Assembly (NCBI GenBank): GCA_002011075.2
Contig: MTMA02000006.1
Location: forward strand, 831,261 to 855,260
Direction of reading: 5' to 3'
Length of the DNA: 24,000 bases
DNA from: Candidatus Scotarchaeum otlingeri
GTDB lineage: Archaea > Thermoproteota > Nitrososphaeria > Geothermarchaeales > JDFR-13
Part shown: piece after piece, positions 1 to 24,000 of the stretch
Numbering within the stretch: position 1 is the first letter of the stretch
Layout of the letters: the number at the start of each line of letters is the position of its first letter
Made by a program: the position numbers and the translations under genes
The notes under the pieces: model-generated
Database searches by the model: none
The model's input: the letters and a program-made list of their open reading frames with translations, nothing else
Told to the model about the DNA's origin: nothing

Positions 1-752
1 AGTTGATGTGGAAGGCTATGGAACTAGGTGCGGATGTTGTGGGGGGGATGCCCCATAGCGAATGGACAGATGATGATATGAAGAGGCATGTGGATATAAT
101 TTTTGAGATAGCCAAGGAATATGGTAAGCCCATCGATGCACATGTGGATGAAACAGACGACCCATATTCCAGGAGTATCGAATACTTCGCCTTGAAGACC
201 TTTAGAGAGGGACTATCTGGAAAAGTAACTGCAGACCATGTTTGTGCTTTGTCAGCCTACAATGATTATCATGCAGCCAAAGTTATAGATCTATTGAAGC
301 AAGCGAATGTAAATATAATTACTAATCCAGAGACGAATATCGTTATCGAGGGCCGGTTAGATACTTATCCCAAGAGAAGGGGTTTGACTAGGGTTAAAGA
401 ATTATGGAAAGCAGGGGTAAATGTGTCGTTTGGACAAGATTGTGTACAAGATGCTTTTTATCCCTATGGTAAAGCTGATAGATTACTTACAGCGTGGGCA
501 CTCGCATTAATGGTTCAAATGACGACACCAGAGGAAATAGAGGCTGTCATGAATATGGCGACGTACAATGCGGCAAAGATATTTGGAATAGAGAATAATT
601 ATGGTGTCGATGTTGGTAAAAATGCGGATCTGGTTATCATAGATACTGATAACGTATTAGATGCCATAAGACTACAGCCTGCAAGGCTATGGGTAATTAG
701 GAATGGAGATATCGTAGCCCAGTCAAAGTATACACATGATTTATACCTATAA
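1..752 (+). CDS. Amidohydrolase of the cytosine deaminase (CodA)/AtzC-like family, C-terminal ~250 aa; the 5' end lies upstream of the window
   Basis: The ORF is open to the window edge, so the leading M in the track is a truncation artefact. It is collinear with the C-terminal half of E. coli CodA as I recall it: IDAHVDETDDP vs CodA HCDEIDD; TADH vs TASH; RLDTYPKRRGLTRVKEL vs RFDTYPKRRGITRVKEM; FGQDCVQDAFYP vs FGHDDVFDPWYP. Confidence 0.85.
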   Translation, partial: LMWKAMELGADVVGGMPHSEWTDDDMKRHVDIIFEIAKEYGKPIDAHVDETDDPYSRSIEYFALKTFREGLSGKVTADHVCALSAYNDYHAAKVIDLLKQANVNIITNPETNIVIEGRLDTYPKRRGLTRVKELWKAGVNVSFGQDCVQDAFYPYGKADRLLTAWALALMVQMTTPEEIEAVMNMATYNAAKIFGIENNYGVDVGKNADLVIIDTDNVLDAIRLQPARLWVIRNGDIVAQSKYTHDLYL

Positions 753-777
753 AATTATTTATATCTGGGTCTAAGAA

Positions 778-2343
778 ATGGAGGTAAAGGTAAAGATACT
801 ATATAATGAGTTCCATGACTCGATCCTATTGATGAAAGTATCCGAAAAGATTAGGGATCTTGAAGGTATTATAGATGCTGCTGCATTAATGGCTACCGAG
901 GGAAACAAAGAGATACTTAAAAATATAGGGTTATATATAGATGAGATTGACAAGGCCGATGCAAGCGATTTAATAATAGTAGTTAAGGCTAAAGATGAAT
1001 TGTATGCAGATAAAGCCATTTCCGAAGCTATTTCATTATTATCAAAGGGGGCTGAATATCTTGAGGCCGAGGAGAGATATTATACTTTAGATGACGCCTT
1101 TCAAGCCTTGAGAAACGCTAACCTATGTTTTATAAGTATTCCCGGGGAATATGCCGCAATAGAGGCTGAAAAAGCATTGGAGCTAGGTCTACATGTCCAT
1201 ATATTCAGCAGTAATGTCCCTATCGAGGATGAAGTTAGGCTGAAGGATATTGGGAGAAGAAAGGGATTGTTGGTGATGGGCCCCGATGCCGGTACTTCCA
1301 TAATAGGAGGAGTAGGCCTTGGATTTGCAAATAAGATTAAAAGAGGAGATATAGGGATAGTTGCGGCGAGCGGTACAGGTTTACAGGAGGTGTCCTCGAT
1401 AATATCGCGGTATGGAGGTGGAATTAGTCAGGCAATCGGTGTAGGCTCAAGAGATCTTAGTGATGAGGTAGGTGGAATTACCACATTAATGGCCATAAAC
1501 TACTTTAAGGATGACCCGGAGACAAGAGTTATTCTTCTAGTCTCGAAGCCTCCATCACCTATAATAGCAAAGAAGATATTGGAAGAATTAGGAAATTGTG
1601 GTAAGAAAGTTGTAGTATACTTTATAGGATTACGAGAAAAACTTAATGCAAATGATAATATATTTTTTGCATCTACATTAGAAGATGCAGCCTTCAAAGC
1701 ATTATATCATTCAACCGGATTTCACTATTCAGAAGCTCCTTTTACCATAGATAAAGATGTATTACATAAATTGGTTGAGAAGGAAATTGACAGATTGGAT
1801 AAAGACCAGAGGTTCGTAAGAGGACTATTTACAGGTGGGACCTTTGCAACAGAGTCGCAATTGATTCTCGGCGATTTATTAAATGACGATATTTATAGCA
1901 ATACTCCTATCTATAAGTCCCGTTATATCCATGGTATGGAGAGTAAGGAGAACACTATTATAGATATGGGAGCTGAAGAATTCGTTGAAGGTAGACCCCA
2001 CCCCATGATAGATCCAAGATTACGGAATATGAGGATTATAAAAGAAATGTATGAAACAAACGTTGCTGTTATTCTCTTGGACATCGTCCTCGGATATGGA
2101 TCGCATAATGACCCCGCTGGAGAGGTCAGCAAGTCTGTAATTAAAGCTAGGCAAAATAGTGATAAGTATGTGTCAGTGGTATGTTCCGTTACTGGTACAT
2201 ATGAAGATATACAGAATTATAGGGAGCAGGTGGATAAATTGGAGTCAGCTGGAATAATAGTCATGCCTAGTAATGCACAAGCCACTCGTCTAGCAGCATT
2301 GATAGCTACAAGATGGGATGCATCAAAGTTTCTATGGAGGTGA
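778..2343 (+). CDS. fdrA: FdrA-family protein (succinyl-CoA-synthetase-alpha-like CoA-binding/ligase fold; E. coli FdrA/AllF homologue), lacking the extreme C-terminal tail
   Basis: 521-aa ORF. GLLVMGPDAGTS, IGIVAASGTGLQEV, AIGVGSRDLSDEVGGI, LVSKPP and EGRPHPMIDPRLRN line up with E. coli FdrA segments I recall (GLLVMGPDCGTS, IGVIGASGTGIQEL, GRPHPMIDPTLRN). It is syntenic with ylbE and ylbF homologues. Confidence 0.85.
   Translation: MEVKVKILYNEFHDSILLMKVSEKIRDLEGIIDAAALMATEGNKEILKNIGLYIDEIDKADASDLIIVVKAKDELYADKAISEAISLLSKGAEYLEAEERYYTLDDAFQALRNANLCFISIPGEYAAIEAEKALELGLHVHIFSSNVPIEDEVRLKDIGRRKGLLVMGPDAGTSIIGGVGLGFANKIKRGDIGIVAASGTGLQEVSSIISRYGGGISQAIGVGSRDLSDEVGGITTLMAINYFKDDPETRVILLVSKPPSPIIAKKILEELGNCGKKVVVYFIGLREKLNANDNIFFASTLEDAAFKALYHSTGFHYSEAPFTIDKDVLHKLVEKEIDRLDKDQRFVRGLFTGGTFATESQLILGDLLNDDIYSNTPIYKSRYIHGMESKENTIIDMGAEEFVEGRPHPMIDPRLRNMRIIKEMYETNVAVILLDIVLGYGSHNDPAGEVSKSVIKARQNSDKYVSVVCSVTGTYEDIQNYREQVDKLESAGIIVMPSNAQATRLAALIATRWDASKFLWR
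2336..2343 (+). promoter_or_regulatory. Shine-Dalgarno-like GGAGGTGA overlapping the fdrA stop codon, 4 nt upstream of ATG 2348
   Basis: Read directly: ..tatGGAGGTGAatatATGaag. TGA 2341-2343 is the fdrA stop. Confidence 0.45.
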
Positions 2344-2347
2344 ATAT

Positions 2348-2530
2348 ATGAAGCGGAATAAGATGTTTAAAAAACCTATAATCATTTCGGTGGGAGCCTC
2401 ATATTTCTATCAAGCTCTACGTTTACAGACCGATATGGTAGTTCATGTTGAGTGGCGTCCACCCGCTGGTGGAGATAGGGAGGTTATTGATATCTTAAGA
2501 AAACTTAAGGAAAAATTGAATAAAAAATAA
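2348..2530 (+). CDS. Small protein (60 aa) equivalent to the detached C-terminal tail of FdrA
   Basis: KPIIISVGASYFYQALRLQTDMVVHVEWRPPAGGDREVIDILRKLKEKL resembles the last ~45 aa of E. coli FdrA as I recall them (..INIGLRSFALELQ....VVHYQWSPVAGGNKKLARLLERLQ). ATG 2348 is preceded by GGAGGTGA (2336-2343). It lies in the +1 frame relative to fdrA. The track start at 2318 is less likely because it has no SD. Confidence 0.5.
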   Translation: MKRNKMFKKPIIISVGASYFYQALRLQTDMVVHVEWRPPAGGDREVIDILRKLKEKLNKK

Positions 2531-2593
2531 AGATAATATATTTCCAAAAGTTAATAGTCGATACAGAATAATGAATATATTTGGTGTATAAAG

Positions 2594-3358
2594 ATGATAA
2601 AGTTTAAGATTATAGATCTCACCCAACCATTCAGCGTATTAACCCCTCCATGGCCTACATATACAGCGCCAAAAGTTCGCTACATAAAACGATTGGCTGA
2701 ACATAGGGTAAATGGGATTGAACTGACAACATCAATGCATGTAGGAACACATCTAGACGGCGAATTACATTTTGTAAGTAGTGGACGGGATATAGCTAGC
2801 ATACCCTTGGAACGGCTATTCGGCGAAGGCGTTATAGTTGATATAAGCGATCAAGTCGACGATTACGATATTTATTATCCCGAGCATATTACATCGAAAG
2901 TAACTGTCAAAAAACATGATATACTAATCATACATACTGGATATCATAGGTACGCATGGTATCAAGAAAAAGCAGATGAAGAAAGATACTTCTTAAAACA
3001 TCCTGGACCCTCACTAGAATTTGCAAAATGGGTCAAGGATATGCAGATTAAATGGATAGGGGTGGACTGTGGATCAGCCGATCACCCGATGAATACAGTA
3101 TTAAGGAGACTAAGGCCGGATATAGCGAGAGAGGCGGAGGAGAAACTCGGAAAACCACTGGATGAATTATTCCCCCCTGAACACTACCAGTTAATGCATA
3201 ACTTCCTATTTCCAGATGGAATAATCCACGCGGAGAATCTGGGAGGCGATATTGAAGAGGTACTTAATAAAAGGGCGTTGATAGGTTGTTTCCCATTTAA
3301 ATTCGTAGGCGGAGAATCGGCTCTATGCAGAATAGTAGCATTTATTCCCGAAGAGTGA
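2594..3358 (+). CDS. Cyclase-family metal-dependent hydrolase (kynurenine formamidase / isatin hydrolase-like, PF04199-type)
   Basis: 254-aa ORF. The HxGTHxDxxxH motif is present as MHVGTHLDGELHF. Downstream are WIGVDCGSADHP and GIIHAENLGG, typical of the family. GGTGT lies 6-11 nt upstream of the ATG. Confidence 0.8.
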   Translation: MIKFKIIDLTQPFSVLTPPWPTYTAPKVRYIKRLAEHRVNGIELTTSMHVGTHLDGELHFVSSGRDIASIPLERLFGEGVIVDISDQVDDYDIYYPEHITSKVTVKKHDILIIHTGYHRYAWYQEKADEERYFLKHPGPSLEFAKWVKDMQIKWIGVDCGSADHPMNTVLRRLRPDIAREAEEKLGKPLDELFPPEHYQLMHNFLFPDGIIHAENLGGDIEEVLNKRALIGCFPFKFVGGESALCRIVAFIPEE

Positions 3359-3364
3359 GCGGCT

Positions 3365-4615
3365 GTGTCAACTATCGATGTCGAGGGTGCTAATCAGGAA
3401 GCATTCGGGAGGATAATAAATGGTGAACCATGGGTAATAGATATAGACATTGCTCGTAGAGTCATACCGGGATTAAAGAATAAGATGCTACTTCATGCAG
3501 GCCCTCCCATACAATGGAATAGGATGGCTGGACCAATGAAAGGGGCAGCGATAGGCGCACTGATTTTCGAGGGATGGGCTGATGATGAGGCGGATGCATT
3601 AAAACTTCTTGAGGAAGGTGAAATTGATTTCTCACCCAATCATGATCATGACGCTGTGGGACCGATGGCAGGCATTACAGCACCATCGATGCCTGTTTTC
3701 ATAATCGAAAATCAGAGGTATGGTAATAGGACTTTCTGTACACTAAATGAAGGACTGGGAAAAGTTCTACGTTATGGAGCATATTCCAATGAAGTAATAG
3801 ATCGTCTCAACTGGATGAAGCAAGTTCTAGCGCCAGCATTGAAGGAGGCTATTAAATTGTCGGGTGGTATAAATCTTAAGGAGATAATTTCTAGGGCGCT
3901 TCACATGGGTGACGAATGTCATAACCGAAATTTCGCAGGGACAAGCCTATTCCTTAATGAGATTACACCATATCTTCTTGATCTAGATCTTTCCAGTAAA
4001 GAATTATCATCTATAATAAATTTCATAAAAAATAATGGACATTTCTTTCTAAATCTATCGATGCCAGCGATTAAATCAATGTTAGACCCTGCTCATAACA
4101 TTAAGAATTCAACTATAGTAACGGTAATGTCACGAAACGGCGTTGATTTCGGAATTAGAGTCTCTGGATTAGGGGATGAATGGTTTACCGATGCCGCTCC
4201 TATACCTAAAGGCCTATATTTCCCGGGATATAGCGAAGCAGATGCTAATCCAGATATCGGTGATAGCTCTATAACAGAGACAGGTGGCATAGGGGGATTT
4301 GCAATGGCGTCCGCCCCAGCTATAGTCCAATTTGTAGGTGGTACAGCTCAAGATGCAGTGAACTATACTAAGGAGATGTACAATATAACATGGGGAAAGC
4401 ATAAAGCATTTACAATACCATACCTAAATTTCGTGGGTACTCCAACGGGAATAGATATAATTAAGGTCGTTGAAACTGGAATAACTCCCGTTATAAACAC
4501 AGGAATAGCTCATAAGGAACCGGGCGTAGGTCAAGTGGGTGCAGGCATATTAAGAGCCCCGATATCAGTATTCAACAAAGCTCTAAGAAGGTTTGCCGAG
4601 AAGATAGGGATCTGA
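3365..4615 (+). CDS. ylbE: DUF1116 protein, YlbE/AllG homologue
   Basis: 416-aa ORF with a GTG start 6 nt after the previous stop. There are long collinear matches to E. coli YlbE as recalled: LLHAGPPIQW..MAGPMKGA, FEGWA, AVGPMAGIT, GNRTFCTLNEGLGKVLRYGAY, FGIRVSGLGDEWFT, ANPDIGDSSITETGGIGG and VVETGITPVINTGIAHKEPGVGQVGAG. Confidence 0.88.
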   Translation: MSTIDVEGANQEAFGRIINGEPWVIDIDIARRVIPGLKNKMLLHAGPPIQWNRMAGPMKGAAIGALIFEGWADDEADALKLLEEGEIDFSPNHDHDAVGPMAGITAPSMPVFIIENQRYGNRTFCTLNEGLGKVLRYGAYSNEVIDRLNWMKQVLAPALKEAIKLSGGINLKEIISRALHMGDECHNRNFAGTSLFLNEITPYLLDLDLSSKELSSIINFIKNNGHFFLNLSMPAIKSMLDPAHNIKNSTIVTVMSRNGVDFGIRVSGLGDEWFTDAAPIPKGLYFPGYSEADANPDIGDSSITETGGIGGFAMASAPAIVQFVGGTAQDAVNYTKEMYNITWGKHKAFTIPYLNFVGTPTGIDIIKVVETGITPVINTGIAHKEPGVGQVGAGILRAPISVFNKALRRFAEKIGI

Positions 4616-4634
4616 AATAGCCATTATACTAATC

Positions 4635-5453
4635 TCATATATTTACCTCAGTTGCTACATATATGCCTAAAACCAGATGCTCTCCGCTGCCTGACCCTCT
4701 ATTCAGAATATTCGTTAAATCAATAATTGATTCAGACCTATTGTCTATTAGATTATTGTATAGGCGCTCAAAATCTTCATCCACATGTCCATTTACAGCT
4801 TCCCACAGCATCCACCGGCTAATCATATCCAATCTATCAGATAACGTGTTATATGTAGCCACTGCATATGAAGCTATCTCATCATATAGACCGGATTTTT
4901 TATATAGCCAGTTCAAGAGTGAGAAATACCCAGATATAATATCGATGGCATAAGGTGTTGATCCTAAGCCCCATGTAGCCAAGCTAGGATTTATATCTTC
5001 CATTCTTATTAATCTATCAATCAGTATGCCATATTTATCTCTTATCTCTCTATTTATCGCCATCGTCCCATCAAAATTATGATAAGGAATTCTATGTCTG
5101 TAGAACATTATTAGTGTCCTTATTCTTCTCTTTAGTGCGCTGACATCTTCCTTTTTTGGATATCGGAGATGTGGTCTCCACACTATGTTAGGCAAATATA
5201 TTACGTAGTTATCTAATGTTATTGAATTATCCTCCAGCTCTAATCTTTCTATAGAGCTAAACTCAATGGGATAATCAAGGTTTATAATTCTAATTCCCCT
5301 AGGTCTCATGGATGATAAGATGGTGAATAGAAAGTCCCCGCTATACAGATGGATTGAATGCTTAGTAGAGCCATATATGCTTATCTCATCGAGTCTCTTA
5401 ATATTACTATATAATAAATACCCTATTGACCTTGCACTTAATTCTATACTCAT
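4635..5453 (-). CDS. Probable DUF2877 protein (YlbF/AllH-like)
   Basis: 272 aa, against 271 aa for E. coli YlbF. GLGSTPYAIDIISG resembles the YlbF GLTPSHDDTLSG motif. RGSGSGEHLVLG resembles LGHTSGADTLLG. The N-terminal pattern STKHSIHLYSGDFLFTIL resembles RRAINLMTESGELLTL. Synteny with fdrA and ylbE supports the call. The motif recall is approximate. Confidence 0.6.
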   Translation of the reverse strand: MSIELSARSIGYLLYSNIKRLDEISIYGSTKHSIHLYSGDFLFTILSSMRPRGIRIINLDYPIEFSSIERLELEDNSITLDNYVIYLPNIVWRPHLRYPKKEDVSALKRRIRTLIMFYRHRIPYHNFDGTMAINREIRDKYGILIDRLIRMEDINPSLATWGLGSTPYAIDIISGYFSLLNWLYKKSGLYDEIASYAVATYNTLSDRLDMISRWMLWEAVNGHVDEDFERLYNNLIDNRSESIIDLTNILNRGSGSGEHLVLGIYVATEVNI

Positions 5454-5480
5454 AGCTTCAACAAATTATATTCCTTAAGG

Positions 5481-5489
5481 ATTTATATA
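5481..5489 (-). promoter_or_regulatory. Candidate TATA box (TATATAAAT on the minus strand) for the DUF2877-like gene
   Basis: It lies at -36 to -28 relative to ATG 5453 on the minus strand. This spacing fits a short-leader or leaderless archaeal transcript. Confidence 0.35.
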
Positions 5490-5507
5490 CTCAATTTATC
5501 GGGGCTA

Positions 5508-5525
5508 TTGTAATATTTGTAATAT
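5508..5525. repeat. Perfect tandem direct repeat TTGTAATAT x2 in the divergent intergenic region
   Basis: Read directly: 5508-5516 and 5517-5525 are identical 9-mers. They sit between the divergent DUF2877-like gene and pgk. Function is unknown. Confidence 0.5.
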
Positions 5526-5573
5526 ATAAGAATAATAAATTATTTAGCTTCATATAATTATGATGATTGGGCC

Positions 5574-6803
5574 ATGATAGACTATTATACGATAACTAAA
5601 CCTTATTGGCTGATAAATCCAGCCAGTCAGGTTAAGGGACCTTCATTGTTGAGGGTCGACATAAATGTTCCCGTAATTAATGGAAGAATAGTGGAAGATA
5701 ACCTAAGGCTAAAGGTATACAGTGAAATAATATCATTATTAGCCGAGCATTCTGGTGTGGTAGTTGTTTCTCACCAAGGAAGAAAGGGTACAGAGTCATT
5801 TATATCACTTAGGCAACATTGGATCGTGCTAAGAAAGGCTTTACCTTCAGATATAGATATAGACTTCGTTCCTTACCATGAATTATTTTCCAGAGATACG
5901 AGGGAGAGGATAAGAAATCTAGGGTCGAGAGAAGTCCTATTGATAGATAATATTAGAATGATGAGAGAAGAAAAAAACTTTAATGCTACTGATTCTCAGT
6001 TCATAAGGTTCTTTAGGGGGATAATCGGAACATGCATAAATGACGCGATGCCTGTATGGCACAGAGCCCATACTAGTGTAATGGCCCTTCCATATATAGC
6101 ACCTACATTGATAGGCATGCGAGCCATATTCGAATTAAAAACGTTAAGAGAAGCTCTGGAGAGTAAGAAGAGTGAAGCTGGCATTGTTATGGGAGGAGCG
6201 AAGCTAGCAAAAACAAACTACTTAGTCAAGATACTTGAAAAGATGGATGGGTTTACAGGTGGTTTACCAGGGCAGCTTATAGCTAGACTTAAGGGTTATG
6301 ACCTCGGCGAAAAAAATAATCGTTTTATTGAGAATAGATTCTCTCCAGACATGATAGATGCAGCCAGAGTATTAATAAAAAAGTTCAATATTCATCATCC
6401 CATGGATTTTATAGTCAGAGAAAACGATGAAAATAGAGAGGTTAAACTCGAGGATCTAAAAGGGACTAAAGGCTATATAATGGATGTAGGCCCTGAGACG
6501 GTAGAGAAATATGCAGAGGCTTTACAAACCAAATCTACAAGAATAAGAGCAGGACCATTAGGCGTATATGAAAAAGGATATACTAATGGTATTGAACTTA
6601 CAAAGAGGATAATTGGTGTGGGCCTTATATTCCTCGGCGGTGACACGGCTGAAGAGGTTGTCATGTATGGATTGGATAAGGCTATATATAGCTCAGGTGG
6701 TTTAATCTGTCTAAGTGGAGGAGCTTTCCTACATGGATTGGCGGGTAAGAGGTATCCATCAATAGATATATTAATAGAGAAGGAAATGTCTAAGAATTAT
6801 TAA
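5574..6803 (+). CDS. pgk: Phosphoglycerate kinase (archaeal type)
   Basis: 409 aa. Motifs present: LLRVDINVPV (R-x-D-x-N-x-P), SHQGRKG (H-x-G-R-P), LLIDNIRM (E-N-x-R-F), WHRAHTS (AHRAHAS), MGGAKLAKT (GGAKVxDK), AGPLGVYE (GPxGxFE), LGGDTA (GGGDT) and LSGGAFLHGLAGKRYP (STGGGAxLExLxGKxLP). Confidence 0.72.
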   Translation: MIDYYTITKPYWLINPASQVKGPSLLRVDINVPVINGRIVEDNLRLKVYSEIISLLAEHSGVVVVSHQGRKGTESFISLRQHWIVLRKALPSDIDIDFVPYHELFSRDTRERIRNLGSREVLLIDNIRMMREEKNFNATDSQFIRFFRGIIGTCINDAMPVWHRAHTSVMALPYIAPTLIGMRAIFELKTLREALESKKSEAGIVMGGAKLAKTNYLVKILEKMDGFTGGLPGQLIARLKGYDLGEKNNRFIENRFSPDMIDAARVLIKKFNIHHPMDFIVRENDENREVKLEDLKGTKGYIMDVGPETVEKYAEALQTKSTRIRAGPLGVYEKGYTNGIELTKRIIGVGLIFLGGDTAEEVVMYGLDKAIYSSGGLICLSGGAFLHGLAGKRYPSIDILIEKEMSKNY

Positions 6804-6825
6804 CTGCTTGATGGTGGTATCGTAG

Positions 6826-8232
6826 GTGAATAAAGAATATAATGTTATCATTGTAGGAGGGGGAACAGCTGGGGCTAGCCTCGGCTTATTACTCGCCAAA
6901 TCTGGTGTGGAGGTAGCTGTATTAGACCGTAAGCCTAGAGATAGGATAGGCGATAAAGTCTGTGGAGATGCGATCGCGGAACACCATTTTGAAGCTACCG
7001 GCCTGCCTAAACCTCCAAAGCAAGCTATTGTATATTACGTCAAAGGCATTAGGGTCTTCCCAATCGACATAGACTATAAGGTGACTATAAGAAGCAGATA
7101 CGGTGGATATGTCGTTGACAGATTAGGATTTGGCCAATTCCTTATCAATGAGGCTGAAAGGAACGGAGCCCATGTTATTCCAAATACACGGGTGACGGAT
7201 CTTATAGTAAAGAATGGGTATGCAGTAGGCGTTAAAACTATCGATCACGTTAGGAATAGAGAAATCAATTATTATGGTAGAGTAATCGTTGACGCATCTG
7301 GATATCAAAGTATTCTTGTTAAGAAAGTACCCGAGGAATGGGGATGGGAAAAAGAGATAGACATAAGAGATAAAATCGCGGCTTATCGGGAAATAACTAG
7401 GCTAGGCGCGGAATTTCCTGATAAAGGATACATATGGATACATTTCATCGATAAATATGCGCCGGGAGGATATGTCTGGATATTCCCCCATTCCCACGAT
7501 AATCTATATGCGAATGTCGGTAATGGAATTCAAGCAGGTATGAATTACCCGAAGCCCCAAATACTAATAGAACAATATAAAAAGGAATATTCTAAGCTTC
7601 GTTATCTATTTAATGATTCAGAGGTATTGGTAAAAGGGCAGTGGCCAATACCTAATAGACGCCCCCGCGGTAAATTGGCTGGCAATGGTTTTATAGCGAT
7701 AGGTGACGCTGCTATTCAGATTGATCCCGCCACAGCCGAAGGTATAGGATATGGAATGTATGGTGCCTACATAGCTTCAAATGTAATTATAGATGCACTT
7801 GAAGATAGGGATGTAAGCCTCAGTTCTCTATGGCGATATAGCCATGGATACATGACTTCAAAATACGGTGTCAACCAAGCTAGGTTCGATGTTTTCAGAT
7901 ATCTACTCCAGGCGTTCGGTGATGATGCCAGATTATTCGCTATTAAACATAAGATACTTAGAGAAGAAGAACTTAGTGCCGCACGGGATTCAGATATAGA
8001 AATAGCTTTCTTTTCTAAGATCGCGAGATTTATGAAAGGCTTGATATATGGGCATCTAAATGTTCTTAAGGTACTAAATTATGTATTTAGAATGATGAAT
8101 CAAGTTAAAGAGCATTACCTATCCTATCCATTAAACCCAGATAACTATGAAATATGGAAGAAGAAAGAGGTTATGCTTTTCGACGAGATAAAAAAGACCC
8201 TTCCTCCCTATATACCCGAAATCTATAGATAA
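6826..8232 (+). CDS. Geranylgeranyl reductase family FAD-dependent oxidoreductase (digeranylgeranylglycerophospholipid reductase-like)
   Basis: GTG start, with an upstream ATG at 6811 that runs into a stop. The Rossmann FAD motif is VIIVGGGTAGAS...LDRK. Also present are GDKVCGDAI, the GGR-type YxWxFP motif as GGYVWIFPHS...VGNG, and AIGDAAIQIDPATAEGIGYGM. Confidence 0.8.
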   Translation: MNKEYNVIIVGGGTAGASLGLLLAKSGVEVAVLDRKPRDRIGDKVCGDAIAEHHFEATGLPKPPKQAIVYYVKGIRVFPIDIDYKVTIRSRYGGYVVDRLGFGQFLINEAERNGAHVIPNTRVTDLIVKNGYAVGVKTIDHVRNREINYYGRVIVDASGYQSILVKKVPEEWGWEKEIDIRDKIAAYREITRLGAEFPDKGYIWIHFIDKYAPGGYVWIFPHSHDNLYANVGNGIQAGMNYPKPQILIEQYKKEYSKLRYLFNDSEVLVKGQWPIPNRRPRGKLAGNGFIAIGDAAIQIDPATAEGIGYGMYGAYIASNVIIDALEDRDVSLSSLWRYSHGYMTSKYGVNQARFDVFRYLLQAFGDDARLFAIKHKILREEELSAARDSDIEIAFFSKIARFMKGLIYGHLNVLKVLNYVFRMMNQVKEHYLSYPLNPDNYEIWKKKEVMLFDEIKKTLPPYIPEIYR

Positions 8233-8235
8233 TCC

Positions 8236-9450
8236 CTATTTCGCTACCATTCTAATCCTTCTAGTAATAAATCTACTCATTCTATACATAGCTTCATTAA
8301 TTATTTCGTCTCTAGGCAAGAATACAGCTCTAAAGTGCATGGTACCGCTCAACTTACCGAATCCACTACCATAAACTATAAAAACACCCTCCTCTTTCAG
8401 TAAATTAATTACGAACTCTCTATCATCTCTGAATAGACCATTTATTATTTTGGGAAACATATAAAAGGTAGCATCCGGCCTTTGGGTTGTTAAGAACTCG
8501 TTCTCATCTATCCATTTAATCATTAAGTCCCTCCTTCTCCTCAGCTTATCTATCATATCTCTTATATGGTCCTGTGGACCCTCTAGCGCCGCTATACCTG
8601 CGTATTGAACAGGTGTATTCACACACAATCGTAGCCTAGCCTGTCTCAATATTCCTTCTCTAATATCATCCTTATATCTATCTGTAGGATCATTGATATA
8701 GATATAGCCTAGTCTCCAACCTGTCATAAGGTAAGCCTTAGAAAATCCATTTAATCCTATCACAAGATTATCTTTAGCTATCGATGACAAAGAGGTGTAT
8801 TGACCGTCAAGAATTATTTGATCATAAATTTCGTCAGATACTATAGGTATATCGTGTTCTGCAGCTATATCCACAATCTCTCTTAATGCTTTATGGCTGT
8901 ATAAGGCTCCGGTAGGATTGTTGGGATTTACAACTACAATTAATCTTGTCCTCTCATTTATCTTATCTCTTAGGTCATCTACATCTGGTCTCCAACCCTC
9001 ATCCTCAATACATCTATACTCCACAGCCTTACCGTAATATAAATATGGCGAACCAATGTAGGATGGATAGGATGGACTTGGAACCAAAATCTCTTCTCCG
9101 GGATCCATGAAGACCCTAATAATAAAGTTTATCGCTTCCGCCACACCACTAGTCACTATAACATATTCTGGATCCACATCGACCCCACTTATCTTTTTGA
9201 TATGACGAGATATTGCGTTTCTAAGCTCTCTTATTCCCTGCGATTCAGAATAATAATTATGTCCCTTAACTGAAGCCTCATAATACGCGTCAATAATGTG
9301 ACTTGGAGTTTTGAAGTCATATTTGAGTGGATCTCCTATATTGAGGTAGATAATTTTTTTACCCTTTTTCTCGACCTCTTTGGCGATGGGCACAAGCTCC
9401 CTGATTACATAACTAACTTTCTCTAAAGATTTTGAGTACTTTATATCCAT
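8236..9450 (-). CDS. Class I/II PLP-dependent aminotransferase, alanine/aspartate aminotransferase-like
   Basis: 404 aa. Motifs present: LNIGDP...FKTP, NPNNPTG, SDEIY, and the PLP-lysine motif SKAYLMTGWRLGY. The N-terminal region resembles archaeal AlaAT (LNIGDPxKFDF). Confidence 0.85.
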   Translation of the reverse strand: MDIKYSKSLEKVSYVIRELVPIAKEVEKKGKKIIYLNIGDPLKYDFKTPSHIIDAYYEASVKGHNYYSESQGIRELRNAISRHIKKISGVDVDPEYVIVTSGVAEAINFIIRVFMDPGEEILVPSPSYPSYIGSPYLYYGKAVEYRCIEDEGWRPDVDDLRDKINERTRLIVVVNPNNPTGALYSHKALREIVDIAAEHDIPIVSDEIYDQIILDGQYTSLSSIAKDNLVIGLNGFSKAYLMTGWRLGYIYINDPTDRYKDDIREGILRQARLRLCVNTPVQYAGIAALEGPQDHIRDMIDKLRRRRDLMIKWIDENEFLTTQRPDATFYMFPKIINGLFRDDREFVINLLKEEGVFIVYGSGFGKLSGTMHFRAVFLPRDEIINEAMYRMSRFITRRIRMVAK

Positions 9451-9486
9451 ATCTCCACCACTCTAAAATTAATTATATCTCCATTG

Positions 9487-9502
9487 TGCATTAATTAATG
9501 CA
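9487..9502. promoter_or_regulatory. Perfect 16-bp palindrome TGCATTAATTAATGCA upstream of the aminotransferase gene
   Basis: Read directly. It lies 37-52 nt upstream of ATG 9450 (minus strand). It could be an operator or the BRE/TATA region itself, since a GGTGGAG SD-like element lies at -11 to -3. Confidence 0.3.
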
Positions 9503-9561
9503 GAATAAATACTATATATTTAAAATTCTATAGTTAGCTCTTATTCTATGCATTAATAGGA

Positions 9562-10293
9562 TTATATATGTAGCTTTAGGATATACTCTATTTTCTCCTC
9601 CGATAAAGCTTTTTTCCATCTATCGCCTATAGCGATAAGAACCATTATTCCAGCTACATCGGTTTTTAACCGTCTAAACATATCTAGAATACATTTGTAT
9701 GTACTGCCTGTTCTCAAGATATCATCTACTATCAAAATAATATCTCGTTGTTTGATAAGATCCCTATCTATATAAAATGTATTAATAAATCCATCATCTG
9801 TCGTATAGCTCCCCTCTATATATCTCCTTACACCTACTTCTTTATACTTTTTGGCTATAACAAGTGGTACATTAAGCACTTCTGCAACTATTGTTGCAAA
9901 TGGAACTCCATCAGTGGCTGGCGATACTATTTTGGTTATATATTTTCCGCCGAATCTCTTAGCAACCTCAAGTGCCGCTATCCTTAAGAAAGTTATATCG
10001 CCAATTAATCCTTGATTATTTAGGAATCCCTGTCTATTGATCTTTATTCGCTTTATAATAGCTTCCTCTAGGTCTAGCAGCTGGACTAATCTATTGTAAA
10101 GCTTTTCTGCCTTATCATCGCTGGGGAGAATTCTTCCCCTATAATAGCGGCTCAGTACTGAAGGGGGCTCATTGAGATACTCTGATAACTGATCCCAATT
10201 ATAGTTGCTCTTAACTATTTTGAGTATATCTATTAGAAGCAGCTTCTTCAGCATCTTATTATACATTGATCCCGATGGCTTAGAAGACATCAT
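9562..10293 (-). CDS. Putative transcription regulator with an N-terminal HTH and a C-terminal type-I phosphoribosyltransferase domain (PurR-like architecture)
   Basis: The N-terminal segment WDQLSEYLNEPPSVLSRYYRG looks like an HTH. The C-terminal part has PATDGVPFATIVAEVLNVPLVIAKK and the PRPP-binding loop ILIVDDILRTGST. It is divergently arranged from a nucleoside-type ABC transporter. Confidence 0.62.
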   Translation of the reverse strand: MMSSKPSGSMYNKMLKKLLLIDILKIVKSNYNWDQLSEYLNEPPSVLSRYYRGRILPSDDKAEKLYNRLVQLLDLEEAIIKRIKINRQGFLNNQGLIGDITFLRIAALEVAKRFGGKYITKIVSPATDGVPFATIVAEVLNVPLVIAKKYKEVGVRRYIEGSYTTDDGFINTFYIDRDLIKQRDIILIVDDILRTGSTYKCILDMFRRLKTDVAGIMVLIAIGDRWKKALSEEKIEYILKLHI

Positions 10294-10399
10294 ATCCCCT
10301 ACCTATAATATTATTATGTTATATTTTTATATCTTTATTTAAAAAAGTCTTAAATAGCCTAATTTGATTTAAATCTTCTTGTCTCGATGGTGAATTGTT
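10294..10399. promoter_or_regulatory. Divergent promoter region between the PurR-like regulator and the BMP transporter operon
   Basis: 106-bp A/T-rich spacer. The minus strand has GATATAAAAATAT at about -40 to -28 of ATG 10293. The plus strand has CTTAAATAG and GATTTAAATC, followed by GGTGA 7 nt before ATG 10400. Confidence 0.4.
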
Positions 10400-10483
10400 A
10401 TGGTAAACCGTAGAGAATTCTTAGTTGGAGGTCTTTCGCTTGCAGCTGGACTGGCTATCGGAGGTGCTGCTGTAGCATCGCTT
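10400..10483 (+). other. Twin-arginine (Tat) type signal peptide of the substrate-binding protein
   Basis: MVNRREFLVGGLSLAAGLAIGGAAVASL has RR-x-FL followed by an Ala/Gly-rich h-region. No lipobox cysteine is present. Confidence 0.55.
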
Positions 10484-11521
10484 AAGCCTACGGAAGAAGT
10501 TGTCACTACTCCTCAAGAAAAGGAGTATCTAAAGGCTGGATGGATATATGTGGGTCCTGTAGGTGATAAGGGATGGACATATGCGCATGACTTAGGTAGA
10601 AAATATGCCGAGGAACGGCTTGATTTCTTGGAAACCATATATATAGAGAGTGTTCAAGAGAAGGATGCCGACAGATACATAGATGAATTAGTTGAGGAAG
10701 GTTGTGATGTGATATTTACTACAAGCTATGGATACATGGATGCAACAATAGAAGCGGGGAAGCGCTATCCTGATAGGATATTTATGCATTGTTCAGGGTT
10801 CAAACGATCAGAGAATGTAGGTACCTATTTTATCCGGATGTATCAGCCCTATTATTTAAATGGGCTTATAGCGGGTGCTGTAACCAAGTCGAATAAACTT
10901 GGTTATGTAGCGGCTTTTCCTATTCCCGAGGTCGTAAGGCATATTAATGCCTTTCATCTAGGAGCTAGAGAAATGAACCCGGATGTAGAGACATATGTGG
11001 TCTGGATATATAGCTGGTTTGATCCTGATGCGGCTAGAAGTGCAGCCGAGACTTTGATAGGCCAAGGTATAGATGTGTTAGCATTTACAGAAGACACGTC
11101 TACAGTTGTTGAGGTAGCCGAGGAAAATGGGGTTTTCTCGTTCGGACATTATACCGATATGAGTATGTATGGGCCTAATGCCCATCTTTCTGGCCAGATA
11201 GCTAACTGGGGAGTTATATATGAAGATGTTCTTATAAGAGCTTACACTGGTGTATGGTATAGTAAGGACTATTGGTGGGGGTTCGCTGAGGGAGCTGTTG
11301 ATATAGCACCTATGAATAAATATGTTCCTAGTGATGTTAAGGCGTTAGTTGAGGAAAGAAAGGCGTTAATGGCTGAATGGACCTTTGAACCATTTACAGG
11401 GCCTATCTATGATAGAGATGGTAATTTACAAGTTCCAGATGGAGAGAGGGCTTCTCACGACCATCTATGGAATATGATGTATTTCCTACCAGGAATAGTA
11501 GGCGAATTGCCTACTACCTAA
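10400..11521 (+). CDS. BMP-family (PnrA/NupN/Med-like) ABC transporter substrate-binding protein
   Basis: 373 aa with an N-terminal Tat-like signal. The mature part is typical of basic-membrane-protein nucleoside receptors (GDKGWTYAHD, CDVIFTTSYGY, GYVAAFPIPEV, AFTEDTS). It is followed by the ATPase and two permeases in nupNOPQ order. Confidence 0.85.
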   Translation: MVNRREFLVGGLSLAAGLAIGGAAVASLKPTEEVVTTPQEKEYLKAGWIYVGPVGDKGWTYAHDLGRKYAEERLDFLETIYIESVQEKDADRYIDELVEEGCDVIFTTSYGYMDATIEAGKRYPDRIFMHCSGFKRSENVGTYFIRMYQPYYLNGLIAGAVTKSNKLGYVAAFPIPEVVRHINAFHLGAREMNPDVETYVVWIYSWFDPDAARSAAETLIGQGIDVLAFTEDTSTVVEVAEENGVFSFGHYTDMSMYGPNAHLSGQIANWGVIYEDVLIRAYTGVWYSKDYWWGFAEGAVDIAPMNKYVPSDVKALVEERKALMAEWTFEPFTGPIYDRDGNLQVPDGERASHDHLWNMMYFLPGIVGELPTT

Positions 11522-11529
11522 TTTTTTTT
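11522..11529 (+). terminator. Oligo-T tract (T8) immediately after the SBP stop codon; candidate partial terminator or attenuator
   Basis: Read directly: TAA(11519-11521) then TTTTTTTT. The next gene starts at 11541. Archaeal RNAP terminates at oligo-T runs. Confidence 0.35.
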
Positions 11530-11540
11530 AGTGTCCCGTT

Positions 11541-13055
11541 ATGAATGATAATATAATAATAAGGGCTAATGGTATAAGAGTAGAATATCCAAATGTAGTA
11601 GCAAATGATAATGTAGATTTCGAATTGCTACATGGCGAAATACATGGCCTATTGGGTGAAAATGGCGCTGGGAAAACAACCTTAGTTAATGTTATTTATG
11701 GCATAAAAAGGCCTGATTCTGGGGAACTATATATTTTTGGAGATAAAATTACTTCCTTCTCCCCCAAGGTAGCACAGAGATATGGATTATATATGATTCC
11801 TCAGCACTCAATACTCGTTGAGCGTCATACAGTTCTTGAGAATATTGCATTGGCCCTTCCTGGTTTCAAATTAAATAAGAAAGCTCTTAGAGCTAAGGTG
11901 ATGAGGCTAATTAATAGGCTTAGATTAGAGCTAGACCTAGATAGTAAGGTAATGGATTTGAGTGTTGGTGAAAAGCAGAGAGTTGAAGCAATAAGGGCAT
12001 TAGTTAGGGGAGCTAAAGTTTTAATAATGGATGAACCCACATCCGTTTTATCTCCAATGGAGACTTATTCATTATTTTCATTCATTAGAAACTTAAAGAA
12101 GGAAGGATTATCAGTTATCTTTATTACCCATAGATTGAGGGAAGTGATGGAGCTTTGCGATAGGGTAACTGTTTTGAGGAAAGGACGTAATATGGGTACG
12201 TTGACAAGAGAGGAAATGACCATAGATAAATTAACAGAATTGATGTTCAGTAGAAAGATTATGATTAGACGATATAATAACAGATCCATGCAAGGTAAAG
12301 TCATATTATCACTAAAGAATGTATCTACATTTAGTAATGGTGGATACATCGGACTAAAGGATATTAGTCTAGATATACGGGTCGGAGAAATCGTGGGGAT
12401 TGTCGGTGTGGCGGGTAATGGACAGAATGAGTTAGCTCAAGTCGCAGTGGGCCTAATTAAGCCACATAGCGGACGAATCATAATAGATGGAGATGACTTA
12501 ACAGGAAAATCAATATTTGAATTCTATAAGAAGGGACTGGCCTATATACCCGACAATATACTGGATGGATTAGTCCTAGATATGACATTGACTGAAAATG
12601 CTATTCTTAAGCTTTATAGAACCTCTGGATTCTCGATGAACCATATAGTTGATTGGGAGACAGCGAAAAGATATACAAGTGAGATAGTCAAGAACCTCGA
12701 GATCAAGACTCCAAGTATAGATGTTAAGATTAAGAGTTTGTCCGGCGGAAACCTTCAGAGATTTATTCTATCAAGAGAATTATCGAATAACCCCAAGATA
12801 ATTATAGCTGTACACCCTAGCCGGGGGTTGGACCTCGAGTCTACAGCGAAGGTTCTGGGTTATCTAGCGAAAATGAAATCGCATTCTGGGATTCTATTGA
12901 TAACTGAGGATCTCGATGAAGCTATTAAAATCTGTGATAAGATAATGATCATATATAAAGGAAAACTTTCGAAGCCCATGAATATAGATAACCTAGATTA
13001 CGAGTTGGCTGGGAAAATGATGTCTGGAGCGGTCTCCATTGAAGAAGCAAATTGA
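11541..13055 (+). CDS. ABC transporter ATP-binding protein, duplicated ATPase (nucleoside/sugar CUT2-type)
   Basis: 504 aa. Walker A GENGAGKTT, signature LSVGEKQRVE and Walker B LIMDEP. The second half has GVAGNGQNEL and LSGGNLQRF. Confidence 0.92.
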   Translation: MNDNIIIRANGIRVEYPNVVANDNVDFELLHGEIHGLLGENGAGKTTLVNVIYGIKRPDSGELYIFGDKITSFSPKVAQRYGLYMIPQHSILVERHTVLENIALALPGFKLNKKALRAKVMRLINRLRLELDLDSKVMDLSVGEKQRVEAIRALVRGAKVLIMDEPTSVLSPMETYSLFSFIRNLKKEGLSVIFITHRLREVMELCDRVTVLRKGRNMGTLTREEMTIDKLTELMFSRKIMIRRYNNRSMQGKVILSLKNVSTFSNGGYIGLKDISLDIRVGEIVGIVGVAGNGQNELAQVAVGLIKPHSGRIIIDGDDLTGKSIFEFYKKGLAYIPDNILDGLVLDMTLTENAILKLYRTSGFSMNHIVDWETAKRYTSEIVKNLEIKTPSIDVKIKSLSGGNLQRFILSRELSNNPKIIIAVHPSRGLDLESTAKVLGYLAKMKSHSGILLITEDLDEAIKICDKIMIIYKGKLSKPMNIDNLDYELAGKMMSGAVSIEEAN

Positions 13056-14082
13056 CGAGTTGATTCTTGCCCTACCTTCATGGGTGTTTCTGCCGATAGC
13101 TATCATCCTCTCCCTAATAATTTTTGGTGTAATACTTGTAGTTAATGATAAGAATCCGATATTAGTTTATCACGAAATAATAATAACAGGCTTCGGGAGT
13201 TATAGAGGTTTAAGTGAAACCTTAACCACCTCCATCCCACTGATATTAGCAGGGGTAGGCTTATCTATTGCTTATAAGGCTAATCTATGGAATATAGGGG
13301 CTGAGGGCCAGCTATATATGGGGGCGATAGGGGCAGGCATCATAGCTTATGAGTTTTCACCTACCCCAGTAAGTCTTATCGGCATGTTTATATTTGGATT
13401 CTTATTTGGTGGGGTATGGGGATTAATACCGGCTTTATTGAAAAGATATTATGAAGTAAATGAGATAATCACGACGCTTATGATGAACTATATAGCCATT
13501 CATATAATGGATTATCTTGTTTTTGGTAGATGGAGAGACCCAACTACATTTGGCTTCCCTTTTACACCATTATTGCCCGATAATATGATTATACCTAGGT
13601 TATTACCAGGTTCCCGGCTACATGCCACAGTAATCATAGCTATATTTGCTTCTATAGCTATCTATCTCCTAATGTATAAGACCACCGAGGGTTATGAGAT
13701 AAGGGTATATGGAGGGAATCCGGAGGCTGCCAGGTACTCAGGTATTAATATAACCAAAGTGCTTCTATTATCAATGTTCCTAAGCGGTGCATTAGCCGGT
13801 ATCGCCGGAGTCGGAGAGTTCGCTGGAATACATAGGAGGTTAACAACAGGCTTTTCCAAAGGATACGGCTATACAGCAATATTGATCGCATGGCTGGGGT
13901 CGCTTAACCCCATATATGTAATGGTTGCAGCTATATTATTCTCCGGCTTTGTAGTAGGTTTAGATGCGCTACAAATATCTATTGGGTTACCATTTGCATC
14001 GATATACCTATTCGAGGGAATTCTGTTAATAGCTATATTGATAAGGGAATATGCGGAAAGGGTGAAAGCGAGATATGTTTGA
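13039..14082 (+). CDS. ABC transporter permease (BPD_transp_2 family, NupP/YufP-like)
   Basis: Polytopic hydrophobic 347-aa ORF with NIGAEGQLYMGA and TTLMMNYI motifs. The TTG start at 13039 overlaps the ATPase stop by 17 nt, so the exact start is uncertain. Confidence 0.82.
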   Translation: MKKQIDELILALPSWVFLPIAIILSLIIFGVILVVNDKNPILVYHEIIITGFGSYRGLSETLTTSIPLILAGVGLSIAYKANLWNIGAEGQLYMGAIGAGIIAYEFSPTPVSLIGMFIFGFLFGGVWGLIPALLKRYYEVNEIITTLMMNYIAIHIMDYLVFGRWRDPTTFGFPFTPLLPDNMIIPRLLPGSRLHATVIIAIFASIAIYLLMYKTTEGYEIRVYGGNPEAARYSGINITKVLLLSMFLSGALAGIAGVGEFAGIHRRLTTGFSKGYGYTAILIAWLGSLNPIYVMVAAILFSGFVVGLDALQISIGLPFASIYLFEGILLIAILIREYAERVKARYV

Positions 14083-15013
14083 GGATATAGCATTATTTCT
14101 AGAGGTTAGCCTCTCCGCAGGCTCTGTATTACTTCTAGCGGCACTAGGTGAGATAGTTGCTGAGAGATCTGGAATACTAAACTTGGGTGTAGAGGGAATG
14201 ATGAGTACGGGAGCACTGGCTGCTTTTTATATATCACTAATGACACAAAATCCGTATCTCGGTATAATTGTCGGTGGGTTATCAGGCCTTCTATTATCTT
14301 TAGCCCATGCATTTACGTCTGTAACTCTGAAAGCTAATCAGATATTGAGTGGTCTAGGGCTGGCTATTCTAGGAATAGGATTAAGCGGCTTCTTTGGGAA
14401 ACCGGTCATAGGCATGATAGCTCCGTCACTTGATATCATAGCTATACCCCTTTTATCTGATATACCGTTTGTTGGGGTGATATTATTTAGACAAGACATA
14501 TTAACCTATTTTAGCCTGATATCTGCATTAGTATTAGGATATATTATATATTATACAAAGCTGGGATTGGTTCTTAGGACGGTGGGTGAAAACCCTGAGG
14601 CGGCTGATTACATGGGGATTAATGTCGACTTGGTAAGGTATATAGCTATCATGATAGGAGGATTATTTGCTGGGTTAGCTGGGGCGCAGTTATCACTTGT
14701 CCACCTACCTACATGGATCGAGAATATGACGGCGGGTAGGGGATGGATAGCCCTTGCATTGGTCATATTCTCGCTTTGGAATCCCATGCTAGCGCCATTT
14801 GCATCTACGTTTTTCGGTGCGTTATCTATATTGCCATATTATCTTCAAATCTTCGGTTTCAGGGTTGGAACGGGTCTTTTGGCGACCATACCTTATCTAG
14901 GTACAGTATTATCTATGACCCTGATATCGATGAGTAGGTTTAGGAAATATCTTGGTGCTCCGGCTGCATTAGCGAGACCATATATCCGGGGAGAGAAGGA
15001 ATTATATAAATAA
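14075..15013 (+). CDS. ABC transporter permease (BPD_transp_2 family, NupQ/YufQ-like)
   Basis: 312-aa hydrophobic ORF. It overlaps the previous permease by 8 nt. Contains LNLGVEGMM and a GENPEAADYMGINV loop. Confidence 0.85.
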   Translation: MFEDIALFLEVSLSAGSVLLLAALGEIVAERSGILNLGVEGMMSTGALAAFYISLMTQNPYLGIIVGGLSGLLLSLAHAFTSVTLKANQILSGLGLAILGIGLSGFFGKPVIGMIAPSLDIIAIPLLSDIPFVGVILFRQDILTYFSLISALVLGYIIYYTKLGLVLRTVGENPEAADYMGINVDLVRYIAIMIGGLFAGLAGAQLSLVHLPTWIENMTAGRGWIALALVIFSLWNPMLAPFASTFFGALSILPYYLQIFGFRVGTGLLATIPYLGTVLSMTLISMSRFRKYLGAPAALARPYIRGEKELYK

Positions 15014-15026
15014 TTATGATGCATCA

Positions 15027-16964
15027 TTACTCATATAGTTCTTCTATAAAATCGAAGATCGCATTTGCCAAGCCTTCTTTGTCTCCTACATACTCTCTAT
15101 ATCCGCCCTCTCTAGATATAAGTATAGCGCTATGTATCTCATGCGAAATCTTTGCTAGGTCATTAGCGACTACCATCTCAATACCGAGACTATCTAGCTC
15201 CTCCCGTGCTTTTTTAACCAGCGCCTCCTTATCCACATTGTACTCTAGTTTGAATCCAACGATAAATAGATCATTAAATTGTCTCCGTATCTCAGCTATT
15301 ACTTTAGGGGCGGGTGTAAGATCGATAGACCATTCTCGTCCCGACCTAAATTTATAATCCAAGAACTTTCTTGGTTTATAGTCCAGAATGGCTGCAGCGA
15401 ATATAGCGATATCATGTTTTTCTTTGGATAATTCTTTTTCTGCATTTCTTAACATGTCTTCAGTTGTAATTGCATCCACTACATCAGTGTGCCTCGGCAT
15501 AGATACTTTTCCAGGACCGTAGATAACCGTTACCTTACATCCTCTTTGAAATGCTTCTCGGGCTAACCAATATCCCAGCCGCCCTGTTGACCTATTGGAT
15601 ATATATCTTATTGGATCGATAGGATATTGGGTCGGCCCTGCTAATATAAGTACTTTTCTATCGGACAATCTACTAGCCTTGACAGCTCTAATAATATAGT
15701 CTATAGCTTCATCTGGCTTTGCTATTTTAGCAGCTCCCTCTTCATATATGGGTTCTATGAAATTTACGCCTAGCTCCTTAAGTCTAGATACACTGTTTCT
15801 AAAGATTGGATTATTATATAGCTTTAGATTCATTGCAGGTGCAATTATTAGCCTATTTGGCGCTGTGGCGGCACATAATGTTGTTACAGCGTTATCAGCG
15901 ACGCCATTTGCAATCTTGTTTATAGTATTCAATGTTGCTGGATAGATAATTACGGCATCATATTGGGAGATATGCTCTGCCTTTCCGCTCAATTCGATTA
16001 CTACCTCTTCATCTGATGCCCACTCCATAACTTTAGGGCTGACTCCATAATCCACAGCATATTTAGTCATAAATACTTTTACTTCACCGCCATATCTCCT
16101 AATTAATCTAGCTAATTTAGGGGCTTCTATAGTAGCCACACTTCCAGTGAGACATAGACCGATCTTCTTGCCGAGAAGCTTATTTGACTTTATTCTTAGC
16201 TCATTCTCACCTTCAATAATGTGGCTATAATCTATATAGCTTGTTTTACATGGACTTCCAGATGCATATAATAACCTTGGTTTCTCTCCATAAGCGATTA
16301 TTGTAGATGAGGATGTAACCCAATCTTCACCATGCATACATATGGAGTATCTCGTATATCCATGTTGATGATCCCTAGCGATATTAATGAGCCAATCGAT
16401 GATTCCACCTATTTTTTCAGGGGGGTTCTTAGTAAGCTCCTGAGCTCGCTTAAACCTGGTCATACAAGCCTTATAAGCCGTCTCATCATAGTTCTTGGGT
16501 CTATATCCCTCTGTCGACATGATATTAGTGAATATATGTATACCCCCAGGAAGATCTCTCCTATAGATTTCATTATCATATAATATGTGTACTAGACGGG
16601 AACTATCGCATAAAACGAAATTACCCTTCTTATAGATACCCCTTGAAAGCTCTTTTTCAAGATGATCTAATGCCTGATCCACTGAATCGTAGTTAAGTAA
16701 TATATCCAGCATTAGTTTCCCTCTACTCCTTTTACTCACCCACCATTCACCAGTGTGCTGATCCACAACCATAGCCATCAAACCCTTTTCATTAAAGCCT
16801 ATCCATGTTCCCCCTGAAGCAAGATCAATCGGCATATAGGCTGTATATCTACCGGAATACCGGCTAGGAGGGTATTCGATAGTCCCGATAGGAGCATATC
16901 TATTATCAAGGACTATATAGGGATACTCTTTATTCCATTGATATAATATAATACCGAGGCACAT
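15027..16964 (-). CDS. coaBC: Triple-domain fusion: N-terminal TANGO2/NRDE-family domain (aa 1-~250) + phosphopantothenoylcysteine decarboxylase CoaC (aa ~264-430) + phosphopantothenate-cysteine ligase CoaB (aa ~436-645)
   Basis: Single uninterrupted 645-codon ORF. The N-terminal domain has an MC start, LDNRY (vs NRDE), GGTWIGFNEKGLMAMVVD, KRSRGKLMLDIL and SICMHGEDWVTSSSTIIAYG, which parallel human TANGO2 GGTWLGISTRGKLAALTN, ARGRGELVTHFL and CVRCPGYGTRTNTIILVD. CoaC: KIGLCLTGSVATIEAPKL, YPATLNTINKIANGVADN and APAMNLKLY. CoaB: VLILAGPTQYPIDPIRYISNRSTGRLG, AAAILDYKP and VGFKLE. Confidence 0.85.
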   Translation of the reverse strand: MCLGIILYQWNKEYPYIVLDNRYAPIGTIEYPPSRYSGRYTAYMPIDLASGGTWIGFNEKGLMAMVVDQHTGEWWVSKRSRGKLMLDILLNYDSVDQALDHLEKELSRGIYKKGNFVLCDSSRLVHILYDNEIYRRDLPGGIHIFTNIMSTEGYRPKNYDETAYKACMTRFKRAQELTKNPPEKIGGIIDWLINIARDHQHGYTRYSICMHGEDWVTSSSTIIAYGEKPRLLYASGSPCKTSYIDYSHIIEGENELRIKSNKLLGKKIGLCLTGSVATIEAPKLARLIRRYGGEVKVFMTKYAVDYGVSPKVMEWASDEEVVIELSGKAEHISQYDAVIIYPATLNTINKIANGVADNAVTTLCAATAPNRLIIAPAMNLKLYNNPIFRNSVSRLKELGVNFIEPIYEEGAAKIAKPDEAIDYIIRAVKASRLSDRKVLILAGPTQYPIDPIRYISNRSTGRLGYWLAREAFQRGCKVTVIYGPGKVSMPRHTDVVDAITTEDMLRNAEKELSKEKHDIAIFAAAILDYKPRKFLDYKFRSGREWSIDLTPAPKVIAEIRRQFNDLFIVGFKLEYNVDKEALVKKAREELDSLGIEMVVANDLAKISHEIHSAILISREGGYREYVGDKEGLANAIFDFIEELYE

Positions 16965-17133
16965 ACCATAATAGAAGAGGACTACTATAATATTTCTATC
17001 TATATCATAGAAAAGATAATCTTATACATCTAGATATGAATCTGACTGTATTTGAATAAATCCCGTAGGAAGTATATATATAGAATACAGTGTTTCATCA
17101 CTAATAGGATGAAGTAGATAAAAATTGGCTAGG

Positions 17134-18576
17134 TTACTCCATCTCTATGTCGTGCGGTAGACTTTCTCTCCAACCGGCATCTGATATACGGATGAACATA
17201 GCATTTCTCCGGAGTTCACTGATTGTTTTTGCGCCTAAATAGCTCATTCCGGCCCTTAATCCCGATATTAATCTATTGACAACTTCTTCGACGCTTCCAC
17301 GATATTCTACAAAGGCTTCAACGCCCTCCGCGGTAAAGGCATAGTCAGTTATATCATCTAATTCTAACATCTCTCTTTCAGCTTCCTCCTTACCTAATCT
17401 AGCGTAGAAACTAGCCATCCCTCTATAGATCTTATATCTTCTTCCATTTCTAAGAATTATCGAACCAGGGCTCTCATCTGTTCCAGCGAATAATCTACCA
17501 ATCATTATTGTTGATGCTCCTGCCGCTAATGCCTTTACAACATCTCCAGGGAACCTTATTCCGCCATCGGCTATCAACGGTATATCCATCGCCTTAGCTT
17601 TCTCATAGCACTTCATAATAGCTGTTAGCTGAGGGACACCTACCCCCGTAACTATCCTTGTAGTACAAATAGAACCGGGACCAATTCCCACCCTCACAGA
17701 GTCGGCACCTGCAGAAGCTAGATCCTCTACTCCCTCTGGCGTTGCTACATTTCCACCTACGACTTCTATATCGCCATAAATCCTTTTTATCTGTTTTATG
17801 GCATTAATCACTAGATCCATGTGGCCATGGGCAACGTCTATGACGATAGCATCCACATCTACCTCCAATAATTCCTTTACCCTTTTAAGATATCCTTCAC
17901 GTACCCCCACGGCGGCCGCTACTAATAGCCTGCCTTTTCTATCTCTAGCGGCTTCTGGATACATCTCTCTTTTTATAATATCTATTGCTGTTATAAGGCC
18001 AACCAGCTTACCTGAATCATCTACAAGAGGCAGCTTCTCTATCTTATGTTGCCTTAGGATATCTTTGGCCTCATCTATACTTATGTTAGGCTTAGCGGTT
18101 ATCAGTCTTTTCTTAGGGGTCATAACCTCATATACTCTTCGTGAATCTGTCTCAAACTGGATATCTCTATGTGTAATTATTCCTACAAGCTCTCCACCAC
18201 GTACTACCATTAACCCGCTTACACCATATTTCTCCATCATTTCCTTTGCAACTGATATTCTTTCATCCGGAGATATCCTGTAGGGTTCGTCTATAACTAT
18301 ATTCTCCGCTCTTTTAACTCGTTTAACCATCTCTATCTGTTTTTCGATCGGGATATACCTATGTATGACTCCTATCCCACCCTTACGTGCGATTGTTATG
18401 GCCATCTTATCCTCTGTAACTGTATCCATTGGAGAAGATACTAGAGGTATATTCAGCACTATTTTTTTGGTAAATTGGGTTTGAGTATTAGCCTCTTTCC
18501 TTGATTTCAATGAGGACCTTCTTGGTAATAATAGAACATCATCGAATGTTAAGGCATACGGTATTTCTCCATTCAA
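17134..18576 (-). CDS. guaB: Inosine-5'-monophosphate dehydrogenase with a CBS pair
   Basis: 480 aa. Motifs present: [19 protein letters not shown], a CBS region, the catalytic loop [18 protein letters not shown] and GMAS. The track start is TTG at 18576. An upstream in-frame ATG hits a stop, so the start codon is not fully certain. Confidence 0.93.
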
Positions 18577-18678
18577 TTGGTTCCCTTAATTTATAAACAT
18601 AATGATTCAAATATAAATATTCACCTTACTGGCTTTTTTGGATTAGATAACTCATGTAATTATAGATACATATTTCTT

Positions 18679-19455
18679 TCATAGATAATATATGTCTCTC
18701 CTTCTCTCATCTAATAAAGGCAGCAGTTTCCTCATTTCCACAATCTCAGATAGATCAATTTCCACAGCTAACAGTTTTTCCCCTTCACCCGCTTCGATTA
18801 ATATGTTGCCTTTAGGAGAGGCAACTAAAGAGTTACCGCAAAAATGGTATTTATCTGTTCCGACACGATTACATGCAACCATATACACCTGATTTTCTAT
18901 AGCCCGTGCAAGAATCAGAGACCGCCAATGATGTATCCTCTTACACGGCCATTCTGCACATATAAATATTATCTCTGCTCCTTTTAGGGCTAGGGTTCTA
19001 GCGAACTCTGGGAACCTTAGATCGTAACATATCATCATACCTATTTTATAGCCATTTACATTATAGACTTCTACTGAATTCCCAGCCTCAAAAATCTTAT
19101 GTTCGCCCATTAGTTTAATCAGATGTGTTTTATGATAAAATCCAATTAAGCCGTCTGGACCTATTAGATGCATAGAATTATATAGTTTATCTCCCTCCTT
19201 GAGGGGTACTGAACCCATTATATAAATATTGTTCTCTTTTGCTTTTAGAGTAAGTTGAGTGAATAATTCACTATCTCTATTCTCTGCTAAGTCATAGATA
19301 TTATCGGCATATGCTGTCGTCCATAGTTCAGGTAGAAGAATAAATTCAGCTCCCTGAGAAGCCAATTTATCGATAGAGTTAAATGCCTTCCTAATATTAG
19401 TATCCTTATCCCCTATGGAGATATCTAGCTGGGCTATACCTACATGTACCTTCAT
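18679..19455 (-). CDS. Carbon-nitrogen hydrolase (nitrilase superfamily; omega-amidase/MtnU/YafV-like)
   Basis: 258 aa. The Glu-Lys-Cys triad is in LPELWTT, YHKTHL and MMICYDLRFPE. CAEWP...HW..L..ARAIENQ is typical of the Nit/omega-amidase branch. It resembles B. subtilis MtnU as I recall it. The start overlaps the upstream stop (ATGA). Confidence 0.85.
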   Translation of the reverse strand: MKVHVGIAQLDISIGDKDTNIRKAFNSIDKLASQGAEFILLPELWTTAYADNIYDLAENRDSELFTQLTLKAKENNIYIMGSVPLKEGDKLYNSMHLIGPDGLIGFYHKTHLIKLMGEHKIFEAGNSVEVYNVNGYKIGMMICYDLRFPEFARTLALKGAEIIFICAEWPCKRIHHWRSLILARAIENQVYMVACNRVGTDKYHFCGNSLVASPKGNILIEAGEGEKLLAVEIDLSEIVEMRKLLPLLDERRRDIYYL

Positions 19456-20117
19456 AGGAAATTCACCATATATCTATGTGTAATCTTCCTATTGAGAATC
19501 GGGTCCTCCATCTCTATTATAAATTCCCTAGTGTAACATAGATCTCGCTTCAATGGAATCGTCCCGGAGAAGAGAGCTACACCCTTTCTATTCAAATCAA
19601 ATATTTCAAGGAGCCTTTCAGGGTGAATAATCATCTCGAGGAATCCCTCTTGATATAGCTCTAGCCTATTGTTCATAACTACATAGGAACGTATAATCAG
19701 TTTATCCCAATGCTCTCTCAATTCGTTATATCGCCATACAGTCGGCGCAATTATTTTAGGACATAGCTGTTTTGAGCGTTGAATATCGCTTTTCTCGAGC
19801 CATCTATCTGTATGGTCGCTACCGACAGTTACGTATATATCGTCACCTATTAAAAGGACATACTCAACTTCACCCGATGTCTTATCGCCAATTACTTCGA
19901 TTTTATCCCCTGTAGTCAGGAGATAGGGTGATACCCTCATAATTATAGGGGTGGATTTAGGGGCTGGTACACCTAATTTCTGGAGCTCTAATATATGCAT
20001 CCGAACTAATTCTCGGTTCCTACCTGTATAGCCAGCTAAATATAACTCTTCAATATCAACTAGCTCATCCACTAATTCTCCATCTGCTTCTACTATTTCG
20101 ACCTTGATTTTAACCAT
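19452..20117 (-). CDS. Conserved protein of unknown function, DUF2848-like
   Basis: 221 aa. AGYTGRN..V..HI.EL..LGVP.P, TSGEVEYVLL, VGSDHTDR, SKQLCPK and HWD fit my memory of the DUF2848 consensus. No catalytic assignment is possible from sequence alone. Confidence 0.4.
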   Translation of the reverse strand: MVKIKVEIVEADGELVDELVDIEELYLAGYTGRNRELVRMHILELQKLGVPAPKSTPIIMRVSPYLLTTGDKIEVIGDKTSGEVEYVLLIGDDIYVTVGSDHTDRWLEKSDIQRSKQLCPKIIAPTVWRYNELREHWDKLIIRSYVVMNNRLELYQEGFLEMIIHPERLLEIFDLNRKGVALFSGTIPLKRDLCYTREFIIEMEDPILNRKITHRYMVNFL

Positions 20118-20142
20118 TATGTATCCTCATCAACAATTAAGG

Positions 20143-21465
20143 TTAGTCTAGCATTGTAGCAAGCGGACCTTTCTTCCACGCCTCTATAGCAGCCTTAAGT
20201 TCAGGATGATCTTCTGCGTATTCTTCTAGTGGTATTTTTTTCATAGTGGCTTCGATAGCTTGTCTAAAGGATTTGGCTCCGGCTCTTGGACCCATGGGAT
20301 GTGCATGTATAGCTCCGCCAACACCGATCGCTACATGTATCCCGAAATCCTTGACTAATTTAGGCACCATCAATTGCGTTATGCCTCCAGCCGGCATCGG
20401 TAAAGTCGGTAGAATATGTTGCATTGGAAATAATAGCGTCCTTCCTACCTTCAGATACTTATCTTTGATATAGAATGGCTGCTTGCCATAAGGAGCAGGA
20501 TATACCATGATATCGGCTCCAGCCAACCTCGGTAGTTTACCCATAATAATCTCTGATGATACTCCTGTCTCTGGGTCCTCATATATTGCCCCCGCGAAGT
20601 CCATATGTGCAAGTATAGGTACATTGATACTGGGATCCTCGGCCAGCCCCTTAAGTGTTCCTATACCAGCAGTCAAATAATTAACCATCAATGCATTAGC
20701 ACCTAGCTCTATCACCCTATCAGCCAATTCAAATATCCTCGGTGGGTCCGCAGTAATGTTTATCGTATACATCTTCTTCTCCCCTGTCTCCTCCTCCGCT
20801 TTATCCACGACCTCCATATACTTGACGATTCTGTCTTCAACTTTATTGAACGGGGCATCGGCAAGAAGCTCATCGTCTTTCACAAAATCGACTCCTCCCA
20901 CCAAGGCTTCATAAGCCAGTCGTGCGCCGATATCAGGCGGGAAACCCGTGCAGGGCTTAATCATATTGTTTAGGATTGGTCTGTCCGTTACCTTAAGGTT
21001 ATATCTTATCCCAGGAACACCGAACTTAGGTCCCTTAAATAATTTTATGAATGACTTTGGGAAAGAAACATCTATTAACTTGACTCTCCCTGCAAGAGAG
21101 ATATTACCTACTATTGTAGATAACATCATGGAAATTTCATTCATAAAATTCTCGTATGGAAAAGCGATGGAGATGAGATATCGCCTTAAATTAATCTCCT
21201 CAGGAACCTCATACTCATAGTCTGGCACTTCATTTATCCTAATTACTTTAGCCACGTGACGTCTCCTCAACTCAGGGGTCTCCCCGGGAACCTTTGTCCA
21301 TGTACCTGTAGATTGCTCTATAGCAATCAACATAGATACCTTGTCAACCTCCCAATTCCTAGGCAAAGCGGTATAATATGTAGCTATAATATATCGTTCA
21401 GGGTCGATACCTTCTGGAAGCGCTATGGGAAGCGATTCGACATCGACATCATCCATATTATGCAC
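20143..21465 (-). CDS. RuBisCO large-subunit-like protein, form IV (RLP), not a carboxylase
   Basis: 440 aa. The RuBisCO fold motifs STGTW, VGN, FVKDDE, GGxxxHAHP and GxRAGAxxxRQA are present. KPKxG is KPCTG, HRAMH is HMDFA, HVGT is MVYP and SGG is AGG. The overall pattern is close to YkrW/MtnW-type RLPs (GLAEDPSINVPILAH, GADIMVYPAPYG). The track start is GTG 21465. ATG 21456, preceded by GGGGTG, is an equally good start. Confidence 0.88.
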   Translation of the reverse strand: MHNMDDVDVESLPIALPEGIDPERYIIATYYTALPRNWEVDKVSMLIAIEQSTGTWTKVPGETPELRRRHVAKVIRINEVPDYEYEVPEEINLRRYLISIAFPYENFMNEISMMLSTIVGNISLAGRVKLIDVSFPKSFIKLFKGPKFGVPGIRYNLKVTDRPILNNMIKPCTGFPPDIGARLAYEALVGGVDFVKDDELLADAPFNKVEDRIVKYMEVVDKAEEETGEKKMYTINITADPPRIFELADRVIELGANALMVNYLTAGIGTLKGLAEDPSINVPILAHMDFAGAIYEDPETGVSSEIIMGKLPRLAGADIMVYPAPYGKQPFYIKDKYLKVGRTLLFPMQHILPTLPMPAGGITQLMVPKLVKDFGIHVAIGVGGAIHAHPMGPRAGAKSFRQAIEATMKKIPLEEYAEDHPELKAAIEAWKKGPLATMLD

Positions 21466-21519
21466 CCCAATATCATAGTTAATATACGATAATAAATTCT
21501 GTCATAATACTGAGTTACG

Positions 21520-23028
21520 CTAGCCATTTAACGCTGCATATGCATCAGCGAGATAATCATGCATCTCTTTATAGACTTCATATAATTCTCCATATACCTC
21601 CTCATACTCCTCATTGGGATGATAATGATATTGATACCTTATATTCTGCACAGCTTCTGCCAACGAATGATACTTACCGGCTCCAACCATAGCCATCAGT
21701 GCAGCTCCTTCTGCTACAGATTCTACAATGTCTCTCACAACCCTTATCTCCTTCTGTAACACATCAGTTATAACCTCTGAAACTGTTCTTGACCTAAGAA
21801 ATCCTCCTGAAGCAGGGAAATAATCATGGGATACACCTGTATTCTCCTCCACCAGCTCACTGATCCATCTCAGGTTGAAACCGATACCTTCAACAAGTGC
21901 CCTAGCCACATCACTAATTTTATGGTCTAGACTTAGATTGAAGAAGCATCCCCTTGCATATATATCTGGTATGGGCGCTCTCTCGCCGTACATCCATGGA
22001 AGAAATATAACCTTATTTGCTCCAGGAGAACTTGCCTTAATCAAACCATCCATATAACTATATGGATCCCGTTCCTTAGAGATACCCGATATAAAGGTAT
22101 CGATAAACCATTTATACGCCGCGCCTGCGCTCTCCATCTCGCCTATAAATATCCATAAATTGGGTTCCGTGAATAATATTGTACCCATACCATGTTCAGC
22201 ATCTAGCATCCGCTCTTCAACTATAGTGGATATCCATGCTGAGGAACCTATATATAGATGAGTATCTCCAGGTGAAACAGCGCCTGTACCTATTGATGCA
22301 GCTATAACATCCCCAGATCCGTTGACGACTATAGTATCCTCATCTAGACCCAGTTCATTAGCAGCATCACTGGACAAATGACCTACTACATCTAATGCAC
22401 CCTTGAATTCAGGATATTTCTCTATATCCAAATTGAATATCTCAGCTATTCTATCGGAATATTTGAGATTATTCATATCAAAAGTTCCCCTTACAGATGC
22501 ACATGCATAATCTGTGACCACTTCACCCGTCATTTTATAGATTATGTAGTCTTTAACATCCATTATGTACTCTGCATCATCATATATATCAGGCTTATTA
22601 TTCTTAAGCCATAGAATTTTGGGTAAAGCATCTTTTCCACCTGGTACTCCACCTACATGGTCAAGAAGCTCGTCGACACCAAATTCTCCTAGTATCTCAT
22701 CGGCCTCTTCTTCCGCTCGGTTATCAAGCCAAATGATACATCTAGTTAAAGGACTTCCCTCTTTAGAGAGAGGAAGAACCCCTATCATCTGGGCACTTAT
22801 ACTGAGAGCTTCAACTTTGATGCCGGTTTTATCAGCCTTTGTTATCAATTTATTTATGACGTCTTTAATTCCAAGCCACCAATCATCTGGATCTTGCTCA
22901 GCCCACCCCTTTTCCGGATAGAATGTTCTCAATGAACTTGATGCAGTAGATATCAATTCTAGGTTTTCATCGACAAGGACCCCTTTTATCGCACCGGTAC
23001 CAAGATCTAAACCAATATAATAACTCAT
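21520..23028 (-). CDS. FGGY-family carbohydrate kinase (xylulokinase/ribulokinase-like; substrate unknown)
   Basis: 502 aa. N-terminal YIGLDLGTGAIKGVLVD. Also has GSGDVIAASIGTGAV...IGSSAWIS and a C-terminal ASGGFLRSRTVSEVITDVLQKEI. Its ATG lies 8 nt after the upstream stop. Confidence 0.85.
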   Translation of the reverse strand: MSYYIGLDLGTGAIKGVLVDENLELISTASSSLRTFYPEKGWAEQDPDDWWLGIKDVINKLITKADKTGIKVEALSISAQMIGVLPLSKEGSPLTRCIIWLDNRAEEEADEILGEFGVDELLDHVGGVPGGKDALPKILWLKNNKPDIYDDAEYIMDVKDYIIYKMTGEVVTDYACASVRGTFDMNNLKYSDRIAEIFNLDIEKYPEFKGALDVVGHLSSDAANELGLDEDTIVVNGSGDVIAASIGTGAVSPGDTHLYIGSSAWISTIVEERMLDAEHGMGTILFTEPNLWIFIGEMESAGAAYKWFIDTFISGISKERDPYSYMDGLIKASSPGANKVIFLPWMYGERAPIPDIYARGCFFNLSLDHKISDVARALVEGIGFNLRWISELVEENTGVSHDYFPASGGFLRSRTVSEVITDVLQKEIRVVRDIVESVAEGAALMAMVGAGKYHSLAEAVQNIRYQYHYHPNEEYEEVYGELYEVYKEMHDYLADAYAALNG

Positions 23029-23036
23029 AATCCCAT

Positions 23037-24000
23037 CTACCTCCTCCTATATTCATACTCATATTCGATACTTACTTCAATAATAGATTCCTCCAAAATA
23101 TGCAGAGCCCTATCTATCTCCTCATAACTTATCGTTAAGGGAGGTTTGAACTTGATAGTATTCATAAAAGAAAACTCATCCCCATATACATCAGGCATAT
23201 CAAGAGCAAATATCGCACCTTTCTCCAGGGCTCTATCTACAATTTCAGAAGCCAATTCAGGAGAAGGCGTCTTATCATCCTTATCCTCAACTATATCGAT
23301 ACCAATAAATAGGCCGGGACCTCTTACATCCCCAATTATCTCAGATCTCTCCATTATCTCTCTAAGTCTTCTAGTTGCATATAATCCCTTATCCCTAGCC
23401 TCTTTAATTAGATCAAGCTTCTCAATAACCATTATATTTACTAATGCTGCCGCATAAATTACTGGGTTACCCCCGAAAGTAGTATGTTCCTCTGGATATG
23501 TTAAGCCCTTAATATCTTCTCTAGCCAGAGTTGCGCCGATTGGATAACCGCCTCCTAATCCCTTTGTGAATGTCATCATATCAGGTGTAACGTTATATAG
23601 TTCGGCGGCACACCATGCACCTACCCTTCCGAATGCGGTTTGTGACTCATCGAATATAAGATAGATATCGTATTTGTCTGTCAATTCTCTCAGAGCTTTT
23701 AGATATTCTATGGGTGCAGGTATATGTCCACCGGGTCCCTGTATGGGTTCAATAATTAGCCCTGCGTATTTTCCCCAGCCGCCCCTCTTTATCGTATTCT
23801 CTAACACATCAATACATCTAAGGCTACATTCAGGGTAGGAGAGACCAAAGGGACATCTATAACAATATGGATAGGGGAATCTAACGAATCTGTCAATACC
23901 GAATGGTTTATACCTTATTAATGTCGTCAATGGGTGACTTGCACTTGTAGTGGCTAAACTATTTCCATGATATCCTCTCCATGCCGTCAGAAATATCTCT
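23037..24000 (-). CDS. Class-III (omega) PLP aminotransferase (GabT/ArgD-like); the N-terminus lies beyond the window end
   Basis: The reading frame stays open upstream of the track's TTG. My translation of 23931-23999 gives ..EIFLTAWRGYHGNSLATTSASHP, the GYHG region of class-III enzymes. It also has IIEPIQGPGG, FDESQTAFGRVG and the PLP-lysine motif TFTKGLGGGYP. Confidence 0.85.
   Translation of the reverse strand, partial: EIFLTAWRGYHGNSLATTSASHPLTTLIRYKPFGIDRFVRFPYPYCYRCPFGLSYPECSLRCIDVLENTIKRGGWGKYAGLIIEPIQGPGGHIPAPIEYLKALRELTDKYDIYLIFDESQTAFGRVGAWCAAELYNVTPDMMTFTKGLGGGYPIGATLAREDIKGLTYPEEHTTFGGNPVIYAAALVNIMVIEKLDLIKEARDKGLYATRRLREIMERSEIIGDVRGPGLFIGIDIVEDKDDKTPSPELASEIVDRALEKGAIFALDMPDVYGDEFSFMNTIKFKPPLTISYEEIDRALHILEESIIEVSIEYEYEYRRR

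Follow-up and report, generated by a model that had tools for sequence, protein, structure and literature searches.

In E. coli, AllF, AllG, and AllH have been purified as a complex and identified as an oxamic transcarbamylase (PMC11326118), as had been noted in a preliminary description of the locus analyzed here. E. coli also carries an uncharacterized paralogous triad in its yahE-yahF-yahG-yahI-yahJ cluster. In Rhodococcus, pyrimidines are oxidized through uracil/thymine dehydrogenase, barbiturase, and ureidomalonase, with a barbiturase of the AtzD family and hydrolytic release of urea. The oxidative pyrimidine pathway is named in a preprint in which phosphorolytic ureido cleavage by YgeW was proposed as a means of ATP gain in anaerobes (bioRxiv 10.1101/2025.05.19.654654). 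Here we compare these systems with the start of a 24,000-nucleotide stretch of Candidatus Scotarchaeum otlingeri DNA (the window), of which positions 1 to 5453 cover the 3' two-thirds of an archaeal, probably catabolic operon.

An archaeal operon with AllFGH-like genes

The operon reads ferredoxin, AOR-type oxidoreductase, CodA-like amidohydrolase, AllF, a 60-aa module, cyclase, and AllG, with AllH convergent. The ferredoxin (Fer4) and tungsten AOR genes, located in the upstream flank, overlap by 8 nt and are followed by gaps of 12, 25, 4, 63, and 6 nt; AllH lies on the minus strand facing AllG, with stop codons 19 nt apart. All ORFs of the module are intact. Beyond the ferredoxin and AOR genes, inspection of the upstream flank revealed a divergent Bmp-type (nucleoside-type) ABC transporter. 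Neither a carbamate kinase nor an allantoin gene was found in the 33 kb formed by the window and the recovered upstream flank, extending what had been noted from the window itself. The FdrA, YlbE (DUF1116), and YlbF (DUF2877) families, the two hydrolases, and the convergent ylbF-like gene of the preliminary description were all present.

The G+C content of the cluster (0.38 to 0.44) is similar to that of the remaining window, and there is therefore no sign of recent transfer. An archaeal origin of the window is supported by a geranylgeranyl reductase at 6826 to 8232, whose best match was the Sulfolobus acidocaldarius enzyme, and by clustering of AllG with archaeal MAG sequences.

The first gene of the window encodes the CodA-family (cytosine-deaminase-like) amidohydrolase (3 to 752, plus strand; PF07969 and PF01979). 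Only its 3' part, the last 249 of 411 codons, is included, as its start lies 484 nt before the first window position. The full-length protein (L001 8740 to 9975) scored 413.5 bits on the NCBIfam PRK07572 "cytosine deaminase" subfamily model, just below the cut-off of 438. Identity was 38% to E. coli CodA, 27% to YahJ, and 64% to a Korarchaeota ortholog, and the protein keeps the four metal ligands and equivalents of CodA Gln156, Glu217, and His246, with Cys at the position of CodA Asp314. The setting of this gene had been described as different from that in E. coli. Its location upstream of AllF was confirmed, but an amidohydrolase beside the triad is not new in itself, as yahJ adjoins yahEFG.

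The AllF/FdrA-like subunit (778 to 2343, plus strand; 521 aa) scored 484 bits on NF004760 (cut-off 433), and PF27530 was also recorded for its gene. An N-terminal HMA-like domain precedes a succinyl-CoA-synthetase-alpha-like region, with matches to PF00549 and PF02629. Identity to YahF was 39% and to E. coli AllF 38%, and the best PDB match was E. coli FdrA (3DMY). AllF keeps 67 of the 70 family columns with at least 95% conservation, including S198-G-T-G201 and H408. The part alignable with SucD ends ahead of the phosphohistidine loop, and the stretch after it has no conserved His at that place.

The ATG of the stand-alone 60-aa ORF (2348 to 2530, plus strand) lies 4 nt past the AllF stop in a different frame, with a GGAGGTGA motif directly 5' of the ORF. 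The encoded protein, with the motif VEWRPPAGGD, matches the last 53 FdrA-model positions (503 to 555), as well as E. coli AllF 513 to 555 and YahG 5 to 55. Elsewhere, the module is a C-terminal tail of AllF or an N-terminal extension of AllG: across 85 loci, it was fused to AllG in 46 and to AllF in 17 and stood alone in 15 (including Korarchaeota and L089/L096). The ORF, earlier described as a 60-aa tail, is an independent, conserved, and mobile module and no remnant of a frameshift.

The cyclase-family metal-dependent hydrolase (2594 to 3358, plus strand; 254 aa) scored 119.5 bits on PF04199 and belongs to the kynurenine-formamidase/isatin-hydrolase fold family. It reached only 52.7 on the arylformamidase equivalog TIGR03035 (cut-off 223), and matches to kynurenine formamidases in the PDB were weak and confined to the N-terminal part. 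Its motif H49-x-G-T-H53-x-D55-x3-H59 is invariant across 24 AllG-linked orthologs that are 47 to 69% identical to the window protein.

The AllG/DUF1116 subunit (3365 to 4615, plus strand; 416 aa; PF06545 at 330 bits) is a short form lacking the N-terminal module. AllG keeps all 98 invariant columns of alignment A1, and its best PDB match was the uncharacterized protein 3CLQ (470 bits). Identity was 47% to E. coli AllG, 49% to YahG, 60 to 63% to Bacillota proteins, and 64% to the Korarchaeota ortholog. The very high archaeon-bacterium similarity seen earlier holds because the whole family is conserved, with 64% mean column identity over archaea and bacteria.

AllH/DUF2877 (4635 to 5453, minus strand; 272 aa) is the divergent subunit. 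Its assignment, which the preliminary description had treated as decisive, was obtained with PF11392 (43.2 bits, gathering score 25) and with profile-profile comparison by hhalign against 25 family members (98.8% probability, E 6e-17, 238 columns). AllH is 22% identical to Korarchaeota AllH over the full length (E 6e-10), and BLAST detected no identity to E. coli AllH. The AF2 model (pLDDT 87.6) consists of an N-terminal beta domain and a helical bundle, and no PDB fold match was found for it. Where the family has the motifs PSGDD and TSGxD, the window protein has PYAID and GSGEH; it lacks two Asp residues that are conserved in >90% of the family and kept in the Korarchaeota ortholog. Judged from these substitutions, window AllH may be impaired. 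The AllH family evolves fast overall (24% mean column identity).

Conservation and neighborhoods of AllG relatives

The complete module, with its genes in the same order and including the stand-alone 60-aa module and convergent AllH, is also present in a Korarchaeota MAG. Identities were 67% for the AOR, 64% for the amidohydrolase, 48% for AllF, 61% for the module, 70% for the cyclase, 64% for AllG, and 22% for AllH. The flanks are unrelated to those of the window, and no carbamate kinase was found within ±10 kb of the Korarchaeota locus. The co-conservation on which the preliminary description had made its proposal depend was thus observed. Co-conservation and the neighborhood statistics below, like family membership and operon structure above, were established directly.

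We surveyed the 80 genome loci whose AllG is nearest that of the window, a mostly bacterial set biased to close sequences, and counted genes at the 41 of them that had 4 kb or more of flanking sequence on either side, using crudely called ORFs. The core among the 80 loci was H-F-G-cyclase. At the well-flanked loci, AllF was adjacent in 40 of 41, and the cyclase was the commonest partner, present in 28 and directly adjacent in 22. The cyclase between fdrA and ylbE, although present as originally reported, is hence no archaeon-specific insertion. The same 41 loci also contained an XDH large subunit (25 loci), an amidase or CN-hydrolase (19), CoA-transferase III (13), PucR (11), an NCS2 permease (10), and carbamate kinase (8).

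An XDH-type Mo enzyme is usual near the core, and a methylmalonyl-CoA-decarboxylase-type pump is often nearby too; Halanaerobiales clusters contain an mmdA-type Na+-pumping biotin decarboxylase. The closest PDB match of the bacterial Mo subunit was 4-hydroxybenzoyl-CoA reductase, a likeness that is uninformative on uracil. The linked NCS2 permease scored highest on uracil-permease and RutG models and is nearer uracil permease than xanthine permease. Thiolase-like genes and CoA-transferases occur in bacterial relatives, the latter with similar scores on CoA:oxalate and formyl-CoA transferase models. Transporters of the Bmp/PnrA ABC type flank the module both here and in Anaerolineales loci. Some archaea have a cyclase-AllG pair alone, with neither AllF nor AllH nearby, and one has a solitary AllG.

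In a rough NJ tree without support values, window AllG fell among archaeal MAG sequences and those from cyclase-linked loci and outside both E. coli groups (AllG and YahG). The YahG group comprises carbamate kinase-linked, cyclase-free loci; within it, a Tissierella locus (L020) carries a CodA-like gene. This rough tree suggests that the cyclase-linked loci represent a third AllFGH-like type, separate from allFGH-allK and yahEFG-yahI-yahJ. The cyclase-linked type is widespread and undescribed; we found no description of any cyclase-linked system in the literature searched. In keeping with the preliminary description, the window locus is no copy of a known allantoin locus, as it lacks allB/C/D/E and allK and its AllG is not part of the E. 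coli AllG group on the rough tree.

Proposed reaction, substrate, and alternatives

Comparative context fits the earlier suggestion that an uncharacterized ring-opening or ureide route may feed an FdrA-type complex. What follows on the reaction type, on what the AOR and the two hydrolases do, and on the substrate is our inference. With moderate confidence, we propose that the cluster is an archaeal cyclase-linked AllFGH-like module for phosphorolysis of an acyl-urea, derived from an N-heterocycle, to carbamoyl phosphate. A complex of AllF, the 60-aa module, AllG, and AllH would cleave an N-carbamoyl amide (acyl-urea) with phosphate to carbamoyl phosphate and an amide, a reaction proposed because of homology to E. 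coli AllFGH (oxalurate + Pi ↔ carbamoyl phosphate + oxamate). The acyl-urea would be made from an N-heterocycle by the cyclase-family metallohydrolase and an oxidoreductase, one opening the ring and the other adding the missing carbonyl, in either order. The oxidoreductase is the AOR with ferredoxin here and the XDH-family Mo enzyme in bacteria. The CodA-like enzyme would deaminate an amino-substituted precursor for entry into the route.

As substrate, we tentatively favor cytosine or uracil (and thymine) via ureidomalonate. This one-carbon-longer homologue of oxalurate would yield carbamoyl phosphate and malonamate, and bacteria might convert malonamate through amidase, CoA-transferase, and (methyl)malonyl-CoA decarboxylase to acetyl-CoA. 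Hints of pyrimidine and malonate come from the uracil/RutG-like permease, the mmdA-type decarboxylase, the CodA catalytic set, and the Bmp/PnrA transporters. Counting against the proposal, carbamate kinase is absent from the 33 kb here and the ±10 kb in Korarchaeota and occurs at only 8 of the 41 survey loci. Among PDB entries, the upstream AOR most closely resembles 1AOR and 9MQX, which are classical aldehyde oxidoreductases of broad range; it looks ordinary, which counts against a heterocycle role. To our knowledge, those two enzymes do not hydroxylate heterocycles, and we know of no AOR in ureide or heterocycle catabolism. An aldehyde intermediate would reconcile the AOR with the XDH-family enzymes, but this idea is without independent support, as cyclase loci without XDH yielded no ALDH.

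Presence of all three AllFGH families and the identity of AllG to its E. coli counterpart would also suit a true oxamate carbamoyltransferase as in E. coli (oxalurate + Pi → carbamoyl phosphate + oxamate), with a role in purine/allantoin or parabanate-type degradation, in which the cyclase would open a cyclic oxalurate precursor. The bacterial CoA-transferase III and amidase could equally take oxamate via oxalate to oxalyl-CoA, and the CoA-transferase scores do not favor either model. We nevertheless consider this reading unlikely. Allantoinase, allantoate amidohydrolase, and ureidoglycine/ureidoglycolate enzymes are absent from the window, flank, and Korarchaeota locus; window AllG lies outside the tree group of E. 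coli AllG and loci with carbamate kinase only; the Halanaerobiales biotin decarboxylase is of the methylmalonyl-CoA type and not an oxalyl-CoA decarboxylase; and the linked permease leans toward uracil over xanthine.

An archaeal ortholog of the yah cluster, acting directly on what the amidohydrolase produces, with the cyclase and AOR accessory or unrelated, appears distinctly unlikely. The E. coli cluster does join the triad with a CodA-like amidohydrolase, as does Tissierella L020 in the YahG group, and AllF and AllG are marginally nearer YahF and YahG than E. coli AllF and AllG. However, the amidohydrolase is nearer CodA than YahJ, carbamate kinase is missing at the window locus, and YahG groups away from the window with carbamate kinase-linked, cyclase-free loci. 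Furthermore, the cyclase and AOR are as conserved as AllG between the two archaeal modules, which argues that they are not accessory.

In view of the SCS-alpha-like domains of AllF for CoA binding and CoA ligation, we also weighed an (NDP-forming) acyl-CoA synthetase-like role for AllF on an acid from the AOR, making the cluster an aldehyde/acid-activating module. A classical AOR and ferredoxin in the same operon, together with CoA-transferases and thiolase-like genes in bacterial relatives, would agree with it. This role is very improbable given the transcarbamylase activity of the purified E. coli complex (PMC11326118), the lack of an ATP-grasp (SCS-beta-like) subunit in all of the clusters, and an AllF-SucD alignment that stops short of the phosphohistidine loop; the carbamate kinases, amidases, and nucleobase permeases of relatives suit ureide chemistry. 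Least probable of all is a decaying or partly functional module whose triad has ceased to act together after loss of AllH catalytic residues: the two missing Asp residues, the low identity of AllH between the archaeal modules (48 to 70% for other subunits), and the cyclase-AllG pairs of some archaea are set against intact, tightly spaced ORFs, an AllH model confident over its full length, nearly all family-invariant residues kept by AllF and AllG, and the fast evolution of AllH across its family.

Comparison with known systems

Acyl-urea phosphorolysis would make reversible carbamoyl transfer between phosphate and an amide nitrogen the likely chemistry shared with E. coli AllFGH. Both have the same three families (NF004760, PF06545, and PF11392) and the small AllF C-terminal segment, which is a separate ORF in the window; identities fall from 47% (AllG) and 38% (AllF) to undetectable by BLAST (AllH). 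In contrast to E. coli, the window has no adjacent carbamate kinase or allantoin genes, a cyclase between AllF and AllG, a CodA-like amidohydrolase, AOR, and ferredoxin upstream, a convergent AllH, and an AllG in another tree group.

The yah cluster shares the triad and an amidohydrolase-superfamily enzyme. Its small module is fused to the YahG N-terminus, and the module therefore moves between AllF and AllG. Differences are the distance of YahJ from the window amidohydrolase, the carbamate kinase (yahI) of the yah cluster, its lack of cyclase, XDH, and AOR, and the position of YahG elsewhere on the tree.

The upstream AOR aligns full-length (461 bits) with the tungsten aldehyde:ferredoxin oxidoreductase of Pyrococcus furiosus (PDB 1AOR), and its gene forms a pair with one for a 4Fe-4S ferredoxin-like protein. 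The AOR differs in lying inside an AllFGH-like operon, where bacterial operons carry the XDH-family Mo enzyme instead.

As judged from gene context, the proposed route would resemble the oxidative pyrimidine pathway in ring oxidation and hydrolysis to ureidomalonate (an acyl-urea that exceeds oxalurate by one CH2) and then to malonate-level products. Unlike in that pathway, the ring-opener here would be of the cyclase family, and the ureido group would leave as carbamoyl phosphate. Energy-conserving phosphorolytic, rather than hydrolytic, ureido cleavage and use of an XDH homologue would be shared with the YgeW-type carbamoyltransferase and carbamate kinase of anaerobic uric-acid degradation. 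YgeW is a single subunit of the classical ATCase/OTCase fold, whereas AllFGH-like enzymes are unrelated three-subunit complexes.

Gene content of the module and its flanks

ORF listing and profile searches recovered every gene named in the preliminary description. The window opens within a gene for a CodA-family amidohydrolase, represented by its C-terminal 249 codons (3-752, + strand; PF07969 and PF01979). This is followed on the + strand by AllF/FdrA (778-2343; NF004760 at 484 bits against a cut-off of 433), a 60-amino-acid ORF whose match covers the final ~53 positions of the FdrA model (2348-2530), a cyclase-family hydrolase (2594-3358; PF04199), and AllG, the DUF1116/YlbE protein (3365-4615; PF06545 at 330 bits). 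The gene for AllH (DUF2877/YlbF) lies convergently on the - strand (4635-5453; PF11392 at 43.2 bits against a gathering score of 25). G+C content was even along the whole window, and unrelated housekeeping genes (PGK, geranylgeranyl reductase, alanine aminotransferase, and others) lie 3' of the module. The geranylgeranyl reductase is nearest to the Sulfolobus acidocaldarius enzyme, and the host is an archaeon.

The upstream flank was obtained from a 109-kb metagenome contig (L001) through an exact-sequence match of AllF, and this contig is the same as the window over 12.3 kb. On the same strand and 5' of the amidohydrolase gene are genes for a 127-amino-acid 4Fe-4S protein and then a 638-amino-acid enzyme of the aldehyde:ferredoxin oxidoreductase (AFOR) family, with an 8-nt overlap between these two and a 12-nt gap between the AFOR and amidohydrolase genes. 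The AFOR-family enzyme matched PF02730 and PF01314 (AFOR_N and AFOR_C) and aligned at full length with 1AOR and 9MQX (461-468 bits); judged by its closest characterised relatives (P. furiosus AOR, 461 bits), it is of the classical AOR type. We detected no molybdenum hydroxylase of the xanthine dehydrogenase (XDH) family in the window or flank; the operon instead carries ferredoxin and AOR genes, as in a Korarchaeota MAG. The earlier observation that carbamate kinase and allantoin genes are absent holds with the upstream flank included, since the 33 kb of window and recovered flank contained no carbamate kinase/AA_kinase, allantoinase, allantoate amidohydrolase, or ureidoglycolate enzyme, including ureidoglycolate dehydrogenase.

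Beyond the ferredoxin and AFOR genes is a divergent Bmp/PnrA-type ABC transporter operon, the far end of which encodes a 243-amino-acid protein of a family that we termed f7. The module is bracketed by this transporter (L001 1492-6264, - strand) and a paralogous one in the window (10400-15013, + strand). The interval from the module to the second transporter includes an adenine-phosphoribosyltransferase-like gene (9562-10293, - strand). Two Anaerolineales loci (L083 and L060) likewise have a Bmp/PnrA-type transporter and f7 directly 5' of AllF. Further along the window, a 645-amino-acid CoaBC (Dfp: phosphopantothenoylcysteine synthetase/decarboxylase; 15027-16964, - strand) carries an N-terminally fused TANGO2 domain. 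A tight co-directional cluster (18679-23930, - strand) encodes a CN-hydrolase, a DUF2848 protein, a RuBisCO-like protein, an FGGY (xylulokinase-like) kinase, and a class-III aminotransferase extending towards the window end. The top models for the RuBisCO-like protein were DK-MTP-1-P enolase and type III RuBisCO, with scores under every cut-off.

Features of the individual module proteins

The top PDB match of AllF was E. coli FdrA (3DMY), and the protein retains an S-G-T-G segment resembling that of SCS-alpha together with an invariant His408. An assignment of His408 as the SCS phosphohistidine was unsupported, because the part aligned with SucD stops before the His loop and His408 is in another domain. 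AllF is 38-39% and AllG 47-49% identical to their counterparts in both E. coli triads, which are thus about equally distant (47% for E. coli AllG itself). The high similarity between archaeal and bacterial AllG that had been pointed out in the preliminary description is real, with top non-self matches at 60-65% identity in Korarchaeota, Bathyarchaeia, Bacillota, Halanaerobiales, and Thermotogae. AllG is exceptionally conserved, and this range of organisms makes the similarity a property of the family.

The 60-amino-acid ORF starts 4 nt past the AllF stop codon in another frame and aligns to two E. coli segments, the AllF C-terminal tail and the YahG N-terminal extension. A frameshift or pseudogene origin, in which the ORF would be a detached AllF tail, was rejected since the ORF is preceded by its own Shine-Dalgarno-like motif (GGAGGTGA) and stand-alone forms exist in 15 loci. 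We found the module in 79 of 85 loci, where it was fused to AllG (46), fused to AllF (17), or free-standing (15), the last group including the Korarchaeota locus and L089/L096, two XDH-linked loci. Judged by this distribution, the ORF is a real, mobile module, and the "Rosetta-stone" pattern of fusions suggests that it mediates contact between AllF and AllG.

AllH is the most divergent component. In single-sequence searches, a word-indexed search returned only the protein itself and exhaustive phmmer gave five weak matches, so that membership in DUF2877 is shown by the Pfam match and by profile-profile comparison (hhalign) with 25 family members, which aligned almost the full protein at 98.8% probability. 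BLAST did connect the window AllH with the Korarchaeota AllH. Two aspartates conserved in >90% of the family are replaced by Ile170 and His259 in the window protein (PSGDD to PYAID and TSGxD to GSGEH), and both are retained in the Korarchaeota ortholog. An AF2 model (pLDDT 87.6, pTM 0.85) predicted an N-terminal beta domain and a C-terminal helical bundle, for which Foldseek found no relative in the PDB (best E 0.11, TM 0.13). A ribokinase-like fold, guessed from a GxGDDF-like motif, was rejected because this confident model had no PDB match. AllH lacks a solved structural relative, which makes the complex interesting for structural work as well.

The cyclase has the HxGTHxDxxxH metal motif (H49...H59), which identifies it as a cyclase-family hydrolase. 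The motif is invariant across linked orthologs, and the protein is 47-69% identical to 23 AllG-linked orthologs. It scored 52.7 bits on TIGR03035 against a cut-off of 223, and its matches to kynurenine formamidases in the PDB covered only the N-terminal ~80 residues; on these comparisons it is not an arylformamidase (kynurenine formamidase) ortholog. The amidohydrolase is 38% identical to CodA versus 27% to YahJ and reached 413.5 bits on the NCBIfam cytosine-deaminase subfamily (cut-off, 438). Residues aligned with CodA H62, H64, H215, D314, Q157, E218, and H247 (sequence numbering) are retained, thus keeping the metal ligands and the Gln/Glu/His residues, with Cys in place of D315, the second Asp of the DD pair.

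Recurrence of the module and the cyclase-linked class

The hedged reading offered earlier, an uncharacterised ring-opening or ureide route feeding an FdrA-type complex, is supported on three points: ORF 4635-5453 belongs to DUF2877, the module genes recur together in a relative with other flanks, and the cluster is not a copy of a known allantoin locus. For the second point, a Korarchaeota MAG locus (L087) contains genes for ferredoxin, AOR, an M24/creatinase-like protein, a CodA-like amidohydrolase, AllF, a 55-amino-acid form of the module, the cyclase, and AllG; the AllH gene runs convergently. This order matches the window exactly save for the extra M24/creatinase-like gene, and the flanks are unrelated. 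Identities between window and Korarchaeota proteins were 67% for AOR, 45% for ferredoxin, 64% for the amidohydrolase, 48% for AllF, 61% for the 60-amino-acid module, 70% for the cyclase, 64% for AllG, and 22% for AllH. The shared order and the ortholog identities together indicate that AOR travels with the module. The additional Korarchaeota gene (L087 5021-6127, + strand) encodes a Creatinase_N/Peptidase_M24 protein between AOR and the CodA-like enzyme, with weak top matches to PepQ and ectoine hydrolase. Its presence may point to a substrate of the cyclic amidine or guanidino type, either a different one or an additional one.

Other archaea had partial versions, some with only the cyclase-AllG pair and AOR 5 kb away and one with AllG alone. 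No carbamate kinase was found near the archaeal modules. XDH-linked versions occurred in L089/L096, which also carry carbamate kinase, an NCS2 permease, and f7, and in a Thaumarchaeota MAG (L065), which carries f7. Proteins of 333-362 amino acids without a family match are immediate neighbors of the cyclase-AllG pair or of AllH in four archaeal loci (L090 8138-9148, L091 8140-9141, L098 8141-9142, and L087 12221-13309, all - strand) and had no detectable similarity to AllH, f7, or one another.

To place the cluster more broadly, one genome per species was scanned with an AllG alignment, the 80 closest loci out of ~600 genome hits were kept, and all of their ORFs were clustered, with representatives assigned by Pfam and NCBIfam. 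Neighbor counts come from the 41 of these 80 closest loci that are flanked by 4 kb or more on each side and rest on simple ORF calling, with AllH undercounted by BLAST clustering. AllF was adjacent in 40 of the 41 loci, and XDH-family large subunits, usually accompanied by FAD and 2Fe-2S subunits, were present in 25. An amidase or CN-hydrolase occurred in 19, a family-III CoA-transferase in 13, f7 and a PucR regulator in 11 each, an NCS2 permease in 10, and carbamate kinase in 8. The NCS2 permease scored highest on uracil-permease and RutG models, and the cluster of three Halanaerobiales loci includes an mmdA-type Na+-translocating biotin decarboxylase. In an Elusimicrobia locus (L022), the order was AllH-AllF-AllG-CodA-like-cyclase, with an amidohydrolase 47% identical to that of the window. 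The preliminary description had stressed a context differing from that in E. coli. The cyclase and CodA-like neighbors are indeed real, but the cyclase is no archaeal oddity, a cyclase-family gene being present in 28 of the 41 loci (directly adjacent in 22).

The recurrent core among surveyed loci is thus AllH-AllF-AllG-cyclase, and we defined a class of cyclase-linked AllFGH-like clusters on this basis. Window positions 778-5453 fit the definition, with AllF, AllG, and the PF04199 gene adjacent and co-directional and AllH nearby. The window cluster is therefore one member of a large, undescribed class, for which our literature search found no paper. Its archaeal version varies in several respects, with AOR plus ferredoxin for XDH, a free putative linker, an AllH that is divergent in sequence and convergent in orientation, and a CodA-like enzyme as the proposed feeder.

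The f7 family (~240 amino acids; L001 33-764, - strand, ~9.2 kb 5' of window nt 1; L089 1969-2718; 16 survey loci) recurs beside AllF-AllG-cyclase and has 25 invariant residues. A thiolase-like gene and then a DUF35 gene often come next in surveyed loci. No Pfam, NCBIfam, or PDB match was found for f7, with weak GNAT matches in 5 of 17 members.

A proposed route and comparison with the E. coli triads

Based on gene content and homology, we modestly favor a general mechanism in which the cluster is a phosphorolytic acyl-urea cleavage system fed by the cyclase and an oxidoreductase. The CodA-like enzyme would supply an aminated precursor, the cyclase enzyme and oxidoreductase would convert a heterocycle to an acyl-urea, and the AllFGH-like complex would then convert acyl-urea and phosphate to carbamoyl phosphate and an amide. 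A three-carbon product would fit the bacterial neighborhoods best, because a uracil-type permease, PucR, amidase, CoA-transferase, and (methyl)malonyl-CoA-type decarboxylase would be expected for such a route. Ureidomalonate is oxalurate with one additional CH2. Uracil or thymine might accordingly be converted to (methyl)ureidomalonate, then to carbamoyl phosphate and (methyl)malonamate, and onward through (methyl)malonate to an acyl-CoA. This pyrimidine route is the reading of the substrate that we favor, though at well below even odds.

Two orders of steps could be envisaged. Hydroxylation to barbiturate may precede ring opening, or uracil may be opened at N1-C6 to an aldehyde that is then oxidised. 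The ring-opening-first order would explain how a classical AOR could replace an XDH-family enzyme, since both families oxidise aldehydes. To test for an aldehyde intermediate, loci with a cyclase but no XDH were searched for an aldehyde dehydrogenase, and none of them had one; the ring-opening-first order has no independent support.

The broadest form of the proposal, which we regard as about as doubtful as the pyrimidine route itself, is that cyclase-linked clusters represent an unrecognised anaerobic, energy-conserving pyrimidine degradation that is spread over many phyla of bacteria and several lineages of archaea. Cytosine would join through the CodA-like enzyme, a Mo/W oxidoreductase and the cyclase would yield (methyl)ureidomalonate, and carbamoyl phosphate would give ATP, with a tungsten AOR and its ferredoxin taking the place of the XDH-family enzyme in the archaeal version. 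If pyrimidines are indeed converted to carbamoyl phosphate, this would be a new ATP-yielding anaerobic nucleobase catabolism, and genes for uracil/thymine dehydrogenase might be assigned; to our knowledge, this activity has no assigned genes. A new physiological role for AOR would follow if the AOR reading is true. The cluster thus suggests a nucleobase-degradation pathway that can be tested and may be new, and the archaeal variants, with their AOR-ferredoxin swap and free 60-amino-acid putative linker between AllF and AllG, are useful for studying subunit contacts and reaction order.

Recognition of AllFGH as an enzyme dates only from 2024, and its single known reaction is that in E. coli, where it was shown to be an oxamic transcarbamylase (PMC11326118). 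The closest relatives of the window AllG occupy ~80 loci in over a dozen phyla of bacteria and several lineages of archaea, and their conserved, undescribed context makes it probable that the family serves one or more other substrates and pathways. A rough neighbor-joining tree of AllG without support values resolved three groups. E. coli AllG grouped with carbamate-kinase loci lacking a cyclase or XDH-type enzyme, and E. coli YahG grouped with the carbamate-kinase loci L019, L020 (which also has a CodA-like gene), and L025, apart from the window. The cyclase- and XDH-linked remainder formed a large third group, in which the window AllG lies inside a clade of archaeal MAG sequences. In E. coli, allF-allG-allH-allK occupies its own locus adjoining the allantoin genes allB/C/D/E, whereas the window has neither allK nor allantoin genes. 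The second E. coli triad, the uncharacterised yahE-yahF-yahG, is accompanied by the carbamate-kinase-like yahI and the amidohydrolase yahJ. The window module differs from this arrangement as well in having no carbamate kinase, an amidohydrolase closer to CodA than to YahJ, and an AllG outside the YahG group of the rough tree.

What the first reader, a model, noticed from the sequence alone, without database searches (positions are those of the whole stretch)
15027..16964. TANGO2/NRDE-family domain fused in-frame to the CoA-biosynthesis enzyme CoaBC
CoaBC (Dfp) proteins are normally ~400 aa, but this ORF is 645 aa. The extra N-terminal ~250 aa (nt ~16215-16964) start with Met-Cys and carry, in order, LDNRY, GGTWIGFNEKGLMAMVVD, KRSRGKLMLDIL, GNFVLCD, GIHIFTNIMST and SICMHGEDWVTSSSTIIAYG. 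These parallel the human TANGO2 blocks ANRDEF, GGTWLGISTRGKLAALTN, ARGRGELVTHFL, NGFNLIAAD, GTYGLSNALLET and CVRCPGYGTRTNTIILVD. The rest of the ORF is an ordinary CoaC plus CoaB. The TANGO2 family's molecular function is unresolved. From memory, human and fly work links it to CoA/acyl-CoA handling and to rescue by pantothenate. A covalent fusion to the enzyme that makes 4'-phosphopantetheine is a Rosetta-stone style argument that the family acts on a CoA-pathway metabolite. After Met removal the Cys2 would be an N-terminal nucleophile, as in Ntn-type hydrolases. The eponymous NRDE motif is degenerate here: N-R is kept and D-E is replaced by Y-A.
Basis: partly seen in the sequence, partly recalled or inferred. 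Interest (0 to 1): 0.85.

Follow-up and report, generated by a model that had tools for sequence, protein, structure and literature searches.

The report
TANGO2-like domain fused to CoaBC
An archaeal enzyme that builds the core of coenzyme A carries, as a conserved extra front end, a relative of the human disease protein TANGO2, which is an independent genomic clue that this poorly understood protein family works on coenzyme-A-type molecules.

Summary
Window 15027..16964 (-) is one 645-aa ORF. It has an N-terminal TANGO2/NRDE-family domain (Pfam PF05742, 45.6 bits against a cut-off of 22.6). The AlphaFold model of that domain (pLDDT 91.7) matches human TANGO2 crystal structures (Foldseek E about 5e-11). 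A flexible linker of about 15 aa joins it to a complete CoaC+CoaB (TIGR00521, 298.9 bits).

It is not an artefact. About 42 protein clusters, 42-53% identical, from archaeal metagenome-assembled genomes share the architecture. Most source records are labelled Bathyarchaeia, with some 'Thermoprotei' and a few 'Micrarchaeota'. Three relatives carry the two parts as overlapping adjacent genes. Met-Cys at the N-terminus is invariant. The fused clade replaces NRDE with NRY(A/E), so the aspartate proposed to assist catalysis is a tyrosine.

I found no paper mentioning this fusion. The function is inferred, not shown. I favour a Cys-N-terminal-nucleophile hydrolase acting on a pantetheine-type metabolite that feeds CoaB (a salvage loop, about 0.35). 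The rivals are a CoA/acyl-CoA sensor domain (0.3) and a thioesterase (0.2).

A side finding also links the family to CoA thioesters. Canonical NRDE genes sit directly after menA-menC-menE in about half of the inspectable related contigs (GC about 67%, probably haloarchaeal), where the DHNA-CoA thioesterase step is an acknowledged gap.

The parts
15027..16964 (-). Whole gene: 645-aa three-domain protein (TANGO2-like + CoaC + CoaB), stop codon at 15027-15029
   Evidence: ORF list. Pfam and NCBIfam domains. The identical 645-aa protein P0352 is on record on a 1.68-Mb contig, and the same gene call appears in JGI metagenome 3300002532.
16215..16964 (-). N-terminal TANGO2/NRDE-family domain (aa 1-250), alpha-beta-beta-alpha fold of the N-terminal-nucleophile (Ntn) hydrolases
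   Evidence: PF05742 at 45.6 bits. AlphaFold model pLDDT 91.7, pTM 0.91. Foldseek hits to 3gvz, 8sv7, 9bwa, 2x1d and bile-salt hydrolases. Exhaustive HMMER gave 907 relatives, nearly all standalone proteins of about 250 aa.
16959..16964 (-). Start codon plus Cys2 codon (ATG TGC). Cys2 becomes the N-terminal residue after Met removal.
   Evidence: C2 is invariant in 34 complete fusions. 28 of 43 gene models start exactly at MC, and 6 longer calls keep Met or Val directly before the Cys. That Met is removed before Cys is established knowledge of methionine aminopeptidase specificity, not tested here.
16893..16904 (-). N21-R22-Y23-A24, the counterpart of the eponymous NRDE motif (human N25-R26-D27-E28)
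   Evidence: Alignment A4. R22 and Y23 are invariant in 34 fusions, and position 24 is A (27), E (4) or other (3).
16719..16724 (-). R81-G82, the counterpart of human R88-G89 (sulfate/diphosphate-binding Arg; G89C is a disease variant)
   Evidence: invariant. Roles in the human protein are from PMC13044924 and PMC12359130.
16332..16340 (-). C209-M210-H211 ('C-x-H'). Together with D198-H199 and C239 this forms an invariant Cys/His set, possibly a metal site.
   Evidence: Invariant. Only C209 is shared with human TANGO2. A metal site is my inference and was not tested.
16170..16214 (-). Inter-domain linker (aa 251-265), containing the conserved K-S-x-K-L-x-G segment
   Evidence: Alignment through the junction. 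pLDDT falls to 64 around residues 250-260 and the full-length pTM is 0.62. The segment from S247 to T273 is 25-39 aa in 34 fusions.
15714..16169 (-). CoaC domain (phosphopantothenoylcysteine decarboxylase flavoprotein), aa 266-417
   Evidence: PF02441 at 80.9 bits. Aligns with M. smegmatis CoaBC 6tgv, including the EH(I/V) histidine and the PAMN motif.
15030..15665 (-). CoaB domain (phosphopantothenate-cysteine ligase), aa 434-645
   Evidence: PF04127 at 155.5 bits. Aligns with the CoaB structures 5int, 1u7u and 4qji, including the GPTxxxIDPIRYISNRSTG and AAAILDYKP motifs.
16988..16995 (-). TATA-like AAATATTA at -31 to -24 from the ATG, with no Shine-Dalgarno motif. This fits an archaeal promoter for a leaderless mRNA.
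16833..16835 (-). Met44 codon, used as the start in an alternative public gene call (602 aa) that removes Cys2 and the NRY motif
   Evidence: P0270 and P0353 are 602 aa and begin MPIDLASGG. This start is judged wrong because residues 1-43 are conserved across the family.

Best explanation
SHOWN: this is one real gene for a three-module protein. The C-terminal two-thirds is a complete CoaBC, which ligates cysteine to 4'-phosphopantothenate and decarboxylates the product to 4'-phosphopantetheine. The N-terminal 250 aa is a divergent member (the 'NRY' subclade) of the TANGO2/NRDE family, with the fold of cysteine N-terminal-nucleophile (Ntn) hydrolases and an invariant Met-Cys start. The union is ancient and maintained by selection in a clade of archaea, either as one polypeptide or as two overlapping genes. 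INFERRED, my preferred mechanism: after Met removal, Cys2 is a free N-terminal nucleophile in a pocket that binds a pantetheine-type CoA-pathway metabolite. The phosphate would be held by the invariant R81 (human R88) and by clade-specific basic residues K/R112-113. The domain would cleave the pantothenoyl amide of 4'-phosphopantetheine or a damaged or modified derivative, releasing 4'-phosphopantothenate. That product is exactly the substrate of the tethered CoaB. CoaB and CoaC then install a fresh cysteamine end, making a cut-and-replace salvage or repair loop for the CoA and phosphopantetheine pool. Confidence that the fusion and the domain identities are right is about 0.97. Confidence in this particular mechanism is about 0.35.
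For: Identity and reality. Recurrence: 42 clusters of 636-681 aa with PF05742+PF02441+PF04127; 11 intact in-frame fusions and 2 frameshifted ones among 44 species-representative genomes; three two-gene forms with overlaps of 11-26 nt. Selection: mean pairwise identity of the N-domain is 49%, against 55% for CoaB and 65% for CoaC. About 20 polar residues are invariant, including C2, R22, Y23, R81, Y111, D198, H199, C209, H211 and C239. The domain is always N-terminal and begins Met-Cys, with ribosome-binding or promoter signals just upstream, as a free alpha-amine nucleophile requires. Chemistry: the nearest solved folds are Cys-Ntn amidases and acyltransferases, including acyl-CoA:isopenicillin N acyltransferase and the bile-salt hydrolases. 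Bile-salt hydrolases release taurine, which by established chemistry is the fully oxidised analogue of cysteamine. Cooper et al. docked palmitoyl-CoA into human TANGO2 with the diphosphate on R32/K56/R88 and Cys2 constrained near the pantothenate-side amide carbonyl (PMC12359130). Human TANGO2 binds acyl-CoA through the NRDE pocket (PMC11867700). Vitamin B5 rescues TANGO2 deficiency (bioRxiv 10.1101/2022.11.04.514597), and a CoA-salvage defect has been suggested (PMC11179719). Pathway logic (established Rosetta-stone reasoning): fused enzymes usually catalyse adjacent steps, and only the amidase product is a CoaB substrate. Relative to NRDE proteins, the fused clade loses two acidic pocket residues (D to Y, E to A) and gains two basic ones (YNPFNL to YKKGNF), as expected for a more anionic, less lipophilic ligand (inference).
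Against: No activity of any kind has been shown for any family member, and Lujan et al. report having ruled out acyltransferase activity for human TANGO2. The Asp that positions the alpha-amine in known Cys-Ntn hydrolases (human D27) is Tyr in every fused protein. The oxyanion Asn equivalent (N147) is replaced in 5 of 34. The counterpart of human R32 is lost. These changes fit a non-catalytic binder equally well. Hydrolysing 4'-phosphopantetheine next to the enzyme that makes it would be a futile cycle unless the substrate is a damaged or foreign derivative. Fused genes have no conserved CoA-pathway neighbours, and standalone NRY genes sit in unrelated contexts. The men-operon linkage of canonical NRDE genes points to thioester rather than amide chemistry. 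The monomer model gives no confident inter-domain contact (pTM 0.62).
Confidence: 0.35

Rival explanations
1. Regulatory sensor. The N-domain has lost hydrolytic competence and serves as a CoA/acyl-CoA (or 4'-phosphopantetheine) binding module that allosterically throttles the attached CoaB/CoaC. This would give these archaea end-product feedback at the CoaBC step.
For: Human TANGO2 is, so far, experimentally only a binder of acyl-CoA (PMC11867700). The catalytic-type Asp is replaced by Tyr in all fused proteins and the oxyanion Asn is not universal. Bacterial CoaBC is known to be allosterically inhibited (title and abstract of PMC7794376, listed), so regulation at this step has precedent. A flexible tether suits a regulatory appendage. 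Truly unfused close relatives exist (L138) and some fusions are decaying (L048), so CoaBC works without the domain.
Against: The Met-Cys N-terminus and about 20 polar residues are strictly invariant over lineages only 33-50% identical, which is more than a simple binding role usually requires. The two-gene forms would need a stable non-covalent complex for allostery. No regulatory effect has been measured.
Confidence: 0.3
2. Thioesterase or deacylase. The domain uses Cys2 to hydrolyse acyl thioesters of CoA or 4'-phosphopantetheine, freeing the thiol form of the cofactor. It is coupled to CoaBC as part of CoA-pool homeostasis rather than as a consecutive step.
For: Canonical NRDE genes lie directly after menA-menC-menE in 27 of 59 inspectable relatives, and the trio lies further upstream in 7-8 more. 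That pathway lacks an assigned DHNA-CoA thioesterase in haloarchaea. Cooper et al. hypothesise acyl-CoA hydrolysis for TANGO2. The fold is similar to acyl-CoA:isopenicillin N acyltransferase (TM 0.73). P0006 hits Pfam AAT, and the window domain and P0263 weakly hit NCBIfam C45_proenzyme. In one fused locus an acyl-CoA dehydrogenase gene overlaps the 3' end (L021).
Against: A thioesterase product is not a substrate of CoaB or CoaC, so the tight and ancient fusion has no obvious pathway logic. The men-linked proteins keep NRDE, whereas the fused clade has a remodelled pocket (NRYA, YKKGNF), which suggests a different ligand. Archaea make little fatty acyl-CoA (general knowledge).
Confidence: 0.2
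3. Supplier of another CoaB input, or an unrelated activity that merely travels with coaBC. Examples are an amidase releasing L-cysteine from a conjugate, or an editing enzyme removing mis-ligated phosphopantothenoyl-amino acids.
For: Cys-Ntn enzymes cleave many N-acyl-amino-acid-type amides (PMC13044924). CoaB needs free cysteine. The fusion alone cannot tell which CoaBC substrate or product is shared.
Against: There is no specific evidence. Family-level data point to CoA-type ligands, not to amino-acid conjugates.
Confidence: 0.1
4. Heme-binding or heme-trafficking domain, as proposed for the bacterial homologue HtpA and for HRG-9/TANGO2.
For: The Tyr implicated in heme binding (human Y116) is invariant here as Y111. 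Han et al. report heme binding by bacterial homologues (PMC10470608).
Against: The heme role is disputed (PMC12782551 and PMC10723261, listed; PMC13044924 reports non-specific heme contacts). Heme has no known connection with CoaBC. Y111 is equally explained as a pocket residue.
Confidence: 0.03
5. Artefact: an assembly chimera, a missed stop or frameshift, or a mis-called start that only simulates a fusion.
For: Some relatives do carry frameshifts in this gene (L046, L048). One public gene call starts at Met44.
Against: The same uninterrupted architecture occurs in about 42 clusters from independent samples and assemblers and in genomes of 38-62% GC. These align through a conserved linker. 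The window protein itself is recorded on 6 contigs, including one of 1.68 Mb.
Confidence: 0.01

Closest known systems
Human TANGO2 (PDB 8sv7, 9bwa; Pfam PF05742)
   Same: Same Pfam family and the same four-layer alpha-beta-beta-alpha fold (Foldseek E about 5e-11, TM 0.66-0.69). Met-Cys start. Conserved N-R, G-T-W, R-G (R88-G89), Y116-equivalent, N157-equivalent and one further Cys.
   Different: Only about 21% identical, and the pairwise HMMER E-value is 0.36. D27-E28 become Y-A, N75 becomes D68, and the R32 equivalent is lost. The prokaryotic Cys/His set (H199, H211, C239) is absent in the human protein. The archaeal domain is covalently joined to CoaBC, whereas the human protein is standalone and mitochondrial.
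CV2077 of Chromobacterium violaceum (PDB 3gvz) and prokaryotic 'NRDE family proteins'
   Same: Best structural match (E 4e-13, TM 0.76). Same length and secondary-structure order. The same invariant prokaryotic motifs (DH, C-x-H, SS, G-x-P-C) in the NRDE family proteins.
   Different: These are standalone proteins of about 250 aa with the canonical NRDE motif. Function is unknown, except for the disputed heme-trafficking claim for Shewanella HtpA.
Cys-Ntn hydrolases and acyltransferases: acyl-CoA:isopenicillin N acyltransferase (2x1d), bile-salt hydrolase, penicillin V acylase
   Same: Same fold, an N-terminal Cys, and an Arg next to the motif-1 position. The window protein keeps the Asn equivalent of the oxyanion residue.
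   Different: The alpha-amine-positioning Asp is Tyr. The proteins are only about 11-16% identical. No autoproteolytic propeptide is needed, because the Cys directly follows the initiator Met. Activity is unproven.
Ordinary bifunctional CoaBC/Dfp (TIGR00521; e.g. M. smegmatis 6tgv, E. coli CoaB 1u7u)
   Same: The C-terminal 380 aa match end to end, with the FMN-domain His, PAMN, and the CTP and phosphopantothenate motifs.
   Different: An extra 250-aa N-terminal domain plus a linker. The region aligning to the 6tgv loop after 'EPAS' is about 6 residues shorter.
Vanin-type pantetheinase (from general knowledge; not examined here)
   Same: It catalyses the reaction type I propose: hydrolysis of the pantothenoyl-cysteamine amide using a Cys nucleophile, recycling pantothenate.
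   Different: It has an unrelated fold (nitrilase superfamily), is an extracellular animal enzyme, and acts on non-phosphorylated pantetheine. It is an analogy of function only.

Membership tests
TANGO2/NRDE family (Pfam PF05742) | Scores above the curated Pfam gathering threshold | tested here: met
   45.6 bits for aa 1-255 and 42.3 bits in the full protein, against a cut-off of 22.6. All relatives tested also pass. Only profile positions 1-164 of 257 are matched.
TANGO2/NRDE family (Pfam PF05742) | Fold of solved family members (alpha-beta-beta-alpha sandwich) | tested here: met
   AlphaFold model pLDDT 91.7. Foldseek: 3gvz E 4e-13, TM 0.76; 8sv7 and 9bwa E 3e-11 to 7.5e-11, TM 0.66-0.69.
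TANGO2/NRDE family (Pfam PF05742) | Protein begins Met-Cys (Cys2) | tested here: met
   Invariant in 34 complete fusions and in all 26 sequences of alignment A4, including the human protein.
TANGO2/NRDE family (Pfam PF05742) | Eponymous N-R-D-E motif | tested here: not met
   The window has N21-R22-Y23-A24, and Y23 is invariant in the whole fused clade. I therefore file it as a distinct 'NRY' subfamily of the PF05742 family, not as a canonical NRDE protein. In human TANGO2, changing NRDE to AGAA abolishes acyl-CoA binding.
TANGO2/NRDE family (Pfam PF05742) | Other family-wide motifs: G-T-W, (S/G)-R-G, the pocket Tyr, and the late invariant Cys | tested here: met
   G52-T53-W54, S80-R81-G82, Y111 and C209.
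TANGO2/NRDE family (Pfam PF05742) | Binds acyl-CoA (the only biochemical property reported for the human protein) | not testable with these tools
   Requires purified protein. Reported for human TANGO2 in PMC11867700.
Cysteine N-terminal nucleophile (Ntn) hydrolases | N-terminal Cys exposed as a free alpha-amine nucleophile | tested here: inconclusive
   The sequence gives Met-Cys, and start-site signals support that start. Actual Met removal was not observed; it is inferred from known methionine aminopeptidase specificity.
Cysteine N-terminal nucleophile (Ntn) hydrolases | Asp that hydrogen-bonds the alpha-amine (bile-salt hydrolase D20/21, acid ceramidase D162, TANGO2 D27) | tested here: not met
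   The aligned residue is Tyr23 (roles from PMC13044924). A clade-specific Asp68 replaces human Asn75 nearby in 31 of 34 fusions, but whether it compensates is unknown.
Cysteine N-terminal nucleophile (Ntn) hydrolases | Oxyanion-hole Asn (TANGO2 N157 equivalent) | tested here: met
   N147 in the window. It is N in 29 of 34 fusions and S, T or P in 5.
Cysteine N-terminal nucleophile (Ntn) hydrolases | Amide or thioester hydrolytic activity | not testable with these tools
   Needs enzymology.
Bifunctional CoaBC (NCBIfam TIGR00521) | Equivalog model above its cut-off, covering both halves | tested here: met
   298.9 bits against 219.7, aa 265-640 on model positions 3-391 of 392.
Bifunctional CoaBC (NCBIfam TIGR00521) | CoaC flavoprotein domain with the active-site His and the PAMN motif | tested here: met
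   PF02441 at 80.9 bits. 'AEHI' and 'APAMNLKLY' align with 6tgv and are invariant in the fusion family (H331, A377-M378, N379 nearly so).
Bifunctional CoaBC (NCBIfam TIGR00521) | CoaB ligase domain with the nucleotide and substrate motifs | tested here: met
   PF04127 at 155.5 bits. 'GPTQYPIDPIRYISNRSTGRLG' and 'AAAILDYKP' align with 6tgv, 5int and 1u7u.
Bifunctional CoaBC (NCBIfam TIGR00521) | Catalytic activities (phosphopantothenate-cysteine ligase and phosphopantothenoylcysteine decarboxylase) | not testable with these tools
   Inferred from homology only.

The most novel reading that the evidence does not exclude
The TANGO2-like domain is a previously unrecognised intracellular phosphopantetheine (or CoA-fragment) amidase. 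It cuts off the cysteamine end, perhaps specifically when that end is oxidised or otherwise damaged, and hands 4'-phosphopantothenate to the tethered CoaBC for re-synthesis. This would be a cofactor repair and salvage loop. By homology, the ancestral job of the TANGO2 family, including the human disease protein, would be CoA or acyl-CoA salvage and hydrolysis. That would explain why pantothenate rescues TANGO2 deficiency. The same family would supply the missing DHNA-CoA hydrolase of haloarchaeal menaquinone synthesis.
Probability: 0.15. Interest if true: 0.95.

Novelty: new variant of a known kind. Interest (0 to 1): 0.72.

Why it matters
TANGO2 deficiency is a lethal human metabolic disease, and the protein's molecular function is still disputed: heme chaperone, acyl-CoA binder or cryptic hydrolase. 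The only therapeutic lead is empirical, namely that vitamin B5, the CoA precursor, rescues models and helps patients.

A covalent fusion of a TANGO2-family domain to the enzyme that makes 4'-phosphopantetheine is evidence of a different kind from cell biology. The fusion has been maintained for a long evolutionary time in many archaeal lineages and also occurs as overlapping gene pairs. It ties the family to the CoA pathway by genome logic alone.

It also offers a tractable system in which a short list of pathway metabolites can be tested as substrates or ligands: a protein from what looks like a thermophilic archaeon, with the Cys directly after the initiator Met and the partner enzyme attached.

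The men-operon linkage found in passing gives a second, independent test bed and a candidate for an acknowledged pathway gap (EC 3.1.2.28). If neither yields an activity, the fusion still defines a new CoaBC architecture that current annotation hides, since every source names these proteins simply 'CoaBC'.

Tried and rejected
- **Assembly or frameshift artefact:** rejected.
- **Alternative start at Met44** (the 602-aa public call): rejected because residues 1-43 are conserved family-wide and start signals precede Met1.
- **First indexed search with the N-domain:** gave only 2 hits.
- **Profile search with a mixed NRY/NRDE alignment:** swamped by canonical standalone NRDE proteins and listed no fusion. 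The full-length profile and the exhaustive HMMER run were what worked.
- **Conserved operon partners of the fused gene:** none beyond closely related genomes. The tight neighbours are an isochorismatase-family gene, an acyl-CoA dehydrogenase (once), peptidases, an oxidoreductase and a glycosyltransferase.
- **Neighbours of the standalone NRYL clade:** a CBS-domain protein, a 2-hydroxyacid dehydrogenase, an Amdase/racemase-family protein, an OCD/mu-crystallin protein and a radical SAM protein. These show no CoA link and probably reflect lineage synteny.
- **Cytidylyltransferase gene near a Thermoplasmata NRDE gene:** suspected to be the CoA enzyme PPAT, but it is NMNAT.
- **Full-length AlphaFold model:** intended to reveal inter-domain geometry, but pTM 0.62 and a low-confidence linker mean nothing can be said.
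- **Source organism of the window:** not resolved. The genome scan's peptide patterns do not match the window's own sequence, and the cluster names carried no organism. Archaeal origin is inferred from the relatives, a geranylgeranyl reductase gene and the promoter architecture.
- **Asp relocation idea** (D27 to Y23 compensated by N75 to D68): not upheld as a general rule, because the standalone NRYL clade and the SRYE fusions have neither Asp.


Full report
**1. The observation**

Window 15027..16964 on the minus strand is a single 645-aa ORF. It begins at the first in-frame start codon after a stop, and that codon is followed directly by Cys (ATG TGC).

Pfam finds three domains in order: PF05742 (TANGO2) at the N-terminus, PF02441 (CoaC-type flavoprotein) at aa 266-417, and PF04127 (DFP/CoaB) at aa 434-606. 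PF05742 scores E=1.3e-11 and 45.6 bits for aa 1-255 alone, against a gathering cut-off of 22.6. The NCBIfam equivalog for bifunctional CoaBC (TIGR00521, 392 positions) scores 298.9 bits (cut-off 219.7) over aa 265-640, so roughly 260 residues are surplus to a normal CoaBC.

The CoaBC part aligns end to end with M. smegmatis CoaBC (6tgv) and with CoaB structures. It keeps the flavoprotein His, the PAMN motif and the CoaB nucleotide and substrate motifs. It looks like a working enzyme.

**2. Is the N-terminal domain really TANGO2-like?**

Pairwise similarity to human TANGO2 is weak: phmmer E=0.36, and a profile of the clade gives E=4e-4. Three other lines agree with the Pfam result.

- An exhaustive HMMER search of 1.84 billion representatives found 907 relatives. 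Nearly all are standalone proteins of about 250 aa, and an indexed search found relatives of this kind carrying PF05742 and the source name 'NRDE family protein'.
- An AlphaFold model built on 22 clade members is confident (pLDDT 91.7, pTM 0.91).
- Foldseek against the PDB returns, in order: the bacterial protein 3gvz (E 4e-13, TM 0.76); human TANGO2 8sv7 and 9bwa (E about 3-7e-11, TM 0.66-0.69); acyl-CoA:isopenicillin N acyltransferase (TM 0.73); and then many bile-salt hydrolases and penicillin V acylases, which are all cysteine N-terminal-nucleophile (Ntn) enzymes.

For the family alignment I used a human sequence recalled from memory. Its numbering agrees with every residue number given in PMC13044924 and with the PDB alignment. 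The alignment maps window residues to human residues as follows:

- C2 = C2
- N21-R22-Y23-A24 = N25-R26-D27-E28
- G52-T53-W54 = G59-T60-W61
- R81-G82 = R88-G89
- Y111 = Y116
- N147 = N157
- C209 = an invariant Cys

So the domain passes the family's profile and fold tests but lacks the D-E of the eponymous motif. I file it as a distinct 'NRY' subfamily.

**3. Is the fusion real?**

Yes. A full-length profile search returned about 42 clusters (at 90% identity) of 636-681 aa with precomputed PF05742+PF02441+PF04127. They are 42-53% identical to the window protein. The search also returned several fragments cut by contig ends.

The window's own protein is on record as a 645-aa product on six contigs, one of 1.68 Mb. 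A rival 602-aa gene call starts at Met44.

The fusions align straight through a short conserved linker (…IDYSH…KS-x-KL-x-G-K/R-x-I-x-L-C-x-TGSVA…).

In a scan of one genome per species, 44 genomes carry an NRY-type domain. Most records are labelled Bathyarchaeia or Bathyarchaeota. Others are Guaymas 'Thermoprotei' MAGs, Baldrarchaeota, a few labelled Micrarchaeota, and one labelled Nitrososphaerales. They divide as follows:

- 11 have the intact in-frame fusion.
- 2 have the same gene broken by frameshifts: L046 has two shifts with all motifs still readable, and L048 is decayed.
- 1 (L017) has two genes overlapping by 26 nt.
- About 30 are standalone.

Of the four closest 'unfused' CoaBC relatives inspected, three have an NRY-type gene immediately upstream that overlaps coaBC by 11-26 nt (L017, L136, L137). 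One (L138) is truly unfused and sits 1.7 kb upstream of an archaeal phosphopantothenate synthetase gene.

Fused loci range from 38% to 62% GC. An assembly artefact is excluded.

**4. Conservation and start site**

In 34 complete fusions, mean pairwise identity is 49% for the TANGO2-like domain, 65% for CoaC and 55% for CoaB. The extra domain is therefore under purifying selection comparable to CoaB. Invariant residues include M1, C2, R22, Y23, G52, W54, N58, Q69, S80-R81-G82, Y111, N115, D120, R170, R173, D198-H199, C209, H211, S219 and C239.

Of 43 gene models, 28 start exactly at Met-Cys. Six longer calls still have Met or Val directly before the Cys. Nine are obviously truncated calls.

In at least 10 of 14 other fused or split loci, a Shine-Dalgarno-like purine run lies 8-16 nt before the ATG/GTG/TTG-TGY. 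The window instead has a TATA-like AAATATTA at -31 to -24 and no Shine-Dalgarno motif, as expected for a leaderless archaeal mRNA (this interpretation is an inference). Everything points to translation starting at the Met that precedes Cys2, which a free N-terminal nucleophile requires.

**5. Phylogenetic pattern**

An unbootstrapped neighbour-joining tree of the N-domains separates the canonical NRDE proteins from an NRY clade. The NRY clade contains:

- a purely standalone 'NRYL' group in Bathyarchaeia;
- an 'NRYA/E' group that is mostly fused, with the split forms and a few standalone members (Baldrarchaeota, L016, P0001, P0004) nested inside it;
- two fused 'SRYE' proteins (P0308, P0311) that branch at the base of the NRY clade, outside both groups.

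The fusion therefore characterises one old subclade. It is not a property of the whole family, and it has been split or lost several times.

**6. Context**

The window gene stands alone. IMPDH lies 170 nt upstream on the same strand, and a convergent nucleoside-type ABC transporter lies downstream. Fused genes in other genomes share no neighbour beyond close relatives. The standalone NRYL genes sit in an unrelated, lineage-specific neighbourhood. So the physical union with coaBC is the only CoA linkage for this clade, but it is a strong one.

**7. What the literature adds**

- Human TANGO2 binds acyl-CoA. Replacing NRDE with AGAA abolishes binding, and the authors state they ruled out acyltransferase activity (PMC11867700).
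- Two crystal-structure papers describe the Ntn-hydrolase fold. Zhou et al. list Cys2, Asn25, Arg26, Asp27, Asn157 and Lys166 as the putative catalytic set, and a sulfate bound by Arg32/Lys56/Arg88 (PMC13044924).
- Cooper et al. docked palmitoyl-CoA with its diphosphate on those basic residues and Cys2 constrained next to the pantothenate-side amide carbonyl. They also discuss a thioesterase alternative (PMC12359130).
- Vitamin B5 rescues fly and cell models (bioRxiv 10.1101/2022.11.04.514597). A review speculates about a CoA-salvage defect (PMC11179719).
- Bacterial homologues have been proposed to traffic heme through the Tyr equivalent to Y111 (PMC10470608). The heme role is contested (papers listed).
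- Six full-text searches combining TANGO2, NRDE, DUF833 or PF05742 with CoaBC, phosphopantothenate, phosphopantetheine, fusion or archaea found no mention of this fusion. The architecture is visible in precomputed Pfam annotations, but every source names these proteins simply as CoaBC.

**8. How it most likely works**

*Shown:* a complete CoaBC tethered by a flexible linker to a conserved TANGO2-family Ntn-fold domain with an N-terminal Cys. In the full-length model the linker has pLDDT about 64 and pTM is 0.62, so no inter-domain geometry can be trusted.

*Inferred:* fused enzymes usually act on consecutive intermediates. Of the reactions a Cys-Ntn pocket that binds pantetheine-type ligands could plausibly perform, only cleavage of the pantothenoyl amide yields a CoaB substrate, namely 4'-phosphopantothenate. 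I therefore favour a cut-and-replace salvage or repair loop: the amidase produces 4'-phosphopantothenate, then CoaB and CoaC rebuild 4'-phosphopantetheine.

Two observations fit this idea. Bile-salt hydrolases, which share the fold, release taurine, the oxidised analogue of cysteamine. And the fused clade's pocket differs from NRDE proteins by losing two acidic residues and gaining two basic ones (D-E to Y-A; YNPFNL to YKKGNF), which fits a more anionic, less lipophilic ligand.

*Against:* the Asp that positions the alpha-amine in all characterised Cys-Ntn hydrolases is Tyr here. The oxyanion Asn is replaced in 5 of 34 fusions. The R32 equivalent is gone. No family member has a demonstrated activity. 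Hydrolysing the product of the attached enzyme would be futile unless the substrate is a damaged or foreign derivative.

My estimates are:

| Explanation | Probability |
|---|---|
| Salvage amidase | 0.35 |
| CoA/acyl-CoA-sensing regulatory domain | 0.30 |
| Thioesterase or deacylase | 0.20 |
| Other CoaB-related activity | 0.10 |
| Heme role | 0.03 |
| Artefact | 0.01 |

**9. A second genomic link found in passing**

I sampled the neighbourhoods of canonical NRDE genes. One of them (P0263, on a 67% GC contig) lies 73 nt downstream of three genes on the same strand: menA (389.7 bits, cut-off 264), a menC-like gene, and menE (333.6 bits, cut-off 330.15).

A metagenome scan found 80 relatives at 57-100% identity. 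Of the 59 with enough upstream sequence, 27 have menA-menC-menE immediately upstream. Seven or eight more have the trio about 0.6-1.5 kb upstream. The linkage persists down to 47-50% MenE identity.

Menaquinone synthesis passes through OSB-CoA and DHNA-CoA. Pfeiffer and Dyall-Smith list the DHNA-CoA hydrolase (MenI, EC 3.1.2.28) and MenH as unfilled gaps in haloarchaea and name no candidate (PMC8305020 main text and supplement). The NRDE protein is therefore a candidate MenI.

This is independent context evidence that the family handles CoA thioesters. It strengthens the general claim that the family acts on CoA-type ligands, while favouring thioester over amide chemistry for the canonical NRDE branch.

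A weaker pattern appears in four related contigs, two of whose proteins are labelled Myxococcota: patatin, then the TANGO2-like gene, then a 108-aa ORF in three of the four, then FolC.

**10. Novelty and verdict**

The parts are known families. The architecture is a new, unreported variant of CoaBC, and it is the first pathway-specific genomic anchor I could find for the TANGO2 family. It does not prove what TANGO2 does, and transfer to the human protein is uncertain: the two are about 21% identical and the pocket is remodelled. It does, however, turn an open question into a short list of testable substrates in a convenient protein. Interest 0.72; novelty class: new variant of a known kind.

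Noticed in passing
L053:337-4741; L056-L135 (metagenome relatives): Canonical NRDE/TANGO2-family genes lie directly downstream of menA-menC-menE on the same strand in 27 of 59 inspectable contigs (GC about 67%, probably haloarchaeal). The trio lies about 0.6-1.5 kb upstream in 7-8 more. The DHNA-CoA thioesterase step (EC 3.1.2.28) is a published open gap in haloarchaeal menaquinone synthesis, so this protein is a candidate for it.
   Followed up: partly
L050, L051, L052, L054 (around 2200-6650 in each): Four related contigs (two of the proteins are labelled Myxococcota) share the order patatin-like phospholipase, TANGO2-like gene, then a true FolC (TIGR01499, 323.7 bits). In three of them an unannotated 108-aa ORF overlaps the TANGO2-like gene by 4 nt. 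Like CoaB, FolC is a ligase that joins an amino acid to a vitamin-derived carboxylate by an amide bond, and folate also appears in the TANGO2 disease literature.
   Followed up: partly
P0328 (585 aa): Another N-terminal add-on to a related archaeal CoaBC: a class II aldolase/adducin domain (PF00596) followed by CoaC and CoaB, with the CoaBC part 46% identical to the window's.
   Followed up: no
P0065 (409 aa), P0140 (402 aa); TANGO2-family domain at the N-terminus fused to a C-terminal glycosyl-hydrolase-2 galactose-binding-like domain. In this different fusion the TANGO2 domain is again N-terminal and starts at residue 1.
   Followed up: no
window 16248-16373 (aa 198-239: D198-H199, C209, H211, C239): An invariant Asp-His … Cys-x-His … Cys set is shared by NRY and NRDE prokaryotic proteins, but only C209 is shared with human TANGO2. 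It looks like a possible metal-binding site.
   Followed up: no
window 16833-16835 (Met44): A public gene call (P0270 and P0353, 602 aa) starts this protein at Met44, deleting Cys2 and the NRY motif. Nine of the 43 fusion gene models are similarly truncated, so automated start calling hides the key N-terminal Cys in a fifth of cases.
   Followed up: yes
window 3-5453: A cluster of a partial amidohydrolase, an FdrA-like protein (CoA-ligase and CoA-binding domains), a putative cyclase, AllG and a divergently oriented AllH-like gene. This resembles an oxamate or purine-catabolism module in what appears to be an archaeon.
   Followed up: no
window 18679-23930 (-): A same-strand run of a nitrilase-family hydrolase, DUF2848, a RuBisCO large-subunit-family protein, an FGGY sugar kinase and a class-III aminotransferase. 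The pairing of a RuBisCO-family protein with DUF2848 and a kinase is unexplained.
   Followed up: no
L021:5938-7200 approx.: In one fused locus an acyl-CoA dehydrogenase gene overlaps the 3' end of the TANGO2-CoaBC gene by 19 nt on the same strand. This was seen only once.
   Followed up: no
L138:3001-6689: A close but truly unfused CoaBC relative (P0321) has no TANGO2-like gene upstream. An archaeal phosphopantothenate synthetase gene (PF02006) lies 1.7 kb downstream on the same strand.
   Followed up: no
L031 versus L032: L031 is titled 'Candidatus Krumholzibacteriaceae bacterium', but its NRYL gene groups in the tree with that of the Bathyarchaeota contig L032 and gives identical BLAST coordinates and identity (33.07%). 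This is probably a binning or labelling error rather than a bacterial occurrence.
   Followed up: no
window 15700-15760 (aa about 402-420): The CoaC segment aligning to the loop after 'EPAS' in M. smegmatis CoaBC (6tgv) is about 6 residues shorter here (EPIYEEGAAKIA). This feature is conserved across the fusion family (EEG-A-AK).
   Followed up: no
L019, L022-L045 (standalone NRYL clade): The standalone Bathyarchaeia NRYL genes keep a divergently transcribed protein with multiple CBS domains and a D-2-hydroxyacid dehydrogenase upstream. Downstream they have either an Amdase/racemase-family gene or an OCD/mu-crystallin or radical-SAM gene. No functional reading was found.
   Followed up: partly

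Follow-up and report, generated by a model that had tools for sequence, protein, structure and literature searches.

The conserved unit in the five-gene operon examined in the present study is smaller than the operon itself, and consists of an FGGY-family carbohydrate kinase, a form-IV RuBisCO-like protein (RLP), and an enzyme of amine/carbonyl chemistry. Sequence comparisons suggest that the two remaining genes, which encode a DUF2848 protein and a Nit-branch amidase, are a lineage-specific addition to the RLP cluster. The original prediction treated all five genes as one enzymatic set. However, the set was not co-conserved: DUF2848 and Nit were found in 0 of 80 other RLP loci, including by an HMM search, and RLP, FGGY, and the aminotransferase in 0 of 83 DUF2848 loci. 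The expectation that no described RLP context has this gene set was borne out, in that a description of the five-gene set was not found in the searchable literature.

Operon layout and boundaries

The window, a stretch of 24,000 nucleotides from Candidatus Scotarchaeum otlingeri, carries five open reading frames (ORFs) on the minus strand in the order aminotransferase, FGGY kinase, RLP, DUF2848, and Nit. Our ORF check recovered the layout originally described, with gaps of 8 nt (aminotransferase/FGGY), 54 nt (FGGY/RLP), and 25 nt (RLP/DUF2848); DUF2848 and Nit share the 4 nt ATGA. Strong Pfam matches supported all five family assignments, including the FGGY type of the kinase and class III of the aminotransferase. 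The 54-nt gap is counted from GTG 21465; it becomes 63 nt because the public gene call places the RLP start at ATG 21456, which is preceded by GGGGTG. The internal starts of the operon are preceded by Shine-Dalgarno-like motifs, GAGGA lies inside the RLP/DUF2848 gap, and terminator-like sites were not found in any of the junctions. Both the gene layout and the ribosome-binding motifs would fit a single transcript. A 483,747-bp JGI contig contains the window in reverse complement, and the five-gene arrangement recurs on contigs from three independent samples.

The first gene encodes a class-III (omega-type) aminotransferase (23037..24000, minus strand; Aminotran_3, 1.4e-60) and is cut by the window end, which leaves the C-terminal ~320 aa. 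The complete protein has 462 aa (L001:5693-7081) and would start at window-equivalent position 24425. Beyond position 24000, where the original prediction recommended a search for further pathway genes, the JGI contig continues with the rest of the aminotransferase, then 130 nt of AT-rich spacer, and then an MFS transporter gene in divergent orientation; therefore, the operon truly consists of five genes. mtnA, mtnB, mtnK, mtnP, mtnX, and mtnD were absent from the 30 kb around it, in agreement with the earlier remark that no mtnA/B/X/D homologues were visible. At the other end, a 102-nt AT-rich spacer 3' of Nit (18577..18678, minus strand), with the TATA-like elements ATATTTATAT and TTTATAAAT, precedes an IMP dehydrogenase gene (TIGR01302, 570 bits) and probably marks the 3' end of the operon.

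The RLP clade and its kinase

The RLP (437 aa; 20143..21456, minus strand, the ORF extending to GTG 21465) contains both RuBisCO large-subunit domains (RuBisCO_large, 1.6e-52; N-terminal domain, 1.8e-12). Its best solved matches are the MtnW/YkrW structures of Bacillus subtilis (2zvi) and Geobacillus kaustophilus (2oek), with E ~1e-75 and 34-36% identity; these have the same RuBisCO large-subunit fold, and the JGI annotation of the clade is MtnW. However, the position of the MtnW catalytic Lys98 is occupied by Asn in the window RLP and in 32 of 32 clade members, and the RLP scored below the cut-offs of both curated MtnW equivalog models. We rejected the identification of this protein as MtnW on these grounds, and the original view of an RLP that is most similar to MtnW and yet lacks its defining lysine was correct.

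In RuBisCO numbering, the RLP keeps E60, T65, W66, N123, K175, and K201 (E50, T55, W56, N121, K170, and K196 in the protein) as well as D203, E204, H294, K334, G380, and G381 (D198, E199, H287, K328, G360, and G361). K177, R295, H298, and H327 are replaced by C172, M288, A291, and V321, respectively. All 32 aligned clade RLPs show replacements at these four positions and retain E60, T65, W66, N123, K175, K201, E204, H294, K334, G380, and G381. Judged by the general roles of these residues in RuBisCO, the clade appears to have lost the distal-phosphate site and retained the proximal-phosphate site. Because K177, R295, H298, and H327 are replaced, the RLP should be unable to bind ribulose 1,5-bisphosphate canonically. 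MtnW also lacks these four residues and keeps K175, K201, D203, E204, and H294; in contrast, E60 and K334 are present in the RLP and lost in MtnW. The AIEQSTGTW N-domain motif, the VGN motif, the KDDE metal site, and the loop-6 lysine of form III RuBisCO (e.g., Pyrococcus horikoshii 2cwx) are kept; however, the RLP scored 278 against a cut-off of 497 with the form III model TIGR03326. The nearest relative outside the clade is a form-III-type RuBisCO of a Hodarchaeota MAG (L172:3518-4852; 41% identity), and here, too, an FGGY kinase gene comes next.

Two clade-specific peptides, NMIKPCTG and GGAIHAHP, were used to scan species-representative genomes, and at least 534 relatives were recovered, among others from Bathyarchaeia, Asgard archaea, Chloroflexota, and Actinomycetota. 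The clade was sister to MtnW in a limited tree; all trees in the present study were simple neighbour-joining trees. The RLP belongs to a large, uncharacterised, FGGY-linked clade distinct from MtnW; it is partnered by an amine/carbonyl enzyme and a kinase of the FGGY family, and MtnW by MtnK/A/B/X/D.

The kinase (502 aa; 21520..23028, minus strand; FGGY_N, 5.2e-55; FGGY_C, 1.2e-23) best matched the curated XylB model (332 bits against a cut-off of 380) and, among solved structures, gluconate kinase 3gbt (1.8e-61). It groups with the FGGY copies of two archaeal aminotransferase-type loci (L015 and L076). Our neighbourhood survey covered the best-scoring 80 of 534 RLP loci. An FGGY homologue was present in 69 of the 80 by tblastn, in almost every case immediately upstream and in the same orientation, and within 5 kb of the RLP in 65 of the 80 by ORF clustering, ORF calling being crude in high-GC loci. 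Xylulokinase and gluconate kinase, the closest characterised relatives, phosphorylate the sugar end distant from the carbonyl, which fits awkwardly with proximal-phosphate binding by the RLP.

Amine/carbonyl partners and the DUF2848-Nit pair

The invariant part of the module would be the FGGY-RLP pair. As a third partner, loci have either a class-III aminotransferase or an enzyme resembling saccharopine dehydrogenase, and the two hardly ever occur together. Among FGGY-containing loci, 31 had only the saccharopine-dehydrogenase-like gene, 23 only a class-III aminotransferase, and none had both (Fisher p ~1e-9 on raw loci, uncorrected for phylogeny). This either/or choice points to one amine/carbonyl step. 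The two types of loci interleave on the RLP tree, and the class-III aminotransferases recruited belong to two distinct subfamilies. Orthologues of the window enzyme, which carries the PLP-lysine motif TFTKGLGGG, adjoin FGGY-RLP in ~20 other loci (50-68% identity). Among solved structures, Pyrococcus PLP racemases are the nearest to the window enzyme; therefore, it may not transaminate at all. The solved relatives of the saccharopine-dehydrogenase-like protein are only C-N-bond enzymes, namely, carboxyspermidine dehydrogenase, saccharopine dehydrogenases, and PH1688, the last of which is distant (E 1.3e-11). The same either/or enzyme choice exists for the conversion of an omega-amine to an aldehyde, which is catalysed by class-III lysine 6-aminotransferase or by lysine 6-dehydrogenase of the saccharopine-dehydrogenase fold (e.g., PH1688).

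The closest RLP relatives (76-83% identity) are in loci composed of a saccharopine-dehydrogenase-like gene, FGGY, and RLP. To the RLPs of Bathyarchaeial-type loci with the dehydrogenase-like gene, the window RLP is 74-83% identical, and the window FGGY and aminotransferase are closest to a Desulfurococcales locus (52 and 68%, respectively). The operon is a mosaic of these two affinities.

The DUF2848 protein (221 aa; 19452..20117, minus strand; PF11010, 6.9e-61) gave an AlphaFold model with a pLDDT of 96.5. A Foldseek search of the PDB with this model returned 36 matches at E<=1e-3, all to the fumarylacetoacetate hydrolase (FAH) superfamily (KdaD, Cg1458, FAHD1, and HpcE), with a probability of 1.0, TM ~0.6, and 13-19% identity; a solved structure matching by sequence was not found. 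The model shares its fold with the FAHD1/Cg1458 oxaloacetate decarboxylases, the KdaD dehydratase, and HpcE. However, sequence identity is low, and the DUF2848 family is uncharacterised. Its invariant residues are E83, E85, D101, D104, K116, H41, and E44, and the Glu-x-Glu...Asp pattern and the His...Glu pair three residues apart appear similar to the metal site and the lid dyad of FAH enzymes.

The last gene encodes a Nit-branch carbon-nitrogen hydrolase (258 aa; 18679..19455, minus strand; CN_hydrolase, 7.7e-58) with E43, K109, and C143 in PE, HKTHL, and CYD motifs. Its best curated model was the YafV-type amidohydrolase (161.6 bits against a cut-off of 249), and its solved relatives include 3p8k, a P. 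abyssi nitrilase, PH0642, and mouse Nit2 (8.5e-39). It appears nearest to YafV/Nit2-type omega-amidases. The pairing of an aminotransferase with a Nit-branch amidase resembles the glutamine transaminase/omega-amidase couple (B. subtilis mtnV-mtnU, mammalian Nit2, and E. coli YafV). However, the aminotransferase of that couple is class I, and Nit was not detected in the other aminotransferase-type RLP loci; therefore, the pathway does not depend on an omega-amidase. The neighbours of DUF2848 elsewhere were Cupin_7 (21), HpaB (9), amidase-signature amidases (8), and Nit (3).

Pathway models

We give an even chance to a composite operon, in which an FGGY-RLP-aminotransferase pathway for a keto-sugar phosphate and an amine carries an appended amidase/FAH module. 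The kinase would most likely phosphorylate a keto-sugar-like compound. The RLP would bind the monophosphate through the retained proximal-phosphate site and a Mg2+/carbamyl-lysine centre, enolise it, and then isomerise or otherwise rearrange it. Amine/carbonyl interconversion in the same pathway would be performed by the aminotransferase here and by the saccharopine-dehydrogenase-like enzyme in most relatives. DUF2848-Nit would be a separate module, appended in this lineage only and probably co-transcribed with the core; most plausibly, an amide-bearing oxo-acid (a transamination by-product of the 2-oxoglutaramate or 2-oxosuccinamate type) would be hydrolysed and the resulting oxo-acid processed. 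We infer the position of the substrate phosphate, the substrate, the pathway direction, and the coupling of DUF2848-Nit to the aminotransferase, and the coupling of the pair to the core solely from adjacency in one lineage. An uncharacterised keto-sugar-phosphate/amino-compound pathway was one of the two options originally offered and is the better fit, although nothing supported the part of it that assigned core chemistry to DUF2848. The Rhodospirillum rubrum RLP and apiose pathways use MtnA/MtnP or DUF1537 kinases and not FGGY. The R. rubrum RLP (a 5-methylthioribulose-1-phosphate 1,3-isomerase) and OiaX/OiaT of the apiose pathway act on monophosphorylated keto-sugars or keto-acids via an enediolate (PMC6302742, PMC10176493), which is similar to the chemistry proposed here.

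Two unrelated units may simply be juxtaposed, with DUF2848-Nit as an independent amide/oxo-acid catabolic pair under a shared or its own promoter. The complete lack of co-occurrence outside this lineage, the amidases, cupins, and aromatic-type hydroxylases beside DUF2848 elsewhere, and the mosaic operon speak for this arrangement; however, we regard it as unlikely given the short, terminator-free RLP/DUF2848 junction, its repetition in three samples, and the functional sense of an omega-amidase beside an aminotransferase. The other option of the original prediction, a rewired methionine-salvage-like or 5-deoxy-sugar salvage route, appears quite improbable. In it, FGGY would directly make 5-methylthio- or 5-deoxy-ribulose-1-phosphate, the RLP would act as MtnW or the Rhodospirillum isomerase, the aminotransferase would make an amino acid, and Nit would be the omega-amidase MtnU. 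A 5-substituted pentulose can be phosphorylated only at C1, which would fit the proximal-phosphate site; the MtnW matches and annotation, a Nit-aminotransferase pair that recalls mtnU-mtnV, and, in relatives' loci, a class II aldolase-family gene (MtnB's family; 10 loci) and a HAD phosphatase (MtnX-like logic; 4 loci) also favour it. However, the analogy is weakened by the missing Lys98, the two failed MtnW cut-offs, the absence of mtn genes, and an aldolase-family neighbour that reaches only 85 of the 137 bits set as the cut-off of the MtnB model, and the scheme leaves the saccharopine-dehydrogenase-like alternative without a place. Archaea usually obtain MTR-1-P by phosphorolysis, for which a kinase is not needed. 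Moreover, the host lineages are presumably anaerobes; therefore, the O2-dependent acireductone step of MtnD would not be possible.

In a further model, which we consider very doubtful, a phosphorylated keto-acid sugar would be (de)carboxylated or cleaved at a C-C bond by the RLP, in the manner of the apiose RLPs, and DUF2848 would process the oxo-acid product. E60, N123, and K334, which serve the CO2-addition and carboxyketone steps in RuBisCO, are retained in the clade and lost in MtnW; the nearest non-clade relative is the FGGY-linked Hodarchaeota RuBisCO, the best solved match of the kinase is an acid-sugar kinase, and oxo-acids are substrates of FAH enzymes. RLP decarboxylases are also known (PMC10176493). 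However, the RLP scored 199.6 against a cut-off of 700 with the OiaX model, the kept residues are no evidence of carboxylation, and the recurrent amine/carbonyl partner is not predicted by this reading. DUF2848 is absent from the 80 other clade loci, and, therefore, is not part of the general chemistry.

The composite reading places the aminotransferase-FGGY-RLP core of this archaeon in a broader context: it is one version of a module that, with no role assigned to it, is widespread among hundreds of uncultured and presumably anaerobic organisms.

Identity and active site of the RuBisCO-like protein

The RuBisCO-like protein (RLP) of the operon (minus strand, ORF at 20143-21465; the public gene call starts at the ATG at 21456 and gives 437 aa) contains both RuBisCO large-subunit domains, PF00016 and PF02788. 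Its best matches among solved structures were MtnW proteins, the DK-MTP-1-P enolases of methionine salvage (2zvi from B. subtilis, 3.6e-75; 2oek from G. kaustophilus, 1.3e-74). However, its scores were below the cut-offs of both MtnW equivalog models (NF007095, 358.2 bits with a cut-off of 409; TIGR03332, 305.2 bits with a cut-off of 513.6). The score against NF042437, the model for the 3-oxo-isoapionate-4-phosphate decarboxylase OiaX, was also below its cut-off (199.6 and 700 bits, respectively). The protein did not classify as a bona fide form III RuBisCO (TIGR03326, 278.4 bits with a cut-off of 497; four canonical residues replaced), and its substitutions (K177 to C, R295 to M, H298 to A, and H327 to V) are those of form IV in the broad sense.

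The window RLP and 31 members of its clade (32 sequences) were aligned with the P. horikoshii RuBisCO, a Hodarchaeal form-III-type protein, and G. kaustophilus MtnW using the spinach RuBisCO numbering. Residues E60, T65, W66, N123, K175, K201, E204, H294, K334, G380, and G381 were kept in 32/32 clade sequences and D203 in 31/32. The carbamylatable lysine and the Mg2+ ligands are present in the window RLP as K196, D198, and E199 (K201, D203, and E204, respectively). Across the clade, K177 was replaced by Cys, R295 by Met, H298 by Ala or Ser, and H327 by Val. In RuBisCO, the distal (C5) phosphate is bound by R295, H298, and H327, and the proximal phosphate by T65, W66, G381, and G403/404. The residue pattern of the clade predicts a monophosphate substrate that the proximal site would bind and the Mg2+/carbamate centre would enolise.

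The original prediction that the RLP lacks the residue defining MtnW enolases proved correct. Both MtnW references have Lys at the N123 position (the catalytic Lys98 of G. kaustophilus), whereas the window RLP has Asn121 and all 32 clade members have Asn. MtnW also has Gly at E60 and Ser at K334, whereas the clade keeps E60 and K334. In a limited neighbour-joining tree, in which the form-IV landmarks were PDB sequences only, the clade was sister to the MtnW group, and both were next to form III. The window RLP shares 34-36% identity with MtnW proteins and 41% with the Hodarchaeal form-III-type protein. Judging from its sequence, it is a form IV protein and almost certainly not MtnW. Many clade members are publicly named 2,3-diketo-5-methylthiopentyl-1-phosphate enolase (JGI) and some ribulose 1,5-bisphosphate carboxylase (NCBI). 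Both names are probably wrong because Lys98 and the RuBP-binding residues are missing and the model scores are sub-threshold.

Kinase and amine-handling partners across the clade

A scan of one genome per species with the clade-specific peptides NMIKPCTG and GGAIHAHP identified 534 relatives, and the best 80 of the 534 loci were retrieved. Archaeal loci among these 80 were from Bathyarchaeia, Baldrarchaeota, Desulfurococcales, Hadarchaeales, Theionarchaea, Thermoplasmata, and Thor- and Odinarchaeota, and bacterial loci were from Anaerolineae, Dehalococcoidia, Actinomycetota, Bacillota, Caldisericota, Deferribacteres-like bacteria, and Acidobacteria. An FGGY homologue was detected by tblastn with the window proteins in 69 of the 80 loci, nearly always directly upstream of the RLP on the same strand. 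Of the 11 loci without a match, several have little sequence 5' of the RLP. In two Dehalococcoidia loci without FGGY (L065, 7679-9935; L056, 2-1516), a UPF0261 protein and a PEP-hydrolase-like protein (PF09370) precede the RLP, and this pair may be an alternative to the kinase.

The window FGGY kinase (minus strand, 21520-23028) contains the FGGY_N (5.2e-55) and FGGY_C (1.2e-23) domains, and its score against the xylulokinase XylB equivalog TIGR01312 was below the cut-off (332.2 and 380.25 bits, respectively). Its closest homologue (P0241, 54% identity) adjoins an MFS transporter; the RLP from that sample is on another contig. A 666-kb NCBI contig carries DUF2848 and FGGY homologues, and neither DUF2848 nor an RLP was found within 9 kb on either side of the FGGY gene. 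We also considered an LsrK-like AI-2 kinase combined with an RLP that would process phospho-DPD, which resembles the MtnW substrate in being a 2,3-diketone. This idea was rejected: the AI-2 kinase model gave 170 bits (cut-off of 528), less than the XylB and gluconokinase models, and no LsrF/G-like genes were present.

Outside the clade, the protein closest to the window RLP (41% identity) is a form-III-type RuBisCO of a Hodarchaeota MAG (JBHLKK010000013.1; at 3518-4852 in the L172 region 2056-4852), which has all canonical active-site residues and scores 450 bits against TIGR03326 (cut-off of 497). It is directly followed by an FGGY kinase, a 2-hydroxyacid dehydrogenase, and an Ldh-like gene. 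The same MAG also carries a saccharopine-dehydrogenase-like gene (hereafter, dehydrogenase-like gene) with FGGY and an RLP. The FGGY linkage of this form-III-type RuBisCO suggests that the kinase linkage may predate the loss of the distal-phosphate site.

ORFs were called in the 80 loci and clustered, and recurrent families were annotated. The most frequent were the saccharopine-dehydrogenase-like protein (approximately 32 loci) and class-III aminotransferases (approximately 26), followed by MFS transporters (16), a class II aldolase-family protein (10), a nitroreductase-family protein (9), acyl-CoA dehydrogenases (8), a small PF25653-like protein (7 by ORF clustering, 9 by tblastn), a HAD phosphatase (4), and TetR regulators (a few loci). 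FGGY lay no more than 5 kb from the RLP in 65 loci; of these, 31 had the dehydrogenase-like gene only, 23 the class-III aminotransferase only, none both, and 11 neither (Fisher p ~1e-9, with the kinship of loci ignored). Both partners occurred together in one short locus without a detectable FGGY. The two types were interleaved on the RLP and FGGY trees.

The first gene of the window operon (minus strand, 23037 to past the window end) has an Aminotran_3 domain (1.4e-60) and the PLP-lysine motif TFTKGLGGG, which identify it as a member of the class-III aminotransferase family. Proteins orthologous to it (50-68% identity) form one aminotransferase subfamily, present in approximately 20 loci; a second, distant subfamily (approximately 30% identity) occurs in Bacillota-type loci. 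The only solved relatives of the dehydrogenase-like protein are carboxyspermidine dehydrogenase, saccharopine dehydrogenases, and PH1688, all of which act on C-N bonds. Lysine 6-aminotransferase and lysine 6-dehydrogenase provide a precedent for this exchange between an aminotransferase and a dehydrogenase. We infer a pathway with one amine/carbonyl interconversion, for which enzymes have been recruited independently on at least three occasions.

In Bathyarchaeia, the gene order is an aldolase-family gene, a divergent MFS transporter, the dehydrogenase-like gene, FGGY, and the RLP, and an aldehyde:ferredoxin oxidoreductase is often close by. This set reads like the catabolism of an imported amino-sugar-like compound to triose phosphate and an aldehyde, of which the direction and substrate are guesses. 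Two archaeal loci (L014, 3857-5008; L015, 7311-8414) have a class I/II aminotransferase of the HisC type between the class-III aminotransferase and FGGY; its TIGR01141 score of 301 bits exceeds the cut-off of 276. In Bacillota-type loci (L027, 4593-5357; L051, 6983-7675), the gene after the aminotransferase encodes a HAD phosphatase. These two enzymes point to the processing of phosphorylated keto or amino intermediates. The small PF25653 (HMG-CoA_red_N-like) protein is conserved, has approximately 120 aa (MxVPSFILKKLYVKGSLKN...), and is encoded directly 3' of the RLP in four archaeal loci (L015, 5390-5749; L064, 11319-11675; L071, 3111-3476; L076, 4736-5101) and a few kb from the RLP in five Anaerolineae loci (L022, L024, L026, L031, and L038). 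It is absent from the window, in which DUF2848 and Nit occupy that position.

Organization of the operon and the DUF2848-Nit pair

ORF calls, gene junctions, and Pfam matches of the main domains (E-values of 1e-52 to 1e-61) confirmed five minus-strand genes, the remaining two being DUF2848 (19452-20117) and Nit (18679-19455). The junctions consist of gaps of 8, 54, and 25 nt and one ATGA overlap, and no terminator-like sites were found within them. Shine-Dalgarno-like sequences precede the FGGY start (AGGAGG), the RLP ATG at 21456 (GGGGTG), and the DUF2848 start (GAGGA). The window corresponds, in reverse complement, to part of a 483,747-bp JGI metagenome contig, on which the aminotransferase is complete (462 aa). 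Inspection past nt 24000 on this contig revealed a 130-nt AT-rich spacer upstream of the aminotransferase and then a divergent MFS transporter. On the other side, a 102-nt spacer with TATA-like elements separates Nit from the IMP dehydrogenase gene. These boundaries indicate a unit of five genes, which are likely co-transcribed. A sigma-70 promoter scan (13 sites, 20 expected) was uninformative for this archaeal host. An Rfam scan of the window and 18 bacterial RLP loci detected no riboswitches, with tRNAs as the sole matches. As originally noted, mtnA, mtnB, mtnX, and mtnD were absent from the 24-kb window, which lacks methionine-salvage genes altogether; mtnK was absent as well, and none of these five genes was found in the 6 kb upstream.

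Other genes in the window include a class I/II aminotransferase and a geranylgeranyl reductase. Positions 3-5453 encode an amidohydrolase, an FdrA-like CoA-ligase-domain protein, a cyclase, and AllG- and AllH-like oxamate carbamoyltransferase subunits, followed by phosphoglycerate kinase. Together with a nucleoside-type Bmp ABC transporter (10400-15013), a phosphoribosyltransferase, and IMP dehydrogenase, this cluster gives the window a purine/nucleoside theme. In a 645-aa fusion protein (15027-16964, minus strand), a TANGO2 domain (PF05742, E 1.3e-10) occupies residues 1-152 at the N-terminus and is joined to CoaBC (TIGR00521, 299 bits), an enzyme of CoA biosynthesis. The fusion may reflect a functional connection of TANGO2 with pantothenate/CoA metabolism.

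The proposed co-conservation of the five families did not hold. DUF2848 and Nit were found in 0 of the 80 other RLP loci by tblastn, ORF clustering, and HMM/phmmer searches. Conversely, RLP, FGGY, and the aminotransferase were found in 0 of 83 DUF2848 loci (3 obtained by exact look-up and 80 by a metagenome scan). Recurrent neighbours in these 83 loci were Cupin_7 (21), HpaB-type hydroxylases (9), amidase-signature amidases (8), TPP enzymes (5), and Nit (3, adjacent in two). Conservation across RLP loci extends only to FGGY-RLP and one of two partners, the aminotransferase or the dehydrogenase-like gene, and DUF2848 and Nit are an addition local to the window lineage. The closest RLP relatives, of 83, 77, and 76% identity, are accompanied by the dehydrogenase-like gene and FGGY, and one of 79% identity stands alone; the five-gene arrangement was observed solely on identical contigs from three samples. 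The window RLP groups with Bathyarchaeial RLPs from dehydrogenase-type loci (74-83% identity), and the window FGGY and aminotransferase group with a Desulfurococcales locus (52 and 68%, respectively). On these groupings, the operon is a mosaic.

DUF2848 scored 205.7 bits against PF11010 (gathering score of 23.4), and sequence searches found no relative among solved structures. Its AlphaFold model, built on 32 sequences, had a pLDDT of 96.5. A Foldseek search of the PDB with this model returned 36 matches with E<=1e-3, all in the fumarylacetoacetate-hydrolase (FAH) superfamily with a probability of 1.0, including KdaD, the Cg1458 and FAHD1 oxaloacetate decarboxylases, and HpcE. Some DUF2848 proteins also match PF01557. 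The predicted fold of DUF2848 is that of FAH. Residues E83, E85, D101, D104, and K116 are invariant, as are H41 and E44, three residues apart; this pattern is presumably similar to that of the metal site and lid dyad in FAH. Nit has a CN_hydrolase domain (7.7e-58) with an intact Glu-Lys-Cys triad (E43, K109, and C143). It is nearest to YafV/Nit2-type amidases and scored below the cut-off of the YafV-type 2-oxoglutaramate amidase equivalog NF007757 (161.6 and 249 bits, respectively).

Function and evolution of the clade

The five genes form a real operon with a member of a large, functionally unassigned RLP clade. Only a handful of RLPs have a known reaction, and those characterised perform proton abstraction, isomerisation, decarboxylation, or oxygenation (PMC10176493, a 2023 review). 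A full-text literature search returned nothing on this gene set, an FGGY-linked RLP, its dehydrogenase-like partner, or DUF2848. The analogy with methionine salvage is weak: MtnW is the best solved match, but the MtnW model scores, the missing Lys98, and the absence of mtn genes nearby argue against it. The other original proposal, an uncharacterised keto-sugar-phosphate/amino-compound pathway, is a better description, and its core shrinks to a kinase, the RLP, and an amine-handling enzyme. DUF2848 and Nit lie outside this core. It is plausible that they are an oxo-acid-processing enzyme and an omega-amidase serving the aminotransferase, for which the FAH fold and the Nit2-type affinity may be considered. 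It is equally plausible that they are an unrelated passenger module, as their absence from the other RLP loci would allow.

We speculate, with low expectation for the reading as a whole, that the FGGY-linked RLP clade catalyses a reaction new to the RuBisCO superfamily; for example, a monophosphorylated keto-sugar could be carboxylated, decarboxylated, or cleaved at a C-C bond with the help of the retained E60, N123, and K334. The clade would then stand as an evolutionary intermediate between FGGY-linked form III RuBisCO and MtnW enolases, and subsurface archaea and bacteria would share a widespread sugar pathway, linked to amines, that the clade defines. For the FAH-fold DUF2848, acting with the Nit amidase in the window lineage, this would be the first function to be assigned.

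The clade is large and spans Archaea and Bacteria, including Asgard archaea, Bathyarchaeia, Chloroflexota, and Actinomycetota, and the MtnW name used by one public source is an annotation to correct. The FAH-superfamily fold for DUF2848 is a small independent gain. The position of the clade between form III RuBisCO and MtnW and its kinase-linked form-III-type neighbour both bear on the diversification of RuBisCO chemistry. The kinase partner and the either/or amine-handling partner offer a concrete route to the function of the clade, which is not categorically new in kind and is a clear, widely distributed target for function discovery.

What the first reader, a model, noticed from the sequence alone, without database searches (positions are those of the whole stretch)
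20143..21465. RLP active-site pattern is a hybrid: RuBisCO-like Asn and carbamylation motif kept, phosphate and enediolate ligands replaced, MtnW catalytic Lys absent
Numbering follows the track translation, which happens to run within ~5 of spinach numbering. N121 (RuBisCO N123), K170 (K175), K196-D197-D198-E199 (K201/D203/E204; nt 20869-20880 read aaa gac gat gag on the minus strand), H287 (H294), K328 (K334) and G360/G361/G383/G384 are retained. K177 becomes C172, R295 becomes M288, H298 becomes A291, H327 becomes V/Y, and S379 becomes A359. Loss of R295, H298, H327 and S379 excludes RuBP carboxylation. In Geobacillus/Bacillus MtnW the position equivalent to N123 is, as I recall, the catalytic Lys (VFGKLSL). 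Here it is VGNISL, so a canonical DK-MTP-1-P enolase mechanism is also unlikely. A metal-binding, probably carbamylated-Lys, enolising active site with a different substrate is expected.
Basis: partly seen in the sequence, partly recalled or inferred. Interest (0 to 1): 0.6.

Follow-up and report, generated by a model that had tools for sequence, protein, structure and literature searches.

The report
Kinase-linked RuBisCO-like protein active site
This archaeal gene encodes a RuBisCO relative that keeps the metal, enolisation and first-phosphate half of the RuBisCO pocket but has greasy residues where the second phosphate would bind; it belongs to a large, biochemically unstudied clade that almost always sits beside a sugar kinase and an amine-handling enzyme, and it is not the methionine-salvage enzyme databases call it.

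Summary
An alignment anchored on a verified spinach RbcL sequence, the genome's own form III RuBisCO and four solved RLPs reproduces every assignment.

The pattern is not peculiar to this protein. It is the near-invariant signature of a discrete clade, seen in 78 GTDB species from both archaea and bacteria. All 14 residues of the Mg/carbamate, enolisation and P1-phosphate half are kept. The distal P2 half is apolar (M168, C172, M288, A291, V321). A359 is a local variant; most members keep Ser379.

The catalytic Lys98 of MtnW is Asn in all members. NCBIfam MtnW models score below cut-off. MtnB, MtnC, MtnD and MtnK were not found in this 88%-complete genome.

In 40 of 46 loci with full flanks, the gene lies next to an FGGY kinase plus either a class-III aminotransferase or a saccharopine-dehydrogenase-like enzyme, never both. 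DUF2848 and the Nit amidase occur only in this window.

Most likely the enzyme uses the carbamate and Mg to enolise a monophosphorylated ketose made by the kinase. The substrate is unknown. I found no publication on this clade.

The scan has found the same module before on other DNA (e1-917157, e1-1527700, e1-958699, e1-1443565, e1-5243704).

The parts
20143..21465 (-). RuBisCO-like protein (form IV). It is 440 aa from the GTG; the likely true start is the ATG at 21454-21456 (437 aa).
   Evidence: Pfam RuBisCO_large 1.6e-52 and RuBisCO_large_N 1.8e-12. ORF. Start-site evidence.
21298..21318 (-). E50-Q-S-T-G-T55-W56, equivalent to RuBisCO E60/T65/W66. These are the N-domain partner of loop 6 and the P1-phosphate site. 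All retained.
   Evidence: Alignments. Invariant in 78 clade members. MtnW has Gly at E60.
21103..21105 (-). N121 codon (AAT). It corresponds to RuBisCO N123 and to the catalytic K98 of G. kaustophilus MtnW.
   Evidence: HMMER pairwise alignment, MSA, codon.
20944..20970 (-). Invariant block N166-N-M168-I-K170-P-C172-T-G174. K170 = K175, C172 = K177, M168 = T173.
   Evidence: Nine consecutive invariant columns in 78 clade members. Mapping.
20869..20880 (-). K196-D-D198-E199 (AAA GAC GAT GAG): the carbamylation Lys and the two Mg ligands (K201/D203/E204).
20593..20607 (-). H287-M288-D289-F-A291. H294 is kept; R295 becomes M and H298 becomes A. D289 is a clade-invariant acidic residue absent from RuBisCO and MtnW.
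   Evidence: The AF2 model has pLDDT below 50 at residues 290-294.
20482..20511 (-). Loop-6 region I319-M-V321-Y-P-A-P-Y-G-K328. H325 becomes I, H327 becomes V, and K334 is kept as K328.
   Evidence: MtnW has Ser and IV-Photo RLPs have Arg at K334.
20383..20391 (-). A359-G360-G361 (S379/G380/G381). The Ala is local to this lineage.
   Evidence: Ser in 73, Gly in 4 and Ala in 2 of the 79 proteins aligned.
20299..20319 (-). G383-G384-A-I-H387-A-H389 (G403/G404 of the P1 site). The IHxHP motif is shared with MtnW.
21520..23028 (-). FGGY-family sugar kinase, the conserved partner. It is XylB/GntK-like but below cut-offs.
   Evidence: Pfam. NCBIfam XylB 332 against a cut-off of 380. Closest solved structures are gluconate kinase 3gbt and XylB 2itm. 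Adjacent to the RLP in 43 of 46 full-flank loci. Falls inside the cassette FGGY clade on a long branch.
23037..24000 (-). Class-III (omega) aminotransferase-fold PLP enzyme. It is cut by the window end; full length is 465 aa, ending at genome position C6:855695.
   Evidence: Pfam. 48-56% identical to the aminotransferases of other cassettes. Alternates with a Sacchrp_dh-like enzyme.
19452..20117 (-). DUF2848 protein (related to the FAH family). It lies 25 nt downstream of the RLP and is not part of the conserved cassette.
   Evidence: Pfam 6.9e-61. Absent from all 80 other loci. Some homologues co-hit PF01557 FAA_hydrolase.
18679..19455 (-). Nit/CN-hydrolase amidase whose start overlaps the DUF2848 stop (ATGA). 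Not part of the conserved cassette.
   Evidence: Pfam 7.7e-58. The best NCBIfam hit, amidohydrolase PRK10438, is below cut-off. Absent from all 80 other loci.

Best explanation
The protein is a member of a discrete, uncharacterised clade of form IV RuBisCO-like proteins. I am about 0.9 confident of that much.

Proposed mechanism (inferred). An FGGY kinase phosphorylates a free keto-sugar or sugar-like compound. That compound is made, or afterwards consumed, by an omega-aminotransferase or by an NAD(P)-dependent amine dehydrogenase of the saccharopine-dehydrogenase family.

The monophosphate binds with its phosphate in the intact RuBisCO P1 site (T55, W56, G360/G361, G383/G384). Its carbonyl and hydroxyl sit on Mg2+, which is held by carbamylated K196, D198 and E199. 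Its uncharged tail lies in an apolar pocket (M168, C172, M288, A291, I319, V321) that replaces the P2 phosphate site.

As in RuBisCO, and unlike in MtnW, the base is the K196 carbamate, helped by K170 and H287. MtnW instead uses a Lys at the N123 position. The result is an enediolate under a closed loop 6 (K328 paired with E50, plus N121). Reprotonation then gives an isomer: a C3 epimer or a keto-shifted product.

In some genomes a class II aldolase and an aldehyde:ferredoxin oxidoreductase could process that product.

The DUF2848 and Nit genes are an add-on specific to this genome.
For: Shown by the data:
- All 14 residues of the proximal half (E60, T65, W66, N123, K175, K201, D203, E204, H294, K334, G380, G381, G403, G404) are retained and invariant in 78 clade members. 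The distal residues are apolar and also invariant (P = 4e-10).
- The clade is discrete. Scores drop from 511 bits or more to 389 bits or less among the 50%-identity representatives. It is monophyletic in a FastTree tree (no support values examined) and lies in an Asn-retaining grade between form III RuBisCO and the Lys98-type MtnW clade.
- Among 46 loci with full flanks, 43 have the FGGY kinase, 23 an aminotransferase and 18 a Sacchrp_dh-like enzyme. None has both, and 40 have the kinase plus one of the two.
- Aminotransferase and Sacchrp_dh partners are interspersed on the FGGY tree, which suggests they are functionally equivalent.
- The cultured Tepidanaerobacter acetatoxydans has FGGY-RLP-aminotransferase-TetR.
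- An MFS transporter is divergent from the operon here and occurs in 12 other loci. A class II aldolase is present in 12 loci, and AFOR in 7.
- The Sacchrp_dh-like partner is distantly related to carboxyspermidine dehydrogenase 8deb and to PH1688/3abi. From my own knowledge, PH1688 is an L-lysine 6-dehydrogenase, that is, an amine dehydrogenase.
- The AF2 model has the RuBisCO large-subunit fold, with pTM 0.85.

Inferred: the roles of individual residues, by analogy with established RuBisCO enzymology (own knowledge).
Against: - There are no biochemical data for any clade member, and I found no paper.
- The substrate, the carbon that the kinase phosphorylates, and the direction of the amine step are all unknown.
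- A simple isomerase does not obviously need E60, N123 and K334. RuBisCO uses these for the CO2 addition step.
- The aminotransferase-fold partner's closest solved relatives include racemases and epimerases, so it may not be a transaminase.
- The window's FGGY kinase is only 33-39% identical to the other cassette kinases.
- Six of the 46 full-flank loci lack the full module, including Theionarchaea loci with neither partner.
- The model gives no coordinates, so the pocket lining rests on homology alone.
Confidence: 0.45

Rival explanations
1. Carboxylase or decarboxylase acting on a monophosphate. After RuBisCO-type enolisation, the enediolate would be carboxylated and cleaved, for example giving 3-phosphoglycerate plus a short acid. 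Alternatively, the reverse half-reaction would decarboxylate a beta-keto acid phosphate, as the apiose-pathway RLPs OiaC and OiaX do.
For: From established RuBisCO enzymology (own knowledge), catalysis rather than P2 binding uses K175, carbamyl-K201, D203, E204, H294, K334, N123 and E60. Every one of these is retained and invariant. K334 is Ser in MtnW and Arg in IV-Photo RLPs, so keeping it is unusual among the solved RLPs. The kinase's closest solved relative is a gluconate kinase, which allows a sugar-acid substrate. Class-III aminotransferases can make beta-keto acids from beta-amino acids (own knowledge).
Against: K177 is Cys, and T173, H327 and H298 are lost. The OiaX model scores 200 against a cut-off of 700. 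No gene in the cassette points to CO2 metabolism. The carriers already have a form III RuBisCO. There is no precedent for a monophosphate carboxylase in this superfamily.
Confidence: 0.12
2. 5-Methylthio- or 5-deoxy-ribulose-1-phosphate isomerase, like the Rhodospirillum rubrum RLP of the MTA-isoprenoid shunt. The enzyme would perform a 1,3-proton transfer on MTRu-1-P made by MtnP and MtnA.
For: The apolar distal pocket resembles the methylthio pocket of MtnW-type enzymes. This genome has MTAP (285 against a cut-off of 275) and MtnA (404 against 279). The R. rubrum reaction is described in PMC6302742.
Against: MtnP and MtnA already deliver the 1-phosphate, so the near-universal FGGY kinase and amine enzyme would have no role. 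MtnA here sits next to a class II aldolase far from the window, which is the layout of a DHAP shunt needing no RLP. No orthologue was found in 30 relatives, several of which have RuBisCO homologues. No methylsulfurylase-type cupin is in the cassette.
Confidence: 0.1
3. A true MtnW orthologue, that is, a DK-MTP-1-P enolase that uses another base in place of Lys98, as the automatic JGI annotation says.
For: The best sequence matches in the PDB are MtnW proteins (2zvi and 2oek, E about 1e-75). Backbone motifs are shared (PxPYG, IHxHP, AH-x). JGI names many homologues this way. The Nit amidase and aminotransferase in the window recall B. subtilis mtnU and mtnV (own knowledge).
Against: Lys98 is Asn in 79 of 79 aligned proteins. 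Both MtnW equivalog models are below cut-off. Identity to MtnW (35-36%) is no higher than to IV-Photo RLPs (35%) or to the genome's own form III RuBisCO (34%). MtnB, MtnC, MtnD and MtnK were not found in the 88%-complete genome. The Nit amidase is absent from all 80 other loci.
Confidence: 0.04
4. A non-catalytic or regulatory RLP, such as a stress-response role like that proposed for Chlorobium tepidum RLP.
For: The function of IV-Photo RLPs is still undefined. Foldseek ranks 1tel, 1ykw and 2qyg first.
Against: The full metal, carbamate and acid-base set is strictly invariant, and nine consecutive active-site residues are conserved across archaea and bacteria. The gene is tightly operon-linked to two enzymes. 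The IV-Photo signature (E at 123, N at 177, R at 334, R at 404) is not shared.
Confidence: 0.03

Closest known systems
MtnW / YkrW, the 2,3-diketo-5-methylthiopentyl-1-phosphate enolase (G. kaustophilus 2OEK, B. subtilis 2ZVI)
   Same: It is the best sequence match among solved proteins (E about 1e-75, 35-36% identity). Shared features are K175, the KDDE motif, H294, the PxPYG loop 6 backbone, the IHxHP motif, and loss of the P2 ligands to apolar residues.
   Different: The catalytic Lys98 is Asn here. E60 is kept (Gly in MtnW), K334 is kept (Ser in MtnW) and G380 is kept (Ala in MtnW). Cys replaces Met/Val at position 177. NCBIfam MtnW scores are below cut-off. The gene context is kinase plus amine enzyme, not methionine-salvage genes.
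Form III RuBisCO (T. kodakarensis 3A12, P. horikoshii 2CWX, and this genome's own copy at C6:1274685-1275977)
   Same: The Mg, carbamate, enolisation, loop-6 and P1 half is identical: E60, T65, W66, N123, K175, K201, D203, E204, H294, K334, G380/381 and G403/404. Fold similarity is TM about 0.83-0.85.
   Different: T173, K177, R295, H298 and H327 are replaced by M, C, M, A and V, so RuBP cannot be held. TIGR03326 scores 278 against a cut-off of 497. Identity is 34%.
IV-Photo RLPs (Chlorobium tepidum 1TEL/1YKW; Rhodopseudomonas palustris RLP2 2QYG)
   Same: These are the top Foldseek matches (TM 0.83-0.86). E60, K175, KDDE and H294 are kept, and the distal replacements are apolar.
   Different: Position 123 is Glu in IV-Photo and Asn here. 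The other differences, written IV-Photo versus here, are: 177 Asn vs Cys, 334 Arg vs Lys, 65 Gln vs Thr, 381 Ser vs Gly, 404 Arg vs Gly. The two also fall in separate clades of the tree.
Rhodospirillum rubrum RLP (IV-DeepYkr), the 5-methylthio-D-ribulose-1-phosphate 1,3-isomerase
   Same: It shows that an RLP can isomerise a monophospho-ketose with an apolar tail through an enediolate (PMC6302742). This is the closest mechanistic precedent for what I propose.
   Different: Its substrate comes from MtnP and MtnA, not from an FGGY kinase.
OiaC / OiaX, the 3-oxo-isoapionate-4-phosphate decarboxylase and transcarboxylase/hydrolase of D-apiose catabolism
   Same: They are RLPs that act on the product of a dedicated sugar-acid kinase within a catabolic operon (PMC6302742).
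   Different: Their kinase is, as I recall, of the DUF1537 family, not FGGY. NF042437 OiaX scores 200 against a cut-off of 700.

Membership tests
RuBisCO large-subunit superfamily | N-terminal alpha/beta domain plus C-terminal TIM-barrel domain (PF02788 and PF00016) | tested here: met
   PF00016 scores 179 bits (cut-off 30.1) and PF02788 scores 48 bits (cut-off 20.7). The AF2 model has pTM 0.85, and Foldseek gives TM 0.82-0.86 to RLPs and RuBisCOs.
RuBisCO superfamily, catalytically competent core | Carbamylatable Lys201 with Mg ligands Asp203 and Glu204, plus Lys175 and His294 | tested here: met
   K196, D198, E199, K170 and H287 are present, and they are invariant in 78 clade members. Carbamylation itself cannot be shown from sequence.
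Bona fide RuBisCO (forms I-III) | All RuBP-binding residues present, including the P2 ligands R295, H298 and H327, plus K177 and T173 | tested here: not met
   These positions are M288, A291, V321, C172 and M168. TIGR03326 scores 278 against 497, and PRK04208 scores 270 against 438.
Form IV (RuBisCO-like proteins) | Superfamily member that lacks residues essential for RuBP carboxylation | tested here: met
   Five of the 20 canonical sites are replaced throughout the clade. In the tree it groups with RLP lineages, outside the clade carrying the full RuBisCO signature.
MtnW / YkrW DK-MTP-1-P enolase | Catalytic Lys at the N123 position (G. kaustophilus K98) | tested here: not met
   N121 aligns with K98 and K112 in both the pairwise HMMER alignment and the MSA. 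The position is Asn in 79 of 79 aligned proteins, and no Lys lies within 4 residues. The role of K98 is from my recollection of Imker et al. 2007, which is not held in the library.
MtnW / YkrW DK-MTP-1-P enolase | Score above the curated equivalog cut-off | tested here: not met
   NF007095 scores 358.2 against 409. TIGR03332 scores 305.2 against 513.6.
MtnW / YkrW DK-MTP-1-P enolase | Pathway context: MtnB supplies the substrate, and MtnX and MtnD consume the product | tested here: not met
   The best MtnB hit is 54 bits against 137. No ARD, MtnC or MtnK hit was found in the 88%-complete genome. MtnX was not searched. The conserved neighbours are an FGGY kinase plus an aminotransferase or Sacchrp_dh-like enzyme.
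IV-Photo RLP (C. tepidum type) | Signature of Glu at 123, Asn at 177, Phe at 295, Arg at 334, Ser at 381 and Arg at 404, as read from 1TEL and 2QYG | tested here: not met
   The window has N, C, M, K, G and G at those sites. It also falls in a separate clade.
OiaX / OiaC apiose-pathway RLPs | Score above the NF042437 cut-off | tested here: not met
   The score is 199.6 against a cut-off of 700.
IV-DeepYkr (R. rubrum MTRu-1-P isomerase) | Orthology to the R. rubrum RLP and turnover of MTRu-1-P | not testable with these tools
   No R. rubrum RLP sequence or model was available. A Lys123/Cys177 group next to MtnW in the tree may be this clade, but it is unlabelled.
FGGY-linked RLP clade (unnamed; this scan's recurring module) | Signature E-T-W-N-M-K-C-K-D-E-H-M-x-V-K-x-G-G-G-G, with an adjacent FGGY kinase and either an aminotransferase or a Sacchrp_dh-like enzyme | tested here: met
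   The window signature is ETWNMKCKDEHMAVKAGGGG. The FGGY kinase and aminotransferase lie directly upstream. The window's FGGY falls inside the cassette FGGY clade.

The most novel reading that the evidence does not exclude
The clade keeps every RuBisCO residue used for catalysis, including the CO2-addition trio E60, N123 and K334, and has lost only the second-phosphate site. It could therefore be a carboxylase, or the reverse-acting decarboxylase, that works on a monophosphorylated ketose or keto-acid supplied by the FGGY kinase. That would be a RuBisCO-type C-C bond reaction on a new substrate, widespread in anaerobic archaea and bacteria.
Probability: 0.1. Interest if true: 0.9.

Novelty: new variant of a known kind. 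Interest (0 to 1): 0.55.

Why it matters
Only a few RLP clades have a known reaction: MtnW, the R. rubrum isomerase and the apiose enzymes.

This clade is large. It has thousands of database sequences and is present in at least 80 GTDB species, among them Bathyarchaeia, Hodarchaeota, Baldrarchaeota, Hadarchaeales, Theionarchaea, Chloroflexota, Actinomycetota and Bacillota. It is routinely mis-annotated as a methionine-salvage enolase or as RuBisCO, which distorts the metabolic reconstructions of these uncultured anaerobes.

Its active site resembles RuBisCO more closely than that of any RLP with a solved structure. It sits between form III RuBisCO and the MtnW lineage in the tree. It therefore bears on how carboxylase and enolase/isomerase chemistries diverged.

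The conserved three-gene module, together with a cultured carrier (Tepidanaerobacter acetatoxydans), makes the function directly testable.

Tried and rejected
- **Literature.** Ten full-text searches combined RLP with DUF2848, FGGY, saccharopine dehydrogenase, the clade names, K98, gene-cluster terms and T. acetatoxydans. None found a paper on this clade or module. The key primary papers are not held: Tabita 2007, Imker 2008, Warlick 2012, and Erb and Zarzycki 2018. The K98 mechanism is therefore cited from memory.
- **DUF2848 and Nit as part of the RLP pathway.** Rejected as a general feature. Both are absent from all 80 other loci. DUF2848 homologues elsewhere have unrelated neighbours and no Nit. 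DUF2848 has no solved relative by sequence.
- **Fold search as a way to choose between RLP types.** Uninformative. IV-Photo RLPs, MtnW and form III RuBisCO all score TM 0.82-0.86. The model tool returns no coordinates, so pocket geometry and the position of C172 could not be measured.
- **Window FGGY as a non-orthologous replacement.** Rejected. Despite only 33-39% identity, it falls inside the cassette FGGY clade relative to two outgroup FGGYs.
- **Vertical inheritance.** Rejected. None of the 30 relatives in the same family, order or class has an orthologue; the best match is 42% identity.
- **R. rubrum RLP.** It could not be aligned, because no sequence was reachable.
Full report
**What is there**

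Window 20143-21465 (-) is a 440-aa ORF read from a GTG. It carries both RuBisCO large-subunit Pfam domains: PF00016 at 1.6e-52 and PF02788 at 1.8e-12.

The true start is probably the ATG at 21454-21456. GGGGTG lies just upstream. A near-identical database protein (P0002, 437 aa) begins MDDVDV, and homologues are about 437 aa.

**Testing the residue assignments**

I rebuilt four reference sequences from printed HMMER alignments:
- G. kaustophilus MtnW (2OEK) and B. subtilis MtnW (2ZVI),
- C. tepidum RLP (1TEL) and R. palustris RLP2 (2QYG),

The rebuilt G. kaustophilus sequence places its lysines at 98, 147 and 173, matching the published numbering as I recall it.

I also took the genome's own second homologue, which has all canonical RuBisCO residues and is a form III enzyme.

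MAFFT alignments give the following. "Ct" is the C. tepidum RLP.

| Spinach | Window | Note |
|---|---|---|
| E60 | E50 | |
| T65 | T55 | |
| W66 | W56 | |
| N123 | N121 | MtnW K98/K112; Ct E119 |
| T173 | M168 | |
| K175 | K170 | |
| K177 | C172 | |
| K201 | K196 | |
| D203 | D198 | |
| E204 | E199 | |
| H294 | H287 | |
| R295 | M288 | |
| H298 | A291 | |
| H327 | V321 | |
| K334 | K328 | MtnW Ser; Ct Arg |
| S379 | A359 | |
| G380/381 | G360/361 | |
| G403/404 | G383/384 | |

No Lys lies near N121 that could stand in for the MtnW base.

**A clade signature, not a one-off**

Homologues number in the thousands. A scan of one genome per GTDB species returned 80 loci at 55-77% identity. They come from Bathyarchaeia, Hodarchaeota, Baldrarchaeota, Hadarchaeales, Theionarchaea, Chloroflexota, Actinomycetota, Tissierellales and the cultured Tepidanaerobacter acetatoxydans.

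In 78 clade members, 18 of the 20 canonical sites are invariant, against 101 of 440 columns overall (P = 4e-10). Invariant features include the nine-residue block NNMIKPCTG, the triplet H-M-D and the loop-6 Lys. Only positions 291 (A/S) and 359 vary.

Against 1.8 billion 50%-identity representatives, the clade is represented by two sequences at 511 bits or more. The next representative scores 389 bits.

In a FastTree tree the clade is monophyletic (no support values examined). It lies in an Asn123-retaining grade between the full-signature RuBisCOs and the nested Lys123 (MtnW-type) clade. Cys at position 177 recurs in 34 of 99 representative RLPs, so it is a common RLP feature.

The window protein is almost equidistant from every reference:
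- MtnW: 35-36% identity
- IV-Photo RLPs: 35%
- the genome's own form III RuBisCO: 34%

Foldseek on an AF2 model (pLDDT 83.5, pTM 0.85) gives TM 0.82-0.86 to all three groups, with at most 35% identity. No structure from this clade has been solved.

**Reading the pocket**

The residues that RuBisCO uses for metal binding, carbamylation, enolisation, loop-6 closure and the P1 phosphate are all kept (14 of 14).

The residues around the P2 phosphate become Met, Cys, Met, Ala, Ile and Val.

This fits a substrate with one phosphate, a carbonyl and hydroxyl bound to Mg, and an uncharged tail. Residue roles are inferred from established RuBisCO enzymology.

**Not MtnW**

- The base Lys is absent throughout the clade.
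- Both MtnW equivalog models are below cut-off (358 against 409; 305 against 514).
- The genome, 88% complete, has MTAP and MtnA.
- The only MtnB-like gene is a class II aldolase next to MtnA, scoring 54 bits against a cut-off of 137. That layout suggests a DHAP shunt.
- ARD, MtnC and MtnK were not found.

**Gene context**

Unbiased clustering of neighbouring genes gives these counts for the 46 loci with full flanks:

| Neighbour | Loci |
|---|---|
| FGGY kinase | 43 |
| Class-III aminotransferase-fold enzyme | 23 |
| Saccharopine-dehydrogenase-family enzyme | 18 |
| Both amine enzymes together | 0 |
| Kinase plus one amine enzyme | 40 |

The kinase usually lies directly upstream on the same strand. 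The two amine-enzyme types are interspersed on the FGGY tree, which argues that one has displaced the other repeatedly.

The Sacchrp_dh-like enzyme is distantly related to carboxyspermidine dehydrogenase and to PH1688. From memory, PH1688 is an L-lysine 6-dehydrogenase. So both partner types could interconvert an amine and a carbonyl.

The aminotransferase's closest solved relatives are archaeal class-III racemases, BioA and GABA aminotransferases at about 30% identity. Its reaction type is therefore open.

The kinase is XylB/GntK-like but below cut-offs.

Occasional extras are an MFS transporter (12 loci, and divergent from the operon here), a class II aldolase (12 loci), AFOR (7 loci) and TetR.

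**What is special in this window**

The operon is aminotransferase - FGGY - RLP - DUF2848 - Nit amidase.

DUF2848 and Nit are absent from all 80 other loci. DUF2848 is related to the FAH family, since some homologues co-hit PF01557. Elsewhere it has unrelated neighbours.

None of the 30 relatives in the same family, order or class has an orthologue of this RLP; the best match is 42% identity. The nearest sequences are from Bathyarchaeia and Hodarchaeota at 72-83%. The cassette was therefore probably acquired horizontally.

**Mechanism and rivals**

My best explanation has a confidence of 0.45 for the specific chemistry and about 0.9 for 'uncharacterised kinase-coupled RLP clade, neither MtnW nor an RuBP carboxylase'. 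It is carbamate/Mg-dependent enolisation of the kinase's monophosphate product, followed by reprotonation to an isomer.

| Rival | Confidence |
|---|---|
| Carboxylation or decarboxylation on a monophosphate, raised by the retained E60/N123/K334 | 0.12 |
| R. rubrum-type MTRu-1-P isomerase | 0.10 |
| True MtnW | 0.04 |
| Non-catalytic role | 0.03 |

**Novelty**

I found no paper on the clade or the module (ten searches).

Earlier follow-ups in this scan reached the same reading on other genomes. I saw those notes only after my own neighbourhood analysis.

This report adds five things:
- a residue-by-residue test against six references
- the 'proximal half kept, distal half apolar' description, with clade statistics
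- the phylogenetic position of the clade
- the methionine-salvage gene inventory
- evidence that DUF2848/Nit and the S379A change are local to this lineage

Noticed in passing
window 21454-21465: The annotated GTG start is probably wrong. GGGGTG overlaps it and looks like a ribosome-binding site for the ATG at 21454-21456. The near-identical database protein P0002 starts MDDVDV (437 aa).
   Followed up: partly
L012 4050-6846 (Hodarchaeota MAG JBHLKK010000013.1): Right next to the Sacchrp_dh-FGGY-RLP cassette lies a second, divergently oriented pair. It is a distinct FGGY kinase (493 aa) overlapping by about 20 nt a 444-aa RuBisCO homologue that keeps K177, R295, H298 and H327, i.e. a carboxylase-type signature. 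A sugar kinase coupled to a bona fide RuBisCO-type protein is unusual.
   Followed up: partly
genome C6:80135-81715 (L090, L092): MtnA (404 bits, above cut-off) sits next to a class II aldolase that is below the MtnB cut-off. With MTAP at C6:1374914 and no MtnB, MtnC, MtnD or MtnK found, this looks like a DHAP shunt for MTA and 5'-deoxyadenosine disposal.
   Followed up: partly
window 19452-20117: DUF2848 appears related to the fumarylacetoacetate-hydrolase family: three homologues carry a precomputed PF01557 hit. It has no solved relative by sequence and no literature. In two archaeal contigs its neighbour is a Cupin_7 protein, not a Nit amidase.
   Followed up: partly
window 21520-23028: The window's FGGY kinase sits on a long branch. 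It is 33-39% identical to the other cassette kinases, which share a median of 43% with each other. The RLP beside it is 72-77% identical to its nearest GTDB relatives. The kinase may have shifted its specificity along with the DUF2848/Nit add-on.
   Followed up: partly
genome C6:855817-857010 (L089 2817-4010 +): An MFS transporter is transcribed divergently from the aminotransferase-FGGY-RLP operon. MFS genes also accompany the cassette in 12 Bathyarchaeia-type loci. This hints at uptake of the pathway's substrate.
   Followed up: no
window 20599-20601 (D289): An Asp directly after H287-M288 is invariant in the clade but is Ala in RuBisCO, MtnW and the genome's own form III enzyme. The following loop (290-294) is the least confident part of the AF2 model. 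It is a candidate new catalytic or substrate-binding residue.
   Followed up: no
L028 6936-13668 (Tepidanaerobacter acetatoxydans MAG): A cultured species carries FGGY-RLP-aminotransferase-TetR, with a divergent Cof-type HAD phosphatase upstream. This is the most tractable organism for experiments.
   Followed up: partly
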